From: Acidobacteriota bacterium
GTDB lineage: Bacteria; Acidobacteriota; Blastocatellia; Pyrinomonadales; Pyrinomonadaceae
Reading direction: 5' to 3'
Assembly (NCBI GenBank): GCA_019639155.1
Contig: JAHBSJ010000007.1
Coordinates: forward strand, 173,429 to 237,428
DNA length: 64,000 nt
Shown: piece by piece, positions 1 to 64,000 of the stretch
How positions within the stretch are numbered: the first letter of the stretch is position 1
How the letters are laid out: every line of letters starts with the position of its first letter
Made by a program: the position numbers and the translations under genes
Notes under the pieces: generated by a model
What the model was told of the DNA's origin: nothing
What the model saw: only the letters and a program-made list of their open reading frames with translations
The model's database searches: none

Positions 1-452
1 TCGGCGGGCACACCGAGGTTTCTTCCGCTGTCAACCATCACGGAATTTCGGCAACCGCCGCGTTCCCAAGCGTAGCCGACTCGAAGTGCATCGCGCGTGT
101 GCGACATCTGCCAGCATTCGTACGGCTCGCCGTAGAGCGTGCGGGCGACGGCGGCGATGGCCATTCGCGGAACGATCTCTTTGATAAAGACCACGCCACG
201 GCGAACCTCGTCATCGGTCTCGCGGCGGACGTAGAAACGCAGGTTCACCTCTTCGAAATTGATGTGAAACGGGACCAGAAAACCCGCCACACGAGTGTCG
301 AGAAACATGAATCCGACGAGGCTGACGAAGCATTTCCCGTCAAAAAGGTCGAGCTCCGTTCCTGCCGGAACGCGGTCCGCGAGCAGCGCCGGATCGACCT
401 CATAATTCGCCATAACAAGGTCGCGCCACTGTGCTGTTAGGAATTTTTTCAT
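1..452 (-). CDS. DUF2071-family protein, N-terminal part (gene continues past the window start)
   Basis: The reverse-strand frame is open from the window edge up to the ATG at 452-450. The translation is MKKFLTAQWRDLVMANYEVDPALLADRVPAGTELDLFDGKCFVSLVGFMFLDTRV..., which matches my memory of DUF2071 N-termini. Its ATG overlaps the TGA of the upstream gene (ATGA at 449-452). It is absent from the ORF track because it is truncated. Confidence 0.55.
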   Translation of the reverse strand, partial: MKKFLTAQWRDLVMANYEVDPALLADRVPAGTELDLFDGKCFVSLVGFMFLDTRVAGFLVPFHINFEEVNLRFYVRRETDDEVRRGVVFIKEIVPRMAIAAVARTLYGEPYECWQMSHTRDALRVGYAWERGGCRNSVMVDSGRNLGVPA

Positions 453-2560
453 TTATCGGGTTCGAATTCTTCGAGTTTGCGGTAAAGCGTTTTGCGGCCG
501 ATGCCGAGCAGTTTTGCGGCGTTCGTTTTGTCGCCGTCGGTCAGAGCGAGGGTTGCCTCGATGACCTGCCTTTCTATCTCTTCGATCGGCGCCGGCAGTT
601 CGATATCCATCAGCAATTTTCCGCCGTCGGCGCCGATCAGTCTTCGCCCGCGGCGTGCGGGGCTCGGCGTGAATCCCGCGGAACGCTGCACTGCGTCGGG
701 CAGGTCGTAAAGTTCAATCTGCCGCCCAGACGCAATGATGATCGCGCGTTCGATGGCGTTCTCCAGCTCGCGGACGTTGCCGGGCCAATCATAATTCAGC
801 AATGCGTCCATCGCATCCTTCGAAATGCCGGAGACGAAGCGGCCCGTCTTTTCCTTATACTGTTCTAAAAAATGCACGACCAGCAGATGAACGTCCTCGC
901 GGCGTTCGCTCAGCGGCGGCAGCGAGATCGGAAAAACAGAGAGCCTGTAAAAAAGATCTTTGCGAAACGTGCCTGCTTCGATGGCCTCTTCCAGGTCCAT
1001 GTTCGTCGCAGCGATGACGCGGACGTTGACCTTGATGACGTCCTTGCCGCCGAGCCGCGTAACTTCGCCGTCCTGCAGAACGCGCAGCAGGCGGACCTGT
1101 GCGTGCGGCGACATCTCTGCGATCTCGTCCAGGAACAGCGTACCGCCGTTCGCCTCTTCAAAACGTCCGATGCGGCGGTCGCGTGCGTCCGTGAATGCAC
1201 CTTTCTCGTGGCCGAAAAGCTCCGATTCCAGCAGCGTTTCGGGAATGGCACCGCAGTTGATCTTGATGAACGGAGCGCGTTCGCGGCCGGAATTGCGTTG
1301 GATCAGATTTGCTATCAGTTCTTTGCCGGTACCCGATTCGCCGGTGATCAGAACGGTCGAATCGGTTCCCGCAACATTGAGAGCCATCTCAATGGCACGC
1401 CGCATCTCAGGAGCCTGGCCGACTATCTCTGTCTGCTGACGCTGCGAAAGCTCGCTCCGGAGACGCATCACCTCGGTCGAAAGCTGGTCGCGGTCGAGCG
1501 CCGTGCCTATCTGGTCGGCGATGCCTTCGATCAATGCGATGTCATGTTCTTCGAACGCACTCCGTGTGCTCCACACGAAGCCAAGCAGCCCGAACGTCTT
1601 GCCCGCGACGTTGACGGGCGTAACGAGTGCCGCCTTGCCGCGCAGCTGTGTGTTGAAAAAGACGCGTATAGCAAAAGGAAGCTGCGAATCTACGAGCTGC
1701 AGCGTTTTGCCGTCGCGGATGAGTTCGCCGATGGCCGCGAATGTATCGACGTCGAGCGATTTGTTGTATTGCTCGATCATTCGCAGCATCTTGCCGAGTT
1801 TGATGCCTTCGGCCGCTTTGAATCCCGCCAGCGAAATTCTCTTGCCTGTCGGATCCAGCACGCCGAGCGCCCCATAATCCGCACCGACCAGGCTGATCGC
1901 ACGTTCGAGCACGCCGTCCGAGACCTCGCCGAAATCCGAGTGCGAATTGAGCATGTTCGCGATCTCGAGCAGAGCGTTCGTCCGGCGAGTCTCCTTGCCC
2001 TGTGCGACGTAAAGCGTCGTGTATTGGTAGCCGATGGCGAGCTGGCGTGCGATCGATTCGAGGAATTCGACCTCTTCGTCGAGCCACACACGCGCTTTCT
2101 TTGTGTCGTGCAGGCCGATCAGGCCGAGCACGCGGCCGCTTAGGTGGATCGGTATGATCAGAAGCGAACGCGTGTCGAGCGCACGTGCGAAAAACTTGAG
2201 CGTTTCGTCCTTGAATTTTGAGGTGTCGTTGATGCGTATCGGCTTTGATATGTCGAGCATCTCCGAAAGCCTTTCACGGTCGAACGGGATGGTCGTTCCC
2301 TGGCTTTTCGGAACGCTGCGGTCCCTTCGCCATTCGTGGCTGATGACGAGGTCGCTGCCTTCGCGCATCTGCAGGAGGTCGCATCGATCGGCGTCGAGCA
2401 TTCGGCCGAGCTCGGAAACTACGGCATTCAGGAAACGCTCAAGGTCGATGTCCGTCGGCAGGTCGCGTGCGAGGCGGTCGATGATGGCATCGCGCGCCTG
2501 CTGAATCGTGAGCCGCCGTTCGGGTGAGAGCTCAAGCTCGGTTGTGTCGGCGTGCTTCAT
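449..2560 (-). CDS. sigma-54-dependent transcriptional activator (bEBP) with GAF-GAF-AAA+-Fis HTH architecture and no receiver domain
   Basis: 703-aa ORF. It has Walker A GESGTGKE and Walker B TLFLDEI. The sigma-54 contact loop is present as GAFTDA (aa 454-459). The C-terminal HTH reads NAAKLLGIGRKTLYRKL. Two GAF-like regions lie at the N-terminus. Confidence 0.9.
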   Translation of the reverse strand: MKHADTTELELSPERRLTIQQARDAIIDRLARDLPTDIDLERFLNAVVSELGRMLDADRCDLLQMREGSDLVISHEWRRDRSVPKSQGTTIPFDRERLSEMLDISKPIRINDTSKFKDETLKFFARALDTRSLLIIPIHLSGRVLGLIGLHDTKKARVWLDEEVEFLESIARQLAIGYQYTTLYVAQGKETRRTNALLEIANMLNSHSDFGEVSDGVLERAISLVGADYGALGVLDPTGKRISLAGFKAAEGIKLGKMLRMIEQYNKSLDVDTFAAIGELIRDGKTLQLVDSQLPFAIRVFFNTQLRGKAALVTPVNVAGKTFGLLGFVWSTRSAFEEHDIALIEGIADQIGTALDRDQLSTEVMRLRSELSQRQQTEIVGQAPEMRRAIEMALNVAGTDSTVLITGESGTGKELIANLIQRNSGRERAPFIKINCGAIPETLLESELFGHEKGAFTDARDRRIGRFEEANGGTLFLDEIAEMSPHAQVRLLRVLQDGEVTRLGGKDVIKVNVRVIAATNMDLEEAIEAGTFRKDLFYRLSVFPISLPPLSERREDVHLLVVHFLEQYKEKTGRFVSGISKDAMDALLNYDWPGNVRELENAIERAIIIASGRQIELYDLPDAVQRSAGFTPSPARRGRRLIGADGGKLLMDIELPAPIEEIERQVIEATLALTDGDKTNAAKLLGIGRKTLYRKLEEFEPDK

Positions 2561-2572
2561 TTCCGACTAAAA

Positions 2573-2619
2573 TGTGTAATTTTGACACCAAAATGTCAAG
2601 TTGACACACTTTGACCACA
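2573..2619. promoter_or_regulatory. Palindrome and direct-repeat cluster immediately upstream of the bEBP gene
   Basis: There is a perfect 13-bp palindrome TGTCAAgTTGACA at 2594-2606. Three TTGAC(A/C)C(A/C) direct repeats start at 2582, 2601 and 2611. Read on the minus strand, the palindrome contains a TTGACA -35-like hexamer. Confidence 0.3.
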
Positions 2620-2650
2620 AACGGAGAGCAAATGCTGTTTTCTCGGTTGA

Positions 2651-3544
2651 TCAGTTGCTACGATTGGCGGGACGCGCAGGCGACCGGTTCGGCGTCGGCT
2701 GGCTCGCGGGCCTGTTTGCCGGTGGCTGCGTCTTTGCAGCATTCGCCGCGGGCGGTTTCGGAGCTGTGTTGGCTCCGCCGCCGTCAGTTCCGGCAGAGTT
2801 TGCCGCGGTATTCGAAGCAGTGTTGGATGCGGTGTTCGTGTTTCCTTTCGGCGAGACGTATTCAACGCGGCGGCGGCCTGCCTCTGCCTCTTCAAGCAGT
2901 TCCTCGGCACGGACATTCTCGGCGTCAAGTTCGATCGCCTTTTTCAGCGGTGCGATCGCCTCGGCGTAGTTGGCGAGTTTGATGCGTATGGCCCCGAGCT
3001 CCATTTGATATTCAGGGTCGTCAGGTTTGATCGCGACCGCCTTCTTGAACGCGTCCTCGGCTTCCTCGTCTTTCATAAGCTTGGCGTACGCTCGGCCCAA
3101 ATTGTAGAAAGCGACGTCGTCTTTCGGGTTATCCTTGACCCATTTCTTATATGCCTCGATGGCCTTTTCAAAGGCGCGTTCCGAGCTCGACTTTCGCGGT
3201 TTGCCGTCCTCGCCGGTCGCGGGCTCCAGTTCGATGCCCGCCTGGACCGCCTGAAGCTGCTGCAGGCCGTACGCGATGCCGAGCTTGAAATAAGCCTCGC
3301 CGAGGTCGGGGTTCAATTCGACGGCGCGTTCGAGATATAGAATGGCGGCCTCGATGTCGCTTTCTTCGAGCAGACGAGAGCCTTCGGTCAGGGCTTCATT
3401 GGCGTCCGCTATCTTTGCAGCGGGATTATCGGCGGCCGGGGCGACGTCGCTATTAGAATTTGCGGCGGGCGATGACCACCATGAACAGCCTGTCATTCCG
3501 ACTGCCAGACACAAAACGAGCAACAAAAAACGAACGTACGCCAT
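2651..3544 (-). CDS. TPR-repeat lipoprotein with a low-complexity Asn/Thr/Ala/Pro-rich C-terminal tail
   Basis: I chose the internal ATG at 3544 because it gives the signal peptide plus lipobox MAYVRFLLLVLCLAVGMTGC. The longer track ORF (to 3676) would overlap the HIT gene. TPR-like repeats are present (AILYLERAVELNPDLGEAYFKLGIAY, AFYNLGRAYAKL...). Confidence 0.75.
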   Translation of the reverse strand: MAYVRFLLLVLCLAVGMTGCSWWSSPAANSNSDVAPAADNPAAKIADANEALTEGSRLLEESDIEAAILYLERAVELNPDLGEAYFKLGIAYGLQQLQAVQAGIELEPATGEDGKPRKSSSERAFEKAIEAYKKWVKDNPKDDVAFYNLGRAYAKLMKDEEAEDAFKKAVAIKPDDPEYQMELGAIRIKLANYAEAIAPLKKAIELDAENVRAEELLEEAEAGRRRVEYVSPKGNTNTASNTASNTAANSAGTDGGGANTAPKPPAANAAKTQPPANRPASQPTPNRSPARPANRSN

Positions 3545-3560
3545 ACAGAAATATCCTACA

Positions 3561-3905
3561 TTATCCGGGCGGGAAGACGAAGGTTCTGCCGGCCAGCAGA
3601 TGCACGTGAAGGTGAAAAACGGTCTGTCCGCCGTCGGCGTTCGTATTGATGACGACGCGGTAGCCGTTCTCAGCAAAGCCGTTCTTGCGTGCGATGTCGG
3701 CTGCTGCGGTGAGCAGATGGCCCATCAGTGCGGCGTCGCCAGCGGCCGTCTTGTCGAGCGAATCGATGTGGACACGCGGGATGATCAGGATGTGAATAGG
3801 AGCCTGCGGGCTGATGTCGTTAAAGGCGACGCATGCGTCGTCCTCATGAACGAGCGTAGCCGGTATCTCGCCCGAAGCTATCTTGCAGAAAAGACAATCG
3901 CTCAT
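3561..3905 (-). CDS. HIT-family (histidine triad) nucleotide hydrolase
   Basis: 114 aa with the histidine triad motif HLHVHLL and an N-terminus CLFCKI typical of HinT-like proteins. Confidence 0.9.
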   Translation of the reverse strand: MSDCLFCKIASGEIPATLVHEDDACVAFNDISPQAPIHILIIPRVHIDSLDKTAAGDAALMGHLLTAAADIARKNGFAENGYRVVINTNADGGQTVFHLHVHLLAGRTFVFPPG

Positions 3906-3908
3906 AGC

Positions 3909-5216
3909 CTAATTTGCGCCGGCGGCCTCATCGGCGGTCTCGGCGATACCGCTGGAAATACGCTCGATGTCGCCGCCCAGCGAACGCAGCTTTCGGACTA
4001 TGCGCTCGTAGCCGCGGTCGATGTGGTAAACGCGGTCGATCAGCGTCTCGCCTTCGGCACACAATGCAGCCAGTACAAGCGATGCCGAAGCTCGAAGGTC
4101 CGACGCCAGAATGGGTGCGCCCATCAGTTTACGCGGGCCGATCACTTCTGCGGTGTTGCCCGCGACATGTATCTCGGCTCCCATGCGGACGAGCTCCGAA
4201 GCGTGCATAAAACGATTCTCAAATATCGTTTCCGTGATGTGCGACGTGCCCTCGGCCTGCGTCATCAACGCCATATACTGTGCCTGCATGTCGGTCGGGA
4301 AAAGCGGATGCGGCTCGGTAATGACGTCGCTCGCACGCAGCCCGGCCGGCGAGCGGCGGACGAGCAGCGTGCTTTGGTTCAGCTCCTCGATCTCGACGCC
4401 GGCTTCGCGGAGTTTGTCGATGACCGCGGTCAAATGCTCGGGGCGGCAGCTTTTTATCTCAAGTTCGCCGTCGGTGATAGCGGCGGCGACGATGAATGTG
4501 CCTGTTTCGATGCGGTCGGGAATGATCGTATGTTCGGCACCGCCGAGTCCCTCGACGCCGTCGATCTCCATCACGGGCGTGCCGGCACCGCGGATGCGTG
4601 CGCCCATTTTGTTCAGCAATTCTGCGAGGTCCTCGATCTCGGGCTCCATCGCAGCGTTGCGGATAACGGTGCGGCCTTCGGCTAAGACAGCGGCCATCAT
4701 TACGTTCTCGGTTCCCGTAACGGTGACCTTTTCAAACTCAAGTTCGGCTCCTTTCAGGCGTCCCTTCGGAGCGCGTGCTACGACGTCGCCGCTTTCGAGC
4801 GAAACGACCGCACTGAGCTGTTCAAAAGCCCGCAGATGCAGGTCGATCGGGCGCGTTCCGATGGCGCAGCCGCCGGGCAAACTCACTTTCGCCTGTCCAA
4901 AACGCGACAACAGCGGACCGAGAGCCAACACGCTCGCACGCATCGTTTTCACGAGATGATACGGAGCTTCGAAGATATCGACGTTGCGTGCGGTGACCTT
5001 GTGCGTTCGGAGTTCCGGCGTCAGCACGGTCGCGCCGAGGTCCTCGAGCAGACGCCGCTGCGTGATCAGGTCCTTTACATACGGGACGTTGTGCAGAGTG
5101 ACGGTCTCCGGCGTCAGCAGCGTCGCGGCAAGGCACGGCAGGGCGGAATTTTTCGCTCCGCCGATCTCGATCTTTCCCCTTAGCGGCTTGCCGCCGCGCA
5201 CCAAAAACTTGTCCAT
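3909..5216 (-). CDS. murA: UDP-N-acetylglucosamine 1-carboxyvinyltransferase
   Basis: 435 aa with full-length resemblance to MurA, including the active-site loop LPGGCAIGTRPIDLH. Confidence 0.95.
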   Translation of the reverse strand: MDKFLVRGGKPLRGKIEIGGAKNSALPCLAATLLTPETVTLHNVPYVKDLITQRRLLEDLGATVLTPELRTHKVTARNVDIFEAPYHLVKTMRASVLALGPLLSRFGQAKVSLPGGCAIGTRPIDLHLRAFEQLSAVVSLESGDVVARAPKGRLKGAELEFEKVTVTGTENVMMAAVLAEGRTVIRNAAMEPEIEDLAELLNKMGARIRGAGTPVMEIDGVEGLGGAEHTIIPDRIETGTFIVAAAITDGELEIKSCRPEHLTAVIDKLREAGVEIEELNQSTLLVRRSPAGLRASDVITEPHPLFPTDMQAQYMALMTQAEGTSHITETIFENRFMHASELVRMGAEIHVAGNTAEVIGPRKLMGAPILASDLRASASLVLAALCAEGETLIDRVYHIDRGYERIVRKLRSLGGDIERISSGIAETADEAAGAN

Positions 5217-5381
5217 CTATGCCTCTTTCGCGACTCGGCCCGCAAGTTAACAAAACTTTATGTTACCGAAAACGGAATGTTATCATACCGAGCAACGGCG
5301 AGGTAAGCAAAACGCGGAGCATTTGTTATCCGTGCGTCTGTTTACTCCGACCGGCTGCATTGATCTCTGCAGAGTATTGGT

Positions 5382-5978
5382 TTGACGGCTTTGAGTACAA
5401 ATGAATTCGAAAGTTCACGCTTTTCGCGTGCGGACGCCGACCTCGTCGCTCGCTGCCGCCGCGGCGATCAGTCGGCGTGGGACGAGATCGTGGACAAATA
5501 TCAGCGTCTGATCTTCGCCGTTCCGATGCGTTCCGGGCTTGCCGAGGAACAGGCGGCGGACGTGTTTCAGGAGGTGTTTCTGACGTTGTTCAACAAGATC
5601 GACGAGATCGAACAGCCCGAACTGCTGCGCTCTTGGATCGTCACAACGGCAAAATTCAAAACTTGGGGAATCATCCGCGGACAGAAAGGAAAATATTCGC
5701 CGGCCGGTGAGGAAGAGATGGAAAATGAGATGGCAAACCTCAAGGACGCCGCCCCGCTTCAGGACGAGATGCTGATCGAACTCGAACAGCAGCATCTGAT
5801 CCGCCGTGCGCTTGCCGAACTCGAGGAAAAGTGCCGAAAGATCCTCTCTTTGCTTTACCTTCGAGAACCTGCGGCCAGTTACGCTGAGGTCGGCGAGGCG
5901 ATAGGCGTTGGCGAAACCAGCATCAGCCCGCTGCGTTCGAGGTGCCTGAAGAAATTGGAAAAGATATTGCGAATGTAA
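5382..5978 (+). CDS. ECF-type RNA polymerase sigma-70 family factor
   Basis: 198 aa. Region 2 reads DEIVDKYQRLIFAVPMR...QEVFLTLF and region 4 reads ILSLLYLREPAASYAEVGEAIGVGETSISPLRSRCLKKL. The start codon is TTG at 5382, and the exact start is uncertain (an alternative TTG lies at 5391). Confidence 0.9.
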   Translation: MTALSTNEFESSRFSRADADLVARCRRGDQSAWDEIVDKYQRLIFAVPMRSGLAEEQAADVFQEVFLTLFNKIDEIEQPELLRSWIVTTAKFKTWGIIRGQKGKYSPAGEEEMENEMANLKDAAPLQDEMLIELEQQHLIRRALAELEEKCRKILSLLYLREPAASYAEVGEAIGVGETSISPLRSRCLKKLEKILRM

Positions 5979-6048
5979 TGTGTCTTTTTGCCGCGTTTGC
6001 CGGCACTGTGTCAGCGAGAAGGGCAAATGGCCCGAAGGATAAGTTGGA

Positions 6049-6540
6049 ATGAGCAGCCTGTTGGAAAAAAGATTGGATAAGATCGTCAGCCTGATGCGGA
6101 GCGACCGTTCGGCGGATGCGCCGGCAGACGCAATCAAATACGCAAAAATGCTGATGAGGTCGCGAATTCCGGCAGCCGAGCCCGGCATCGTGGAGCGCAT
6201 CGTCGCCGTGCTGAAGATGAACCTTGAGCCGGGCAAACCGGCATTCGGCGAGCGTTCCGCATCAGCGGCATCGGCACGGCAGATGCTCTTCGACGCAGGC
6301 AGCTATGCTGTGGACATCCGTATCACAAAGACCGGACGCAGTTATGAGCTCCGCGGACAGATCGTCGGCGGCGAAGCGACGTCCGCTGAAATTAGGCTCT
6401 CCAAAGGAAACAAGACACTCCAGACAAGAACTGACGAGTTCGGAGGCTTCAGATTTGAAAAGCTTTCGGCCGGCGAATGCGATATCGCGATCGTCCTGGA
6501 CGGCAAGGAACTCGTCATCCCGCAAATAGTGGTCGAATAG
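6049..6540 (+). CDS. Hypothetical soluble protein with a helical N-terminus and a beta-sandwich-like C-terminus; candidate ECF partner
   Basis: 163 aa with an ATG preceded by AAGGA. There is no TM segment and no zf-HC2 Cys/His motif. The C-terminal part (YELRGQIVGG...FGGFRFEKLSAGECDIAIVL) looks like a carboxypeptidase-regulatory-like fold. It sits between the ECF sigma gene and the CHAT gene. Confidence 0.5.
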   Translation: MSSLLEKRLDKIVSLMRSDRSADAPADAIKYAKMLMRSRIPAAEPGIVERIVAVLKMNLEPGKPAFGERSASAASARQMLFDAGSYAVDIRITKTGRSYELRGQIVGGEATSAEIRLSKGNKTLQTRTDEFGGFRFEKLSAGECDIAIVLDGKELVIPQIVVE

Positions 6541-6624
6541 CTCGGCTGCCCCGCAATAACCCTCGATATTCCGGGCGGTGTCCGCTTAAAACATCGCCCC
6601 TTCAATAGCGTATTATCATTCCTG

Positions 6625-9408
6625 ATGCGCAGATCGCAGTTGGCTGAAAGTTTGGCGGCGTCTCCTACGGCGAAGGACCGCACCCTGCTGCTCAGGCAAA
6701 ACAGCCGGATCGCCGACGCACGCTTGGCCGACGGGATCCGCAGGCTTTGTTACAAAGCGTGGGCAAGCGATACGAAAAAGGTAAGGCCGCTCGCCCGTGC
6801 GGCCGCATCACTTGCCGGATTCAATGACGATCAAAGCATCTCTGCGACGGCGAGATGGACCGCGGGCATCGCGGCGATAACCGCCGGCAGATTCGAAAAG
6901 GCGGACGAGGACCTAAAACAAGCCGCGGAGCTTTTTTCCGCGAATTCGTCTGCAGCCGAATCCGCCGCGGTGAATGTCGCACGCCTCATCTGCCTGGCGA
7001 TGCTGGGCCGCTACGATGAGGCGATCGAGATCGGAAAGAGGACCAACAAGGTATTTGGAGCACTGGGTGACCACCTTGCGAAAGGCAAGGTAGAGATGAA
7101 TCTCAGCAATATCTTTGCGCGTCGAGGCTCGTTCGACGAGGCACTTCGTTACGGCAAGGCCGCAAGGCTGAGTTTCCGGAAGGCGAATGAGCCGCGATGG
7201 ACAGTAATGGCCGAGAACAGCCTTGCCAACACCCTTGCGGACACCGGCCGCTACGGCGAGGCCGAGCGGATGTATGAGTCAGCTTTGGCAAATGCCGTTG
7301 CCGATAAGATGGACGTTACCGCGGCCGAGATCGAAGCGAGCATAGGGCATCTTGCGGTCATACGCAGCCGTTTTGCCCGCGCATTGAATTTTCTGGAGCG
7401 TTCCCGCGGCCGCTATGACGAACTGAAAATGCCGCATCAGTCGGCCATCGCGGACCTTGAGATCGCCGATATTTACGCGGAACTGGGCCTGGGCGGCCGG
7501 GCCGTCGAGCTTTACCGACGATCCGCCGCCGCGTTTCGCAGGTTCAGGCTGCGCGCCGAAGAGGCTCGTGCCAGGCTGGCGTTGGGACGTGCGCTTTCGG
7601 CTTTGCAGGCACGAGGAGCTGAAACGGAACTCGCAGCCGCTGCCGGGCTTTTCGCAAAAGAAAAGAATAATGTCGGTGTTGCCGCCGCGTATGCAGCGTT
7701 GGCCGAAGACGCCATTCGCCGCGGACTGCCTGAGCATGCGATCGAACTTTTAGGGAAATTTCAGCGGGCCGAAAGTGCCGACCCGAGGACAATAGCTGCC
7801 GCGGCACTCACCGAGGGCCGTGCACTGCTGCGGCTCGGCCGTCGCAAAGGTGCGGTCAAGGCTGTTGAAACGGCGTTGTCCGCCGCTCGCGAGCATTCGC
7901 TGGATGACCTCATTCGCGCGTCCTATGAGGCTCTCGGCGAAATTTACGAGCCTGTCGAAGTTGAAAAGGCCATCTCGTATCGGTATTCGGCAATTGAAGC
8001 CGCCGAACGTGCGGGAGCGTCGGTCGCCGGGGCTGATCTGGGCCTTGCTGTCGCCGCAAAGAACGCCGAGTGTTACGATTCGCTGGCAAAGCTGCTGCTG
8101 AAGCAGGGCAATTATGAAGAGGCGTTCAGTGTTGTCGAAAGAGGCCGCAGCAGGGATCTGTTGAACGCGATGAATACGGCCGCCGCGGGCCGACGCAATT
8201 CGAAATTGAACGACGCCGCGAACGAAATGCGGCACGATCTGAATCTGATCTATTCACGGCTGGCGTCCGAGGCGGGCGAAGAGGCGGAACGGCTTTCCGC
8301 CGCCGCGAAGCGCAAGGAGAAGGCACTTGCGGACCTTGAGCGGCGATCGAGCAGCCTGAATATTCAGGAAAAACGTGTTCGCCGCGTGCATGCCGGCATC
8401 TCGGCAAATGACACCGTCAACGCAATTTCCGGCGGGCGGACACTGATCGAGTATGTCGTTTTGGACGGCGTGATCTCTGCGTTTTCGGTTTCACACGGCA
8501 AATTGCGATATTTTGGGGGACTTGCGTCGGCAGTTGAGGCGGCGGCGTTGATGGACGAACTGCGGTTCGGTTTCGGTGCGATGCGCTATGGCGGCGAGTT
8601 TGCGGCGCGGTTCGCCGAGAGTATTCGGCAGCGTTCCGACGGCTGTTTGGCAAAACTGTATGATCTGCTGATACGGCCGCTCGAGGGCGTGCTGAGCAAA
8701 GAACTGCTGATCGTGCCTGCGGGCGTGCTGCATTATGTGCCGTTCAACGCGTTGTTCGACGGCTCATCATATCTCATCGAAAAACACACCGTGACCCTTG
8801 CGCCGAGTGCGTCGGTCCGGCATCGGCTAAAGGGCAGACGGCCCGCCGCGAACGGCGAGATGCTGATCATGGGTTATGCGGACGAGAAGATCCCGCACGT
8901 GGACGCCGAGATCGCGGCAATTGCGGCAACGGTCAAAGGTGCCTTGAGATTCAGCGGAAAGCGGGCCGCCTATGACGCATTCATGAGCAACGCCGCGGGC
9001 CGCGAATACATACATCTGGCGTGTCACGCCGATTTTCGCAGCGACGATCCGATCTATTCGGGCCTGCATCTGGCGGATGGCTGGGTGACGGTCCGCGACC
9101 TCGTATCGGAAAAGATATCGGCACGGCTCGTTGTCCTGAGCGCGTGCGAAACGGGCATGAGCGATGTGCGTGCCGGCGATGAGGTGGTCGGGCTGACACG
9201 AGGGTTTTTGGCGGCCGGTGCCTGCGGGCTCGCGGTCAGCCTGTGGGCCGTGAACGACCGCTCGACCGCCGAGCTGATGAAATATCTCTACGCGGAATTG
9301 CAACGCGGTTCCGCAGCGGCCGAATCATTAAGGCAGGCGCAGATAAAAATGATCGGACGCGGGCATTCGCCATATCATTGGGGAGCCTTTGTCTATTTGG
9401 GAAAATAA
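6625..9408 (+). CDS. TPR-repeat plus CHAT-domain (caspase-like, clan CD) protease
   Basis: 927 aa. The N-terminal ~480 aa are Ala/Leu-rich TPR-like repeats, followed by a coiled-coil segment. The C-terminal CHAT domain has a His-Cys dyad in canonical context: YIHLACHADF (His801, nt 9025-9027) and LVVLSACETG (Cys841, nt 9145-9147). Confidence 0.85.
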   Translation: MRRSQLAESLAASPTAKDRTLLLRQNSRIADARLADGIRRLCYKAWASDTKKVRPLARAAASLAGFNDDQSISATARWTAGIAAITAGRFEKADEDLKQAAELFSANSSAAESAAVNVARLICLAMLGRYDEAIEIGKRTNKVFGALGDHLAKGKVEMNLSNIFARRGSFDEALRYGKAARLSFRKANEPRWTVMAENSLANTLADTGRYGEAERMYESALANAVADKMDVTAAEIEASIGHLAVIRSRFARALNFLERSRGRYDELKMPHQSAIADLEIADIYAELGLGGRAVELYRRSAAAFRRFRLRAEEARARLALGRALSALQARGAETELAAAAGLFAKEKNNVGVAAAYAALAEDAIRRGLPEHAIELLGKFQRAESADPRTIAAAALTEGRALLRLGRRKGAVKAVETALSAAREHSLDDLIRASYEALGEIYEPVEVEKAISYRYSAIEAAERAGASVAGADLGLAVAAKNAECYDSLAKLLLKQGNYEEAFSVVERGRSRDLLNAMNTAAAGRRNSKLNDAANEMRHDLNLIYSRLASEAGEEAERLSAAAKRKEKALADLERRSSSLNIQEKRVRRVHAGISANDTVNAISGGRTLIEYVVLDGVISAFSVSHGKLRYFGGLASAVEAAALMDELRFGFGAMRYGGEFAARFAESIRQRSDGCLAKLYDLLIRPLEGVLSKELLIVPAGVLHYVPFNALFDGSSYLIEKHTVTLAPSASVRHRLKGRRPAANGEMLIMGYADEKIPHVDAEIAAIAATVKGALRFSGKRAAYDAFMSNAAGREYIHLACHADFRSDDPIYSGLHLADGWVTVRDLVSEKISARLVVLSACETGMSDVRAGDEVVGLTRGFLAAGACGLAVSLWAVNDRSTAELMKYLYAELQRGSAAAESLRQAQIKMIGRGHSPYHWGAFVYLGK

Positions 9409-9501
9409 TTTTTACGCACAGTGTCTTTTCTTTGCAGTAAGATGCACTGTATGGGAAACGCCCGTCCGCAGACACGCCATTCAGGCGGCCCGGCGGGCGA
9501 A

Positions 9502-10905
9502 ATGAGGGGAGCAGTGACGCCCAATAAATTACTAATATTTGCGATCGCACTTTTTACTTTTGCCATGTCGCCTTTGCCGGCGGCCGCCGATAAGAACGCG
9601 GAAGGCGATTGTTCATGCGTTCCGGGACAGGTCATCGTGCAGTTGGCAAATTCCGCTGACCTGAACGCCGTCGCAGCACAGTACGGACTTAGTTTGACGC
9701 CGATCTCACAGGTCGCGAACCCGTCGATCTTCCTGATGAACATCACATCGGGCCAAGCGCCGCAGCAGGTCGTCGCGGCGATGACCACGCCGGCCGATCC
9801 TCGGATAGTTTTTGCCGAAGTAAACCGAAAACTCTCAAATGCCGAACGCGAAGGCCTTTCGTGGACACAGGGCCGTTCATGGGCCATTGGCCGTTCGTGG
9901 GCCATCGGGGGCAGCTCAAAAGGCTACGGGAAACAGTATTTTCCGTTGCGGATCCGCCTGAACGAGGCATTTGCGGCGGCCGGCACACGAGGGCTGCGTA
10001 TTGATAACGAGGCCCCGGTCGTCGTCGCCGTCATGGATACAGGCATCGACCTGTCGCATCCGGCGTTCGCGGGCCGGCTGGTGCCGCAATCGCAGATGTG
10101 GGATTTCGTCGATAACGACAATGATCCGAGCGAGGTCGGAGAGCTTCGACAGGACCCGTCCTACGGACACGGAACGCATGTCGCAGGCATCATTGCTCTA
10201 ACGGTTCCCGATGCCAAGATAATGCCGATCCGCATTCTGGGGCCCGACGGTTCGGGCGAGCTGTGGCGTATCACCGCGGGCCTCATCTGGGCTGCCAACA
10301 ACGGTGCGGACGTCGTAAACCTGAGCATCGGCTATCCGGAAAGGGTGCGGCTGCTGAAGGATCTGCTGGACTGCGTTGACGTAGGAACGACGCCGACCGG
10401 TACGACCTTTCCCGAGATCGGGACCAAAAGGCTCGCCGTTTCTGTGGCTTCGGGCAACGGCGGAAATTCAGCGATGATCTATCCTGCTGCAGAACAGGCT
10501 GACGGCATGCTGTCGGTGGGGGCAAGCACCCGATATGATTCACTCGCACTTTTCTCTTCGTACAACCGTTCCTGGGTCGATGTGACGGCACCCGGCGAGG
10601 ACATCGTCAGCGCATTGCCGGGCGGGCGATACGGCGTTTGGTCGGGGACGTCGATGGCGGCTCCGATCGTCGCAGGCATTACAGCACTGGTAAAAGCACG
10701 GTATCCGACCACATTTGCCACGCCGCATGACCTCCTTGCCCATGTTAAAGAGACCGCCGTTGACAAGCGATTCAATCTGCAGCCTTTCGGCGAGGTCCGC
10801 CTGAAACGCGTCGATGCGCTGTGTGCGGTCACGAACAATCAGAACTGTCCTATACCTCAAAATGCAGCCCTATTCTCCGGCATCGAGGTGTTTTCTGTGA
10901 GATAG
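9502..10905 (+). CDS. Secreted S8-family serine peptidase (subtilase) with an I9-like propeptide
   Basis: The catalytic triad motifs are VAVMDTGID, HGTHVAG and GTSMAAP. I chose the start at ATG 9502 because it gives the signal peptide MRGAVTPNKLLIFAIALFTFAMSPLPAAA. The track ORF starts at 9421. Confidence 0.9.
   Translation: MRGAVTPNKLLIFAIALFTFAMSPLPAAADKNAEGDCSCVPGQVIVQLANSADLNAVAAQYGLSLTPISQVANPSIFLMNITSGQAPQQVVAAMTTPADPRIVFAEVNRKLSNAEREGLSWTQGRSWAIGRSWAIGGSSKGYGKQYFPLRIRLNEAFAAAGTRGLRIDNEAPVVVAVMDTGIDLSHPAFAGRLVPQSQMWDFVDNDNDPSEVGELRQDPSYGHGTHVAGIIALTVPDAKIMPIRILGPDGSGELWRITAGLIWAANNGADVVNLSIGYPERVRLLKDLLDCVDVGTTPTGTTFPEIGTKRLAVSVASGNGGNSAMIYPAAEQADGMLSVGASTRYDSLALFSSYNRSWVDVTAPGEDIVSALPGGRYGVWSGTSMAAPIVAGITALVKARYPTTFATPHDLLAHVKETAVDKRFNLQPFGEVRLKRVDALCAVTNNQNCPIPQNAALFSGIEVFSVR
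9853..9906 (+). repeat. Three tandem 18-bp in-frame units encoding G(L/R)SW(T/A)(Q/I) inside the subtilase gene
   Basis: The units are ggcctttcgtggacacag / ggccgttcatgggccatt / ggccgttcgtgggccatc. The last two are 16/18 identical. The translation is GLSWTQ GRSWAI GRSWAI. Confidence 0.85.
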
Positions 10906-10938
10906 TCGTCGATCTCATCAGTTTACCCCGATCCGAAA

Positions 10939-10975
10939 GGAGGACGCAGGATATACCTGCGTCTTCCTTTTTTTT
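10939..10975 (+). terminator. Rho-independent terminator after the subtilase gene
   Basis: The stem aaggaggacgcagg / cctgcgtcttcctt has one G-U pair and a loop atata. It is followed by a T8 run. Confidence 0.75.
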
Positions 10976-11049
10976 CGCAAGGTGTCTTTTTTGTCTGTCC
11001 AGCCGCACTGTAGCTATGACGACATTCGGCAAACCGAATTAAGAATCAA

Positions 11050-13236
11050 ATGGCAGGTACAAAAATGAATACGAATACAGTAAAGACAATGGCCTTTTAC
11101 CTTAAGGCATCGGCGGTCGCACTCGGGATCGCTCTATGGGCGTTCATGCCCGTGTTTATCGAAGCGATCAAAGCTCAGAGCGGTGTGCCGATCGTCGTAC
11201 GCACGGCGATCCTCGCTTCGCCGACCGGCAGCATCAATCCGTACGGCGACGCCGAATGGCAGCTATATTCCAACGGCGACCGTGAGATCGAGGTCGAGGT
11301 TCAAGATACGGCCTTTGGTGCGGGAACCGCTCTCAATGCGGTGGTTGACGGTAATGCGATCGGCCAGATCTTCATCGAAAGCGACGGCCGCGGCCGGCTG
11401 AAACTGAAGACCAGCCTCGGCCAGAGCGTGCCGAATACCAACAACGGATCGACGGTCGCCGTCATGAACGGCACGACGGTCGTTGTCGCGGGTGTTTTCG
11501 GCGGCGGCGGTTCGACGCCATCGCCCACGGCATCGCCTTCGACCTCGCCGTCGACGTCTCCGACGGCCAGCCCGTCAACGTCTCCGACCGCAAGTCCTTC
11601 GCCTTCAACTTCGCCTACGGGAACGCCTTCGCCGTCGCCTTCGGCATCGCCGAACAATGATATCGTGGCGGGCTTGAGCGGGCCCGTGCTCAACGGCGTC
11701 GTACCTTTCGGCTTCGCGACGTATGAGATCCACAGCAGCCGTCGAGAACTCGAGGTCCGGCTCCGACAGATAAATCTTCCGATCGGCACGACGGTGACGT
11801 TTGACGTCAACGGAACGCAGGCGGGTGCATTTCAGATCGAAAGCGGCGGCGAAGCGAGGCTGAGGCTTCGGAGCGACCAAGGGGCTAACGTGCCTGTTGT
11901 CACGCCGGGAATGTCGGCTGCCGTCAAGCACAACGGTTCCGTAATATTGACCGGCACCTTCGTCGCCGGCGGAGCAACGCCATCACCGTCGCCCTCGCCT
12001 TCAGGCACTCCTACGGGAACGCCGAGCCCGAGCCCGAGCGGCACGCCTTCAATGGGAAGGTCGTTTGAGGCTCATCTCAACGGCAACAATGTGGTTCCCG
12101 CGGTATTTACGCCCGCGACCGGCGAACTGAAAGTTTCGCTCAACGCAGACGAAACCGTAGCGACAGTGTTCGGTGAATTTCACAACCTGATGAGCGATCA
12201 GACCGGAGCCCGCATCGAGACGGCCATCGGATCGGTCACGACCATCCTCGACCTCGGTGTTGCCGGCGGACGCAACGGCAATTTTGCTTCGAGGACGTTT
12301 CCCGTATCGGCGATACAGGTCCAGCAGCTTCGTGCGGGCCTGTGGTCGGCGGTAATCACCAGCGTAAACAATCCGAACGGCGAGATCAGAGGCTCGTTCC
12401 GTGCCCGCGGCGGCGAAAGCGACCTGGACGGCGACGGCAACGATGACCTCGCGGTCTTTCGTCCGGCGACCGGTGAATGGTTCGCATCGAACAGCAGCGG
12501 CAATACAGGGTTTGCGTTCGGCAGCAGCGGCGATCAGGTGGTTTCTGCTGATTACGACGGCGACGGCGTAACGGACGCTGCGGTCTATTCCAACTCAAAC
12601 GGCTACGGCCTCTGGCAAATCCGACGCAGCAGCGACGGCGGCATCACCTACGGCAATTTCGGCCTCGCGGACGACACGCCGCTCAGGGGCGACTTTGACG
12701 GCGACGGCAGGAACGACCTCGCGGTGTTCCGTCCTTCGAACGGTATCTGGTACATACTGCGGAGCGGCGGTGCAGGCGTCCGCCACATCTCGTGGGGCAT
12801 GGCCGGCGACATTCCGATGCCCGCTGACTATGACGGCGACGGCATGACCGACGCGGCGGTGTTCCGTCCTTCGAACAGCACGTTCTACTTCATCCGCAGC
12901 AGCGACCGCCAGATCCGTATCACCGGCTGGGGCATCGCGGGTGACGTGCCGGTGCTCGGCGATTTCGACGGCGACGGCAAGAACGACATAACCGTCTATC
13001 GCCCGTCGAACGGAACGTGGTACACGCTTCGCAGTTCGGACAACACTATCGCGATCACAGGCTGGGGAACGGCAGGCGATATACCGGTCGCGGGCCGCTA
13101 CGACGCGGACGGCAGGACCGATATCGCGGTGTTCCGCCCGTCGGACGGCAACTGGTACATTCTCCGAAGTTCGGACAATACCATTCAGATAGCTAACTTT
13201 GGTATGGCGGGCGACGTTCCGCTGATAGCGAGGTAG
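11050..13236 (+). CDS. Large secreted or membrane-anchored modular protein: two ~100-aa N-terminal repeats, Pro/Ser/Thr linkers, a CHRD-like domain and about six FG-GAP/VCBS-like repeats
   Basis: 728 aa with a hydrophobic N-terminal anchor. The PST linkers lie at nt 11512-11652 and 11974-12051. The CHRD-like segment reads FEAHLNGNNVVPAVFTPATGE...NPNGEIRGSF. The repeated unit is D(Y/F)DGDG.(T/N)D.AV(F/Y)RPSNG.WY.LRS....I..WG.AGD.P. Confidence 0.8.
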   Translation: MAGTKMNTNTVKTMAFYLKASAVALGIALWAFMPVFIEAIKAQSGVPIVVRTAILASPTGSINPYGDAEWQLYSNGDREIEVEVQDTAFGAGTALNAVVDGNAIGQIFIESDGRGRLKLKTSLGQSVPNTNNGSTVAVMNGTTVVVAGVFGGGGSTPSPTASPSTSPSTSPTASPSTSPTASPSPSTSPTGTPSPSPSASPNNDIVAGLSGPVLNGVVPFGFATYEIHSSRRELEVRLRQINLPIGTTVTFDVNGTQAGAFQIESGGEARLRLRSDQGANVPVVTPGMSAAVKHNGSVILTGTFVAGGATPSPSPSPSGTPTGTPSPSPSGTPSMGRSFEAHLNGNNVVPAVFTPATGELKVSLNADETVATVFGEFHNLMSDQTGARIETAIGSVTTILDLGVAGGRNGNFASRTFPVSAIQVQQLRAGLWSAVITSVNNPNGEIRGSFRARGGESDLDGDGNDDLAVFRPATGEWFASNSSGNTGFAFGSSGDQVVSADYDGDGVTDAAVYSNSNGYGLWQIRRSSDGGITYGNFGLADDTPLRGDFDGDGRNDLAVFRPSNGIWYILRSGGAGVRHISWGMAGDIPMPADYDGDGMTDAAVFRPSNSTFYFIRSSDRQIRITGWGIAGDVPVLGDFDGDGKNDITVYRPSNGTWYTLRSSDNTIAITGWGTAGDIPVAGRYDADGRTDIAVFRPSDGNWYILRSSDNTIQIANFGMAGDVPLIAR

Positions 13237-13364
13237 TTCATCTGACGACGGCCGCCGTGATCTTGGCCTGCAACTCAAATATTACGGCGGCCATCAAATT
13301 GATGAGTTTCGGGCTCATGTTGAGGTGAGCGAGCTATCATACAAAAAGCCTGAAACATTAAGCT

Positions 13365-13403
13365 CCGGCAGGATACCACCCTCCGTCCTGCCGGGGCTTT
13401 TTT
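13365..13403. terminator. Hairpin terminator between convergent genes
   Basis: The stem is ccggcagga...tcctgccgg, followed by ggcttttttat on the plus strand. The DinB stop codon (13402-13404, minus strand) abuts it. Confidence 0.65.
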
Positions 13404-13944
13404 ATTTGCGGATATCGGCGAGCATCCGCTCGATCTGCGCGGTGTGGCGAAACGCATGCAGTCCCGCCATCGCCAGCCAGTCCGACGCGGTCAGCGGCCC
13501 GAAATAAGGGTGCGGGAAATGGTGATTCGAGAGGTCGTATCTCGCCATTTCCTCACGCAGCTCTTCAAAAGCGGCCTCGCTGGCCGCAAGGCGTTCGATC
13601 GACTCTGCGACCGAGACCTCGCCCGTCGGTTTGACCTGATCCGGAGCTTCTACTTTGCGTCCCGCGGACGCGGCAAGCTGTTCGCGAAAACTTTCTGAAA
13701 CAAGCGGCCCGCCGCTGTATTCGACGCCGTCCTCGCGAGCAGCACGCAACAATCGCGAACAAAGCCGCGACATGCCGTGTTCGACTATCGCGACATGCTC
13801 AGCGACGTGGGCTATCGTCCAGCCGCCGGGCTGATCATGCGTCTCTTCTTCGGGCGAGACGGTTTTCAGCAGTTCGACCAGCCGAGCGCGGAATGCACTG
13901 TTCTGTCCGTAAATTTCGTCGATGTTGTTTGGCGTCAGATTCAT
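13402..13944 (-). CDS. DinB-family (DinB_2-like) metal-dependent protein
   Basis: I chose the start at the internal ATG 13944 (MNLTPNNIDEIYG...), which forms an ATGA overlap with the upstream gene's stop. His-containing helices are typical of the DinB superfamily (WTIAHVAEHVAIVEH, LHAFRHTAQIERM). Confidence 0.8.
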   Translation of the reverse strand: MNLTPNNIDEIYGQNSAFRARLVELLKTVSPEEETHDQPGGWTIAHVAEHVAIVEHGMSRLCSRLLRAAREDGVEYSGGPLVSESFREQLAASAGRKVEAPDQVKPTGEVSVAESIERLAASEAAFEELREEMARYDLSNHHFPHPYFGPLTASDWLAMAGLHAFRHTAQIERMLADIRK

Positions 13945-15215
13945 TGTTTTTGCGGTGCGGCCTGTCGCGAAAAGACGATCCGATGCCAGCGGGCAAAACT
14001 CTGCACGCTTTCGGTCTCGATCTTCATTTTCTTCAGGAACGCTGTTTTGAAATATAGAATATCGTCGGTCTGCCACGACAACTCCACGATCGGATTGAAT
14101 GAAACAAGGTCCTTTTCATCCGGAAGGGTCGAGGTCGGCCCGGAAGGTGCCTGAGCAGTGTTTGAGACGCCTCCGGTGTTCGTGGGTTCCAATGACTGCC
14201 GCTGCTGCTGATCGTAAGCCTGCGACGACAGCAGGAGCTGATTTCGCAGCGGTATCGCCGCCTGTGTGGCGTTCGCGGCGGCTGCGTCGTAGATCCGGAT
14301 CTGTATTCCGTAGCCGACCGCGACCTTTGACGAATCAGGCGACCAAACAGGGAAAACCGCGGTCAGATTATCGTCGAGCCGGCGTTCGCGGCCGTTCCGC
14401 TCGATCATTCGGGGACGGCCCTGCGGCACCATCGTCTCGCCCTTATTATTTGCAGAAACGTCCAAGACACGCCATTCGTACTCGGTCGCGGCCAGTGCGA
14501 CGAGTGCTGAGCTATCCGGCGCCCAAGAATAGTGATAGTAGATCAGGCCTTCGTTCTGCGTGACGGGCCGCGTGCCGCTGCCGTCGGCATTGGTCAAATA
14601 GATCTGCTCGGTGCGGAGCGTCAAAATGCCGGTCGGCGGCGGCGGAAGTTCGCGTGCCTGCACGGAAGCCTGCGGCTCGGGCGGTGCTTCTTCGCCCTCT
14701 GCCGGTGTTTCGGCCGGCGTAGCGACGGCTGCCGGCGTTGGAGCATCGAGCGACTCCGGCGGCGGCTGGAATTTGCGAAACAACGCACTGAACGCTACCG
14801 ACGATGAATCCGGCGCCCAGCGTATCGAATCGGGAAAACGCACGGCCATTTGGTCCGAGGTCACGCGTCCCGTCAGTTTGCCGTCAGCCGAATACATATC
14901 CAGCCGATATTCAGACGGCGTATCGCTAAGCCGGTGATAGACGGCGACAACGTGCTTCTTGTCCGGCGAGGTTATCGTGCTGTCCAGCACGTCTGATGGG
15001 CGGCCCGAATCGAAATCCGCCTGCACGGCAGCGTTGCGTTCCCACGCGGAACGGTCGTCCGTTCCTGCGGGACCGGGCACGTCGGCCTCGTAGCGGAAAT
15101 TCAGGTTCACCGCGGGAATTTCGCGAAATGCGGCTGCGGCCGGCTCTGTTTTGTCAGGAGCCGGCGTGCAGGCCGCGATCAACGCGATGAAAATGATCAG
15201 CGTAAGGAGACGCAT
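13941..15215 (-). CDS. Lipoprotein with PD40/TolB-like beta-propeller repeats
   Basis: It has a signal peptide plus lipobox MRLLTLIIFIALIAAC. The motifs W(A/S)PDSS occur repeatedly (WAPDSSSVAF, WAPDSSALVA, WSPDSSKVAV). Confidence 0.7.
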   Translation of the reverse strand: MRLLTLIIFIALIAACTPAPDKTEPAAAAFREIPAVNLNFRYEADVPGPAGTDDRSAWERNAAVQADFDSGRPSDVLDSTITSPDKKHVVAVYHRLSDTPSEYRLDMYSADGKLTGRVTSDQMAVRFPDSIRWAPDSSSVAFSALFRKFQPPPESLDAPTPAAVATPAETPAEGEEAPPEPQASVQARELPPPPTGILTLRTEQIYLTNADGSGTRPVTQNEGLIYYHYSWAPDSSALVALAATEYEWRVLDVSANNKGETMVPQGRPRMIERNGRERRLDDNLTAVFPVWSPDSSKVAVGYGIQIRIYDAAAANATQAAIPLRNQLLLSSQAYDQQQRQSLEPTNTGGVSNTAQAPSGPTSTLPDEKDLVSFNPIVELSWQTDDILYFKTAFLKKMKIETESVQSFARWHRIVFSRQAAPQKQ

Positions 15216-15218
15216 AGT

Positions 15219-17081
15219 TTACATGTCGCGGCCGAAATACTGACGATAAAGCCTTTGCTGCTGTTCGCTCGGCTGTTCCACAGGAGCAAAGCTGAACTCT
15301 TTGCGCGTATTGGCGCCGAGCGTAAATTCTATCTCTCTTAGCCGGTCGTGCCGGAAAATGGTCAGCCGCACCTTGTCGCCGGGCTTGCGTTCGCCGATGT
15401 ATTGGGTCAAAAAGCTCTGCGATACGCGATAGCCGTCAACGGCGACGATCTGATCTCCGGCGTTCAGGCCTTGATCATAGGCAGGCGTCCCGGCCGGTAC
15501 ACTTCGTATGCTCAATCGCCCGGCGTCCTCGGCCATATCCGCGCCGATATACGCACGTTTCGTTGACGGCGTCATAGTGACCGACCAAAGCCCGATGCCC
15601 GTCGTTATTGCCGAATAGTCGATCTCGTCGCGGCCGCGGACGTATTTTGCAAAGAATTCGTCGAGGCTTTTGCCCGCAAATTTTTCGCACGCCGCCTGAA
15701 AATCGGCGGATGTGAAATTGCGGTCCTTTTTCGCGAATTCGTCGTTCAAAAAACGAAAAACGTCGTCGAGGGAATGTTTGCCGTCGGACGCGGTGCGTAT
15801 CGAGATGTCGAGCATCATACTTACGATCTCGCCCTTGTCGTAATACGAGACCTGATTGTTTATCGCATTCTCGTCCTGCCGATAAAACTTGATCCACGCG
15901 TCAAAGCTCGCTTCTTCGAGGCTCGTCTCGAAACGGCCGGGGCGATTCTCAAGCTGCGTTATAAGCCCGGCGATCGCATCGAGCATATCATCGCCGGATA
16001 TGAGGCCGGCACGCATCAGAATGACGCCTTCGTAATAGGCGGTAGCACCTTCGGCGATCCAGAGCAGACGCGTATAATTCTCGCTCTCATAATCGAACGG
16101 CCCCAGGACGTCCGGTCTGACCCGTTTCACGTTCCAAACGTGAAAGAACTCGTGTGCGACAAGCCGCAGGAAATTCGTGTAACGCGTCTCGTTGCGAAAC
16201 GCGAATCGGTTGACCTGCAGGGCGGTCGAGTTCATGTGCTCCAGGCCGCCGCCGCCGCGTGTGTTCACGATGAATAGGTAATCTTCGTACGGCAGCTCGC
16301 CGAAGATCTTGTAGCATTCCTCGATGATCTTCGCTGTGTCCGCCGCGAGTTTGTCCAGATCATAGTTGCCCTCGCCCGTTACGACATAGCGGTGCATTTT
16401 GCCGCGGACCTCGAAACGCTTTTCCTTAAAATCGCTCACCTCAAAGGGCGAGTCGTAAAGAACGTCGAAATTCTCCGCCCGGAAAGTGTTCTCACTGCCT
16501 GCAACCGCGGGCAATCCGGTCGCGACGCGCCAATTGCCGTAAGGGTTTACCTTGACCGTAGCGGGCACGTTCAGGTGATCTTTGATAAAGAAAAGCAGTG
16601 CGGTGTTATTCCAGAACGCGTGCTCGTAATTAAGTTCGTTCGTGCGGACGGTGAGCTCGTTCGAATAGACCTTGTAGCTGGCGGTGAATTGTTTCACGCC
16701 CTTCGTATCGACCTGCCACGTGTTCTTGTTCGCCTTTGTCCACGGCAGCTCGCGTCCCGCGGCGTCGCGTACGGTGAACTGCTGGACGTGGCGTGCATAT
16801 TCGCGGACCAGATAGCTGCCGGGCGTCCAGACGGGCATTTTCAGCTCCGTCTTGTCGGGAGCGTTCTCCCAGCGGACCTGCATCTCGACCTCGAGCAGGT
16901 GCGTCCATGGCCTCGGCATCGACACGGTGAACGCGATATCGGGCGGTGCGGGCTTTGCCGCAGCGGGCTGTTTGCGCGTGTTCGGGGCCGGTTTTCGCTG
17001 AGCCTGCGTGTCCTGATACATAACGAAGAGGCTCACGAAAATGAGCCCGATGAATACTTTAATACTAATTTTTTCAAACAT
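15219..17081 (-). CDS. M61-family glycyl aminopeptidase with a C-terminal PDZ domain
   Basis: 620 aa with a signal peptide and the zinc motif HEFFHVWNVKR. The PDZ-like region reads LSIRSVPAGTPAYDQGLNAGDQIVAVDG. Confidence 0.9.
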   Translation of the reverse strand: MFEKISIKVFIGLIFVSLFVMYQDTQAQRKPAPNTRKQPAAAKPAPPDIAFTVSMPRPWTHLLEVEMQVRWENAPDKTELKMPVWTPGSYLVREYARHVQQFTVRDAAGRELPWTKANKNTWQVDTKGVKQFTASYKVYSNELTVRTNELNYEHAFWNNTALLFFIKDHLNVPATVKVNPYGNWRVATGLPAVAGSENTFRAENFDVLYDSPFEVSDFKEKRFEVRGKMHRYVVTGEGNYDLDKLAADTAKIIEECYKIFGELPYEDYLFIVNTRGGGGLEHMNSTALQVNRFAFRNETRYTNFLRLVAHEFFHVWNVKRVRPDVLGPFDYESENYTRLLWIAEGATAYYEGVILMRAGLISGDDMLDAIAGLITQLENRPGRFETSLEEASFDAWIKFYRQDENAINNQVSYYDKGEIVSMMLDISIRTASDGKHSLDDVFRFLNDEFAKKDRNFTSADFQAACEKFAGKSLDEFFAKYVRGRDEIDYSAITTGIGLWSVTMTPSTKRAYIGADMAEDAGRLSIRSVPAGTPAYDQGLNAGDQIVAVDGYRVSQSFLTQYIGERKPGDKVRLTIFRHDRLREIEFTLGANTRKEFSFAPVEQPSEQQQRLYRQYFGRDM

Positions 17082-17177
17082 TTAATGAAACTCACGCACG
17101 CGGCGTGCTAACATCTCGTTTTTTGTTATCTTACTATAAAAACCGCATGTGTTCAGGCGAGCCGCAGCGGGCGTGAT

Positions 17178-18431
17178 ATGCAGACTGCAGGACAAGGCGA
17201 CAACGGCACACAGCCGGCAAACGAGCGATTCTTCACGCCGCCGCTGCTCATCATTTTTCTCACCATCTTCATTGACCTTGTCGGTTTCGGCATCGTCATT
17301 CCGCTGCTGACGTTTTACGGCGAAGAATTTAACGCAACACCGCTGGATATAGGGCTGCTGGTATCGTCGTATTCGCTGATGCAGTTCGGCTTTTCGCCTA
17401 TTTGGGGCGCGCTGTCGGACAGGTTCGGACGGCGGCCGATCTTGTTTCTCACGATCTTAGGAACGAGCGTCGGTTATCTCGTACTTGGCCTGGCGACAAG
17501 CCTGTGGATGGTTTATGCGGGGCGTCTGGTCTCGGGGATCGCAGGCGGAAACCTTGCCACGGCGCAGGCTTACATCGCGGATGTTACTTCGCGTGAGAAC
17601 CGCGCCCGCGGCATGGGCCTATTCGGCATGGCGTTCGGGCTCGGGTTCATCATCGGCCCGGCTCTCGCGGGCGTGCTGAGCAAATTCGGGATGCACGTGC
17701 CTTTCCTGTTTGCTGCGGGATTGAGTTTTGCGAACGCTGCGTTGCTGTATTTCATTCTTCCGGAGAGCCTGAGTCCCGACCGCGTCGGGGCAAAACGCGA
17801 GGGCCGTCTGCGGCAGATGTGGTCTTCGATCAGAAACCCGATACTCGCTAAGATCTCGCTCGATTTCTTTCTGGTCGTGACGGCATTCTCGATGATGACG
17901 ACGGCATTCGCGTATTACACGATGGTCAAATTCGGCTACGACGCGGAAAAGACGGGCTATCTCTTGGGCTTTGTCGGCCTGGTCGCAGCGGTGATGCAGG
18001 GCGGCGTATTCGGCGTTTTGGCAAAGCGTTTCGGCGAGGTGCCGCTGATCGCGGCGGGCTGCGTGATATTGACGGCGAGCCTCGTTGCCGTGCCGTTCGT
18101 GAGCTCGGCGAGCGGCGGTTTGCCGATGCTGCTGATCGGCATCGCCGCGTTCGCTATCGGCAATTCCATCTCATCGCCCGCATTGACCAGCCTTGCCTCA
18201 AAATCCGCCAACGAAGCGGAACAGGGCCAGGCGCTCGGCATCATGCAGTCTTTTGCCAGCCTCGCACGCGTGATCGGGCCGCTGCTGTGCGGACTGCTGC
18301 TGAACAATCAATTCAACCAAGTGGACGACGCGACGATCTTGCGGACATTCTGGACTGCCGCCGGAATAATGATCGCGGCTTTTGTCGTAAGTCTTTTTCT
18401 CAGGCGGGTTCCAAAGGAAAAATTTAGCTGA
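17178..18431 (+). CDS. MFS transporter (TetA/TCR-like, 12 TM)
   Basis: 417 aa and highly hydrophobic. MFS motif A is GALSDRFGRRPIL. Confidence 0.9.
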   Translation: MQTAGQGDNGTQPANERFFTPPLLIIFLTIFIDLVGFGIVIPLLTFYGEEFNATPLDIGLLVSSYSLMQFGFSPIWGALSDRFGRRPILFLTILGTSVGYLVLGLATSLWMVYAGRLVSGIAGGNLATAQAYIADVTSRENRARGMGLFGMAFGLGFIIGPALAGVLSKFGMHVPFLFAAGLSFANAALLYFILPESLSPDRVGAKREGRLRQMWSSIRNPILAKISLDFFLVVTAFSMMTTAFAYYTMVKFGYDAEKTGYLLGFVGLVAAVMQGGVFGVLAKRFGEVPLIAAGCVILTASLVAVPFVSSASGGLPMLLIGIAAFAIGNSISSPALTSLASKSANEAEQGQALGIMQSFASLARVIGPLLCGLLLNNQFNQVDDATILRTFWTAAGIMIAAFVVSLFLRRVPKEKFS

Positions 18432-21390
18432 CGGCAAGACGGCGGCCTTTCTTTTCAGCGTTCGGGAAGGCGAGGGTGAAGGTCGTGCCGTGGCCCTCGC
18501 GGCTGGTGACCTCGATCGTGCCGGCGTGTTCCTGAATGATGCCGTACGAAACAGCGAGGCCGAGTCCCGTGCCGTTGCCGACGCCTTTTGTCGTAAAGAA
18601 CGGATCAAAGACCTTTGATAGATTCTCTTCCGGAATGCCCTCGCCCGTGTCCGAAACCTCGATAACGACACCGTCGCCTTCGGCTCTTGTTCGCAGTGTG
18701 ATGGTCCCGCCGGCGAACATCGCGTCGCGAGCGTTCAGGATCAGATTGGTGAAAACCTGCTGCAGCTTGCCGCCGTTGCCGTAGATCGGCGGCGGCGAAT
18801 CTGCGTATTCCTTGACGACCTCGACGCTGCCTTTTCGCATTTGCGGTTCGAGAAGTTGGAGCGTGTCGTTGAGCAGTTTGTTCACGTCGATCTCCGTGAA
18901 TTCTTCCGATGTGCCGGTGCGTGAGAAATTGAGCAGATTGCCGACGATGTTGGTCGCACGCTCGGTCTGACGGTGCATCTTTTCGAGCAGGGCGTGTTTC
19001 GGATCGGTCTCAGGGATCATGCCCAGCAGCATCTGCGTGTAGCTGGAAACGCCCGTGAGCGGCGTATTCACCTCGTGCGCGACGCCCGCCGCCAGCAGGC
19101 CGATGCTCGATAGTTTTTCGCTTTGCTGCAGCGTTTCTTCCAGCTTGACGCGGGAAGATACATTCTCGAGCACGATGATCGCTCCGGTCTGCTGGCTCGA
19201 AACGGAACGAAGCGGCGCGACGGCGACATTGAGTATCAGCGAGGCACCGTTGCGGTCGAATGTGTGCAGTTTGTAAGCGTTGCGAATTTCGGTCAGATGC
19301 CAGCGTGATTTGCCTAGGATAGCCTCGATGTTCTGCGACAGTCCAGGCTCGAACACCTCTTCGACCAAACGGCCGACCGCCTCGTCGCGGCTGTGCCCCA
19401 TCATTTCCTCAAATGTCGAATTGGACCGCGTGATGCGTCCCGTCTCGTCCACGGCGAGCAGGCCGACGTTTACCGACTCGACTATGGATTCGTTGAATTC
19501 CTTCAGCAGAGCGAGCTCTTCGGCGTGCTGCCGCTGTTGGCCGTACAGACGGCTGTTCTCAATAGCGACGGCGATATAGCCGGAAATTGCCTTGATGATC
19601 TCAAGATCCTCGGACGAGAGCAGCGAACCGTCGCTCGCGCGTCCGAGGCCGATGACCGCGACCATTTTGCCGCCGGCGACGCAGGGAACGAAATAGTGCA
19701 GTTCGTGGCGGACGGGCAACGCCGAATTTCCGTTTACGGACGGCTTCGGTGACGATTCCTGAATATCCAGTTCGTCCACGCGGACGATGCCGCGTGCCGC
19801 GGAACGCTGACGGATCATCGTTCGAAAATCCGCAGGTATGCGGTATTCTTCGCTCAATCCGTGAGCCTTTGCGATGCGGTAATGAGCTACTGCCGTCTCG
19901 TCCTCGAGGAATATGGCGACCTTTTCCACGTCCAAAACCTGACGCAGACGTTCAGCCAAACCGTCAAGCAGCGGATCCAATGCGGTCGTAGCCGACAGCG
20001 TTTTGCCGAAATCAAGAAGTCCCTGCCGCAGGTCGTAGCGTTCGCCGTAGAAGAACCGGTCGGCACGTTCCGACAGGAATTTCTTCAGCGGTTCGCTGAG
20101 CATGATGATCGCGCCCATCGCGACGATGGCGATTATGGCACGCAGGGCTATCTCGACGGTCGAAAGGTCTTTGCCGACCGCGAGGAATACCAGGCCGAGG
20201 GCGACGCCGCCGACCATCATTGCGATGAACAGCGTCGTCAGAGCATAAACCAACGCACGCCGGACGACGACGTCAACGTCCATCAGTCGGTAACGTACGA
20301 CCGAATGTCCGAAGCTAAGCGGGATCAGCGCCAGCGGCAGCGTGGTTATCGCGGTGCTGAAATTGTCGTCCGGTATCTGAATCGCAAAACGCTCGACAAG
20401 CTGCATCAGCACGACGGGAACGATGGCGGCGATGGTGCCCCACATCGTCCATTTCAGGCGTTGACGCACCAAAGGCTGCTTGCTGGTGAAAACACGCCAG
20501 ACAAGCACGGCCGCACCCGCGGAAACGCCAACCACGAAATGCAGAAAGTTGAAGCGAAACAGCAGGGCGAAGAAATTGAACCGGTCGCTCAAACGAGCGA
20601 TGGCCTCGGTGACCGAAGATTCGGGAAAGAACTGCGGCACCAGCGATACGAAGGTCAAAACGACAGCGAAAATTGCCGCCGGGACGTAGAGAATGTAAGT
20701 TTTCCAGGGCTTTTCGGTCAGAACGTCGCTGCGGACCGGATACCTGATGCAGAAATGCAGGAAAAGCGGCACGAAGAACGCAAGTGCGAAGTTATCCAGC
20801 AGATCGACCGCCAGGTCGAAATCCTTTGCGATGCCGATCGGCCTGTAAACGTGAAACACGAAAGCCGCCAGGCAGACCATCGCGAAATGCAGAACGAATG
20901 GGGCCCTGCTGCCTTGCTTGAAAAGCACGAACAGCCCGACACCGAGCCAGACGAATCCGACGATCGACAGGAATACTATCGAGGGCGTCCAGCGTTTGAC
21001 GGGGTCGATGTTCCTTAGGTCGGCGAAATAGAAATTGTCTGCAAAAGAATACGAAGGCCGCTGATAATAGTAGGTCAGGCTGCCGCCCACACCGGCTATC
21101 TCGAGATACATCTGCACGTCGGCGGGCGAAAGCACCTCGTCGGTCGTGTCGTTCTCAAGTGCGATACCGAGGAGTTTGTCGCCGACCGCGATGCCGGCAC
21201 GTGATCCCGCGAGGTCCGGAATGACCTTTTCCGCATAAATGCCGTCGTCGCGGTGAACCCAGAGAACCCCGTCCGTCGGAGGCATCGACTGAAAGGCCCG
21301 CTGTGTCATGTTCAGAGCCCCGGCGGCGACCAGCAAAACGGTCGCAAGCAGCCAGATCAGACTCCAACTTGTCAGCACTTTGTCCTTCAT
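18424..21390 (-). CDS. Multidomain sensor histidine kinase (TM, PDZ-like, polytopic membrane region, GAF, PAS, HisKA, HATPase_c)
   Basis: 988 aa. The H-box is AHEVNTPL, the N-box LILNARDA, and the G-boxes DTGEGI and GTGLGLA. The N-terminal PDZ-like segment is [15 protein letters not shown]. No response regulator gene is adjacent. Confidence 0.9.
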
Positions 21391-21594
21391 TAAAAAGGGC
21401 GGACCTCTCCTCCGGTCTTTAACGCAAAGAGCGTTCCAATGAACACCCCGATGCGCCGGCGATACAGATACGCTGTAAGCATACTATTTTCAGCGATTTA
21501 AAGGAAGAATTCTCAGCGGTAAAGTGTGGTGAGGAATGCAGACGAGAATAGGCATCCGAGAATTTGGACGAACCTGTAAACAAATGGAAAGAAA

Positions 21595-23304
21595 CTAGAA
21601 ACGAACCTGAATGCCGCCCATCAGCATCCTTCGCTGCGAGCTTAGCCTGAGCAGGCCCTCGTCGCTGGCGGCGGCCGCCTGCAGGTCAAAGAGGTTGCGT
21701 GCGTCGATGATGGCCTCGGCACGTATAGGCAGGCCGAGCGTGGGCAGGTTCTGCGTTACATAAACGCTCAGGCCGGGATCGTAGATCGCCAGGCGGCCTT
21801 TGAAAGGGTCGATGGCGAAAACCGTGGCCTGCGGCGACAGACGGTAGATCGTGCGGACGCTCGTTCCCGAACGAAGATCGGCCGAGACCTGTGCAAAGAA
21901 CGACTGGAAAATATCGTTCTCAAAAACGCTTTGCGGATCGGTGATACCGGCGGCAGACAGCTTTTGCCCCGCACCGTAAGAATATCCCGCTGATGCCGAG
22001 AACGGCCCGTTCAGGCGGCGGTTGTAAACCACGCGAAATCCGCGTGCTTCGCCCTGCTGCGAAGCCGTCAGGTCGCTGAAACCATCGCCTTCGAGCGTAG
22101 TGAGGTCAAATGTATTTATGCCGACGCCGCGTCCCTGTACTGTGTCAAAGAACACTGCGGCGTCGATCGAAGAACGATAGTCCAGAACACGCTCAATGCC
22201 GAATTCCAGCCTCGTACTGCGGTTTAGCTGCGGTTTGCCCTCTACAAAGGCAAGATCCTCGATCGCGACGGGCTCGGCAAAGGCGAAGCTTGCACCTTCG
22301 AGCTCCATCGCGCGTGCCCAACTGCGTTCTACGGTCTGCGGCGTGAACGAGGCACGCACACGGGTCTTTGAGTCGGCGTCGAACTGCAGCCCGAACCTCG
22401 GGCTGACCGCCGAATCGCCGCCGGAGCCGACGAACCGCGAATAATCAAGGCCGTAAACGACGATGATGCCCTCGCGGACGCGCCATTCGTCCAGAGCCTG
22501 AAACGTGGCCTGGCCAAGCGTATCGCTGGTTCCGGTGAGGATGCCGAGCTTGCTGACCGAGCCGGTTACCCTGAAATTATGTGCTCCGGCGCGATAGTTC
22601 AGCGTGGTTTCGATACGCTGAGGTGCCGAGCGGCCCAAGCCGGTTTGGCCGGCGAGTATGATATCAAGGTCTCGATTGATCGGAATGAGCGTCGCGGCGT
22701 TGAGTCCGGCGAATGATCCGCCGCGATTTGCCGCAAAATAGCTTTCGGCGATGGTCTGGCCTTTTCGCGTTACATCGCGTTCGTCGCGGACGGGCTCTTC
22801 TGCGACAGGCTCTTCGCCCTCGCTGTTCTGATAGATCGAGCGGTTTATCTGCGATGCGCGGATGCGCCACTTTGAGCTGTTTCGGTCAACGCGGCTTTCG
22901 GGCATAGTATTGCCGCCGCCTGCGCGTTCCAGCTTGATGCCATAGCTGAGTTCGGCGGCACGGCCGACCTCGACACCGAGCAGGCGAGCCGGCGTAAAGC
23001 CGTTCGCGACCGCGGTCAGCGTGTAGCTGCCGGGCAGGACCTTGAGCAAAAAGCTGCCGTCGCGGCCTGCGGCGACCTGGCGGAAGAGCTTTGACGTGCT
23101 GTTTCGGATGACGGAAACGGTCGCTCCTGAGATGGGCGAGCCGGCGGCGTCGCGGACGACGCCTTTGATGATGCCTATATTACTGCCGCGTTCGGCTGAT
23201 GCGGTGACCTCAACGGTTTCGGCCGCGAGTGCATTCTGCGCTGAAAAGCCAGCCGCAATGAACGCGACGGCAGTCAGAACCCTGCATAATCGGCTAAAAC
23301 CCAT
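21595..23304 (-). CDS. Outer-membrane beta-barrel protein with an N-terminal carboxypeptidase-regulatory-like domain
   Basis: The start at ATG 23304 gives the signal peptide MGFSRLCRVLTAVAFIAAGFSAQNALA; an alternative start lies at 23361. The CarboxypepD_reg segment reads GVVRDAAGSPISGATVSV...GSYTLTAVANGF. The C-terminus ends in ...IQVRF. Confidence 0.7.
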   Translation of the reverse strand: MGFSRLCRVLTAVAFIAAGFSAQNALAAETVEVTASAERGSNIGIIKGVVRDAAGSPISGATVSVIRNSTSKLFRQVAAGRDGSFLLKVLPGSYTLTAVANGFTPARLLGVEVGRAAELSYGIKLERAGGGNTMPESRVDRNSSKWRIRASQINRSIYQNSEGEEPVAEEPVRDERDVTRKGQTIAESYFAANRGGSFAGLNAATLIPINRDLDIILAGQTGLGRSAPQRIETTLNYRAGAHNFRVTGSVSKLGILTGTSDTLGQATFQALDEWRVREGIIVVYGLDYSRFVGSGGDSAVSPRFGLQFDADSKTRVRASFTPQTVERSWARAMELEGASFAFAEPVAIEDLAFVEGKPQLNRSTRLEFGIERVLDYRSSIDAAVFFDTVQGRGVGINTFDLTTLEGDGFSDLTASQQGEARGFRVVYNRRLNGPFSASAGYSYGAGQKLSAAGITDPQSVFENDIFQSFFAQVSADLRSGTSVRTIYRLSPQATVFAIDPFKGRLAIYDPGLSVYVTQNLPTLGLPIRAEAIIDARNLFDLQAAAASDEGLLRLSSQRRMLMGGIQVRF

Positions 23305-23405
23305 AAGTGCCCGCAATACAAGCAACTTTCGTATTCTGTTCCCAAAAATCAAGTGTGTCAAGCCCTTGGGGCAACGTGAACGTCTGCGGTTGGGATGCGA
23401 TTAAC

Positions 23406-23433
23406 TTGACAAAGTTTGCCCTCAGGCTAGAAT
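23406..23433 (+). promoter_or_regulatory. Sigma-70-type promoter for tRNA-Ser
   Basis: TTGACA lies at 23406-23411, then a 16-nt spacer, then TAGAAT at 23428-23433. This is about 27 nt upstream of the tRNA 5' end. Confidence 0.5.
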
Positions 23434-23459
23434 TAAGTCTTGCTTTTCAGCGTTCTACC

Positions 23460-23550
23460 GGAGACGTGGCTGAGTGGCTGAAAGCGGCGGTTTGCTAAAC
23501 CGTTGTACTCCAAAAGGGTACCACAGGTTCGAATCCTGTCGTCTCCGCCA
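23460..23550 (+). tRNA. tRNA-Ser (anticodon GCU), CCA encoded
   Basis: I folded the cloverleaf by hand. The acceptor stem is ggagacg/cgtctcc. The anticodon stem is gcggt/accgt with loop ttGCTaa (GCT at 23494-23496). It has a long variable arm, a T-arm with ggttcgaatcc, a discriminator G and a terminal CCA. Confidence 0.9.
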
Positions 23551-23563
23551 TCATTTTCAGCGG

Positions 23564-23594
23564 CCGCCTGCTTTCAGCGGGCGGTTTGTGTTTT
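23564..23594 (+). terminator. Hairpin plus T-rich tract after tRNA-Ser
   Basis: The stem is ccgcctgc/gcgggcgg (one G-U pair) with loop tttca, followed by tttgtgtttt. Confidence 0.5.
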
Positions 23595-23610
23595 GGGGAC
23601 ATCTCCCCGG

Positions 23611-23773
23611 TCTCTGCGCCTTTCCCGGCGGTCTCTGCGTTGATGTTTCGCAAACGCCGAGATAGCAGAGGTTGGCGCGGAGGCCGCAGAGAAGATTCGT
23701 CACCTACTGCGTAGGCATTCCGACCGCCGCCGATACACAGCCGAGGCCTTTGCGTTCTTTGCGGCTTTCCGTG
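23611..23773. repeat. Cluster of a short dispersed intergenic motif (TCTCTGCG / CTTTGCG-type)
   Basis: tctctgcg occurs at 23611-23618 and 23632-23639, with an inverted copy cgcagaga at 23685-23692. cctttgcgttctttgcggctttccgtg lies at 23747-23773. Related copies are at 34372-34396, 61666-61689 and 63983-64000. Confidence 0.5.
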
Positions 23774-23786
23774 AAAATCATCGTTT

Positions 23787-25424
23787 ATGACTACTCGCGT
23801 CAGATTCGCACCTTCGCCGACCGGTTATCTGCATATCGGTTCGGCACGCACCGCGCTTTTCAATTATCTTTACGCACGCCACACCGGCGGCAAATTCCTG
23901 CTCAGGATCGAGGATACGGACCTTGCACGATCGACCGAGGAATCGACGCGTTCGATACTCGACGGCCTCGAATGGCTCGGTTTCGCTCCTGACGAGGAGA
24001 TCGTTTTTCAGTCCGACAACGCCGACAAACACCGCGAGACCGCCCGAAAACTGCTTGCCGAAGGCAAAGCGTATCGCGATTTCACGCCAAAAGAAGCTCC
24101 GTCCGATGCCAATGTAAAGGACGCGATAAAGGAACGCGCCCGTGCGCAGGGTGCCGACAAGAACATGCGCGACAATCCGTTTCGCGATCTGCCGCGAGAA
24201 GAAAGCGATGCACGTGCCGCTGCAGGCGAGCCTTTTGCGATCCGCCTGAAGGTCGCCGAGCACGGCCGCACGGCGTTTGACGATAAGGTTTACGGCCTGC
24301 AGGAACGCGATTACGCCGACACCGAGGACCTCGTCCTGCTGCGTTCGGACGGACATCCGCTTTATAACCTTGCCGTCGTCTGCGACGACATCGAGATGCA
24401 GATAACGCACGTCATCCGCGGCCAGGACCATCTGACGAACACGCACAAACAGATCCTCATTTACGAAGCTTTGGGCGTCACGCCGCCTACGTTCGCACAC
24501 CTGCCGCTGATCATGGCTCCGAATAAGGGCAAGCTGTCGAAACGCAAACACGGCGAGGTCGTTTCGATGACAACTTATCGCGACGCGGGGTTCTTGCCCG
24601 AGGCGTTTCGCAATTCGCTGGCACTGCTCGGCTGGTCCGCCGGCGAAGAGCAGGAGATCTACACGCTCGACGAACTCATCGAAAAATTCTCACTCGAGGG
24701 CATTCACCGCTCGAACGCCGTATTCAATTTCAGCCAGGACGACCCGCGAAAATGGACCGACGACAAGGCCATCTGGATGAACGCCGAATACATCCGCACG
24801 ATGCCGCTCGACGAGCTGCTGCCGCATGTCAAAGCCGAGTTGAAAGCCGCAAAATTGTGGAAAGACGAATACGCCGACGACCTGCCCGACACGGACGATC
24901 CGGCGTTTGCTGACAGCTTACAGCTATTAGCTGACAGCTATTCAGCGAACTCGCCGATCGATTCCACGGCCTGGTTTTTGCACACGATCGACGTGATCCG
25001 TGCACGCTTTTTCACGCTCAAGGATTTCTCGTCGCAAGGCCGCGCGTATTTCAGCGAAGACTACGATTTCGACCCCGCAGCCATAGCAAAGAACCTGACC
25101 AAATTCCCCGAACTCGCGACGTGGCTGCCGGAATTGGCGGATCGATTCGAGACTGAATTTGACGGCGCGGACAGCCCGCCCGCTGACGCAGGCGGTTCTG
25201 ACAATGAGGTTGCCGGCCTGCCGTATTCCGAAGCCAACATCGAAACCGTCGTCAAAGCTTTCACCGAAGAAAAAGGTACAAAACTCGGCGTCATCATGAA
25301 CGGAGCTCGCACACTCCTAACAGGCGTCGCCGTCGGCCCGTCAATGCTCTCCGTCTTCGAGATCATCGGCCTCGAACGAACCCTGATGCGCCTAAGAAGC
25401 CAGGTCGCGTGGAATGCTTTATGA
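23787..25424 (+). CDS. gltX: Glutamate--tRNA ligase
   Basis: 545 aa. The HIGH-type motif is PSPTGYLHIGSART and the KMSKS-type motif is KLSKRK. The core RIEDTD is conserved. Confidence 0.95.
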   Translation: MTTRVRFAPSPTGYLHIGSARTALFNYLYARHTGGKFLLRIEDTDLARSTEESTRSILDGLEWLGFAPDEEIVFQSDNADKHRETARKLLAEGKAYRDFTPKEAPSDANVKDAIKERARAQGADKNMRDNPFRDLPREESDARAAAGEPFAIRLKVAEHGRTAFDDKVYGLQERDYADTEDLVLLRSDGHPLYNLAVVCDDIEMQITHVIRGQDHLTNTHKQILIYEALGVTPPTFAHLPLIMAPNKGKLSKRKHGEVVSMTTYRDAGFLPEAFRNSLALLGWSAGEEQEIYTLDELIEKFSLEGIHRSNAVFNFSQDDPRKWTDDKAIWMNAEYIRTMPLDELLPHVKAELKAAKLWKDEYADDLPDTDDPAFADSLQLLADSYSANSPIDSTAWFLHTIDVIRARFFTLKDFSSQGRAYFSEDYDFDPAAIAKNLTKFPELATWLPELADRFETEFDGADSPPADAGGSDNEVAGLPYSEANIETVVKAFTEEKGTKLGVIMNGARTLLTGVAVGPSMLSVFEIIGLERTLMRLRSQVAWNAL

Positions 25425-25485
25425 CTGAAATTTGCTGAAAGCAAATCAGCATAACCTTTAACAAAGGTAACCCAAATCGCAGACT

Positions 25486-26370
25486 ATGAAACATCACTTC
25501 GCAGACTTCTTGGACAGAACGGGCGATTATTGGACGACAATTCCGAACAGAAAAAGATTTTCGTACCTTGCGGATTCTGACATTCCAAACAAAGACCAAG
25601 TAAGGATCCTGACAATAAGTAAAACTCACGACAAGGCTAATTGGGAACAGATTTTTGAGTGCCCGAACCTTGAAGAACTCACGCTTCATGAGCCAAGCAA
25701 AGAACAGGTTCAAGCAATTCGCAAACTGACAAATGTTAAGAGATTAAGAATAACTTTTTTCAGAGCGTCCGACATCGACTTCATAAGTGATTCGCAAAAT
25801 TTGGAAGAGTTAATCCTTGAGTATGTCTCAGGATTTTCGGACCTAGCGCCATTAAGAAGGTTAAAAAAATTAAGATCGGTTCACTTAGAAAATTTACGGC
25901 GAGTGACTGACTTTGGCGGAATCTCAGGTTTAGACAGTTTAAGGTACATCCACATTAGCGGAACTCTTGATTGGAGCCAGCCTGTACAAAACTTTGACTT
26001 TTTAAGTGAAGTTCCAAACCTGGAAGTTTTTAGCTTGGGCTTCGGAGTCAGGTTATTGAATCCAGAATTTCCCATCTTTAAATCATTAATTCAGCACAAA
26101 AAGATCAAGCAGCTAAGGATCGGTCGGGCATTCTGTAGCTTAGAAGACTATGCGTTTGCTGAAGTTATGCTTGGGAAAGATAAAATTACTTACGCAAATG
26201 GTGTCCCAGTTGAACTCTTCTATGAGAATAGCGGACGAATTGAATTTTTAGGGAAAGGCATGAGAAGTATTTCAGCAAAATACTCGGTAGAGAAATGTCA
26301 GCAAATCTCTCGGCAGTATGAAGAAATGAAACGAAGAGCAGAAGAATATTTATCGAGCTACTCGTCTTAG
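25486..26370 (+). CDS. Leucine-rich-repeat protein, cytoplasmic (no signal peptide), in a low-GC island
   Basis: 294 aa with repeated L..L..L.L units (NLEELTLHE, VKRLRITF, NLEELILEY, LKKLRSVHLENL, LDSLRYIHISG, NLEVFSLG). The segment is visibly more AT-rich than its flanks. Confidence 0.7.
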   Translation: MKHHFADFLDRTGDYWTTIPNRKRFSYLADSDIPNKDQVRILTISKTHDKANWEQIFECPNLEELTLHEPSKEQVQAIRKLTNVKRLRITFFRASDIDFISDSQNLEELILEYVSGFSDLAPLRRLKKLRSVHLENLRRVTDFGGISGLDSLRYIHISGTLDWSQPVQNFDFLSEVPNLEVFSLGFGVRLLNPEFPIFKSLIQHKKIKQLRIGRAFCSLEDYAFAEVMLGKDKITYANGVPVELFYENSGRIEFLGKGMRSISAKYSVEKCQQISRQYEEMKRRAEEYLSSYSS

Positions 26371-26376
26371 TCAAAA

Positions 26377-27648
26377 ATGAAAGCCCTCTTAATTTCAATG
26401 GGAACTCGCGGCGATGTCGAGCCGTTCCTAGCGGTGGGCGAGGTTTTGCGTGAACGGGGTTGGGAGGTTGTTTGTTTGTTTCCGGAGCAGTTTCGCGGGA
26501 TGACCGATGCGATGGGGTTTCGGTTTCATGGGTTCAGCGAAGAGTTTCTCAAACTGATCGACGGCAGCGACGCGAAGGAGATATTAGGCGGCGAAGGCGG
26601 GCCGTTCAGCCGCGTAAAAAACTGGGCTTCGCTTGCAAAAAAAGGAATGAAGCTCGCGAGTGAATCTGTCGAGGTCCAGCATCGCGTCCAGATCGACGAA
26701 GCTCCCGACCGCATCATCTATCACCCAAAATGCAATACGGCGATCGTCTGGGGAATGGCGAATCCGGGACGGGCGATCCAGCTCGCTCCGATACCGGGGC
26801 TCGCCCACGCCGTAGATGATTTCGCCCCGATGTGGAAAGACTTTGGCCGCATCGTGAATCGGGCGAGCTATCGGCTGATCAATTGGTTCAAGGCGTTCGC
26901 CGTGAAGAGATTTACCAAGAAATATATTCGGGACCTTGGGTTTACGAAACTCTCCGTAGCCGAGATAAACCGTGCATTGCTCGATACGGAAAGAACGATC
27001 TACACCGTTTCGCCGAGTTTGTTCAAGCGGCCCGGTTATTGGCCGCAAACTGCCGAGGTCGTCGGTTATTTTGAACGGGACAAGGCCGTCGATTGGCAAC
27101 CGGACGAGCGGCTTACCGAGTTTCTAAAAACCCACGAGAAGATCGTCTTCATCAGCTTTGGCAGCATGACGAATACAAAGCCGCGTGAGAAAACGGAGGC
27201 GATAGTAAACGTTCTAAAAAAGCAAAATATTCCCGCGATCATCAACACGTCGTGGGGCGGTTTGTGCGAGATCGACGATGCACCGGAACACGTAATGTTC
27301 GTCAGCGATGTACCGTATGACTGGCTATATCCGCAGATCTACGCGGTCGTGCATCACGGCGGTTCGGGCTCGACGCATATGGCGGTGAAATACGGCCTGC
27401 CGGCTCTCGTCGTCCCGCACGCCCTCGATCAGCCGTTCTGGGGAAGCATCATTCACAAAAACGGCCTCGGCCCCGAACCGCTGCCGATAAAGAACCTGAA
27501 TGAGGGTGCTTTTGGTTCACGGATCCTCGATCTGTGTAATAATAAGAAATACAAAGCAGAAGCGGCACTAATATCGCAGCCAGTTTCCCGAGAGGCAAGC
27601 CGAGACGAATTGTTTCACATCATTGCGCGAGAATACGAGGAATTATGA
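26377..27648 (+). CDS. GT1-family (UDP-glycosyltransferase / MGT-like) glycosyltransferase
   Basis: 423 aa. The N-terminus MGTRGDVEPF and the C-terminal nucleotide-sugar motif HHGGSGSTHMAVKYGLPALVVPHALDQPFWG are typical of the family. Confidence 0.85.
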   Translation: MKALLISMGTRGDVEPFLAVGEVLRERGWEVVCLFPEQFRGMTDAMGFRFHGFSEEFLKLIDGSDAKEILGGEGGPFSRVKNWASLAKKGMKLASESVEVQHRVQIDEAPDRIIYHPKCNTAIVWGMANPGRAIQLAPIPGLAHAVDDFAPMWKDFGRIVNRASYRLINWFKAFAVKRFTKKYIRDLGFTKLSVAEINRALLDTERTIYTVSPSLFKRPGYWPQTAEVVGYFERDKAVDWQPDERLTEFLKTHEKIVFISFGSMTNTKPREKTEAIVNVLKKQNIPAIINTSWGGLCEIDDAPEHVMFVSDVPYDWLYPQIYAVVHHGGSGSTHMAVKYGLPALVVPHALDQPFWGSIIHKNGLGPEPLPIKNLNEGAFGSRILDLCNNKKYKAEAALISQPVSREASRDELFHIIAREYEEL

Positions 27649-28076
27649 AAGGATATAAATCAAACATCGAAAAAGAGACGCTGAAGAACAAGAACTTCCG
27701 CAAGGTTCTTTACACCTCGGCCTACAGCCAGCTTGTGCTGATGAGTTTGCTGCCGAAAGAAGAGATCGGCGCCGAGACGCATCCTGAAAATGACCAGTTC
27801 GTTCGATTCGAAGGCGGTACAGGGCGTGTCATCATCGATGACAACAAATACACGGTAAAAGACGGCGACGCCGTCGTCATTCCGGCGGGTGCCCGTCACA
27901 ACGTGATCAACACATCGGCGACCGACGAGCTGAAGATCTACACCATCTATTCGCCGCCGCACCACAAGGACCAGATCGTCCGCAAGACCAAGGAAGAGGC
28001 AGAAGCGAACGAAGAGGAATTTGACGGCAAGATGACCGAAAAACGCAAAGCAAAGAAGATCGATGCAAAACCCTGA
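27645..28076 (+). CDS. Cupin-domain protein
   Basis: 143 aa with cupin motifs (GAETHPENDQFVRFEGG, DAVVIPAGARHNVIN). Its start forms an ATGA overlap with the GT1 stop. Confidence 0.8.
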   Translation: MKGYKSNIEKETLKNKNFRKVLYTSAYSQLVLMSLLPKEEIGAETHPENDQFVRFEGGTGRVIIDDNKYTVKDGDAVVIPAGARHNVINTSATDELKIYTIYSPPHHKDQIVRKTKEEAEANEEEFDGKMTEKRKAKKIDAKP

Positions 28077-28500
28077 CGTCGTCGATTACAACGAAGCCCG
28101 GTCGCCGGCGGAACGCGAGATCTGCGAACTGCTGGCGGCTGAGATCGGCCGCGGCCTGCCAAAGGCCGAGAACAAGATCTGGCACCGCCATCCGGTGTGG
28201 TTCCTCGACGGAAATCCGATCGTCGGTTACAGCAAACTCAAGAGCGGCATCAGGTTGATGTTCTGGAGCGGTGCCGATTTTGACGAACCGGATCTCAAAC
28301 CCGGTACCGGCAAATTCAAAGACGCGTCGATCACCTACACTTCGGCCGATAAGATCAATGTGCGCGACCTAAAACGTTGGCTCAAAAAATCCAAAGAGAT
28401 CCAGTGGGACTACAAAAATATCATTAAGCGAAAGGGCAGGCTTGAGAGACTGAAGTATTTTTCCCTAAACCTCAATTATCCGGTTCCGCACCGGCGATGA
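28063..28500 (+). CDS. DUF1801 (YdhG-like) domain protein
   Basis: 145 aa. The pattern ...ICELLAAEI...KIWHRHPVWFLDGNPIVGYSKLKSGIRLMFW matches my memory of DUF1801. Confidence 0.65.
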   Translation: MQNPDVVDYNEARSPAEREICELLAAEIGRGLPKAENKIWHRHPVWFLDGNPIVGYSKLKSGIRLMFWSGADFDEPDLKPGTGKFKDASITYTSADKINVRDLKRWLKKSKEIQWDYKNIIKRKGRLERLKYFSLNLNYPVPHRR

Positions 28501-28899
28501 CAGGACGATCGTCGTCGTCGTGATGCCGTAGGGTGTTAGGCGGTCGATGACTTCCTGCAGGTGTTCGACCGACGCGACGGCAACCTTCATTATGAATGAA
28601 TCGCCGCCGGTGCCGCGGTGGCATTCGAGCACTTCATTCGACTCTTGCGCGACCTCGATAATGTGGCTGTAATCGACGCCCGTAATGCTCATACGGACGA
28701 ACGCCGTTATCGGCAGCCCGACCTTTGTTGTGTCGATCTGTGCGCGATAGCCCATGATGATGCCGGCGTCCTCCAGCTTGCGGACGCGTTCGATAACGGC
28801 GGGCGTCGTCAGCCCGACGCGGCGGCCGAGCTCGGCGTAGCTGATACGTGCGTCGGTTTGCAGCTCTACAAGTATCTTGCGGTCAATTTCGTCGATCAT
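28465..28899 (-). CDS. Lrp/AsnC-family transcriptional regulator
   Basis: 144 aa with the HTH_AsnC segment ILVELQTDARISYAELGRRVGLTTPAVIERVRKLE and a C-terminal RAM/ASNC domain. It is divergent from phhA. Confidence 0.9.
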   Translation of the reverse strand: MIDEIDRKILVELQTDARISYAELGRRVGLTTPAVIERVRKLEDAGIIMGYRAQIDTTKVGLPITAFVRMSITGVDYSHIIEVAQESNEVLECHRGTGGDSFIMKVAVASVEHLQEVIDRLTPYGITTTTIVLSSPVRNRIIEV

Positions 28900-29073
28900 T
28901 GCACGTCTAGTTTAGAAAATAAATCAAATATCGCAAACAAACATATATTGTTAGGCGAAATGCGTTCCTAAACTTATCAACCCCATTCAGCGGCGTTGCA
29001 AATTGCGTTAAACTAATACGTTCAAACGCAAGTAGTATCTCCCGGCATCGAATCTTTGAAACATTGAAACGCT

Positions 29074-29979
29074 ATGCTGACAGAAACCGCCGCCGCAACA
29101 TCCGATTTTGCCATCGAAAATTTTCAGGTGTCTGACGCCGATCTGCCCGAATTTCGGGATATGAAGTTCGAGAAGATCAACGAGCTTCACCTCGATCATC
29201 CCGGAGCGAACGACCCGCAATACCGCGCCCGCCGCGACGAGATCGCCGGCTATGCACGCAGTTTTCGCGAAACCGGCGAGATCACCGACGTCGATTACAC
29301 CCCGCGTGAACAGCGCGTCTGGCGATACGTCGCCGAGGAGCTGGAAGAGCTGCATGAAAAGCACGCGTCGCCGTTCTACCTGCGGGCAAAACGCGACCTC
29401 GGCATCACGACGGAGCGGATCCCGCAGCTTACCGAGATGAATCGCCGTTTGCGCGAGCTGACCGGCTTTCGCCTCGCTCCGATCGAAGGGCTCGTTGAAA
29501 CACGTGCATTTTTGTCGTGGCTGTCGTATCGAGTGATGCTCTGTACGCAGTACATCCGCCATCATTCGCAGCCCGCCTACACGCCCGAACCCGACATCGT
29601 CCACGAAGCCATCGGCCACATCCCGATGTTCACAAATCCGAATTTTGCCGATTTTTCGCAGTTCATCGGCCTCGGCGCACGCATCGCGACCGACAAACAG
29701 ATCGAGGAGCTCGGGCGGCTGTATTGGTTCACGGTCGAATTCGGCCTGGTCGAGCACGAAGGCGACATCAAGGCTTACGGCGCAGGGCTGCTCTCAAGTT
29801 TCGGCGAACTGGAACACGCGTTCTCAGACAAGGTCGAACGCCGCCCGTTCGACCTCGAACAGGTCATCAACCACGAATACACCTACAGCGACATGCAGCC
29901 GGTGCTGTACGTGATACCGAGCTATGCAGAGCTGAAAGAGGTGACGCGGAAATACATCGAATCATTTGGTCAAAAGTAG
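29074..29979 (+). CDS. phhA: Phenylalanine 4-hydroxylase (aromatic amino acid hydroxylase)
   Basis: 301 aa. The iron-binding region is [16 protein letters not shown], followed by ...YWFTVEFGL and [10 protein letters not shown]. Confidence 0.9.
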
Positions 29980-29991
29980 TATGTTTGGAAT

Positions 29992-30225
29992 ATGGAAGAG
30001 CTAATAGAAATTAACCCCAAGGTCATGGTTGGCAAACCCGTGATAAAGGGCACGAGGATCACAGTCGAGCTTGTAATTGGAAAGCTCGCAGCAGGCGACT
30101 CGATCGATGAGATCTTGGCATCATACCCTCATCTGAATCGTCAGCAGATACTTGCCTGCTTGGAGTATGCGCACAAGTCAATGAGCTCTGACTTCGTGTT
30201 CCCGTTAGTTAACGAAGCGGCATGA
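29992..30225 (+). CDS. DUF433-domain protein (antitoxin-like)
   Basis: 77 aa with the DUF433 hallmark GKPVIKGTRITVELVIGKLAAGDSIDEILASYPHL. Confidence 0.8.
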   Translation: MEELIEINPKVMVGKPVIKGTRITVELVIGKLAAGDSIDEILASYPHLNRQQILACLEYAHKSMSSDFVFPLVNEAA

Positions 30226-30569
30226 AGATCCTTGCGGATGAGAGCATTGAGAGCGAGATTGTTCGCGCACTGCGCGCTTTCGGACATGAAGTCGTCGACA
30301 TCAAGGAGATCAGCCCCGGCATTGAGGATATCGAAGTGCTTGCGAGAGCGGCCGTGTCTGAAGCGATATTGCTCACAAACGACAAAGATTTTGGCGAACT
30401 GATCTACCGCGACCAGCTTATCTCGAGCGGCGTAATACTGCTTCGATTTGGCAAACTTGAAATTAACGAAAGGATCGAGTTGCTGAAAACGGTATTAGAA
30501 GAACAAGAGGCAAAACTGACCAGTTCGTTCACGGTTGTTTCCGCTGTTGGCGTCAGGATCAGGAAATAG
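30222..30569 (+). CDS. DUF5615 / PIN-like (Mut7-C-like) protein (toxin-like partner of DUF433)
   Basis: 115 aa with MKILADESI...LLTNDKDFGEL. Its start forms an ATGA overlap with the preceding DUF433 gene. Confidence 0.75.
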   Translation: MKILADESIESEIVRALRAFGHEVVDIKEISPGIEDIEVLARAAVSEAILLTNDKDFGELIYRDQLISSGVILLRFGKLEINERIELLKTVLEEQEAKLTSSFTVVSAVGVRIRK

Positions 30570-30624
30570 GTGGTAATCGCCTCGGCGGTGAGTGGGAATC
30601 GGCGATCAAGCCTTAGATTCGAAT

Positions 30625-30707
30625 TGCAGCCGGTGCTGTACGTGATACCGAGCTATGCAGAACTGAAAGAGGTGACGAGGAAGTATATCGAAGGCTTCGG
30701 AAAATAG
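30625..30707 (+). pseudogene. Detached second copy of the phhA 3' end (last 26 codons plus stop)
   Basis: 30625-30661 is identical (37/37) to 29894-29930. The rest differs mostly at synonymous positions and encodes [26 protein letters not shown], compared with ...IESFGQK* in the intact gene. Confidence 0.85.
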
Positions 30708-30739
30708 TTGTCTTATCGGACAACCTTGTATAGAATAGT

Positions 30740-31084
30740 ATGGGCGAGGAAGTAAGAACAGTCATTCTGTTCAAACGGTATTTTGACGAGTTCTTTGACG
30801 AGCAACCGCCTAAGGTGCAGGAGAAATTATACTGGTCGATCAAGATCTTACGAACAGTCGAAGATATACCACGAAATCATTTGAAATCGCTGGCCGGTAC
30901 TAATGGGCTGATGGAAATGCGAACCCAGTTTGGCGGCAACATCTATCGCGTATTCTGCTTTTTCGACGAGGGGAAGATCGTTGTTCTAATGAATGGCTTT
31001 CAAAAGAAAACCGAAAAGACGCCGCAAAATGAGATCGATCGTGCATTGAGGATCAGAGAGGAATATTATGCTGAAAAAGGGTGA
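30740..31084 (+). CDS. RelE/HigB-like toxin (Gp49/DUF891-like)
   Basis: 114 aa, encoded upstream of and overlapping an XRE-HTH gene. The segment ...YRVFCFFDEGKIVVLMNGFQKKTEKTPQNEI is typical of Gp49-like toxins. Confidence 0.75.
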   Translation: MGEEVRTVILFKRYFDEFFDEQPPKVQEKLYWSIKILRTVEDIPRNHLKSLAGTNGLMEMRTQFGGNIYRVFCFFDEGKIVVLMNGFQKKTEKTPQNEIDRALRIREEYYAEKG

Positions 31085-31370
31085 CATTAGAACGCTAGAT
31101 GAGTTTGCCGATGAAAAATTCGGAAAGGTCGGAACGCCTAGGCGAGACAACGTCGAACAAGGATTTGAGGAATTCAAACTGGGCTATCTGATCCAAGAAG
31201 CTCGTAAGAAGAAAGGCATGACGCAGCAGGAACTTGCAGATAAGGCAGGAACGAATAAGGCATACATCTCGCGGGTCGAGAACGATATTAAAGACGTGCG
31301 GCTTTCAACTCTTCGCAAGATCGTCGAAACAGGCCTCGGCGGTGAGTTAGAGTTGGCGATAAAGCTCTGA
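31068..31370 (+). CDS. XRE-family HTH antitoxin (HigA-like)
   Basis: 100 aa with the HTH MTQQELADKAGTNKAYISRVENDIKDVRLSTLRKIV. Confidence 0.85.
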   Translation: MLKKGDIRTLDEFADEKFGKVGTPRRDNVEQGFEEFKLGYLIQEARKKKGMTQQELADKAGTNKAYISRVENDIKDVRLSTLRKIVETGLGGELELAIKL

Positions 31371-31393
31371 TTGCGGACGCGAATCTTGGATCT

Positions 31394-32551
31394 ATGGAAT
31401 ATAGAAGAAATGCGATTTTATTCATGGCCTGCCTTTTCATATTGTCCGGGGCAAGGTTCATTTCGGCGCAAGAATTCAAGTCGGATAACTGGTTCCCAGT
31501 TTATGTAGATGGCAAGGCTGGATTTATTGACCGCGAGGGAAGAATCGTATTAGAGCCAAAGTATGATGGGGCGTCTTATTTTTATGAAGGCATGGCAAGG
31601 GTGTCTTTTGGACGAGACACAATAATCACTGAGGGCTTTAGCCAAGGCTTTATCGATGAATCGGGTGCCGTTGTGATCCGTGGTAATTGGGATGCTACCT
31701 CCCATTTTTCGGAAGGGCTTGCGGCCGTTGGTTATGACCAAACAAAGCAGGAATTCAAAATTGGCAACCGAACATATTACAGTTCGGCATCGCATCCGTG
31801 GTACCGGTGGGGTTTCATTGATAAAAGCGGAGCGATTGTAATTGACACTAAATTTACCAGTGTTTCCGAATTTCGCGACGGAATTGCTGTAGCGGCGGTT
31901 CCGGTGATGTCCGAATGGAAGTATGGGTATATTGATAAGTCAGGAAATTGGATTATCCAGCCCAAGTTTGAGCATGCAAGTCAGTTTTCCGAAGGACTTG
32001 CCAGAGTCTTTAGTGGCGGAAAATACGGTTTCATCGATAGAAACGGAACTTTTGTAGTCAACCCGCAATTATCTTCCGCGTTTGATTTCTCTGAAGGTCT
32101 GTCATGCGTCCAGATCGGCGGGGACGTGACGAAACCAGTTGGGATGTCCCTTTTAAACAAGCGTGGAAGGCATGCGTTCATTGATAAGACCGGTCGGGAA
32201 GTTATCAAGATGAAAAGGTCCAATTGCCAGTCGTTCTCTGAGGGCCTAGCCAGATTCGAGAACTATGGGGATTACGGAGAAGGATTTATTGACCGGACTG
32301 GAAAAGTAATAATTCCGCCAAACGGGATGGGCGGGCAATCGGACTTTTCCGAGGGTCTTAAGTTCGTGATTAGAGCCGAGGGAAAATTGGGCTTCATCGA
32401 TCGAACCGGGACGCTTGTCATAGATTCTCCATTCGGCAAAATGAATGATTTCTATCGGGGTCTTGCAGAGGTTTGCGAAAGCTACGATTTCGGAGCGAAA
32501 TGCGGATATATAGATAAAACAGGCAAGGTCATTTGGCCTCCTAGTCGTTGA
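31394..32551 (+). CDS. Secreted WG-repeat (KWG-type) protein
   Basis: 385 aa with a signal peptide and about ten repeats of the form ..GL..V...GK(Y/W)GFID..G..VI.P.(F/Y). The gene is of lower GC. Confidence 0.8.
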   Translation: MEYRRNAILFMACLFILSGARFISAQEFKSDNWFPVYVDGKAGFIDREGRIVLEPKYDGASYFYEGMARVSFGRDTIITEGFSQGFIDESGAVVIRGNWDATSHFSEGLAAVGYDQTKQEFKIGNRTYYSSASHPWYRWGFIDKSGAIVIDTKFTSVSEFRDGIAVAAVPVMSEWKYGYIDKSGNWIIQPKFEHASQFSEGLARVFSGGKYGFIDRNGTFVVNPQLSSAFDFSEGLSCVQIGGDVTKPVGMSLLNKRGRHAFIDKTGREVIKMKRSNCQSFSEGLARFENYGDYGEGFIDRTGKVIIPPNGMGGQSDFSEGLKFVIRAEGKLGFIDRTGTLVIDSPFGKMNDFYRGLAEVCESYDFGAKCGYIDKTGKVIWPPSR

Positions 32552-32566
32552 ATTGGATTAAATGTC

Positions 32567-32640
32567 ATGGTCACAGAATCAAATACAGCAGTTCAAACAA
32601 ATACGGCGGTGGCGACTTCGTTAATTGAAACACTTAAGTC
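32567..32640 (+). pseudogene. Detached diverged copy of the hppD 5' end
   Basis: atggtcacagaatcaaatacagcagttcaaacaaatacggcggtggcgacttcg aligns with the true hppD start at 33215 (atgatcacagaaacaagcgtaacagttgaaacaaatacagcggtggcgaatccg). It encodes MVTESNTAVQTNTAVATS, compared with [18 protein letters not shown]. Confidence 0.65.
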
Positions 32641-32753
32641 CGATTCACGAACGACCGAACATGGCGATTAGCAATAGAAAGAAAATTGAAACTGCGATCA
32701 TCACGCTGGATCAGGTCGAGAGGCGGATATATTTGTAGCGTGGTGAAAAGGTC

Positions 32754-33218
32754 ATGCTCGACAGCGAGCTGGCGGCGATGTACGGCGTGACAACCAAACG
32801 TCTAAATGAGCAGGTGAAACGGAATCTTGATCGCTTTCCGGATGACTTTTGCTTCCAGCTGACCGAAGACGAGTACGTGTCTTTGAGGTCGCAGAATGCG
32901 ACCTCAAAGCCGGGACGCGGGGGACGGCGATATATGCCCTATGTTTTCACCGAACAAGGTGTTGCCATGTTGTCCAGTGTGTTGAACAGCGAGCGGGCAG
33001 TTCAGGTGAACATCGCGATAATGCGGGCTTTCGTAAATATGCGGAGGCTGGCGGCGACGAATGACGAGATCAATAAGAAACTCACGCAGATCGAGAAAGA
33101 GCTCGGCGAGCACGATGGACATTTCAAACAGGTATTTGCAGCGATCCGAGCGATGATGGCTCCCGCAAAACAACCGAAACAGATCGGGTATATTCAAAAT
33201 AAGAAAGCAAAGCAATGA
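32754..33218 (+). CDS. ORF6N / KilA-N-like DNA-binding domain protein, possibly 5'-disrupted
   Basis: 154 aa with [38 protein letters not shown]. The same frame extends upstream to ATG 32661 but is interrupted by TAG at 32736-32738 (..[13 protein letters not shown]). Its stop overlaps the hppD ATG (ATGA at 33215-33218). Confidence 0.7.
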
Positions 33219-34360
33219 TCACAGAAACAAGCGTAACAGTTGAAACAAATACAGCGGTGGCGAATCCGCTTGGGCTTAAGAAGATACACCACGTCGAGTT
33301 TTACGTTGGGAATGCTAAGCAGGCGGAGTTCTATTACCGCAAAGCGTTCGGGTTTTCGCGGCATGCTTACTCGGGGCTTGAGACGGGCAATCGCGAATCG
33401 ACGAGCTATGTGATGCGGCAGGGCAATATCAATTTTGTCCTGACGGCAGCGATGGGGCCGGAGCATCCGGCGGCGGAGCACGTCAAGCTGCACGGCGACG
33501 GCGTAAAGGACATTGCGTTCTACGTCGAGGATGCCGATCACGCGTTCAACGAAGCCGTCCGCCGCGGTGCGACGCCGGTCGTCGAACCGCACGACTGGCA
33601 GGACGAGAACGGCAGCATCCGCCACGCCGCCATCGCGACCTACGGCGACACGATCCATTCGTTCATCTCGTACAACACGAATAACGGACACAATTATTCA
33701 GGGCCTTTCCTGCCGGGATTTGTTGAGCAGAAGGTCGAGGGCGACGGCGTCGGGCTGATGTTGGTCGATCACATCGTAGGTAACGTCGAACTCGGCAAAA
33801 TGAACTATTGGTGTGATTTTTATCGCGACGTGCTTGGATTTTTCCGATACATTACGTTTGACGACAAGGACATCTCGACCGAATATTCGGCGCTGATGTC
33901 GATCGTGATGTCGGACGGCCAGCACAATATAAAATTCCCGATAAACGAGCCCGCCGAGGGCAAAGGCGGCAAATCGCAGATCCAGGAATATATCGATTTT
34001 TACCGTTCGGCCGGTGCTCAGCACGTGGCTTTGCTATGCCGAGACGTGATGCACACGGTCGAAAAGCTGCAGCAGAACGGCGTCGAATTCCTCCGCGTGC
34101 CTGACACTTATTACGAAGAGCTGCCTGACCGCGTCGGCCCGATCGATGAAGACATCGACGAACTCAAACGCCTCGGCATCTTGGTCGATCGCGACGACGA
34201 AGGCTACCTATTGCAGATATTCACCAAGCCGGTCGAAGACCGCCCGACGGTGTTCTACGAAATTCTGCAACGCAAAGGCTGCAAGGGCTTTGGCAAAGGC
34301 AATTTCAAGGCGCTGTTCGTATCGATCGAAGAAGAGCAGCGGCGGCGTGGAAATCTTTAG
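33215..34360 (+). CDS. hppD: 4-hydroxyphenylpyruvate dioxygenase
   Basis: 381 aa with two VOC modules. The C-terminal signature is [33 protein letters not shown]. Confidence 0.95.
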
Positions 34361-34416
34361 GGGCCATTGCCCGCGAAAAACGCGAAAGGACACGGATCGT
34401 TTCACATGGTGTCAAA

Positions 34417-34761
34417 ATGATGAACTTCCGGCGGTTCAAAGCGTCAGACACTGACGCGGTCGTTGCGATCTTTCGGTCAAACATTCCGAAGTATTTTGTC
34501 GAATCGGAAGAATCCGAACTGCGGGAATTTTTGGCGGTCGGCGTTGAGAATTATTAAGTTCTTGAGCTCGATGGCGAGGTAGCCGGTGCAGGCGGCATCG
34601 CGACCGGGTTGATAAACAAGCTCCGTGAGATAGCCCGCGAGCGAGGTGCGTGGGTGATCTATGTTCAGGCCGACGACGGCGATGACCCGGCGGTCAAGCT
34701 TTACGAATCGCTTGGCACGGGCGAAACATTCACGGCGCAAAGTACTCAGCCACGCGGCTGA
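34417..34761 (+). pseudogene. Chimeric GNAT acetyltransferase pseudogene (5' half paralogous to 35140-35580, in-frame TAA, 3' half AAC(3)-I-like)
   Basis: The frame reads [61 protein letters not shown], with the TAA at 34555-34557. It continues [37 protein letters not shown], which from memory resembles the AAC(3)-I C-terminal region. Confidence 0.7.
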
Positions 34762-35017
34762 GAATGCTGAAAACACCTAGCGCATATGAGATCAACATTA
34801 GGACCAAGGCAGTGTTTATCTGGCTTTCGGCACTGTCGACGTTGCCGATCGCGGCGTCATTCCGAGCTCGGTTTGCGACGATCGATGCTGCGATGCCGCC
34901 GGCACAGCAGAATATAATGCTGAACAAGCTCAGGATGAAGATGGTGTTAGCCTTTTTTGTTATTGCCGCCTGTCGTTCGATATCGGCAGGAGTTTGATCA
35001 ATACCCAGAATTGACAT
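34730..35017 (-). CDS. CD225/dispanin-family small membrane protein
   Basis: 95 aa with two TM segments and the motif [28 protein letters not shown]. The gene is of lower GC. Confidence 0.55.
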
Positions 35018-35139
35018 AGGAATTTGCAGCCCTCAGGCTGACGTTCACAAAATTGAGTTTTCGAGAATAATGCTGACATTATACTTATCGGAGGGAGATT
35101 GTAAAACGCCGATGCGGATCGCAGTGTTATCAGAACCAT

Positions 35140-35580
35140 ATGTTCCGCCAATTTCATATTGAAGACACTGAGGCGGTCGTTGCGATCTTTCGGTCGAACA
35201 TACCGAAGTATTTCCTGGAAACGGAAGAAACGGAACTGCGGGAATTTTTGGCGGGCGGCGTTGAAAATTATTACGTTCTTGAGCTCGATGGCGAGGTGGT
35301 CGGTGCAGGCGGTATTGCGTTGAACGCAGATGATACCGTATCGCTCTGTTGGGGAATGGTTCATAACGATCATCTCGGAACAGGTTTGGGCAAGCTGCTG
35401 ACGGAGCATCGTTTGGATCGATCGCAAGAGCTGTTTGCCGGCAAACCGATAGTTACGAGCACGTCCCAGCATACCGAAGGGTTTTACAAAAAGTTCGGTT
35501 TTGTGACGCTCGAACGCACGCCCGACGGCTTTGGGCCGGGGATCGATATTTGCAGGATGCGAAAGGAGATCGGTGGATAG
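35140..35580 (+). CDS. GNAT-family N-acetyltransferase
   Basis: 146 aa. The acetyl-CoA binding region is HLGTGLGKLLTEH, followed by ...GFYKKFGF. Confidence 0.85.
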   Translation: MFRQFHIEDTEAVVAIFRSNIPKYFLETEETELREFLAGGVENYYVLELDGEVVGAGGIALNADDTVSLCWGMVHNDHLGTGLGKLLTEHRLDRSQELFAGKPIVTSTSQHTEGFYKKFGFVTLERTPDGFGPGIDICRMRKEIGG

Positions 35581-35589
35581 AATATCTAT

Positions 35590-36033
35590 ATGAAGTTCAT
35601 TTCTGACAAGCTGTCGAAAATGCACCCATTGGATATATTATTCCGCGCGATGATACTCAGCATTGGCTTGTTGTTCTTTGGTTTTGCGGCTTGGCAGGCT
35701 GTCGGATCGATCCGGACGATAATGACCTACGACAGATATTCGGCCGAGGTCAAAAGCTGCCGTTCGGACAGTTCGCCCAATGCGCGTTTTAGTTTCTATT
35801 CCTGCGATGTCAGATATCAGGTCGATTCAGGCAGGCGTTCGGCCTCTGTCGATAAACTGCTGTTCAGTTATGACGAGGGCGATCAGCTGGACATTTACAT
35901 CGGCAGAGGCGAGCAGTACAGCGTGCGGGCCGGCGGATTTGTGGGCCTTTGGGGTATACCGACATTGCTTAGCGTGATCGGCACGGCATTTTTTGCCTTC
36001 GCGGTATGGCCGAGCAAAGAAAAGAGAACTTAG
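35590..36033 (+). CDS. DUF3592-like membrane protein (TM, beta domain, TM)
   Basis: 147 aa with hydrophobic helices at both ends flanking a soluble core. This architecture is typical of DUF3592. Confidence 0.55.
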   Translation: MKFISDKLSKMHPLDILFRAMILSIGLLFFGFAAWQAVGSIRTIMTYDRYSAEVKSCRSDSSPNARFSFYSCDVRYQVDSGRRSASVDKLLFSYDEGDQLDIYIGRGEQYSVRAGGFVGLWGIPTLLSVIGTAFFAFAVWPSKEKRT

Positions 36034-36054
36034 GATTAAGACGTTTGGTGGAAC

Positions 36055-37335
36055 ATGGAAACAAAATATCAAACAGGTTTTGGAAATGAGTTTGCTACAG
36101 AGGCCGTCGCCGGGGCTTTGCCGATCGGGCGAAATTCGCCGCAAAAAGCGCCGTTAGGGCTTTACGCCGAGCAGCTTTCAGGCACGGCGTTCACTGTGCC
36201 GCGGTCGGGGAACAAGCGGACGTGGACGTACCGCATACGGCCGAGCGTGATGCACAAGCCATTCGAGCGGCTCGAAAACCGCCGATGGCTGAGCAAACCT
36301 GACTTGGACGACGTCACGCCGAATCAGCTTCGTTGGGATCCGCTGCCGCTGCCGACGGAACCGACAGACTTTGTTGACGGCATCACGACGATCGCTCTCA
36401 ACGGCGACCTGTTCTCGCAGGCCGGCATCGGCATACATATCTACGCCTGCAACAAAGGCATGGACGGCCGCTATTTCTACAACGCCGACGGCGAGATGCT
36501 TATCGTGCCTGAAATGGGCTCGCTTACGATATACACCGAACTCGGCGTGATCGAAGTGTCGCCCGGCGAGGTGTGCTGCATACCGCGGGGCGTGCGGTTT
36601 CGCGTTGAGATCGACGGCATTGCACGCGGTTACATTTGCGAGAACTACGGTGCGCATTTCAAGCTGCCCGACCTCGGCCCGATCGGTGCGAACGGCCTCG
36701 CGAACCCGCGTGATTTCGAAACGTCGGTCGCGTGGTATGAGGACGTTGACGGCGATTTCGAACAGGTCGCGAAGTTCGGCGGCAATCTGTGGCGTTGCGA
36801 GATAGATCATTCGCCGCTCGACGTCGTCGCGTGGCACGGCAACTACGCGCCGTATAAATACGACCTCCGCCGTTTCAACACCATCGGATCGATATCGTTC
36901 GATCATCCCGATCCATCGATCTTCACTGTTTTAACGTCGCCGTCCGGCGAGCCCGGCGTGGCGAATTGCGATTTCGTGATCTTCCCGGATCGCTGGCTGG
37001 TCGGCGAGGATACGTTCCGCCCGCCGTGGTACCACCGCAACTACATGTCCGAATACATGGGGCTGATCTACGGTGCCTACGACGCCAAAGAGGAAGGCTT
37101 CGTCCCCGGCGGCGGCTCGCTCCACAACCAGATGTCGGCACACGGCCCGGACCTCGACGCGTTTGAAAAAGCGACGAACATGGACCTCGTCCCGCAAAAA
37201 CTCTCGGGCACGATGGCGTTTATGTTTGAATCACGCTACATTATCCGCCCGACAAAATTCGCCATGGAAACCGCGAGTTTGCAGCATAACTACAGCGACG
37301 TGTGGCAGGGGTTGAGGAAGAATTATGAGGCTTGA
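36055..37335 (+). CDS. hmgA: Homogentisate 1,2-dioxygenase
   Basis: 426 aa with the N-terminus [19 protein letters not shown]. Other typical segments are [12 protein letters not shown] and [25 protein letters not shown]. Confidence 0.95.
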
Positions 37336-37363
37336 TAGCGGCATTGCTGTATAATGTTGACCG

Positions 37364-37609
37364 ATGCCGACGATCCTACGCTTTCAGGGCTATCGATTCT
37401 ATTTCTATAGCCATGAGCCGAACGAACCGCCGCATGTGCATGTAGATAGATCTGGGATGTCGGCAAAATTTTGGCTCGAGCCCGTTGCATTCGCGAGAAA
37501 TCGGGGATTCTCACCTCGGGAGCTACGGGAAATCGAACGCTTGGTCACTGAGCATCAAGAACATTTTTGGGAGGCGTGGTATGAATTCTTTGGCGATAGC
37601 GGCAGATGA
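37364..37609 (+). CDS. DUF4160-domain protein
   Basis: 81 aa with the hallmark MPTILRFQGYRFYFYSHEPNEPPHVHV. Confidence 0.8.
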   Translation: MPTILRFQGYRFYFYSHEPNEPPHVHVDRSGMSAKFWLEPVAFARNRGFSPRELREIERLVTEHQEHFWEAWYEFFGDSGR

Positions 37610-37856
37610 ACGCGTAGCCTCGGTCGAGGTAAATGAGGATGAGATCGCCGTCCGCCTGATGGACGGCCGCAGAATTTCTGCACCGCTTGCGTGGTATCCG
37701 CGACTGCTTCATGCGACCGACGAGCAGCGGCAAAACTGGGAGATCGCGGGCGGCGGCTACGGGATCCATTGGCCCGACATTGACGAGGACCTCAGCACCG
37801 AAGGCCTTCTCCGCGGTGCTCCCGCTCCCGAACCGTCACTGGCAGTTAGGCCTTAG
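37581..37856 (+). CDS. DUF2442-domain protein
   Basis: I chose the start at ATG 37581 (MNSLAIAADERVASVEVNEDEIAVRLMDGRRISAPLAWYPRL..ATDEQRQNWEI.GGGYGIHWPDIDEDLS). It is paired with DUF4160, as is common. Confidence 0.75.
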   Translation: MNSLAIAADERVASVEVNEDEIAVRLMDGRRISAPLAWYPRLLHATDEQRQNWEIAGGGYGIHWPDIDEDLSTEGLLRGAPAPEPSLAVRP

Positions 37857-37908
37857 CTTTCCTAAGCGACGTCCGGCAGGGGCTGAAGAAGAATTTTAAG
37901 GGAGACTG

Positions 37909-38499
37909 ATGCCGCCAAAAGTAAGAATAAGCAGTTCGGCTGTCAGCCGGTCTATCCCGACCGATGTCGGTGTAAAGGCGGCCGAGATAGCCTCCGACCT
38001 GGCCGAAGCGAACGGCATCGTCTGTGCGCTGGCGGGCGGCATCGCGATGCACATTTATGGTTTCACTCGGGCAACGACGGATGTTGATCTGATCGCGTCG
38101 GAAAAACTTCCGCTTACGAGCAAAAAGAAGCTAACTTTTGGCGGCGAGAGCTATCGAATAAAGGTCGGGAAACGCGAGGTACAGGTCGACGCCATCGTTC
38201 GTAATGATGAGCTGACCGCGATATATCAGGCCGCTCTCGCAGACGCTCTTGAGACGGACGCGAACGTTAAGATAATCTCGCCTGAATGGATGGCGATCCT
38301 CAAGCACCTGGCCGGCCGTGCGAAGGACAAGCTCGACCTCATCTGGCTGCTGCAGCAGGACGGATTGGTCGACCGGAAAAAGGTTCAGAAAAATCTCGTA
38401 AAGGCTATCGGTAAACAGTCCGCTTTCTTTGTTTACGAAGAAATGAAGAGCGAATTCGACTATGCTGATTTTCTGAAGATGCGAGAGCAGTCGAAATGA
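37909..38499 (+). CDS. Putative nucleotidyltransferase-fold protein (AbiEii/DUF6036-like)
   Basis: 196 aa. The motif ALAGGIAMHIYGFTRATTDVDLI resembles the GG.A....G..R.T.D.D NTase signature. The assignment is tentative. Confidence 0.4.
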   Translation: MPPKVRISSSAVSRSIPTDVGVKAAEIASDLAEANGIVCALAGGIAMHIYGFTRATTDVDLIASEKLPLTSKKKLTFGGESYRIKVGKREVQVDAIVRNDELTAIYQAALADALETDANVKIISPEWMAILKHLAGRAKDKLDLIWLLQQDGLVDRKKVQKNLVKAIGKQSAFFVYEEMKSEFDYADFLKMREQSK

Positions 38500-38621
38500 C
38501 AGGTCTGCTGCATCTGCCCTTGTCGCTTTTTCGCGCTCCCGAGCTATTTTGAAATGTCCACTTAGCGAAGAAGGCTGAAAATTGTTTCCCAAAGCACCGA
38601 AGAATCGGCTATTATTAGGCC

Positions 38622-38846
38622 ATGCAGACTTTGGCAAGGATCACATTCGACCCCCAAGTGATGGGCGGGAAGCCTTGTATTCGCGGTATGCGTGTAACGG
38701 TCGGGACGATCGTCGGGCTTGTTGCGTCCGGGCATTCGACCGAGGAGATCTTGAAGGCTTATCCTTACCTTGAGGCCGCGGACATAAGCGAGGCCTTGGC
38801 TTACGCAGCTTGGCGGTCTGAAGAGATCGAGGCCGTGCTTGCTTGA
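38622..38846 (+). CDS. DUF433-domain protein (second copy, antitoxin-like)
   Basis: 74 aa with the motif GGKPCIRGMRVTVGTIVGLVASGHSTEEILKAYPYL. Confidence 0.8.
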   Translation: MQTLARITFDPQVMGGKPCIRGMRVTVGTIVGLVASGHSTEEILKAYPYLEAADISEALAYAAWRSEEIEAVLA

Positions 38847-39214
38847 TGAAGATCCTGATCGACATGAATTTGTCGCCTAGCTGGGTCGACTATCTCAGTG
38901 ACGCCGGATTCGAATCGATGCACTGGTCTTCGATCGGCGATGCAGATTCCTCGGACAGTGTGATCTTTGATCACGCTCGTGAAAACGGCTTCATCATATT
39001 CACGCATGACCTGGATTTCGGAACCATCCTTGCTCACACTCAAGCGATAAGCCCCAGCGTTATACAGATACGGGCTCAGGACATTTTGCCGGCAACTGCT
39101 TCAAGGCGCTTCGTTGCGATCCTAGAGAAATATCGCGAATTCTTGGAAAAAGGTGCATTAGTGGTCATCGATGAAAGTCGGGCTCGGGTACGCATACTAC
39201 CTTTAAAGCAGTAG
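38843..39214 (+). CDS. DUF5615 / PIN-like protein (second copy)
   Basis: 123 aa with MKILIDMNLSP...IIFTHDLDFGTIL. Its start forms an ATGA overlap with the preceding gene. Confidence 0.75.
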   Translation: MMKILIDMNLSPSWVDYLSDAGFESMHWSSIGDADSSDSVIFDHARENGFIIFTHDLDFGTILAHTQAISPSVIQIRAQDILPATASRRFVAILEKYREFLEKGALVVIDESRARVRILPLKQ

Positions 39215-39248
39215 CATTCTGAAAAAAATTAGGATCACGCAAAAATTT

Positions 39249-39683
39249 ATGTCAATCAAAAGATCAGCAGAAGCAAAATGGAGCGGCAGCATTACCGAGG
39301 GCAAGGGGAGCGTAAAGCTTGAGAGCGGTGCGTTCGAGGGGCCGTATTCGTTCAACGCCAGGTTCGGTGACGATACGACGATGACGAACCCCGAGGAATT
39401 GATCGCCGCGGCGCATGCCGGGTGTTTCACGATGGCGTTTTCGGGCTTTTTGGGACGTGCGGGCTACGAGGCGACGAGCATCGAGACCAAAGCGGTCGTC
39501 CACGTTGAAAAGGAAGAGGCCGGGTTCTCCATCCCGCGTATCGACCTGATCACCGAGGCGGTCGTGCCGAATATCACCGACGACGAGTTTCAGGAAGTAG
39601 CGAAGAACGCAAAAGAAAAATGCCCCGTCTCGCGCGTGCTTGCCGGTGCGGAGATCACGCTCGACGCGACTCTGAAGAGCTAA
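39249..39683 (+). CDS. osmC: OsmC-family peroxiredoxin
   Basis: 144 aa with the two conserved Cys contexts AHAGCFTMAF and EKCPVSRVL. Confidence 0.9.
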   Translation: MSIKRSAEAKWSGSITEGKGSVKLESGAFEGPYSFNARFGDDTTMTNPEELIAAAHAGCFTMAFSGFLGRAGYEATSIETKAVVHVEKEEAGFSIPRIDLITEAVVPNITDDEFQEVAKNAKEKCPVSRVLAGAEITLDATLKS

Positions 39684-40186
39684 TCAGACGACACCAGATC
39701 GAGTTTCGTTTTCGAAACGTCGACGAGCGGCCCCAGCTCGTACACGTTGCGATAGCCGTAGGTGTACAGCGAAATGTACGTCGAAATGTTTAGCGACGCC
39801 GTCGCCATTTTCCGCGGGAAAGGGTCTTCCGCGCCTTCGAAATTGTTGTTGCAATAGATCAGTATCCGCGTATTCCTGTCGGGGAACAGCGTCGCCAGGC
39901 TGTCGACCGTGATGTCCGGAAAGCTCAGATTCACGGCACCTTTGACGTGCATTTCGCGGTACTTTTCCGCACTGCGTGCGTCGAGTATCACGGTGCCGGG
40001 CTCGCGGCTCATGCGTATGAACTCCGCTTCCGTCAGCCGCCGTTTCTCGCGGTGTTCGGCTGCCTCGTTCGCTATCCGCAGATAGCCTTTCATATCGATC
40101 GCCGGATTCGGTATGCCGCCGCCGATCTGCCCAAAACCCAAAAACGCCGCCAACAATATAGCGAAACTCAGTGCAATAGCTTTCAT
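39680..40186 (-). CDS. Secreted rhodanese-domain protein
   Basis: 168 aa with a signal peptide. The rhodanese core is VILDARSAEKYREMHVKGAVNL and the active-site loop is ILIYCNNN. Confidence 0.8.
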   Translation of the reverse strand: MKAIALSFAILLAAFLGFGQIGGGIPNPAIDMKGYLRIANEAAEHREKRRLTEAEFIRMSREPGTVILDARSAEKYREMHVKGAVNLSFPDITVDSLATLFPDRNTRILIYCNNNFEGAEDPFPRKMATASLNISTYISLYTYGYRNVYELGPLVDVSKTKLDLVSSD

Positions 40187-40332
40187 CGTATTACCTCACT
40201 CTTATAACCAGAACGCCCCTGTGATGCCGGGCTTGCAAGATGAGGTGCCCGAAATATCGATTGCCCGAGCATCGCATTTCAGGTAACCTGAATCTGATCT
40301 TCGACTTTTGCGGAAAATTGGAGACCCCTCGT

Positions 40333-40986
40333 ATGAAAATGCTTTCTTTGTTAGCCGTCGTCCTCGTGTGTTCGACGCTGTCGTTTGGCCAAAAGGTCGA
40401 ACCAACACCCGAGCCGTTTTTCATGGAGATCGAGGATATGTTTTCGGTCGCCGGTGTCGGGATAATGGCCACGGGAACGATCGTGCGCGGTAAAGTAAAG
40501 GTCGGCGACGAGGTGGAGCTCGTCGGAATAAAGCCGACGAAAGCGACGTCCGTCCTCCGCATCATCAAACCGCCGATCCGCGAGCCGCAGACAGAGGCCG
40601 CAAAAGGCGATGCTGTCGGCCTCGTGCTCAAAGGTGTTGAAAGAGACGACCTCAGCCGCGGCCAGGCCATTGCAAAGCCGGGCAGCGTAACCGCCGTCTC
40701 AAGATTCAAGGCCACGCTGGACATGGTCTCGCCCCTTGCCGGCGGCCGACGCACACCATTCTTTACCGGCTATCGTCCGCAGGTCTTCATTCGTCTCGGT
40801 ATGTACACCGGCATCGTTACGCTGCCGCCGGATGTCGAGTCCGTCGCTGCTGGAGCGAAAGGCGTCGAGGTCGAGATCGAACTAAACTCTCCGGCGGCGC
40901 TCGAAAAAGGGACCGCTTTTGAACTGAAAGAGGGCGGCCGCGTCGTCGGAAAAGGCACTGTCGTGTCGTTCGAAAAGCCGAAATAG
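40333..40986 (+). CDS. Signal-peptide-bearing EF-Tu domain II/III homologue lacking the GTPase domain
   Basis: The start at ATG 40333 has GGAG 9 nt upstream and gives the signal peptide MKMLSLLAVVLVCSTLSFGQ. The remainder aligns by eye with EF-Tu residues ~205-393: PFFMEIEDMFSVAGVGIMATGTIVRGKVKVGDEVELVGI, GDAVGLVLKGVERDDLSRGQAIAKPGS, GGRRTPFFTGYRPQVFIR and ELKEGGRVVGKGTV. Confidence 0.8.
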   Translation: MKMLSLLAVVLVCSTLSFGQKVEPTPEPFFMEIEDMFSVAGVGIMATGTIVRGKVKVGDEVELVGIKPTKATSVLRIIKPPIREPQTEAAKGDAVGLVLKGVERDDLSRGQAIAKPGSVTAVSRFKATLDMVSPLAGGRRTPFFTGYRPQVFIRLGMYTGIVTLPPDVESVAAGAKGVEVEIELNSPAALEKGTAFELKEGGRVVGKGTVVSFEKPK

Positions 40987-41023
40987 GAACCTACATCCAC
41001 ATTTCACGGATGAACTGAGGGCG

Positions 41024-41260
41024 CTATTGCCCGTCGAGTTTTTTTACCCAATCGAGAAACGAATCCTCATAGACAAGCCAGGCCTCGCCCTCCGATCGGC
41101 GAGGCGCCGTTTCGAATGTGCCGTCCTCGCACATCGCCAATAGAGCACGCCGCGACGGCGGCGGGACGATGATGCGGTGAATGCGTATGAGCCGCTCGAT
41201 CTCAGACAGGCGGAGCTTCGTACGCGGCGATAAATCCAATAATCGTTGTGTGGTGTTCAT
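41024..41260 (-). CDS. Small hypothetical protein, possibly an excisionase/MerR-type HTH
   Basis: 78 aa. The C-terminal pattern G.F......EGEAWLVYEDSFLDWVKKL is reminiscent of excisionase-family DNA-binding domains. It is divergent from the phage-like block. The assignment is weak. Confidence 0.35.
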   Translation of the reverse strand: MNTTQRLLDLSPRTKLRLSEIERLIRIHRIIVPPPSRRALLAMCEDGTFETAPRRSEGEAWLVYEDSFLDWVKKLDGQ

Positions 41261-41528
41261 GTGCGTCTCGTGTGTGTTCCTCAGGATCCATGGCCGCGAA
41301 AAGCGGTCGTGAAATGCCGGTCCGTGGGCAAGATACGCAAAGAATGCAGAAACGAGAAAGTGATGTAGAAATGTTCATAATACTGCGTTCTGCGAATTTC
41401 GGCATATCAATTTCCGCCCGTTTGTTCTAACCTCGCAATTGTTCGGGCGATATGTAAGCGGCGAATTAAATCTCGATCATCGGCTTCGCCCGTTATCGTC
41501 CGAACGTTCTCTAATATACAACAAAAAG

Positions 41529-42539
41529 ATGTTTTTGCAAAACGAAAAATTCACAAATTTTACTCACGAAGACCTCGCAAAGGCGTTGGCGATCGTGAAC
41601 ATCTTTGAAACGTCGCGTCCGATCGGCAATTTCACGGCTTGCGTTGTGCTGGGTGACGGAGCGGGCGTTTCATACGGCATCAGCCAGTTCACGCACCGCT
41701 CGGGCTCGCTGGCAAAGGTCGTCGAGAGATACCTCGCGACGGACGCCGACGCGGGCCGAGCGAAGCTGCGTTCGTCGCTGCCGTTGCTGAAAAAAACGTC
41801 CGTCGCTGCGATCAGAATGCTCGCAGCGGACGCCGCTTTTAAGAACGCCCTTCGTGCCGCCGGCCGCACGCCCGAGATGCAGCGTGTCCAGATCGAGGCG
41901 GCTTTTGATCTCTATCTGTCGCCAGCTATAGAAGTATGCCGGCGTTACGGTTTTCGCGAACCGCTGTCGCTCGCGGTCGTTTACGATTCGCTGAATCACG
42001 GTTCGTGGGAACGCATCGCGTCGCGCGTTCGCGTCCGCCGCAGCAGCGAGCGGCAATGGATCGCCGACTATGTCCGCAAACGCCACCTGTGGCTGACGAA
42101 CATCCCGCGGCTGGCCGCGACGAACTACCGCACGCGCTTTTTCCTCGGCGAGATCGAACGCGGCAATTGGGCCCTTCGCCTGCCGCTCCGCGTTCACGGC
42201 TATCGGCTGACGGCGGACAAACTGCCGACGATATCAGCACCCGAACCGAAAGCGTCAGCGACCACAGACATACAAAAAGCAGAACCGGAAACCGGCATTT
42301 TCGACGGTATTCACGAGGCCGCGGAAGAGGTTCGCACGCGTGCGGATTCGGTCAAATCTCTGTGGGCGACGGTCGGCGGGACCGCGTGGCAGGCGGTGTG
42401 GGCGGCGGCTTCGGCTCTGCTAGAAATACCGCGCGAGGTTTGGATCGTCGCGGCGGTGATCGCAGGCGTGCTGGTGCTGGCATACATCTATCGGCAGACG
42501 CTGCTGGGACGCATCAGGGAGGAAAAATGCAGGACATAA
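41529..42539 (+). CDS. Putative GH46 (chitosanase)-like cell-wall hydrolase with a C-terminal TM anchor
   Basis: The start is at ATG 41529. The N-terminal motif IFETSRP...VVLGDGAGVSYGISQFTHRSGSL resembles the GH46-type E...D.RG(Y/V)(T/S).G..QF catalytic region. The C-terminal hydrophobic helix is VWIVAAVIAGVLVLAYIY. Confidence 0.45.
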   Translation: MFLQNEKFTNFTHEDLAKALAIVNIFETSRPIGNFTACVVLGDGAGVSYGISQFTHRSGSLAKVVERYLATDADAGRAKLRSSLPLLKKTSVAAIRMLAADAAFKNALRAAGRTPEMQRVQIEAAFDLYLSPAIEVCRRYGFREPLSLAVVYDSLNHGSWERIASRVRVRRSSERQWIADYVRKRHLWLTNIPRLAATNYRTRFFLGEIERGNWALRLPLRVHGYRLTADKLPTISAPEPKASATTDIQKAEPETGIFDGIHEAAEEVRTRADSVKSLWATVGGTAWQAVWAAASALLEIPREVWIVAAVIAGVLVLAYIYRQTLLGRIREEKCRT

Positions 42540-42706
42540 AGAACATATTTCTGGCGTGGTTCAGCACGGCGACGGGCCTTCTGGCGGCGGCGAATGACCG
42601 GCTGACGCTGACCATTATTTCGATCATCGTGCTGCCGATCGTCTTTTTCGTCATCGGCAAAACGGTTGACGTTCTGCTGCAGATCTATCTGCACCGACGG
42701 AAATAG
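42527..42706 (+). CDS. Small membrane protein (holin-like candidate)
   Basis: 59 aa: MQDIKNIFLAWFSTATGLLAAANDRLTLTIISIIVLPIVFFVIGKTVDVLLQIYLHRRK. It has two hydrophobic segments and a basic C-terminus. GGGAGG lies upstream. It overlaps the lysin end by 13 nt. Confidence 0.4.
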   Translation: MQDIKNIFLAWFSTATGLLAAANDRLTLTIISIIVLPIVFFVIGKTVDVLLQIYLHRRK

Positions 42707-44054
42707 ATGGCTTGTGAATACAGAAAAACCTTCGGCGGCATTTCCCCTTTGGCTTGGGGAAACGGGGCCGAATTGGAAATGGGACCGCCGGCATCAGCGA
42801 TTTCTTTATCGGCATCTGCACCGTGTCACGACCGGCCGCAGCCGGCGGCTGATGATCTTTATGCCGCCGCGTCACGGCAAGAGCGAGACCGTAACGGTGC
42901 GTTACACGGCCTGGCGAATTGAGAGGGAGAGGACATTGAAGGTGATATTGGGAAGCTACAGTCAGAGGCTCGCGAACCGCTTTTCGCGAAACATACGCCG
43001 CATCGTCGCGGAGCGGATCCCACTGGCAAAGGACCGCCGTGCGGCCGACGAATGGGAAACGCCGGAAGGCGGCGGCGTGCGTGCGGCGGGCGTCGGTGCG
43101 GGCGTTACGGGTTTCGGTGCGTCGCTGATAGTGATCGACGATCCGGTAAAAAGCCGCGCGCAGGCAGAGAGCATCACGTTTCGCAACAACGTCTGGGATT
43201 GGTTCAACGACGACCTCTACACGCGGCTCGAACCGAAAGGCACGATAATCCTGATCCAGACACGCTGGCACGAGGACGACCTGGCCGGACGCCTGCTGAA
43301 ACGTATGGCCGAGGGCGGCGAGAAATGGGACGTCGTCCGTTTGCCCGCCATCGCCGAGGAGAACGATCCGCTCCGACGCAAACCCGGCACAGCTCTGTGG
43401 CCGAGCCGCTTCGGCATCGACGACCTCGAACGCATACGTGCACAGCAGGGCAGCCACTCATTCGAATCGCTCTATCAACAGAATCCGACGCCGCGCGAAG
43501 GCGGCATTTTCAAACGCCATTGGTTCACGCGTTTTGTGGACGAAACGCCGAAGCATCTTCGATGGGTCCGCGGCTACGACCTGGCGGTCTCGACGAAAAC
43601 ATCGGCAGATTTCACGGCGAGTTTCCTGTGCGGGCTCGACGAACGCACGGGCGAGCTTTACATCGCGGACGGCTTTCGCGGGCAGATCGAATACCCCGCA
43701 CAGCGGCGTTTTGTTTTGGAACGGCTCAAGGCCGAACCGCACGTCCTGCACGCGATCGAAAGCTCTCTGCACGGCAAGGCTCTGCTGCAGGACCTACGCA
43801 GCGACAGGCGTTCCGCCGGACGGTCGCTGTGCGGTGTCGATGTTGACGCGGACAAACTGACGCGTGCGCTCGGCTGGGCGGCGCTTGCCGAGGAAGGCAA
43901 GGTCGTGCTGGTGCGCGGCGGCTGGAACGAGGAATTCATTGACGAAGTTTGTTCTTTCCCGCACGGCCGGCACGACGATCAGGTCGATGCCGTCAGCCTG
44001 GCGTGGCGAATGATCCGAAAAGGCAGAAAGAGAGGGCTCGTCGCCTTTGACTAA
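42666..44054 (+). CDS. Phage terminase large subunit
   Basis: The Walker A-like motif is MPPRHGKSE and the Walker B-like motif is LIVIDDPVKS, followed by LIQTRWHEDDLAGRL. The C-terminal nuclease region is HGRHDDQVDAVSLA. The start is uncertain: TTG at 42666 or in-frame GTG at 42714. Confidence 0.85.
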   Translation: MTFCCRSICTDGNRWLVNTEKPSAAFPLWLGETGPNWKWDRRHQRFLYRHLHRVTTGRSRRLMIFMPPRHGKSETVTVRYTAWRIERERTLKVILGSYSQRLANRFSRNIRRIVAERIPLAKDRRAADEWETPEGGGVRAAGVGAGVTGFGASLIVIDDPVKSRAQAESITFRNNVWDWFNDDLYTRLEPKGTIILIQTRWHEDDLAGRLLKRMAEGGEKWDVVRLPAIAEENDPLRRKPGTALWPSRFGIDDLERIRAQQGSHSFESLYQQNPTPREGGIFKRHWFTRFVDETPKHLRWVRGYDLAVSTKTSADFTASFLCGLDERTGELYIADGFRGQIEYPAQRRFVLERLKAEPHVLHAIESSLHGKALLQDLRSDRRSAGRSLCGVDVDADKLTRALGWAALAEEGKVVLVRGGWNEEFIDEVCSFPHGRHDDQVDAVSLAWRMIRKGRKRGLVAFD

Positions 44055-45312
44055 ACTTATGAAAAACAACGACATCGAAAAAGCAATAACACGCATTCGC
44101 AGCGGCGCCGCGAGATACGCCAAGGCAGAACGCTATTACGAAGGCCGTCACGATCTGGCGTTCGCGACCGAGAAATTTCAGAACACCTTCGGTTCGCTGT
44201 TTCGCGAATTCGCGCTCAATCTGTGCCCGATCGTCTGCGATGCGCTTCGCGACAAACTTCGGATCACGGGCTTCAGCTCCGAGATAGAAAATACGGCCAC
44301 GGCGATGCGAGCTGTCAACGCGATCTGGCGGCGAAACCGCATGGAAACGCGTGCGGGCGAGGCGCATAAGGAAGCCCTCCGCTGCGGCGATGCCTACATG
44401 ATCGTTTGGCCGAATGCCCGCGGCGAGGCCGTCATTCACCCGAATCGTGCGGCGAATATGGCCGTCTTTTACGACGACGAAACGCCCGGCGTTATCACGT
44501 TCGCAGCGAAACGCTGGCGTTCTGCGACCGGCGGCGAACGGCTGAATCTCTATTATGCGGACCGCATCGAAAAATACATTTCTGCCGAAGGCGGCGGCGA
44601 AAAATTCACACGCGAGACAGTCGTGAAAAATCCTTATCGCACGGTGCCGGTCTTTCATTTTGCGAACAATGCCGATATCGGCGGAGCGGGCTGCTCGGAG
44701 CTGGACGCGGCAATTCCGGTCCAAGACGGGCTCAACAAATCGGTGCTCGACATGCTCGTAGCGATGGAATTTGCCGCGTATCGCCAGCGTTGGGCCGCCG
44801 GGATAGAGCTCGATCTGGACAAGGACGGCAAGCCGGTCGCGCCGTTTCGTGCGGGCGTGGAGCATCTGTGGATATCGGAAAATCCGGACGCGAGATTCGG
44901 CGATTTCGAGGCCGCCAGGCTCGATCAGTTCCTGAAAGTAAAGGACAGTTTCCGCGTTGATATGGCGACCGTCACGGGCACGCCGCTGCATTATTTCGTG
45001 CAGAATTCGTCGGGTTTCCCCAGCGGTGAATCGCTCCGCCGTGCGGAATCGCGGTTCCTGGCAAAGGTGCGCGACCGGCAGGCCGCTTTCGGCGAAGTGT
45101 GGGCCGACGTTATGGCGTTCGCCGTGCGTATCGAGACGCGCCGGCGTGTGGAGCTTCGCACCGTGTGGGAAGACGCCGCACCGCTCACCGAAAAGGAAAA
45201 GCTCGCAAATCTATTGATGAAACGGCAGCTCGGCATACCGAACGAGCGGCTTCTCACAGAAGCGGGCTACGGCGCCGCCGAGGCAGAGAACATGAATGAG
45301 GAGAAAAAATGA
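44047..45312 (+). CDS. Phage portal protein (SPP1 Gp6-like)
   Basis: 421 aa. The N-terminus ...AKAERYYEGRHDLAFATEKF... is typical of Gp6-type portals. It overlaps the TerL stop by 8 nt. Confidence 0.85.
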   Translation: MTKLMKNNDIEKAITRIRSGAARYAKAERYYEGRHDLAFATEKFQNTFGSLFREFALNLCPIVCDALRDKLRITGFSSEIENTATAMRAVNAIWRRNRMETRAGEAHKEALRCGDAYMIVWPNARGEAVIHPNRAANMAVFYDDETPGVITFAAKRWRSATGGERLNLYYADRIEKYISAEGGGEKFTRETVVKNPYRTVPVFHFANNADIGGAGCSELDAAIPVQDGLNKSVLDMLVAMEFAAYRQRWAAGIELDLDKDGKPVAPFRAGVEHLWISENPDARFGDFEAARLDQFLKVKDSFRVDMATVTGTPLHYFVQNSSGFPSGESLRRAESRFLAKVRDRQAAFGEVWADVMAFAVRIETRRRVELRTVWEDAAPLTEKEKLANLLMKRQLGIPNERLLTEAGYGAAEAENMNEEKK

Positions 45313-45701
45313 CAACAAAAAAATCAGACGAAACGCCGCAGCAAGACAACGAGCTTGAAAAGCTGCGTGCGGAGAACGAGGAGCTGCGACGCACGATGCG
45401 CCGTGCCGAGGTTCACCGGCAGATAACGGGAGAACTGACGGCGGCGGGAGCGCGTTCGCCGGAGCTGCTCTTGAAAGCGATCGGCGACGGCGATCTGGAA
45501 AACGCGGCGCAGGACACGGCCGCGTTCGTCGAGAAACTGCGTGCGGAATATCCGGAGCAATTCGGCCAAAACGCCGGCGATATTAACGGCGGTTCGGGAC
45601 GCAATTTCCCGACGCTCAGCCGCGAGCAGCTTGCCGCGATGACGCCGCAGGAGATCGCCGAACTTGATTGGGACGAGGTGCGCGCTTGTTTGAGCGCATA
45701 G
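45309..45701 (+). CDS. Phage head scaffolding protein (coiled coil)
   Basis: 130 aa with a charged helical N-terminus (NELEKLRAENEELRR). It lies between the portal and capsid genes and forms an ATGA overlap with the portal stop. Confidence 0.6.
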   Translation: MTTKKSDETPQQDNELEKLRAENEELRRTMRRAEVHRQITGELTAAGARSPELLLKAIGDGDLENAAQDTAAFVEKLRAEYPEQFGQNAGDINGGSGRNFPTLSREQLAAMTPQEIAELDWDEVRACLSA

Positions 45702-45726
45702 GAAAAATAAGGAGAAAAAGAGAATT

Positions 45727-46575
45727 ATGGCATTGAATTTTGTACCGACAGTATGGGCCTCGCGGCTGCTGACCGCGCTTTCGGCGGCGCTGGTTTACGG
45801 CCAGCGTGCGGTCGCGAACCGCGATTATGAGGGCGAGATACGCGCCGCGGGCAACACCGTAAAGATCGCCTCCGTGGGCGACGTTTCGATCGGCGAATAC
45901 ACAAAGGATGAGGACATCGACGATCCCGAGGTTCTGACCGACGACGCGCAGACGCTCTCGATCGATCAGCAGCGGTACTTTAATTTTTACGTGGACAGCA
46001 TCGACCGCGCACAGCAGAATGTGAACGTGCTGGACGAAGCGATGCGGCGTTCGGCGTGGGCACTGCGCGATGTGGCGGACCGCTTTCTCGCGGATCTGAT
46101 GGAGCAGGCAGTGCCCAACGGCAACAAGATCGGCTCGAACACGACGCCGATCGTCCCGACAAAGGACGACGCCTACGAATACCTGGTCGATCTCGGCGTC
46201 AAGCTGGACGAAGCGAACGTGCCGATAGAAGGGCGTTTCGTCATCGTGCCGGCTTGGTTTCACGGACTGCTGCTCAAGGACGAGCGGTTTATCAGAACCG
46301 GAGCCGCGGGCGACCGGCGTCTGCGGAACGGCGAGGTCGGCGAGGCGGCAGGTTTTTCCATCCTGAAATCGAACAACGTTCCCGCCATCTCCGGCGCTAA
46401 ATACAAGATACTCGCCGGCCACGCGATGGCGACCGCGTATGTCGAGCAGATACTCGACGTGCAAACGTACAAGCCCGAAAAACGTTTCGGCGATGCCGTC
46501 AAAGGGCTGCACGTTTACGGTGCTAAGGTCGTGCGGCCCTCGGCGCTGGCGTGCCTCGTTGCGAGCAAGAGCTGA
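45727..46575 (+). CDS. Phage major capsid protein (P22-coat-like / HK97-fold family)
   Basis: 282 aa. The segment MALNFVPTVWASRLLTALSAALVYGQRAVANRDYEGEIRAAGNTVKI matches the conserved N-terminus of this capsid family as I remember it. Confidence 0.75.
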   Translation: MALNFVPTVWASRLLTALSAALVYGQRAVANRDYEGEIRAAGNTVKIASVGDVSIGEYTKDEDIDDPEVLTDDAQTLSIDQQRYFNFYVDSIDRAQQNVNVLDEAMRRSAWALRDVADRFLADLMEQAVPNGNKIGSNTTPIVPTKDDAYEYLVDLGVKLDEANVPIEGRFVIVPAWFHGLLLKDERFIRTGAAGDRRLRNGEVGEAAGFSILKSNNVPAISGAKYKILAGHAMATAYVEQILDVQTYKPEKRFGDAVKGLHVYGAKVVRPSALACLVASKS

Positions 46576-46587
46576 CCTTGACGAACA

Positions 46588-46911
46588 ATGACAAAACTTG
46601 ACGAACTGAAATTGCTGACCGCGTGGGACGTGGAGCCCACGCTCACCGAAGAGGAACTGGAAGATCTGCTCGGCACGGCGTCGAAACAGGACGCCGCGGG
46701 GCTCGTTCCCGGCGACGATGAATGGGAGCCGACCTACGACCTGAACCGCGCCGCCGCACGCGTTTGGCTGGTAAAAGCAGCCCGTGCTTCTGCGACCGTC
46801 GAGGCCGCTTCGGAAGACACCGGAACGGCAACCTCTCGCGTTTTTCAGAACTGCCTCGCAATGGCGCGGCTGTTTTCTGCCAAACGTTCAGGAACGGTGT
46901 TTACGGGCTGA
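46588..46911 (+). CDS. Phage hypothetical protein (head-associated position)
   Basis: 107 aa. It follows the capsid gene, and the motif WEPTYDLNRAAARVWLVKA is of a type recurrent after capsid genes. Confidence 0.5.
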   Translation: MTKLDELKLLTAWDVEPTLTEEELEDLLGTASKQDAAGLVPGDDEWEPTYDLNRAAARVWLVKAARASATVEAASEDTGTATSRVFQNCLAMARLFSAKRSGTVFTG

Positions 46912-46937
46912 GAACTGGCAAAAAGTCAATAATGCTA

Positions 46938-46980
46938 GCCGCAAAGTGCTGTGTTTGCAGTGCTTTGCGGCATTTTTCTT
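46938..46980 (+). terminator. Rho-independent terminator closing the phage-like block
   Basis: The stem is gccgcaaagtgctg / cagtgctttgcggc (9-bp perfect base plus extension), followed by atttttctt. Confidence 0.65.
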
Positions 46981-47053
46981 ATTGGCAATGATATGTACAC
47001 GCCATCGACACATCTCGCGGATATGTCGATAAAATGCGAAAATATCGACATAA

Positions 47054-48472
47054 ATGAGCGACGTAATAAATGTCATCGGCGGCGGTTTGGCGGGTGTTGA
47101 GGCGGCGTGGCAGGCGGCGAATTTGGGTGCGCGTGTGCGGCTTTATGAGATGCGCCCCGTAATGCAGACGCCTGCGCATCGTACGGATCAGTTGGCGGAG
47201 ATCGTCTGTTCGAATTCGCTGAAAACCGACGAACCGGGCACGGCGCCTTATCTATTAAAGGAAGAACTTCGCCGCGGCGGTTCACTTGTGATGGAGGCTG
47301 CCGCCGCCACGCGCGTGCCTGCCGGAGCGGCGTTGTCGGTCGATCGCGTCAAATTCGCCGAGTACATAACTGAAAAAATAGAACAGCATCCGAATATCGA
47401 GGTCGTGCGAGAGGAGGTCAAGTCGATTGCGGACTGCGGAATGCGGATCGCGGAACATTCGGCAGATAACGCAAGCACCAACTCTGACGAGGCTGACCTT
47501 AAAAGATCCGCGATCCGCAATCCGACCTCCGCAATCCCGACGATCATCGCAACAGGGCCGCTGACAAGCGACGCGTTGACGGCCGAGATAATGAAATTCA
47601 CCGGCGACGATCAGCTCTATTTTTACGACGCCATCGCGCCGATCATCGCGGCGGACAGCATCGATATGTCGATCGCGTGGAAAGCGGCGCGTTATGACAA
47701 AGGCGGTGCCGATTACATTAACTGCCCGATGGACCGCGAGCAATACGAGCGTTTCATCGCTGAGTTATTGGAAGCAAAGTCCGTCCCGCTCAAGCGTTTC
47801 GAGGAGACGCATTGGTTCGAGAGCTGTCTGCCGATCGAAGAGATCGCACGCCGCGGTCCCGAGACGCTGCGGTTCGGCCCGATGAAGCCGAAGGGTTTGC
47901 GTCATCCGAAAACCGGCGAAGAACCATACGCCTGCGTTCAGCTAAGGCAGGAAAATCTGATGGCGGACGCCTACGGCATGGTCGGTTTTCAGAACCATCT
48001 TCGCTACGGCGAACAGGAACGCATATTGAAAATGATACCGGGCTTGGAGAATGCCGAGTTCCTGCAATTCGGCCAGATACATCGCAATACGTTCATCAAC
48101 AGCCCGAAAATATTGAATGAAACGCTCGCGACAAAAACGGATCCGAATCTGTTTTTCGCCGGCCAGATAACCGGCGTCGAAGGCTATGTCGAATCCGTCG
48201 CCACCGGCTGGCTCGCCGGCATCAACGCCGTCCGCACACTTCGCGGCGAACCGCTCATCACCGCTCCCCAAACCTCCGCCATCGGTGCTCTGTGCCGCTA
48301 TGTTTCGAACGTCGAGACCAAAAATTTCCAACCCGTCAACATCACATTCGGCCTGCTCGAACCTCTCCCGCCCGAATTGCGCAAAAAATACCGCCGCAAA
48401 CGCGAACGCCACGCCGTCCAGGTCGAGCGGGCATTGAAAGATTGGGACGAGTGGTTGGCGAATTTGAAATGA
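47054..48472 (+). CDS. trmFO: Methylenetetrahydrofolate--tRNA-(uracil54-C5)-methyltransferase TrmFO
   Basis: 472 aa. The FAD-binding N-terminus is VIGGGLAGVEAAWQAA, followed by ELVCSNSLK-type EIVCSNSLK and GQITGVEGYVES. Confidence 0.95.
   Translation: MSDVINVIGGGLAGVEAAWQAANLGARVRLYEMRPVMQTPAHRTDQLAEIVCSNSLKTDEPGTAPYLLKEELRRGGSLVMEAAAATRVPAGAALSVDRVKFAEYITEKIEQHPNIEVVREEVKSIADCGMRIAEHSADNASTNSDEADLKRSAIRNPTSAIPTIIATGPLTSDALTAEIMKFTGDDQLYFYDAIAPIIAADSIDMSIAWKAARYDKGGADYINCPMDREQYERFIAELLEAKSVPLKRFEETHWFESCLPIEEIARRGPETLRFGPMKPKGLRHPKTGEEPYACVQLRQENLMADAYGMVGFQNHLRYGEQERILKMIPGLENAEFLQFGQIHRNTFINSPKILNETLATKTDPNLFFAGQITGVEGYVESVATGWLAGINAVRTLRGEPLITAPQTSAIGALCRYVSNVETKNFQPVNITFGLLEPLPPELRKKYRRKRERHAVQVERALKDWDEWLANLK
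47425..47536. repeat. Imperfect 30-bp inverted repeat (26/30) with a 52-nt spacer, embedded in the trmFO coding sequence
   Basis: The left arm is gattgcggactgcggaatgcggatcgcgga (47425-47454). The right arm is tccgcgatccgcaatccgacctccgcaatc (47507-47536). The region translates as IADCGMRIAE...RSAIRNPTSAI. Confidence 0.8.
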
Positions 48473-48485
48473 TAATGCCGTTATT

Positions 48486-48652
48486 GCGAGGCAACCCGGT
48501 CCGTTGCCGGTGAAGGGTTTATATTGCCGTTGCCTTTAGGCAACGGACCGGGTTGCCCAATAACCATTCCGGGCTTTAGCCCAAAGGATCTTGGGGCTGA
48601 AGCCCGGGCTCCTTTTCGTTGCCGTTGACCGTTGCCTAAAGGCAACGGCAAT
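48486..48652. repeat. REP-like hairpin cluster downstream of trmFO
   Basis: ggcaacccggtccgttgcc (48490-48508) is the exact reverse complement of 48538-48556. Hairpins are ccgttgcctttaggcaacgg (48527-48546) and ccgttgcctaaaggcaacgg (48629-48648). Small hairpins gggctttagccc and gggctgaagccc are also present. Confidence 0.8.
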
Positions 48653-48758
48653 TTCTAAGAAAGCCGGAAACGGCACTAAAGTTCGATCGAGTGATCACGT
48701 GCATTGGTAGACGATTCGATCGACTTACCTTAATATCTGGTTTATGTGATCTGTATTA

Positions 48759-48818
48759 ATGCCGGCGCCTTTAGGGAACGGACCAAGTTCCCGGAATAAT
48801 TTTCGGGCTTTATCCCGA
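48759..48818. repeat. Degenerate REP pair immediately upstream of the RAYT gene
   Basis: gccggcgcctttagggaacggaccaagttcccgg is a decayed copy of 48526-48558. It is followed by tcgggctttatcccga. Confidence 0.6.
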
Positions 48819-48827
48819 AATATTTCT

Positions 48828-49256
48828 ATGTCATACGTCAGGATATGGGTTCATGTTGTTTTTAGCACTCGAAACCACGAGCAGTATTTTTCCGCGGAAA
48901 TACGATCAAAACTCTTCGCCCATATTCGAGACAATTGTCGGGAGAAAGGAATCTTCTTGGACTCGATCGGCGGCTGGTCGGATCACGTTCATCTGCTCAT
49001 CTCGCTTGGGAAAGAGCAAAATATCGCGAAGTTGATGATGCTCATCAAGGGCGAATCGGCACATTGGCTGAACAAACAGTTGTTTTTCAAAGGAAAGTTT
49101 TATTGGCAAGACGACTATTTCGCGATCTCCGTTTCGGAATCGCAGGTGGAAAAGGTACGAGCATACATCAATGATCAAGAAGTGCATCACCGGGCCGTAC
49201 CCTTTGAACGAGAGTTCGAAAAGCTCGTGGGAATCTTTGACGCAAGATCGGGCTAA
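48828..49256 (+). CDS. REP-associated tyrosine transposase (RAYT; IS200/IS605 Y1 HUH family)
   Basis: The start is at ATG 48828. The HUH motif is in WSDHVHLLISL. The catalytic Tyr region is VRAYINDQEVHH. The gene is flanked by REP hairpins. Confidence 0.85.
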   Translation: MSYVRIWVHVVFSTRNHEQYFSAEIRSKLFAHIRDNCREKGIFLDSIGGWSDHVHLLISLGKEQNIAKLMMLIKGESAHWLNKQLFFKGKFYWQDDYFAISVSESQVEKVRAYINDQEVHHRAVPFEREFEKLVGIFDARSG

Positions 49257-49307
49257 AGCCCGGATCATCATTTTCGGCATGTACCGTTGCCTAAAGGCAA
49301 CGGCAAT
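49248..49307. repeat. REP pair immediately downstream of the RAYT gene
   Basis: The palindrome is atcgggctaaagcccggat. ccgttgcctaaaggcaacggcaat (49284-49307) is identical to the 24-mer at 48629-48652. Confidence 0.8.
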
Positions 49308-49328
49308 GATCAGAGAAAAAGGAACACT

Positions 49329-49904
49329 ATGACAACAATCGTCGCTGTAAAGAAAAATGGTGTGGCTGCTATCGCTGCAGACACTCTCACTTCATGGGGC
49401 ACGCTGACCGAATCGTCACGACACATAGTAAACCATCACAAAATATTCAGATATGCCGACAGCTATATCGGCATTACCGGATCGTCGGCATTCAAGGTCA
49501 TCTTCGAACACTGGCTGTCGCGCGAGGAACGGCGATTCACCCTTGACAGCGTCGACACGATCTTCGACACTTGGCTGGAATTTCACCATCAATTAAAGGC
49601 AGGTTATTATCTGCGCGAAATTGAGCGGGAAGATGATCAATTCGAATCGAGCAGGGTCAATATATTGATAGCAAACCCGTACGGCATCTTCGCGGTGACA
49701 TCCCTTCGGGCTGTTATTGAATACGATACATTTACGACATTTGGGAGCGGATCTGAGGTCGCGCTCGGCGCAATGGCGGCGCTTTATGACCAGCCCGAAC
49801 AAACCGCGGTATCCGTCGCTCAAAGAGCCATCGAAATTTCTGCCGAGTTTGACGACGGAACGGCTCTACCGATGCATTGCTATACCGTGGATCTGAAAAA
49901 ATGA
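49329..49904 (+). CDS. Orphan HslV / proteasome-beta-like Ntn hydrolase
   Basis: The start at ATG 49329 gives MTTIVAVKKNGVAAIAAD, so Thr follows the initiator Met as in HslV. The conserved GSGS motif is present (TFGSGSEVALGAMAAL). No hslU gene is adjacent. Confidence 0.65.
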   Translation: MTTIVAVKKNGVAAIAADTLTSWGTLTESSRHIVNHHKIFRYADSYIGITGSSAFKVIFEHWLSREERRFTLDSVDTIFDTWLEFHHQLKAGYYLREIEREDDQFESSRVNILIANPYGIFAVTSLRAVIEYDTFTTFGSGSEVALGAMAALYDQPEQTAVSVAQRAIEISAEFDDGTALPMHCYTVDLKK

Positions 49905-49930
49905 CGCATCGCAGGATGCTGATCTAAGCG

Positions 49931-50662
49931 ATGGAAGCCATAACGATCGCAATTATCGCAGCGGTTTTCGTCGTCGCCGTCTTATATTCATCGGTCGGGC
50001 ATGGCGGGGCGTCGGGGTATTTGGCGGTGATGGCGTTTTTGGCGGTGGCTCCGGGCGTCACGCGGCCGACGGCGTTGATATTGAACGTCCTTGTTTCCAC
50101 GATCGCTCTAATACAATTTTCACGCCGCGGGCATTTCTCTTGGCGGCTGTTTTGGCCGTTTGCTGCTGCGTCGATACCGCTGGCATACATCGGCGGGCGG
50201 ATCGATCTGCCGACTGACGTTTACAAAGCGGTGCTTGGCGTGGTGCTCTTGCTGACCGCCATTAGGCTTTCGCTGAATATAAAGACCGACGGCGAGACCA
50301 AGCCGCCGAATCTCGCCGCGGCTCTGGCGTTGGGTGCTGCGATCGGGCTTGTTTCGGGGCTGGTCGGCGTGGGCGGCGGGATATTTTTGACGCCGGTTCT
50401 GCTGCTGATGCGGTGGTCCGAAGCTCGCGTCGCGGCCGGCGTTTCGGCGTTGTTCATATTGGTAAATTCGGCCGCCGGGCTCGCGGGCGCATATGAAAAG
50501 GCCATCCAATTGCCGGCGTATGTCCTGCCGTGGCTCGCGGCGGCTGTCGTCGGCGGACTGATCGGTTCGACGCTGGGAGCGAAAAAGTTTGATACGCTAA
50601 CACTTCGGCGGGTTTTGGCCATGGTGCTTGTTGTTGCCGGTCTAAAACTCATCTTTGTCTAG
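49931..50662 (+). CDS. TauE/SafE-family sulfite/anion exporter
   Basis: 243 aa and polytopic, with the paired motifs GHGGASGY and GVGGGIFLTP. Confidence 0.9.
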   Translation: MEAITIAIIAAVFVVAVLYSSVGHGGASGYLAVMAFLAVAPGVTRPTALILNVLVSTIALIQFSRRGHFSWRLFWPFAAASIPLAYIGGRIDLPTDVYKAVLGVVLLLTAIRLSLNIKTDGETKPPNLAAALALGAAIGLVSGLVGVGGGIFLTPVLLLMRWSEARVAAGVSALFILVNSAAGLAGAYEKAIQLPAYVLPWLAAAVVGGLIGSTLGAKKFDTLTLRRVLAMVLVVAGLKLIFV

Positions 50663-50700
50663 GCAAATTTTTCGCCGCAGCCGTAATCAAACCCTACGAA

Positions 50701-51765
50701 GTGTCGTTGCGTTCGATATTTTTGTGTTTCGTGTTTTTCGTGTGTTTCACGGGAAATTCTTTCGCGCAATCCGGCCGCACAAAGCCTACGCCGACACCCA
50801 CGCCGAATTCCATCAGCGGCCCGTCAGCAAATTCAACACCGCGTCCGACGCCTGTTCCTACTCCTCTGCCGGCCGCGACGCCAAAACCCGATGACGACGT
50901 CATCCGCGTTCGGAGCGTGCTGGTGCCGATACCGATGATCGCGATCGACCCTCGCGGGCGTGCCGTGACGACGCTGAAAGCAAGCGACCTGGAGCTCCGC
51001 ATCGACGGCAAAGTTGAGGAGATCGACGGCCTGGAACGCAGCGAGACGCCGCTGCGGCTGGTGATGCTGTTCGACAATTCGTCGAGCGTGTCATTCGTGC
51101 GTGAATTTGAGATAGCCGCGGCCGTTAGGTTTTTTCGACGCGTTATTCGTCCCGACCGTGATATGGCCGCGTTGTTTTCCGTGTCCGATACGATCAGCCT
51201 TGAACAGCCCTTCACACGCGACGTCGGCGAGATTGTGCGAACAATCGAATCATTCCCGAAACCGCAGGGAGCGACCGCGTTGTTTGACGGCATCGTGCGT
51301 GCGGCGACGTATCTTCGCGGCGCGGACGGTCGCCGCGTGATCGTCATCGTGTCGGACGGCGAGGACACTTACAGCGACACACGGACGACGCTCGAAAGTG
51401 TTGTCCGTGCGCTGCAGGAGAACGATTGCCAGGTCTATGTGGTGAAAACAAAGGAGTTCGAGAATTTCAAGCGAACGGGAGTGCGCGGCGGCAACGCAAA
51501 TATGCGTTCGCTCATAGCCGAACGCCGAATGGCGGAAATTACGTCGCAGACCGGCGGCGCCGTCTATTCGCCGATAGATGAACGCGAGATGGACGACGCT
51601 TTCGAACGCATTTCCGCCGAACTCTCGCAGCAATACATCATCAGCTATTACCCCGACGAAGAAACCGCCGCGGCCGGCACCTACCGCCGTATCGAGGTCG
51701 CCTCGCCCACACGCAAAGACCTGACCATCCGCACGCGAAAAGGGTATTATGTAGCTCGGAAATGA
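50701..51765 (+). CDS. Secreted VWA-domain protein (TIGR03436 VWFA-related acidobacterial type)
   Basis: GTG start, with signal peptide [23 protein letters not shown]. The N-terminal beta domain has [12 protein letters not shown]...[13 protein letters not shown]. The MIDAS-like motif is LFDNSSSV. Confidence 0.85.
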
Positions 51766-52670
51766 AGGACTCCATTGCCGAATTCCTCCAGCACCTGAAA
51801 TACGAGCGCAATGTCAGCCCGCACACGCTGCGGAATTACACGAGCGACCTCGGGCAGTTCTCCGATTTTCTTTTTCGCGTCGAAAAACGCGGCGACATTC
51901 GCCCCGAAGACATCGATCACCGTACGATACGCGAATGGATGGCGTCGCTTTACGGCGATCACAAAAAGACATCGATCGCGCGAAAGCTCGCGAGCCTGCG
52001 CACGTTCTTTCAGTTTCTGGTTCGCGAAGGAAAGCTCGACGCAAATCCCGCAAAGATGGTCGCCACGCCGCGTATCGAACGAAAACTGCCGAATCATCTG
52101 TCGATGGAGGACGCCGTGCGATTTGTCGAAACGCCCGACATCACGACCGACCTCGGCCGCCGCGACCGCGCGATACTCGAGTTTTTGTACGCAACGGGAA
52201 TTCGCGTCGGCGAGCTGGTCGGCATCGACCTGAACGACGTTGACCTTCGCGAACGCACGGTCCGCGTTCTGGGCAAACGCAACAAGGAGCGGATCGTGCC
52301 TTTCGGCGAACCGGCACTGCAGGCATTAATGCACTATATGCAGGAAGCACGTCCGGCCTTTATCGCGATGCTGCCCGAAAGCGAACGCAGCGAAAAGGCC
52401 CTTTTCCTGCATCGCCGCGGCGGCCGGCTGACCACGCGAAGCGTCGGCCGTATGATCGACAAATACATCAAACAGTGCGCCGATATTCACGCAATTTCGC
52501 CGCACAGCCTGCGGCATACGTTCGCGACGCATCTGCTCGACAACGGCGCCGACCTACGCGACATACAGGAACTGCTCGGCCACGCACGCCTCTCGTCAAC
52601 GCAGATCTACACGCAGGTTTCGATGGAAAAAATGATCGACGTTTATACAAAAGCACACCCGAAAGCGTGA
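51762..52670 (+). CDS. xerC: Tyrosine site-specific recombinase, XerC/XerD type
   Basis: 302 aa. The N-terminal SAM-like domain has [23 protein letters not shown]. The catalytic residue contexts are [21 protein letters not shown] and [14 protein letters not shown]. The C-versus-D assignment is not certain. Confidence 0.85.
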
Positions 52671-52685
52671 TACTATTTAGCCATT

Positions 52686-52952
52686 ATGGGTCAAAACACG
52701 CTGACCATCGAATATAGCGACGAGGTGCTCCGCCGCACCGGATTGCCAAAGGACAAGTTTGCCTCAGAAGCTCGTCTGCTGCTGGCAGCAAAACTCTACG
52801 AAATGGGGCATTTGAGTTCAGGTGATGCCGCACAAATGGCTGGGCTGGAAAGGGTCGATTTTCTGTTGAATCTCGGTCGTTTTGGTATCCCGATCAGCAA
52901 TTTGCGTGAGAGCGATATCGCGGACGACGTGGACTTTGCTCTGAATGGCTGA
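52686..52952 (+). CDS. UPF0175-family antitoxin
   Basis: 88 aa with LLLAAKLYEMGHLSSGDAAQMAGLERVDFLLNLGRFGI. Confidence 0.75.
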   Translation: MGQNTLTIEYSDEVLRRTGLPKDKFASEARLLLAAKLYEMGHLSSGDAAQMAGLERVDFLLNLGRFGIPISNLRESDIADDVDFALNG

Positions 52953-53445
52953 GTCGATAGTCATCAATACAGGGCCGATCATCTCGCTCGGCAAGGTCGG
53001 CATCTTGCCGCTTGTTGAACAACTTCCATTCGAATTTTTTACAACTGAACAGGTTTCTTCCGAGATCATTTCGGGCGTTCGTGCGGGGCATTCCGTCGAG
53101 ATACCTGATTGGATCGAGGTCAGGTCGCTGACCAAACAGCCGGATGATCACTTGTTCAGCACTCTCGACACCGGCGAAGCGTCTGTGATTCAGCTTGCGG
53201 AAGAGTTGTCCGTCCGCACTGTCTGCATCGACGAAATAAAGGGCCGCCGGAGCGCAGTCGAACGAGGGATTCGCTGCATTGGTTCGCTGGGATTACTGGG
53301 CAGAATGTCGGCGTTGGATCTACTCGACGACCTTGACGAGGTGATCCGACGAATACGAACCAGCGGCGTCTATTATAGCGAGGCCTTGCTCGATGCATTC
53401 ATCCGTGATCTGGAGTTAAAGCGACGTGGGTCTGAGAGGCATTGA
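52945..53445 (+). CDS. DUF3368 PIN-like nuclease (toxin partner of UPF0175)
   Basis: 166 aa with IVINTGPIISLGKVGILPLVEQL. It overlaps the antitoxin stop by 8 nt. Confidence 0.75.
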   Translation: MAESIVINTGPIISLGKVGILPLVEQLPFEFFTTEQVSSEIISGVRAGHSVEIPDWIEVRSLTKQPDDHLFSTLDTGEASVIQLAEELSVRTVCIDEIKGRRSAVERGIRCIGSLGLLGRMSALDLLDDLDEVIRRIRTSGVYYSEALLDAFIRDLELKRRGSERH

Positions 53446-53515
53446 TCAGGTGCTTCTGAATCGATTTTTAGGCTATAATCTCGCTGTCAAAATTCCTTTC
53501 CCTTTGGTGTTCATT

Positions 53516-55768
53516 ATGAGAAAAATTCGGCTTTTTGCGATAGTCTTCCTCGCGGCTTCCTCTGTTTTCGCACAAGACAAGCTAATCACGCTTGACGACA
53601 TTTTCAATCCTGACGCGAGTAAGCGTGTGCGGTTCGGCGGGACGCCTGCTTTTGTGCAGTGGGCGGCAGACGGGCGTTCGTTTCGCCAGATGATCGGCGG
53701 ACGGCTGATGCGCGTCGATGCGGTCACGGGACAGAGCGCGCCGTATTACGACGTGGACTCGTTCATCGCTGCCCTCACACGTGCGGGCGTTTCAGCCGAT
53801 GATGCGAGAACGATCGCGAATTCTCCGTCGCTGAAATTCAATCCCGATGACACTGCCATTCTCGTCAACCACAAGAATGACGTCTGGCATTTTGACGTCA
53901 CCGGCCGCGTGGTCAAGCGGCTGACCAACAACAAGGACGAGGAAAAAGAGGCCGATTTCAGCCCCGATGGCAGATGGGTGAGCTTCGTACGCAACAACGA
54001 TCTATTCGTCGTTGAGGTGGCGACGGGCAACGAAAAGCAGTTGACGCGCGACGGCGCAGAGAAAATTTTCAACGGCTATCTCGTCTGGGTTTACGAGGAA
54101 GAGCTTTACGGCCGCGGCAACAATCGCGGCTACTGGTGGTCGCCGGATTCGCAGCGGATCGCTTTCCTTCGGCTGGACGAATCAAAGGTGCCGAAGTTCG
54201 TGATGGCGAACGACATCCCGATCGAACAGGTCGTCGAAACGACGCCTTATCCGAAAGCCGGCGATCCGAACCCGACCGTCAAACTCGGCATAGCGGATAT
54301 CAATAAGACGAGTTTTCTACCGAATACATCGCGAATACCGCGAGTCGGACGCAATTTGCCGGCATCCGTCAGACGGCTGGGCGATGCCGTAAAGTTTGTA
54401 AACATAGATAGTTACAAACCCGACGACCTGCTGATCGCCCGTGTTGCGTGGACACCGGACGCAGGCAAGGTCATTTATCAGGCCCTCGATCGCGAGCAGA
54501 CGTTCCTGGACCTGAACGCCGCGGATTTGGACGGCAAGACCACGAAACTCTTAGAAGAGCGGACGCCGGCGTGGGTCGAAGTGTATGACAATCCGATGTT
54601 CCTCGCTGACGGCAGCTTTGTCTGGCAGAGCGCAAAAAGCGGCTGGAAACACCTATATCACTACGACGCTCGCGGACAGTTGAAGCGTCAATTGACCGAT
54701 GGTAAATGGGAGGTCCGCGACGTTTACGGCGTGGACGAACGCGGCGGTTGGGTCTATTTCTCCGGAACCAAGGACAGTCACATCGCGGTCAATGTTTACC
54801 GCGTTCCGCTCGCGGGCGGCGAACCGCAGCGGCTGACGCCGATGGACGGCTGGAATACTGCGTCGTTCAACAAGACCTTCACGCATTTCATACACAATTT
54901 CAGCAACATCACCACGCCGCAGCAGACGCGGCTCAATCGTGCCGACGGCTCACTCGAACGCATGATCAATGAGAACAAGGTCGATCTGCTGAAGGAATAC
55001 AAACTCAGCAAACCGGAGTTTTTGACCGTGCCCACTCGCGACGGATTTCCGATGGAAGCGATGATCATCAAGCCGCCTGATTTTGATCCTTCGCGGAAAT
55101 ATCCCGTTTTCCAGTTCACCTACGCCGGCCCGCACGCGCCGCAGGTCGCCAACCGCTGGGGCGGCAACCGCGGTCTGTGGTTCCAGATGCTCGCTCAAAA
55201 AGGCTACATCATCTGGGTCTGCGACAACCGGACCGCGAGCGGCAAAGGCGAAGAATCCGTATGGCCCGCGTACAAGCGGCTGGGCGAACTGGAACTTCGC
55301 GATCTCGAGGACAGCGTGGCTTACTTGAAAACGCTGCCGTACGTGGACGGCGACCGCATAGGGCTGCACGGCTGGAGCTACGGCGGGTTTATGACGAGCT
55401 TTGCGATGACTCGCAGCAAAACCTGGAAAATGGGCATCGCCGGCGGCTCCGTTACGGATTGGCGTCTGTATGACAGCATCTACACCGAACGCTATATGCT
55501 GACGCCGCAGAATAACCCGGACGGCTATGACCGCACGTCCGTCGTCAAGGCCGCGAAAAACCTGCACGGCAAACTCCTGCTCATCCACGGCGTGATGGAC
55601 GACAACGTCCACATGCAGAACACGACGCAGCTCGTTTACGAACTCCAGCGCGCCGACAAACAGTTCGACCTGATGATCTACCCGACCCAACGCCACGGCG
55701 TCACCAATCCCGCATTGGTCAAACACTGGTACACAATGATGACGGATTTTATTTACAAGAATCTCTAG
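53516..55768 (+). CDS. S9B-family dipeptidyl-peptidase IV (secreted)
   Basis: The start at ATG 53516 gives the signal peptide MRKIRLFAIVFLAASSVFAQ. It has a DPPIV N-terminal propeller and the catalytic Ser motif HGWSYGGFM. Confidence 0.9.
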   Translation: MRKIRLFAIVFLAASSVFAQDKLITLDDIFNPDASKRVRFGGTPAFVQWAADGRSFRQMIGGRLMRVDAVTGQSAPYYDVDSFIAALTRAGVSADDARTIANSPSLKFNPDDTAILVNHKNDVWHFDVTGRVVKRLTNNKDEEKEADFSPDGRWVSFVRNNDLFVVEVATGNEKQLTRDGAEKIFNGYLVWVYEEELYGRGNNRGYWWSPDSQRIAFLRLDESKVPKFVMANDIPIEQVVETTPYPKAGDPNPTVKLGIADINKTSFLPNTSRIPRVGRNLPASVRRLGDAVKFVNIDSYKPDDLLIARVAWTPDAGKVIYQALDREQTFLDLNAADLDGKTTKLLEERTPAWVEVYDNPMFLADGSFVWQSAKSGWKHLYHYDARGQLKRQLTDGKWEVRDVYGVDERGGWVYFSGTKDSHIAVNVYRVPLAGGEPQRLTPMDGWNTASFNKTFTHFIHNFSNITTPQQTRLNRADGSLERMINENKVDLLKEYKLSKPEFLTVPTRDGFPMEAMIIKPPDFDPSRKYPVFQFTYAGPHAPQVANRWGGNRGLWFQMLAQKGYIIWVCDNRTASGKGEESVWPAYKRLGELELRDLEDSVAYLKTLPYVDGDRIGLHGWSYGGFMTSFAMTRSKTWKMGIAGGSVTDWRLYDSIYTERYMLTPQNNPDGYDRTSVVKAAKNLHGKLLLIHGVMDDNVHMQNTTQLVYELQRADKQFDLMIYPTQRHGVTNPALVKHWYTMMTDFIYKNL

Positions 55769-55959
55769 GCGGCCTTTTTGACGTCGTCGCGGTCGAGGCT
55801 GTCGATCTTGTCTGCGATCCAGATCCTGATCAGATCGCCCATCGGGATGCCGATGCGTTTAGCACGAGCGTTAAGGGACGCCAACACCCAATTAGGAAGA
55901 TCAACTTCTAATGTTGTTGGCTCAAGATCATTCATATCGTTCGTGATAGTTCTATTCAT
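55765..55959 (-). CDS. Small CopG/BrnA-like RHH protein (orphan antitoxin-like)
   Basis: 64 aa. EVDLPNWVLASLNARAKRIGIPMGDLIRIWIADKI resembles the BrnA-type pattern (..D.P.W....LD.EA.R.G..R...IK.W....L). It overlaps the slt-like stop by 8 nt. No BrnT-like partner was seen. Confidence 0.45.
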   Translation of the reverse strand: MNRTITNDMNDLEPTTLEVDLPNWVLASLNARAKRIGIPMGDLIRIWIADKIDSLDRDDVKKAA

Positions 55960-58237
55960 CGATCATCACCTCTGGATTTTCCGCCGCGAACTGATCCCGC
56001 GGTTTTGAATCGAGAGCGGCGCGGACCGGGCGTGTGCCGACGTTCGGGCGCCAGGCGCCTGTCTCGTCGTAGAGCCTTCGGTATTGAGCGGTGTTGCGGA
56101 TGATTCCCTGGACGTACATACGCGTTTCGCGGAAAGGGATCGCTTCTACGAATTCATCCATTTCGGCCGGCAGCGTGCGACGCCACGTAACGACGCGGCC
56201 GGGGCCGGCGTTATATGCGGCTGCCATGAATTCGATGCGGCCGTAGCGGTCGAGCTGTTCGCGCATATACGCGGTGCCGAGCTCGATATTTATCGCGGGA
56301 TCATAAAGGTCGCTGCCCGTGGCGATGCGTGCCGGCGAACCGAACTTTCGTGCCGTCATTTGGGCCGTGGGAACGAGCAGCTGCATCAGCCCGAATGCAT
56401 TAGCCGACGAACGAGCGGTCGGGTTGAAAACGGATTCCTGACGGATCAGTCCGGCGACCTTAAAGATGTCGAGGTTGCGTGCACGCGACCAGCGGGCGAT
56501 GTGGTCCCACGCGATGTGCGGATAAAAGATGTCCCATTCCTCGCGTCCCATCTCTTCGGGAAACATCTGCGCGTAATCGGGATAGCTGCGTGCAAGTGCG
56601 AGCAGAGCCGCGACGTTGTCGCCGCGCATGCGGTGATGGCGTGCGATGGCGAGGTTCACCGTCGGGCTGTTGCCGGCGGTCCGGCGTGCGGCATTGAGTT
56701 CGTCTAGAGCCCAATCGAAAAGACCGATCGTTGTCAATTCGTCGGCCTTTTCGACGAGGTCGAGCTCTCGTTTGGCCGCCGTTTCGCCCGCGACGGTGAT
56801 GGTCTTCAGATTTGCGGCGGCACGCGCGACAGTTTCATTCGGCGGCGTGACGGACCGGCACTCGCCGCGTTTTTTCAGGTTGTCCATGCGATCCGCGGCC
56901 AGATAACCGTACCAATTCGCCGAATAGCGGTAGATCATCGCGTCGTATAGGGTGCATGCCTCGGCGATCTTGCCGGCGCGTTCGCTGTCGCGTGCGGACC
57001 AATAGCCGGCGCGTCCGCGAAACGTCGTGTCGCGGTCGGCGTAACGCGCCAGATGATCGATGAACATCTGCGACGCGACGGCGAAATTGCCCTGATCATG
57101 CTGAAACCATGCCGCCTCGAACTGCGCCTGGGCCACCTCGACGGCGTTCGGAAAAGCGTTGTGTGCCGTGTTCAGAAAATAACCTTCGTCGGTGCGGTTG
57201 CGTGCGTCGCGTGCGGCAAGGCCGGCGTCGATGAACGTTTTCGGCACGAGCTTGCCGTTCGGAAAAGCGGCTCGCATCGCGTCCGCGGTCGAGCGTGTCT
57301 GCGGCCAGTTTCGGGCTTTCGCGTAGCCGAGGACAAGGTGGCGAAACGCCTCTTCGCGTTCCGTTGCCGCCGCTGGAAGAGCGTTGAAAACGGTCTGCGC
57401 CTCAGCCATACGGCCCGCGTTGGCGAGGGCGTTTATGCGGCGTGTTTGAATCGCAGGATCGATCGCCGTGGGAAATGCAGAAGCGAGCGTCGAGTAGGCG
57501 TTCGAGGCATCAGCAAAGTTCTTCGCGTCGAGCAGTTTGTCAGCGCGTGCAAGCTGTTCTTCGAAGTTCTGCGGCATCAGCGATTGGCCAAGCGAAGTGA
57601 GCTTTGCCTCGGCTTCGCGTGCGGCGGCCGTGCCTGCGCCGTAAAAATATGTGCGGCGATAGAATGTTACCGCTTCATTCTGCGAGCCCTGTGCTTCGTA
57701 TGCCTTTGCGGTCCATAGCATCGCGTCGGCGTCGTGTGCCGTTGACATCTCGACCAGGAAAGGCGGCACTTCGACGGCTTTTCCGGTGGCGATCGCGGCG
57801 TCCGCCCACAGCATTTTCGCGTCGCGGGCACGTGTCGAATCCGGATAGTCTTTGAGCAATTTCTCTGCTACCTCTAACGCACCGGCGGCGTCGCCCGACG
57901 AACGCAGCGAACGCGCCCGCAGCCACAGCGCGTCGTCCTCGATCTTTGTCCGCTTTTGGAAAACGTCGCTGTCGAGTATCGCGGCGGCACCGCCGAAATC
58001 CTTGTTATCGAAGCGAATACGGGCGCGGAGCAATTTCGCCAGTGCGCCCGTTTTCTTGTTCGCAAAACGGTTCTCGATATCGGCGACGACGCCTTCGGCG
58101 GGCAGCTTGCCGCCGCGTGTCATCTCGCGAAGCGAACGCAGGGCCTGTTCTTCCGTCTGCTGTGCCGAACAGCCGATCGTCAGCAAAACCATGCCGAAAA
58201 ATGATGTCGTTATTACGTGAAAAAACTGCTTTCTCAT
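55952..58237 (-). CDS. Soluble lytic murein transglycosylase (Slt70-like) lipoprotein
   Basis: The catalytic region is IRQESVFNPTARSSANAFGLMQL. A long superhelical TPR-like domain lies at the N-terminus. The start at ATG 58237 gives MRKQFFHVITTSFFGMVLLTIGC (lipobox). Alternative starts lie at 58249 and 58270. Confidence 0.85.
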   Translation of the reverse strand: MRKQFFHVITTSFFGMVLLTIGCSAQQTEEQALRSLREMTRGGKLPAEGVVADIENRFANKKTGALAKLLRARIRFDNKDFGGAAAILDSDVFQKRTKIEDDALWLRARSLRSSGDAAGALEVAEKLLKDYPDSTRARDAKMLWADAAIATGKAVEVPPFLVEMSTAHDADAMLWTAKAYEAQGSQNEAVTFYRRTYFYGAGTAAAREAEAKLTSLGQSLMPQNFEEQLARADKLLDAKNFADASNAYSTLASAFPTAIDPAIQTRRINALANAGRMAEAQTVFNALPAAATEREEAFRHLVLGYAKARNWPQTRSTADAMRAAFPNGKLVPKTFIDAGLAARDARNRTDEGYFLNTAHNAFPNAVEVAQAQFEAAWFQHDQGNFAVASQMFIDHLARYADRDTTFRGRAGYWSARDSERAGKIAEACTLYDAMIYRYSANWYGYLAADRMDNLKKRGECRSVTPPNETVARAAANLKTITVAGETAAKRELDLVEKADELTTIGLFDWALDELNAARRTAGNSPTVNLAIARHHRMRGDNVAALLALARSYPDYAQMFPEEMGREEWDIFYPHIAWDHIARWSRARNLDIFKVAGLIRQESVFNPTARSSANAFGLMQLLVPTAQMTARKFGSPARIATGSDLYDPAINIELGTAYMREQLDRYGRIEFMAAAYNAGPGRVVTWRRTLPAEMDEFVEAIPFRETRMYVQGIIRNTAQYRRLYDETGAWRPNVGTRPVRAALDSKPRDQFAAENPEVMIDE

Positions 58238-58370
58238 ACTGCGGGACATAACCAATAAGTGTAGATGCATCAGAGCTCAAAAAGGTGTGCGGGCGAAGCG
58301 ATTTCGCACGAGCGGTGATAAACCAGTATCATAACAAAGTTCGCAACTTCAGTGTTCGATCAAATTCGGA

Positions 58371-60497
58371 ATGAGGTATTTCGGGGCATTTTTCGGCATC
58401 GTTCTGACGGCGGCTTTCGCGGCCGGGCAGACGCCCTCGCCCAAACCTTCGCCGACGCCCGCAACGGATGTCGTTCGCATTTCGACGAATCTGATCCGCC
58501 TCGACGTTACCGTCACCGACAGCAAAGGCAAGATCATCACCGACCTGCGGCCCGACGAGATCGAAATATTTGAGAATGGCGTAAAGCAGCAGATCGAGGA
58601 CCTGAGTTTTATCTCCGCCGCACGTCCCGTCGAGACGCGTCCGTCGGCGCCGGGCGTTCCCGTGCCGCCCCGCACGATACGCCCCGAAAACGTCCGCCGC
58701 ACCGTCGCGCTTGTCGTTGACGACCTATCTTTGTCTTTTGAAAGCGCTTATCAGACACGCCGCAGCCTGAAAAAATTCGTCGATGAACAGATGCAGGAAG
58801 GCGACCTCGTCGCCATCATACGCACGGGTGCGGGGATCGGCGCGCTGCAGCAGTTCACGTCAGACAAACGCGTGCTGTACGCCGCGATCGAAAAGGTGAA
58901 ATGGAATCCGCTCGGCTCCGGCGGCATCGGCGCGTTCGCGGCATTCGGGTCGTCAGCAGTTCCGACGGACGAAGAAGGCGAGGAAGAACCGGACGCTACG
59001 GCGGTCGGCACAGGCTCGGGCGAGACGCTCGACGAATTCCGTTCGCAGGTTTTCGCGACCGGCACGTTGGGCGCGCTCCGCTACGTCGTAACGGGAATGA
59101 GTGCCTTGCCGGGCCGCAAATCCGTAATACTTTTCTCGGACGGATTCCGCATTTTCGAGGGCACGCCCGGCGAAATGCAGACCGCCGGAACGGTTTTCGA
59201 CTATCTGCGGCGGCTGGTCGATACGGCGAACCGCAATTCGGTCGTCTTTTACGCCGTCGATGCCCGAGGGCTGAAATACACAGGCATCACCGCGGAGGAC
59301 AACGTGAGCGAGATGTCTGCCGAGCAGCGGCAAACTGCCGTTGCGGGCCGCGGTGCTTTGCTCGCGGAAACGCAGGACGGGCTGAAATTTCTGTCGGATT
59401 CGACCGGCGGTTTCGCGATCGTAAATTCCAACGACCTCGCCGGCGGCGTCCGCCGCGTGCTTGAGGATCAGAGCTATTATCTCGTCTCCTACGAACCGTC
59501 GGACGAGACCTTTGACCCGGAAAAACGCCGTTTCAATCGTCTTGAGGTCAAGGTGCTGCGCCGCGGTGCGACGGCGCGTTACCGCAGCGGCTTTTTCAAT
59601 ACCGCGACGCCCGAGGCCGATCGGTCCATCGCGACCTTTTCGCAAAATCCGCTGCACGATGCCATTTTCTCGCCATTTGGCAAGTCGGAGATCAACGTCC
59701 GGCTGAATGCGTTGTACGGCGTCGATCCGAAGAACGCCGGTTTTGTGCGTTCGCTGCTGCACATCGATCCGTCGGGTTTCGATTTTGCAAAGGACGAGGA
59801 CGGGACGCGGCGTGCGACTTTCGAGCTTCTCGCAGTTAGCTTCGGCGATAATGGCGAGGTCGTCGATCAGCTTTCGAGAAGCTATACGATGGCCGTTAAA
59901 CCGTCGTCATTCGACCGGCTCGTCGCTGAAGGCTTCGTCTATCATTTTGCCTTTCCCGCAAAACCGGGAGCATATCAATACCGCATCGCGATCCGCGACA
60001 CGGCGTCGGGCCGCGTCGGTTCGGCTAGTCAGTTCGTTCAGGTGCCGGACGTCGGCCGAAAGCGCCTGCTGCTTTCCGGCGTCGTCATTGAGAACATCTC
60101 CGCAGAGAATTGGCGTCGCATCACCGAACTCGGCGAACAGCGTGCCGGCACCGATCCGATGACGGATTCGGCGCTTCGACGTGTGAAACGAAACACCGTT
60201 CTGCGGTATGGTTTTGAGGTTTACAACGCACGGCTCGACCGTGACCGCAAACCGCAGCTGACGATGAAGATACGCGTTTTTCGCGACGGCAAGGTGATAC
60301 TGGAGGGCAAAGAAACGCCGATCGACGCCGCAGGCCAGACCGATCTACAGCGTATAAAGGCGTCAGGCGCACTTGCCATCGGCCGGCAAATGCAGGCAGG
60401 TGATCATATTCTGCAGATCATCGTTACCGACACCGGCGCCGGCGGCCGAAATAATTCTGTGACCCAATTCGTCGAATTCGAGGTCGTCGGCAATTAG
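58371..60497 (+). CDS. Secreted VWA-domain protein (TIGR03436 type), long paralogue
   Basis: 708 aa with a signal peptide. The family-typical N-terminus is VVRISTNLIRLDVTVTDSKGKIITDLRPDEIEIFENG. The VWA core follows, starting at ALVVDDLS. Confidence 0.85.
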   Translation: MRYFGAFFGIVLTAAFAAGQTPSPKPSPTPATDVVRISTNLIRLDVTVTDSKGKIITDLRPDEIEIFENGVKQQIEDLSFISAARPVETRPSAPGVPVPPRTIRPENVRRTVALVVDDLSLSFESAYQTRRSLKKFVDEQMQEGDLVAIIRTGAGIGALQQFTSDKRVLYAAIEKVKWNPLGSGGIGAFAAFGSSAVPTDEEGEEEPDATAVGTGSGETLDEFRSQVFATGTLGALRYVVTGMSALPGRKSVILFSDGFRIFEGTPGEMQTAGTVFDYLRRLVDTANRNSVVFYAVDARGLKYTGITAEDNVSEMSAEQRQTAVAGRGALLAETQDGLKFLSDSTGGFAIVNSNDLAGGVRRVLEDQSYYLVSYEPSDETFDPEKRRFNRLEVKVLRRGATARYRSGFFNTATPEADRSIATFSQNPLHDAIFSPFGKSEINVRLNALYGVDPKNAGFVRSLLHIDPSGFDFAKDEDGTRRATFELLAVSFGDNGEVVDQLSRSYTMAVKPSSFDRLVAEGFVYHFAFPAKPGAYQYRIAIRDTASGRVGSASQFVQVPDVGRKRLLLSGVVIENISAENWRRITELGEQRAGTDPMTDSALRRVKRNTVLRYGFEVYNARLDRDRKPQLTMKIRVFRDGKVILEGKETPIDAAGQTDLQRIKASGALAIGRQMQAGDHILQIIVTDTGAGGRNNSVTQFVEFEVVGN

Positions 60498-60502
60498 TTT
60501 TT

Positions 60503-61624
60503 TTGTTGAAAATGCTGAAAATAAGCTCGATAGAACTGACTGAGATCAACCTGCCGCTCGTGCATTTTTTTGAGACGAGCTTTGGCAGGACGTATGAACG
60601 CCGCATCATATTGGTGCGTGTCGAGGACGCCGACGGCGCCGTCGGCTGGGGCGAGATAACGTGCGGCGAAACGCCCGGCTATTCCGACGAATGGACAGAT
60701 TCGGCGTGGGTAACGGCGGAGAAAATTCTGGCACCGATGGTCGTGGGCCGCGAGGTCGATTCGGCCGGCGATGTTTGGAATTTGATGAAATGGGTCCGCG
60801 GCCACCGCATGGCAAAGGCGGGCATCGAGACCGCGTGCTGGGACCTCGAGGCTAACAAGCTTGGCATTCCGCTGTGGCGTCATCTCGGCGGTGTGAATCA
60901 GGTGATCGAATGCGGCGTCTCGATCGGTATTCAGGACTCGATCCCTCAGCTATTGGACAAGGTCCGCGTCGAGCTCGAGGCCGGTTACAAACGCATCAAG
61001 ATAAAGATATCGCCTTCGTGGGACTATGACGTTATAAAGGCGGTGCGAGCGGAATTTGGCGATATTCTGCTGATGGGCGACGCGAATTCGGCGTACACGC
61101 TCGACGACATAGACAAACTGAAAAGCCTGGATGAGTTCAACCTGATGATGCTCGAACAGCCGCTGCCGCACGACGACATCATCGACCACGCAAAGCTGCA
61201 GGCAGCGATCAAAACGCCTGTCTGCCTGGACGAACCCATCAAATCACCCGAAGACGCCCGCAAAGCGATCGAACTTCGCTCCGGCAAGATCATCAACCTA
61301 AAGAACGGCCGCGTCGGCGGACACACTCAATCAAAACTCGTCGAAAACATCTGCCGCGAGGCAGGCATGCCCGTCTGGTGCGGCGGCATGCTCGAATCCG
61401 GCATCGGCCGCGCCCACAACATCGCCATCTCTACACTAGCAGGGTACACAATGCCCGGCGACGTCTCCGCCTCAAAACGCTACTGGCACGAAGACATAAT
61501 CTCCCCGGAAGTCGAGGTCTCAGCCGACGGAACCATAACCGCCCCCGACGGTCCGGGAATCGGGTTTGAAGTGCGCGCGGACCGCGTCGAAAAGGCAGCA
61601 AAACGAAAGAGCATCATTTCCTAG
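60503..61624 (+). CDS. Enolase-superfamily o-succinylbenzoate synthase / N-acylamino-acid racemase family enzyme
   Basis: 373 aa. The metal and acid-base residue contexts are KIKISP, LMGDANSAY, MLEQPL, CLDE and NLKNGRVGG. Confidence 0.8.
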   Translation: MLKMLKISSIELTEINLPLVHFFETSFGRTYERRIILVRVEDADGAVGWGEITCGETPGYSDEWTDSAWVTAEKILAPMVVGREVDSAGDVWNLMKWVRGHRMAKAGIETACWDLEANKLGIPLWRHLGGVNQVIECGVSIGIQDSIPQLLDKVRVELEAGYKRIKIKISPSWDYDVIKAVRAEFGDILLMGDANSAYTLDDIDKLKSLDEFNLMMLEQPLPHDDIIDHAKLQAAIKTPVCLDEPIKSPEDARKAIELRSGKIINLKNGRVGGHTQSKLVENICREAGMPVWCGGMLESGIGRAHNIAISTLAGYTMPGDVSASKRYWHEDIISPEVEVSADGTITAPDGPGIGFEVRADRVEKAAKRKSIIS

Positions 61625-61629
61625 GATTC

Positions 61630-61653
61630 AACCACGCCGTAAACGGCGTGGTT
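61630..61653 (+). other. Perfect 10-bp stem hairpin after the menC-family gene (no U-tract)
   Basis: The sequence is aaccacgccg taaa cggcgtggtt. It is followed by a copy of the dispersed CTCTGTGGCT motif. Confidence 0.35.
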
Positions 61654-61708
61654 ATGCTCTAACCATTTCCTCTGTGGCTAATTCCGCGGACTTCGATAAA
61701 CTCGTAGT

Positions 61709-63964
61709 GTGCGGTTTTGTTTCATCTCGGCAGTTTTGTTGGTGCTGTTCGCGGCGGCGTCGGGCAATTCGCAGACGATCTCGGGAACGGTAATCGATGT
61801 GCGCGGTGCGGTTGTTTCGGGAGCTGAGGTTGCGCTCGAGAGCGGCGGAAAAGCTGACAGAACGACGACGGCGGCGGATGGAACTTTCTCGTTCACGGCA
61901 ACAACGGGAAGACTCACAGTCACTGCGACAGGGTTCAAAACATACACATCAGAGATCTCCCGCGAAGATCCCGGGCCGCTCGTGATCATTCTGCAGCCTG
62001 CACCTGTAACGGTTACGGTCTCGGTCACGCGTTCTGAGGAAGACCAATTGAACGCCAGCGTCGCAGTGATCACCGTCGAAAGCCTCGGCGTGACGGCCGC
62101 TCGGACGGCGGACGACACGCTGCGGCAGCTTCCCGGTTTTCAGCTTTTCCGTCGCAGTTCGAGCCGGACGACGAACCCTACGACACAGGGTGCAAACCTG
62201 CGCGGTGTGTCGGGCAGCGGTGCTTCGCGAGCGAGCGTTCTGTTTGACGGGCTGTCGCTCAACGACGCGTTCGGCGGCTGGACGTATTGGTCGCGTGTGC
62301 CGATGATCGCGGTCGAGCAGATCGAGGTTTTCCGGGGCGGAGCAAGCTCGTTTTACGGCAGCGGCGGCCTGAGCGGTGCGATCAATATCGTTCCCGTAAA
62401 GCGTAGCGGAGAGAAATTTCTATTCAAAGCTGAAACGTCCGCAGCGAGCCAAAACACTGGCGATCTGAGTGCTTTGCTTCTCGCTTCACGCGGCCGTTGG
62501 CAGGTCGATCTGATCGGCGACGTGTTCAGGACGGGCGGCTATATTCCCGTCGAAGAATCGTCCCGCGGCAGCGTTGATACACCTGCGGCGTCGCGGCACA
62601 GGAATTTGCTATTCAAACTCGAGCGAAATTTTGGTGATTCGAATCGGGTTTTTGTCCGCGGCAATCTGTTCCGCGAACGCCGCGACAACGGCACTCGACT
62701 GACCGACAACCAAACGAATTTCCGCCAGCTTGCCTTCGGTGCGGACGCGGCGTCAAAACGCTACGGCGAGGTTCAAATTCGGGCGTTCGGCGAGCGGCAG
62801 GTTTACGACCAGACGTTCTCGGCGATCTCGGCGGACCGAAACACCGAGACGCTTTCGCGGCTCCAGCGTGTGCCGTCGAATGCCGTTGGAGCAAGTATTT
62901 TCTGGCGAAAACGGCTCTTGACCCATTCGCTCGCAGCGTCGGCCGAAATGCTGCGAACGCGCGGTTTCAGCGACGAGGTCGGCTATACGGCGGGCATCGC
63001 GACGAGCGTCAGCCTATCGGGCGGCGAGGCACGCGACCTGTCATTATTTATACAAGACAACTGGAAAGCGTTGCCGAAATTCACGCTCAACCTCTCCGCA
63101 AGAATTGACGCGCGGCGAAATTCCGACGGCATCGCCACTACGCGGATCGTAGCTAACGGCAATGTCACGGAAACGCGATTCGCCGATCGCCGCGACACAT
63201 CGTTCAGCCCGCGGATCGCCGCCGTTTACGACATCAGCGACGCCGCCGCCATTTATGCCTCGTACGCACGGTCGTTTCGAGCTCCGTCGCTCAACGAGCT
63301 TTACCGCGGTTTTCGCGTCGGCAATATCTTAACGGACGCCAACGCATTCCTGACGCCCGAACGCGCGAATACGTTCGAGGCAGGCGGCAGCTATTCGCTG
63401 ACAAACCCGACGCTGATACTACGCGCGAGCGTCTATTCGACCCGCGTCAACGATCCCGTCGTCAGCATAACGACGTCGTCCACGCCGACGCTTATCACAA
63501 GGCAGCGGCGGAATGTCGGCTCGACGCTCAGCCGCGGTTTCGAAGCAGATATGCAGTATTGGCCGACGGCGAAACTGAAACTCAATGCGGGTTATCTCTT
63601 CGTCGATGCAAAGATCAGCAGCTTTCCCGCCGAGCCCGCACTCGTCGGAAACTTTCTGCCGCAGGTGGCAAGGCACAATTTCACCGCACAGGCTCGATAC
63701 GACATCGGCAGACGCTGGAACGTATCGACGCAGCTTCGCGCGTCATCGTCGCAGTTCGAGGACGACCGAAACACGTTGCTGCTCAGAAAATATTTCACCG
63801 CCGACGCCCGCGTGGCACACAAAATTTCAAATGCTGTCGAGGCTTTTTTCGGCATCGAGAACGTTTTCAACTCACGCTACGACATCGGCCGCACGCCCGT
63901 CCGAACCGTCGCCGCACCGCGTTCCGTCCGCGTCGGCTTGCGTGTGAATTTGAGCAAACGGTAG
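61709..63964 (+). CDS. TonB-dependent receptor with an N-terminal CarboxypepD_reg domain
   Basis: 751 aa with a signal peptide. The N-terminal domain has ISGTVIDVRGAVVSGAEVAL. The plug region is LRQLPGFQLFRR...LRGVSGSGASRASVLFDGLSLND...IEVFRGGASSFYGSGGLSGAINIV. A beta-barrel follows. Confidence 0.85.
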   Translation: MRFCFISAVLLVLFAAASGNSQTISGTVIDVRGAVVSGAEVALESGGKADRTTTAADGTFSFTATTGRLTVTATGFKTYTSEISREDPGPLVIILQPAPVTVTVSVTRSEEDQLNASVAVITVESLGVTAARTADDTLRQLPGFQLFRRSSSRTTNPTTQGANLRGVSGSGASRASVLFDGLSLNDAFGGWTYWSRVPMIAVEQIEVFRGGASSFYGSGGLSGAINIVPVKRSGEKFLFKAETSAASQNTGDLSALLLASRGRWQVDLIGDVFRTGGYIPVEESSRGSVDTPAASRHRNLLFKLERNFGDSNRVFVRGNLFRERRDNGTRLTDNQTNFRQLAFGADAASKRYGEVQIRAFGERQVYDQTFSAISADRNTETLSRLQRVPSNAVGASIFWRKRLLTHSLAASAEMLRTRGFSDEVGYTAGIATSVSLSGGEARDLSLFIQDNWKALPKFTLNLSARIDARRNSDGIATTRIVANGNVTETRFADRRDTSFSPRIAAVYDISDAAAIYASYARSFRAPSLNELYRGFRVGNILTDANAFLTPERANTFEAGGSYSLTNPTLILRASVYSTRVNDPVVSITTSSTPTLITRQRRNVGSTLSRGFEADMQYWPTAKLKLNAGYLFVDAKISSFPAEPALVGNFLPQVARHNFTAQARYDIGRRWNVSTQLRASSSQFEDDRNTLLLRKYFTADARVAHKISNAVEAFFGIENVFNSRYDIGRTPVRTVAAPRSVRVGLRVNLSKR

Positions 63965-64000
63965 ATTAGGAGTTTGCGATCGGAGCCACAGAGGACACAG

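Follow-up and report, generated by a model that had tools for sequence, protein, structure and literature searches.

A conserved acidobacterial gene cluster encodes an ECF sigma factor, a zinc-less relative of ZAS anti-sigma factors and a TPR-CHAT protease that appear to control two predicted secreted proteins

Inspection of a 64-kb window (the whole stretch of DNA analyzed here) revealed four co-directional genes on the plus strand, encoding an ECF-type sigma factor, a 163-aa protein, a protein with TPR repeats and a CHAT caspase-like protease domain (TPR-CHAT), and a subtilase of the Peptidase_S8 family (S8). They are separated by only 70, 84 and 93 nt and diverge from murA on the minus strand (3909-5216; EPSP_synthase fold, E 4e-109), so that the layout and coordinates given in an earlier note, made from the sequence alone, hold. 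Searches with the profiles suggested in that note, Sigma70_r2/r4, CHAT (PF12770), TPR and Peptidase_S8, all gave matches (Table 1). The note had also described the cluster as being closed by a strong terminator. The terminator is real: although missed by a simple consensus scan, it has a predicted dG of −33.2 kcal/mol (z = −6.15), and 0 of 200 shuffled sequences fold as well. However, the functional unit continues beyond it with a fifth gene, which encodes a protein with FG-GAP/VCBS and CHRD domains and is preceded by its own copy of a promoter-like motif.

Table 1. Genes, promoter-like motifs and other features of the cluster, numbered from the first nucleotide of the window.
Feature	Position	Strand	Evidence and context
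ECF-type sigma factor, 198 aa, TTG start	5382-5978	+	Sigma70_r2, Sigma70_r4, TIGR02937 at 1e-24
Motif copy P1, TGTCTT-N17-CACTGT	5981-6009	+	39 nt 5′ of the 163-aa gene; kept in 73/81 loci
Cytoplasmic (predicted) protein of 163 aa; short, zinc-free member of a soluble ZAS-type anti-sigma family	6049-6540	+	Family profile and AF2 models
Codons 61-73 of the 163-aa gene, PGKPAFGERSAS	6229-6267	+	Top conservation in the 163-aa protein; predicted flexible linker
TPR-CHAT caspase-like protease, 927 aa, cytoplasmic (predicted)	6625-9408	+	CHAT PF12770 at 2e-57 and TPR families
Motif copy P2, TGTCTT-N17-CACTGT	9422-9450	+	51 nt 5′ of the S8 start codon; kept in 48/58 loci
Secreted (predicted) subtilase, Peptidase_S8, 467 aa	9502-10905	+	PF00082 at 5e-45; N-terminal signal-like segment
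Intrinsic terminator 3′ of S8	10935-10975	+	16-bp stem (10935-10971), 5-nt loop, T-run to 10975
Motif copy P3, TGTCTT-N17-CACTGT	10983-11011	+	38 nt 5′ of the FG-GAP/CHRD gene; kept in 43/53 loci
Exported (predicted) FG-GAP/VCBS and CHRD protein, 728 aa, fifth conserved gene	11050-13236	+	FG-GAP 1e-18, FG-GAP_3 1e-16, CHRD 6e-12

Conservation of the cluster was analyzed in 80 species-level loci from Pyrinomonadaceae/Blastocatellia, with smaller denominators (58, 53 and 43) for individual genes. The sigma gene lies directly 5′ of the gene for the 163-aa-type protein, hereafter the short form, in all 80 loci; the TPR-CHAT gene lies directly 3′ of the latter in 56 of 58, and an S8 gene follows in 52 of 53. 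Synteny in relatives, on which the earlier proposal had been made to depend, is thus retained, and the gene order is conserved far beyond chance. Since the secreted FG-GAP/CHRD gene comes next in 41 of 43 short-form loci, the conserved unit consists of five genes rather than the four proposed before, and reaches past the terminator. Most of the related loci (78/80) belong to Pyrinomonadaceae, Blastocatellia or other Acidobacteriota MAGs, and the remaining two, labelled Actinomycetota, show identical synteny at 41-44% identity. The same gene order is kept in 85 further loci of a paralogous class, in which the small protein is present in a long form: here the sigma gene is found 5′ in 57/57, CHAT 3′ in 51/51 and S8 next in 19/21 cases. 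The flanks of the related loci are housekeeping genes.

The sigma factor has its best PDB match in SigW (5wuq_A, 3.9e-10), and NCBIfam assigns it only to the generic sigma70-ECF family. It has no TM-like segment and is predicted to be cytoplasmic. Three of its cysteines (C25, C151 and C188) are invariant; C151 and C188 are located within Sigma70_r4 (aa 143-192), and this region-4 pair is invariant in 41 short-form-linked sigmas and present in 58 of 59 long-form-linked ones.

The motif TGTCTT-N17-CACTGT has three exact matches in the window, compared to 0 expected. Its spacer measures 17 nt in all 151 instances among the related loci, which are located 18-70 nt 5′ of start codons. Of the two places where the earlier note had envisaged a promoter for this sigma, the one upstream of the S8 gene indeed carries the motif, as do the 163-aa and FG-GAP/CHRD genes, whereas the one upstream of the sigma gene does not; in the conserved loci compared, the motif was not found before sigma or CHAT genes. 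In one locus (L001) the FG-GAP gene is inverted and the motif has moved along with it to the minus strand. Many ECF promoters share an AAC-type −35 element, which is absent from this motif. In a diverged sigma clade the −35-like half reads TGTATT instead of TGTCTT and region 4 of the sigmas also differs; the motif co-varies with the sigma clade through this half. The motif may accordingly be read by the sigma factor of the cluster.

Two of the presumed targets encode proteins with export signals. A hydrophobic N-terminal signal-like segment is found in 87% of the S8 orthologues, and 89% of the FG-GAP/CHRD orthologues, which contain Pro/Ser/Thr-rich linkers, have a signal-like N-terminus. The Asp/His/Ser triad of S8 is invariant in 54/54 sequences. 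As its start codon, the ATG at 9502 used in the earlier note is favoured over the GTG at 9421 of the ORF list, because the longer ORF overlaps the conserved promoter-like motif. The subtilase had been regarded as either an output of the system or a second step in a protease cascade, and its signal peptide and sigma-type promoter motif fit the first of these roles. A two-step cascade, in which S8 processes the 163-aa protein or CHAT, would be compatible with the linkage of S8 to the module in both classes. We nevertheless consider it very improbable, since S8 is exported and sigma, the 163-aa protein and CHAT, all without TM or signal segments, are cytoplasmic. Moreover, some S8 homologues at long-form loci carry a fervidolysin-type prodomain, and a motif copy of its own is typical of a target gene.

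The 163-aa protein was put forward in the earlier note as a soluble anti-sigma factor without a TM helix or zf-HC2 motif. Both absences are borne out, as neither a TM-like segment nor HxxxCxxC is present in the protein, and its ORF has no in-frame upstream extension, 6049 being the first start codon past the preceding stop. Its AF2 model consists of a confident C-terminal beta-sandwich (aa 76-163) and a conserved, flexible N-terminal region (aa 1-75) modelled with low confidence; a match to CarboxypepD_reg (E 0.0018) fails Pfam's threshold. The family comprises at least 212 proteins, and the short forms are ~42% identical overall, with 21 positions invariant. Their long-form homologues of ~200 aa, whose genes likewise stand in the order sigma / X / TPR-CHAT / S8, are also soluble and carry a zf-HC2/ZAS domain: zf-HC2 scores above the Pfam threshold in P0147 and P0164, HxxxCxxC is found in 83 of 85 loci, and H7, H32, C36 and C39 are nearly invariant. 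For the long form, AF2 confidently predicts a three-helix bundle followed by helix 4, a flexible linker and the beta-sandwich. The 163-aa protein is colinear with this architecture from mid-helix 3 onward, but has neither helices 1-2 nor any of the four zinc ligands.

When compared to the PDB, the family profile (A4) matches RsiW (5wuq_C, 3.6e-6) over profile positions 17-71, a stretch that runs into the portion kept by the 163-aa protein. Further matches are to the N-terminal domain of DdvA (8rlz_A, 2.3e-4), located mainly in the helices missing from the 163-aa protein, to 8rot_B (0.016) and to ChrR (0.08), and Foldseek places ChrR-SigE at rank 2. The 163-aa protein is thus homologous to the long forms and, through the profile of their common family, to ZAS anti-sigma factors such as RsiW, DdvA and ChrR. 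The proposal of a soluble anti-sigma factor therefore stands with regard to homology and colinearity with soluble zf-HC2/ZAS proteins in the same arrangement, whereas anti-sigma activity of the short form is uncertain because the three-helix zinc module has been lost. Since much of the sigma-4 contact of classical class I anti-sigma factors is made by this bundle, binding by the short form may be weak or follow another mode.

The family resembles the ZAS factors ChrR, RsrA and RsiW (cytoplasmic domain) in the HxxxCxxC and upstream His of its long forms, in their three-helix bundle plus fourth helix, and in a C-terminal beta-rich domain, which is a cupin in ChrR. Moreover, the gene is co-directional with and directly 3′ of the ECF sigma gene in both classes (80/80 and 57/57 loci). 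The family differs from known ZAS factors, whose release is brought about by singlet oxygen, a redox change or regulated intramembrane proteolysis, in its conserved FG(E/V)RS linker motif and in the TPR-CHAT gene that always follows it, and the 163-aa protein is devoid of helices 1-2 and the zinc ligands.

This loss, together with the low-confidence N-terminus of the model, could mean that the 163-aa protein has degenerated into a relic or taken on a new role, with sigma being controlled only via its own transcription in this subfamily. Such a scenario appears distinctly improbable to us: the invariant positions and the stronger constraint on the N-terminal segment than on the folded domain argue against it, as does the presence of the gene beside sigma in all 80 genomes, where a relic would be expected to decay.

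Conservation in the predicted-disordered N-terminal half, which exceeds that of the folded domain, peaks at the segment PGKPAFGERSAS (3.63 bits/site versus 2.46 for the beta-sandwich). F66, G67, E68, R69 and S70 are invariant in alignment A1, the Gly and Arg of the segment are invariant in both the short- and long-form classes, and pLDDT is below 50 across the linker in both AF2 models (short and long form). These features make PGKPAFGERSAS a candidate site at which a protease recognises or cuts the protein, and Arg69 could occupy the P1 position. Arg at P1 is a guess by analogy to the specificity of metacaspases and separase; craspases cut after Met or Leu.

A candidate for the corresponding protease is encoded directly downstream. 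The TPR-CHAT protein combines several TPR families over aa ~73-510 with a CHAT domain at aa 674-926 and has no TM-like segment. Its predicted catalytic dyad, His801 (nt 9025-9027) and Cys841 (nt 9145-9147), is located where the earlier note had placed it, and is invariant in 58/58 orthologues. Assignment of the protein as an orthologue of Csx29 was rejected, since it scores 55.6 bits against model NF041237 with a cut-off of 300, and the PDB chains of Csx29 match it (E ~1e-4) only at aa 793-888, i.e., ~100 residues around the active site. By these scores, the two proteins are only distantly related.

Building on the observed gene content, synteny, catalytic residues, ZAS homology, compartment predictions and clade-covarying motif, we infer a model that includes sigma binding by the short form, its cleavage by CHAT, the site of this cleavage and use of the motif by this sigma. 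According to this model, to which we assign slightly less than an even chance, a cytoplasmic core of ECF sigma, soluble anti-sigma-type protein and TPR-CHAT protease would control the exported S8 and, in this subfamily, FG-GAP/CHRD proteins through cutting of the 163-aa protein by CHAT. The sigma gene would be expressed from another type of promoter, and the conserved N-terminal region of the 163-aa protein, as a remnant of helices 3-4 of the zinc anti-sigma domain, would hold sigma, folding upon binding. A cytoplasmic cue acting on the ~480-aa TPR array would switch on the CHAT domain, which would then cut within the flexible, conserved linker of the 163-aa protein; the likeliest position is behind the invariant Arg (F-G-E-R|S). 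The freed sigma would transcribe from the three motif copies and thereby express the 163-aa and CHAT genes as feedback as well as S8 and FG-GAP/CHRD.

Alternatively, sigma and anti-sigma could form an ordinary pair with non-proteolytic release, triggered for example when the beta-sandwich binds a ligand or partner, or by redox chemistry at the three invariant sigma cysteines. TPR-CHAT could then be a co-regulated effector that acts on another substrate, similar to the situation in conflict or cell-death systems that contain CHAT. The motif indeed places the 163-aa and CHAT genes within the presumed regulon, and in many other, unrelated settings (CATRA, two-partner secretion and others) CHAT proteins are found without sigma. 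In addition, one genome (L054) lacks CHAT but still has the sigma and short-form genes, indicating that CHAT is not strictly required for persistence of the pair. We regard this explanation as rather unlikely. The CHAT gene adjoins the anti-sigma-type gene in 107 of 109 loci of the two diverged classes together, with often only ~1-20 nt between them in the long-form class (median 11 nt), which suggests stoichiometric co-expression rather than a free effector. Furthermore, the conserved neighborhood includes neither toxin nor immunity genes, and PADLOC found no defence system.

The gene set itself is already known from actinobacteria, and the present locus is its acidobacterial variant. The earlier note had mentioned CHAT proteins as neighbours of some ECF groups; this is correct, and the group is ECF54, reportedly described by Huang et al. 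2015. In ECF54, a carboxypeptidase-regulatory-like beta-sandwich protein is “always in position +1”, and a TPR/CHAT protein (+3 or −2) and a subtilase (+2 or −1) are encoded near the sigma factor (Casas-Pastor et al. 2021, supplementary group description). The group is 100% Actinobacteria, some subgroups have two region-4 cysteines, and the predicted promoter is GTATCAG-Xn-CTCC (Casas-Pastor et al. 2021, supplementary group description). Our cluster likewise harbors these four protein families side by side, a match at the level of gene neighborhood and published description: the protein with the modelled beta-sandwich and sub-threshold CarboxypepD_reg match is at +1 in every short-form locus, CHAT and S8 are in the neighborhood, and region 4 of sigma has two cysteines. 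In contrast to ECF54, CHAT is at +2 and S8 at +3, almost all loci are acidobacterial, and the conserved motif is TGTCTT-N17-CACTGT; GTATCAG-Xn-CTCC has 0 matches in the window. The +1 protein also differs in being homologous, by profile, to ZAS anti-sigma factors, and this relationship of the small protein was previously unrecognised for ECF54.

For ECF54, a role of the neighbours in regulation has been hypothesised and an anti-sigma factor is said to be absent (Casas-Pastor et al. 2021, supplementary group description). Essentially in line with that published proposal, sigma itself could be degraded by CHAT, for which the 163-aa protein might serve as an adaptor. The system would thereby be kept off, and there would be no true anti-sigma factor. 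Both the invariant CHAT dyad and the loss of the ZAS three-helix bundle from the 163-aa protein would be compatible with this scenario, which we still consider unlikely. The ZAS homology of the +1 family, whose zinc domain is kept in 83/85 long-form modules, makes the lack of an anti-sigma factor unlikely for the family overall, and the exposed linear motif with the highest conservation belongs to the 163-aa protein rather than to an obvious linker of sigma.

Two systems provide precedents for the mechanism that we propose. In type III-E craspases, which comprise Cas7-11, Csx29 (TPR-CHAT), Csx30, Csx31 and RpoE (PMC10028731, PMC9825189), Csx29 cleaves Csx30 in complex with an ECF sigma (PMC10028731). 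Our cluster shares with them a cytoplasmic TPR-CHAT protein encoded together with an ECF sigma and a small sigma-associated-type protein and, by analogy, may share the logic of protease-triggered sigma release. In line with the earlier statement that gRAMP/Cas genes are absent, the window contains no Cas7-11-sized gene (largest other ORF 988 aa) and no tandem-repeat array, and Csx31 is not present at the locus. Thus, in contrast to craspases, the trigger cannot be a guide RNA, and the candidate substrate is a ZAS-family protein rather than Csx30.

The second system, and the closest one studied so far, is DdvS/DdvA of Myxococcus xanthus, where the partner of the ECF sigma is a ZAS-type domain fused to TPR-CHAT with a His-Cys dyad (PMC11506125). 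DdvA is a single transmembrane polypeptide with periplasmic TPR-CHAT, is RseP-dependent and has a CBASS/CRISPR island as output (PMC11506125). [quoted passage not shown] Our cluster also combines an ECF sigma, a ZAS-related protein whose family profile matches the DdvA N-terminal domain, and a TPR-CHAT dyad. In contrast to DdvA, two separate genes encode the anti-sigma-like and TPR-CHAT proteins here, both of them soluble, cytoplasmic (predicted) and without TM-like segments, the 163-aa protein carries no zinc site, and the presumed outputs are secreted proteins.

Analysis of the gene cluster recovered the four co-directional reading frames described in the earlier note at exactly the same coordinates, with gaps of 70, 84 and 93 nt, and Pfam- and TIGRFAM-type matches bear out its assignment of sigma factor, TPR, CHAT and subtilase domains. 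As it had also stated, the 163-aa protein carries neither a TM-like segment nor a zf-HC2 motif. The terminator proposed behind the S8 gene is real, as direct folding recovered an element that a consensus terminator scan had missed. The unit then drawn stands in its four genes but not in its end coordinate, since a fifth gene, encoding an FG-GAP/CHRD protein, belongs to it. Within the S8 gene, 18 nt are duplicated in tandem and in frame (1.9 copies, 94% match), so that GRSWAI is encoded twice ahead of the catalytic domain, and in the FG-GAP/CHRD protein long Pro/Ser/Thr-rich low-complexity linkers separate the N-terminal region, the CHRD domain and the C-terminal FG-GAP/VCBS repeats. The divergent murA gene adjoins the cluster in only about one third of the loci and is thus not part of the unit, and none of the four minus-strand neighbours is kept with the cluster in relatives.

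Features of the gene cluster and its surroundings in the window
Feature	Position (nt)	Strand	Remarks
Sigma-54 activator with two GAF domains	449-2560	-	cluster neighbour
murA	3909-5216		divergent from cluster
Sigma factor gene	5382-5978	+	Sigma70_r2 and r4; TIGR02937 at 1e-24
Promoter-like motif, first copy	5981-6009		before 163-aa gene
163-aa protein gene	6049-6540	+	sub-threshold CarboxypepD_reg match, E 0.0018
TPR-CHAT gene	6625-9408	+	927 aa; CHAT PF12770 2e-57, aa 674-926; several TPR families, aa ~73-510
CHAT His801	9025-9027
CHAT Cys841	9145-9147
Promoter-like motif, second copy	9422-9450		before S8 gene
S8 gene	9502-10905	+	Peptidase_S8 5e-45
S8 tandem duplication	9871-9905
Terminator	10935-10971		followed by T-run; 16-bp stem; dG -33 kcal/mol, z = -6.2
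Promoter-like motif, third copy	10983-11011		before FG-GAP/CHRD gene
FG-GAP/CHRD gene	11050-13236	+	728 aa; after S8; CHRD domain, C-terminal FG-GAP/VCBS repeats
FG-GAP/CHRD linkers	11500-12100
24-nt imperfect repeat	11600-11651		in linker region
M61 glycyl aminopeptidase with PDZ	15219-17081	-	cluster neighbour
GAF-PAS histidine kinase	18424-21390	-	cluster neighbour
CarboxypepD_reg and TonB-dependent receptor	21595-23361	-	cluster neighbour

Searching with a profile of the 163-aa family gave 80 loci, one per species-level genome, of which 78 belong to Pyrinomonadaceae, Blastocatellia or other Acidobacteriota and two are labelled Actinomycetota. The four-gene order, whose conservation in relatives the earlier note had proposed to check, is strongly kept among loci with enough contig to judge: the sigma gene lies directly upstream of the 163-aa gene in 80/80, a full-length TPR-CHAT gene follows it in 56/58, and S8 comes after CHAT in 52/53. 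The FG-GAP/CHRD gene is kept after S8 in 41 of 43 loci, indicating that the functional unit comprises five genes. One of its two exceptions has the gene inverted upstream of sigma (L001), and in the other no FG-GAP gene was found in the locus (L013). As for CHAT, the gene is split over three frames in one locus (L037) and genuinely absent from another (L054, 3267-9401), where opposite-strand genes come next after the sigma and short-form genes and neither CHAT nor S8 follows; L054 is a natural CHAT-less variant. The CHAT dyad, His801/Cys841, is intact and invariant in all 58 orthologues, and the S8 triad is invariant in 54/54.

Among 1.84 billion representatives searched by profile, the 163-aa family falls into two size classes, of ~160 and ~200 aa. 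Nine of the ten ~200-aa forms read contain H-x3-C-x2-C within an N-terminal extension of ~40 residues; Pfam zf-HC2 exceeds its gathering threshold in two long forms, and some are named 'anti-sigma factor RsiW' or 'zf-HC2 domain-containing protein' in the source databases. H7, H32, C36 and C39 are nearly invariant in a 50-sequence alignment, with the spacing of the ChrR-type pattern. Compared with solved anti-sigma domains, the family profile matches RsiW (5wuq_C, 3.6e-6), the N-terminal domain of DdvA (8rlz_A, 2.3e-4) and ChrR (0.08); 5wuq is also the complex that contains SigW, the best PDB match of the sigma factor. In the AF2 model of a long form, aa 10-54 form a three-helix bundle (pLDDT 92-95) and aa 112-204 a beta-sandwich, both modelled with confidence; between them lie a fourth helix at 63-76 and a linker of low confidence at 80-107. 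Foldseek places ChrR-SigE at rank 2. By its sequence, the protein in position +1 of the sigma gene is thus a relative of zinc-binding (ZAS) anti-sigma factors, against the 'no anti-sigma' description given for the actinobacterial group ECF54. One ~200-aa member, P0254, keeps the N-terminal extension in the absence of HxxxCxxC; loss of the zinc site may thus have occurred repeatedly, through substitution in addition to truncation.

The window protein is colinear with the long forms from mid-helix 3 on, and all four ligands are missing. In its model the beta-sandwich (aa 76-163) is confident and the N-terminal 75 residues are not; a Foldseek search against the PDB returned generic Ig-like or beta-sandwich folds, none at E <= 1e-3. 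These 75 residues are conserved at 2.93 bits per site versus 2.46 for the folded domain, with a peak of 3.63 bits per site at PGKPAFGERSAS, a motif whose Gly and Arg are invariant across both size classes. Segments that are both highly conserved and predicted to be disordered typically fold upon meeting a partner or serve as its recognition site.

The long-form modules were sampled from contexts on long contigs and from 80 metagenomic loci, obtained in a metagenome scan with a closer set of family sequences (alignment A5). HxxxCxxC is present in 83/85 of these loci, the sigma gene is directly upstream in 57/57, and TPR-CHAT directly downstream in 51/51 with a median gap of 11 nt. A "variable cargo" behind CHAT was considered and is ruled out, as tblastn and hmmscan identify the next gene as an S8 subtilase in 19 of 21 loci (38-45% identity to the window S8; Peptidase_S8 ~1e-40), in some cases with a fervidolysin-type prodomain and Calx-beta domains. 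Thus, a sigma / anti-sigma / TPR-CHAT / S8 unit is conserved across two classes whose sigma factors are only 41-64% identical. The FG-GAP/CHRD gene downstream of S8 is a conserved member in the short-form class only. Among the diverged long-form modules of the FGVRS class (L092-L171), five loci have weak FG-GAP-like matches upstream of sigma, which in L119, L142 and L157 lie on the minus strand. Together with the reverse-complement motif described below, these matches suggest one more gene of the regulon, transcribed divergently, in such modules (e.g., L101, L103, L119, L142 and L157).

A dyad search across loci uncovered the motif TGTCTT-N17-CACTGT before the 163-aa gene (73/81 loci), S8 (48/58) and FG-GAP (43/53); it is not enriched upstream of sigma or of CHAT. 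The window contains exactly three copies, where chance would give 0. All instances (151/151) have a spacer of 17 nt, with 18-70 nt between the end of the motif and the start codon, and in L001 the motif has shifted to the other strand together with the inverted FG-GAP gene. In the FGVRS class the motif reads TGTATTT-N17-(C/G)ACTGT and precedes the anti-sigma gene in 57/70 and S8 in 11/22 loci, its reverse complement being found upstream of sigma in 15/48. Accordingly, the −35-like half co-varies with the sigma clade; the region-4 recognition helix also differs between clades, and the −10-like half is constant. This behaviour is that expected of a promoter read by the cognate sigma factor, as which we infer the motif to be a candidate. 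The earlier note had asked whether a matching promoter precedes 5382 or 9502: the motif lies before 9502, as it does before 6049 and 11050, but not before 5382, so that the sigma gene would not be positively autoregulated from the motif. The 163-aa and CHAT genes would be, from a putative motif promoter, and feedback is therefore predicted. In L069, a fourth exact copy (17376-17404) lies downstream of the FG-GAP gene and implies a putative extra regulon member in that genome.

Codons 25, 151 and 188 of the sigma gene encode cysteines, two of which belong to region 4. All 41 short-form-linked sigma factors keep these residues, as do 58-59 of the 59 long-form-linked ones, down to 41% identity with the window sigma. 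They may give the sigma factor a redox or metal site of its own.

No TM-like segments were found in sigma, the 163-aa protein or CHAT, whereas 87-89% of the S8 and FG-GAP/CHRD orthologues carry a signal-like segment at the N-terminus, which favours these two as outputs. Of the two roles the earlier note offered for the subtilase, output is thereby favoured, and predicted export argues against a second protease step on cytoplasmic proteins. Its wider interpretation is supported in part, by the synteny, the intact dyad and the anti-sigma homology. The best-supported reading is a cytoplasmic sigma / anti-sigma / CHAT-protease switch that would control secreted proteins. We infer that sigma would be bound by the short-form protein, that upon a cue CHAT would cut the conserved flexible linker of this anti-sigma-type protein, at the linker motif with P1 = Arg, and that the freed sigma would read TGTCTT-N17-CACTGT. 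Against such a switch stand the lack of helices 1-2 and the zinc site in the window protein, the retention of sigma and short form without CHAT in L054, and DdvA, the only studied non-CRISPR analogue, whose dyad mutants had no phenotype and for which no autoproteolysis was seen (PMC11506125); neither trigger nor cleavage has been demonstrated for DdvA in the literature. We consider it possible, if somewhat short of probable, that Blastocatellia widely employ a free-standing, CRISPR-independent switch in which TPR-CHAT, upon a non-nucleic-acid cue, cuts a soluble ZAS-derived anti-sigma factor at FG[E/V]R↓S to turn on secreted proteases.

A craspase module is ruled out: in line with the earlier note, the window has no Cas7-11 (gRAMP) gene, nor a CRISPR array, and the score with the Csx29 model, 55.6 bits, stays below its cut-off of 300. 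A DdvA-type fusion is likewise ruled out by the separate genes and the lack of a TM-like segment, and a known anti-phage system was rejected, PADLOC having assigned no defence system. The closest catalogued neighbourhood is ECF54, which is 100% actinobacterial, with a carboxypeptidase-regulatory-like protein 'always in position +1', a subtilase at +2 or −1, CHAT at +3 or −2, TPR repeats, '2C in sigma4' in some subgroups and a predicted promoter GTATCAG-Xn-CTCC (Casas-Pastor et al., 10.1101/2019.12.11.873521). The literature on ECF54 consists of gene-neighbourhood association alone and states that an anti-sigma factor is absent; a 2022 review places the group among proteolysis-regulated ECFs. 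The window locus and ECF54 have four protein families and two region-4 cysteines in common, but are set apart by phylum, by gene order and by their promoter motifs. By gene content, the window locus is a variant, in a new phylum, of the ECF54 neighbourhood, and the theme of a +1 beta-sandwich protein with TPR may extend across at least three phyla (10.1101/2019.12.11.873521).

The gene set itself was thus already known and, given craspase, DdvA and ECF54, will not greatly surprise specialists. Sequence comparison adds the ZAS anti-sigma relation of the +1 protein, a candidate cleavage motif, a putative three-promoter regulon map including the fifth gene, and a large zinc-keeping paralogous family. 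For the question of TPR-CHAT protease signalling outside CRISPR systems, the window locus and its about 165 relatives offer a simpler, unusually clean and soluble version for testing, with the 163-aa protein as candidate substrate, F-G-E-R-S as candidate motif, H801/C841 and three candidate promoters. If the mechanism holds, caspase-like anti-sigma cleavage would rank as a general signalling device of bacteria, not a CRISPR accessory; in ECF54-type loci, the '+1 carboxypeptidase-regulatory-like protein' would be reclassified as an anti-sigma factor, supplying the one missing from the actinobacterial group; and the locus would represent the unfused, perhaps even ancestral, equivalent of DdvA as well as of the Csx29/Csx30/RpoE output arm of craspase. 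If it fails, a well-defined lineage-specific regulon for secreted proteins would still be left in an under-studied soil phylum.

CHAT homologues also occur in 140 records of a plasmid collection, matching in the C-terminal half only at 24-36% identity. Three contexts were inspected, a CATRA conflict system (Streptomyces), T6SS/two-partner secretion (Caballeronia) and a Hymenobacter plasmid, and no ECF sigma was present in these three. Since the distant plasmid CHATs inspected reside in unrelated, sigma-less contexts, the sigma link appears specific to the CHAT subfamily of the window. The Streptomyces homologue (L089, NZ_CP108308.1, 418207-431529) is a distant CHAT protein of ~1,610 aa encoded beside 'CATRA conflict system' proteins.
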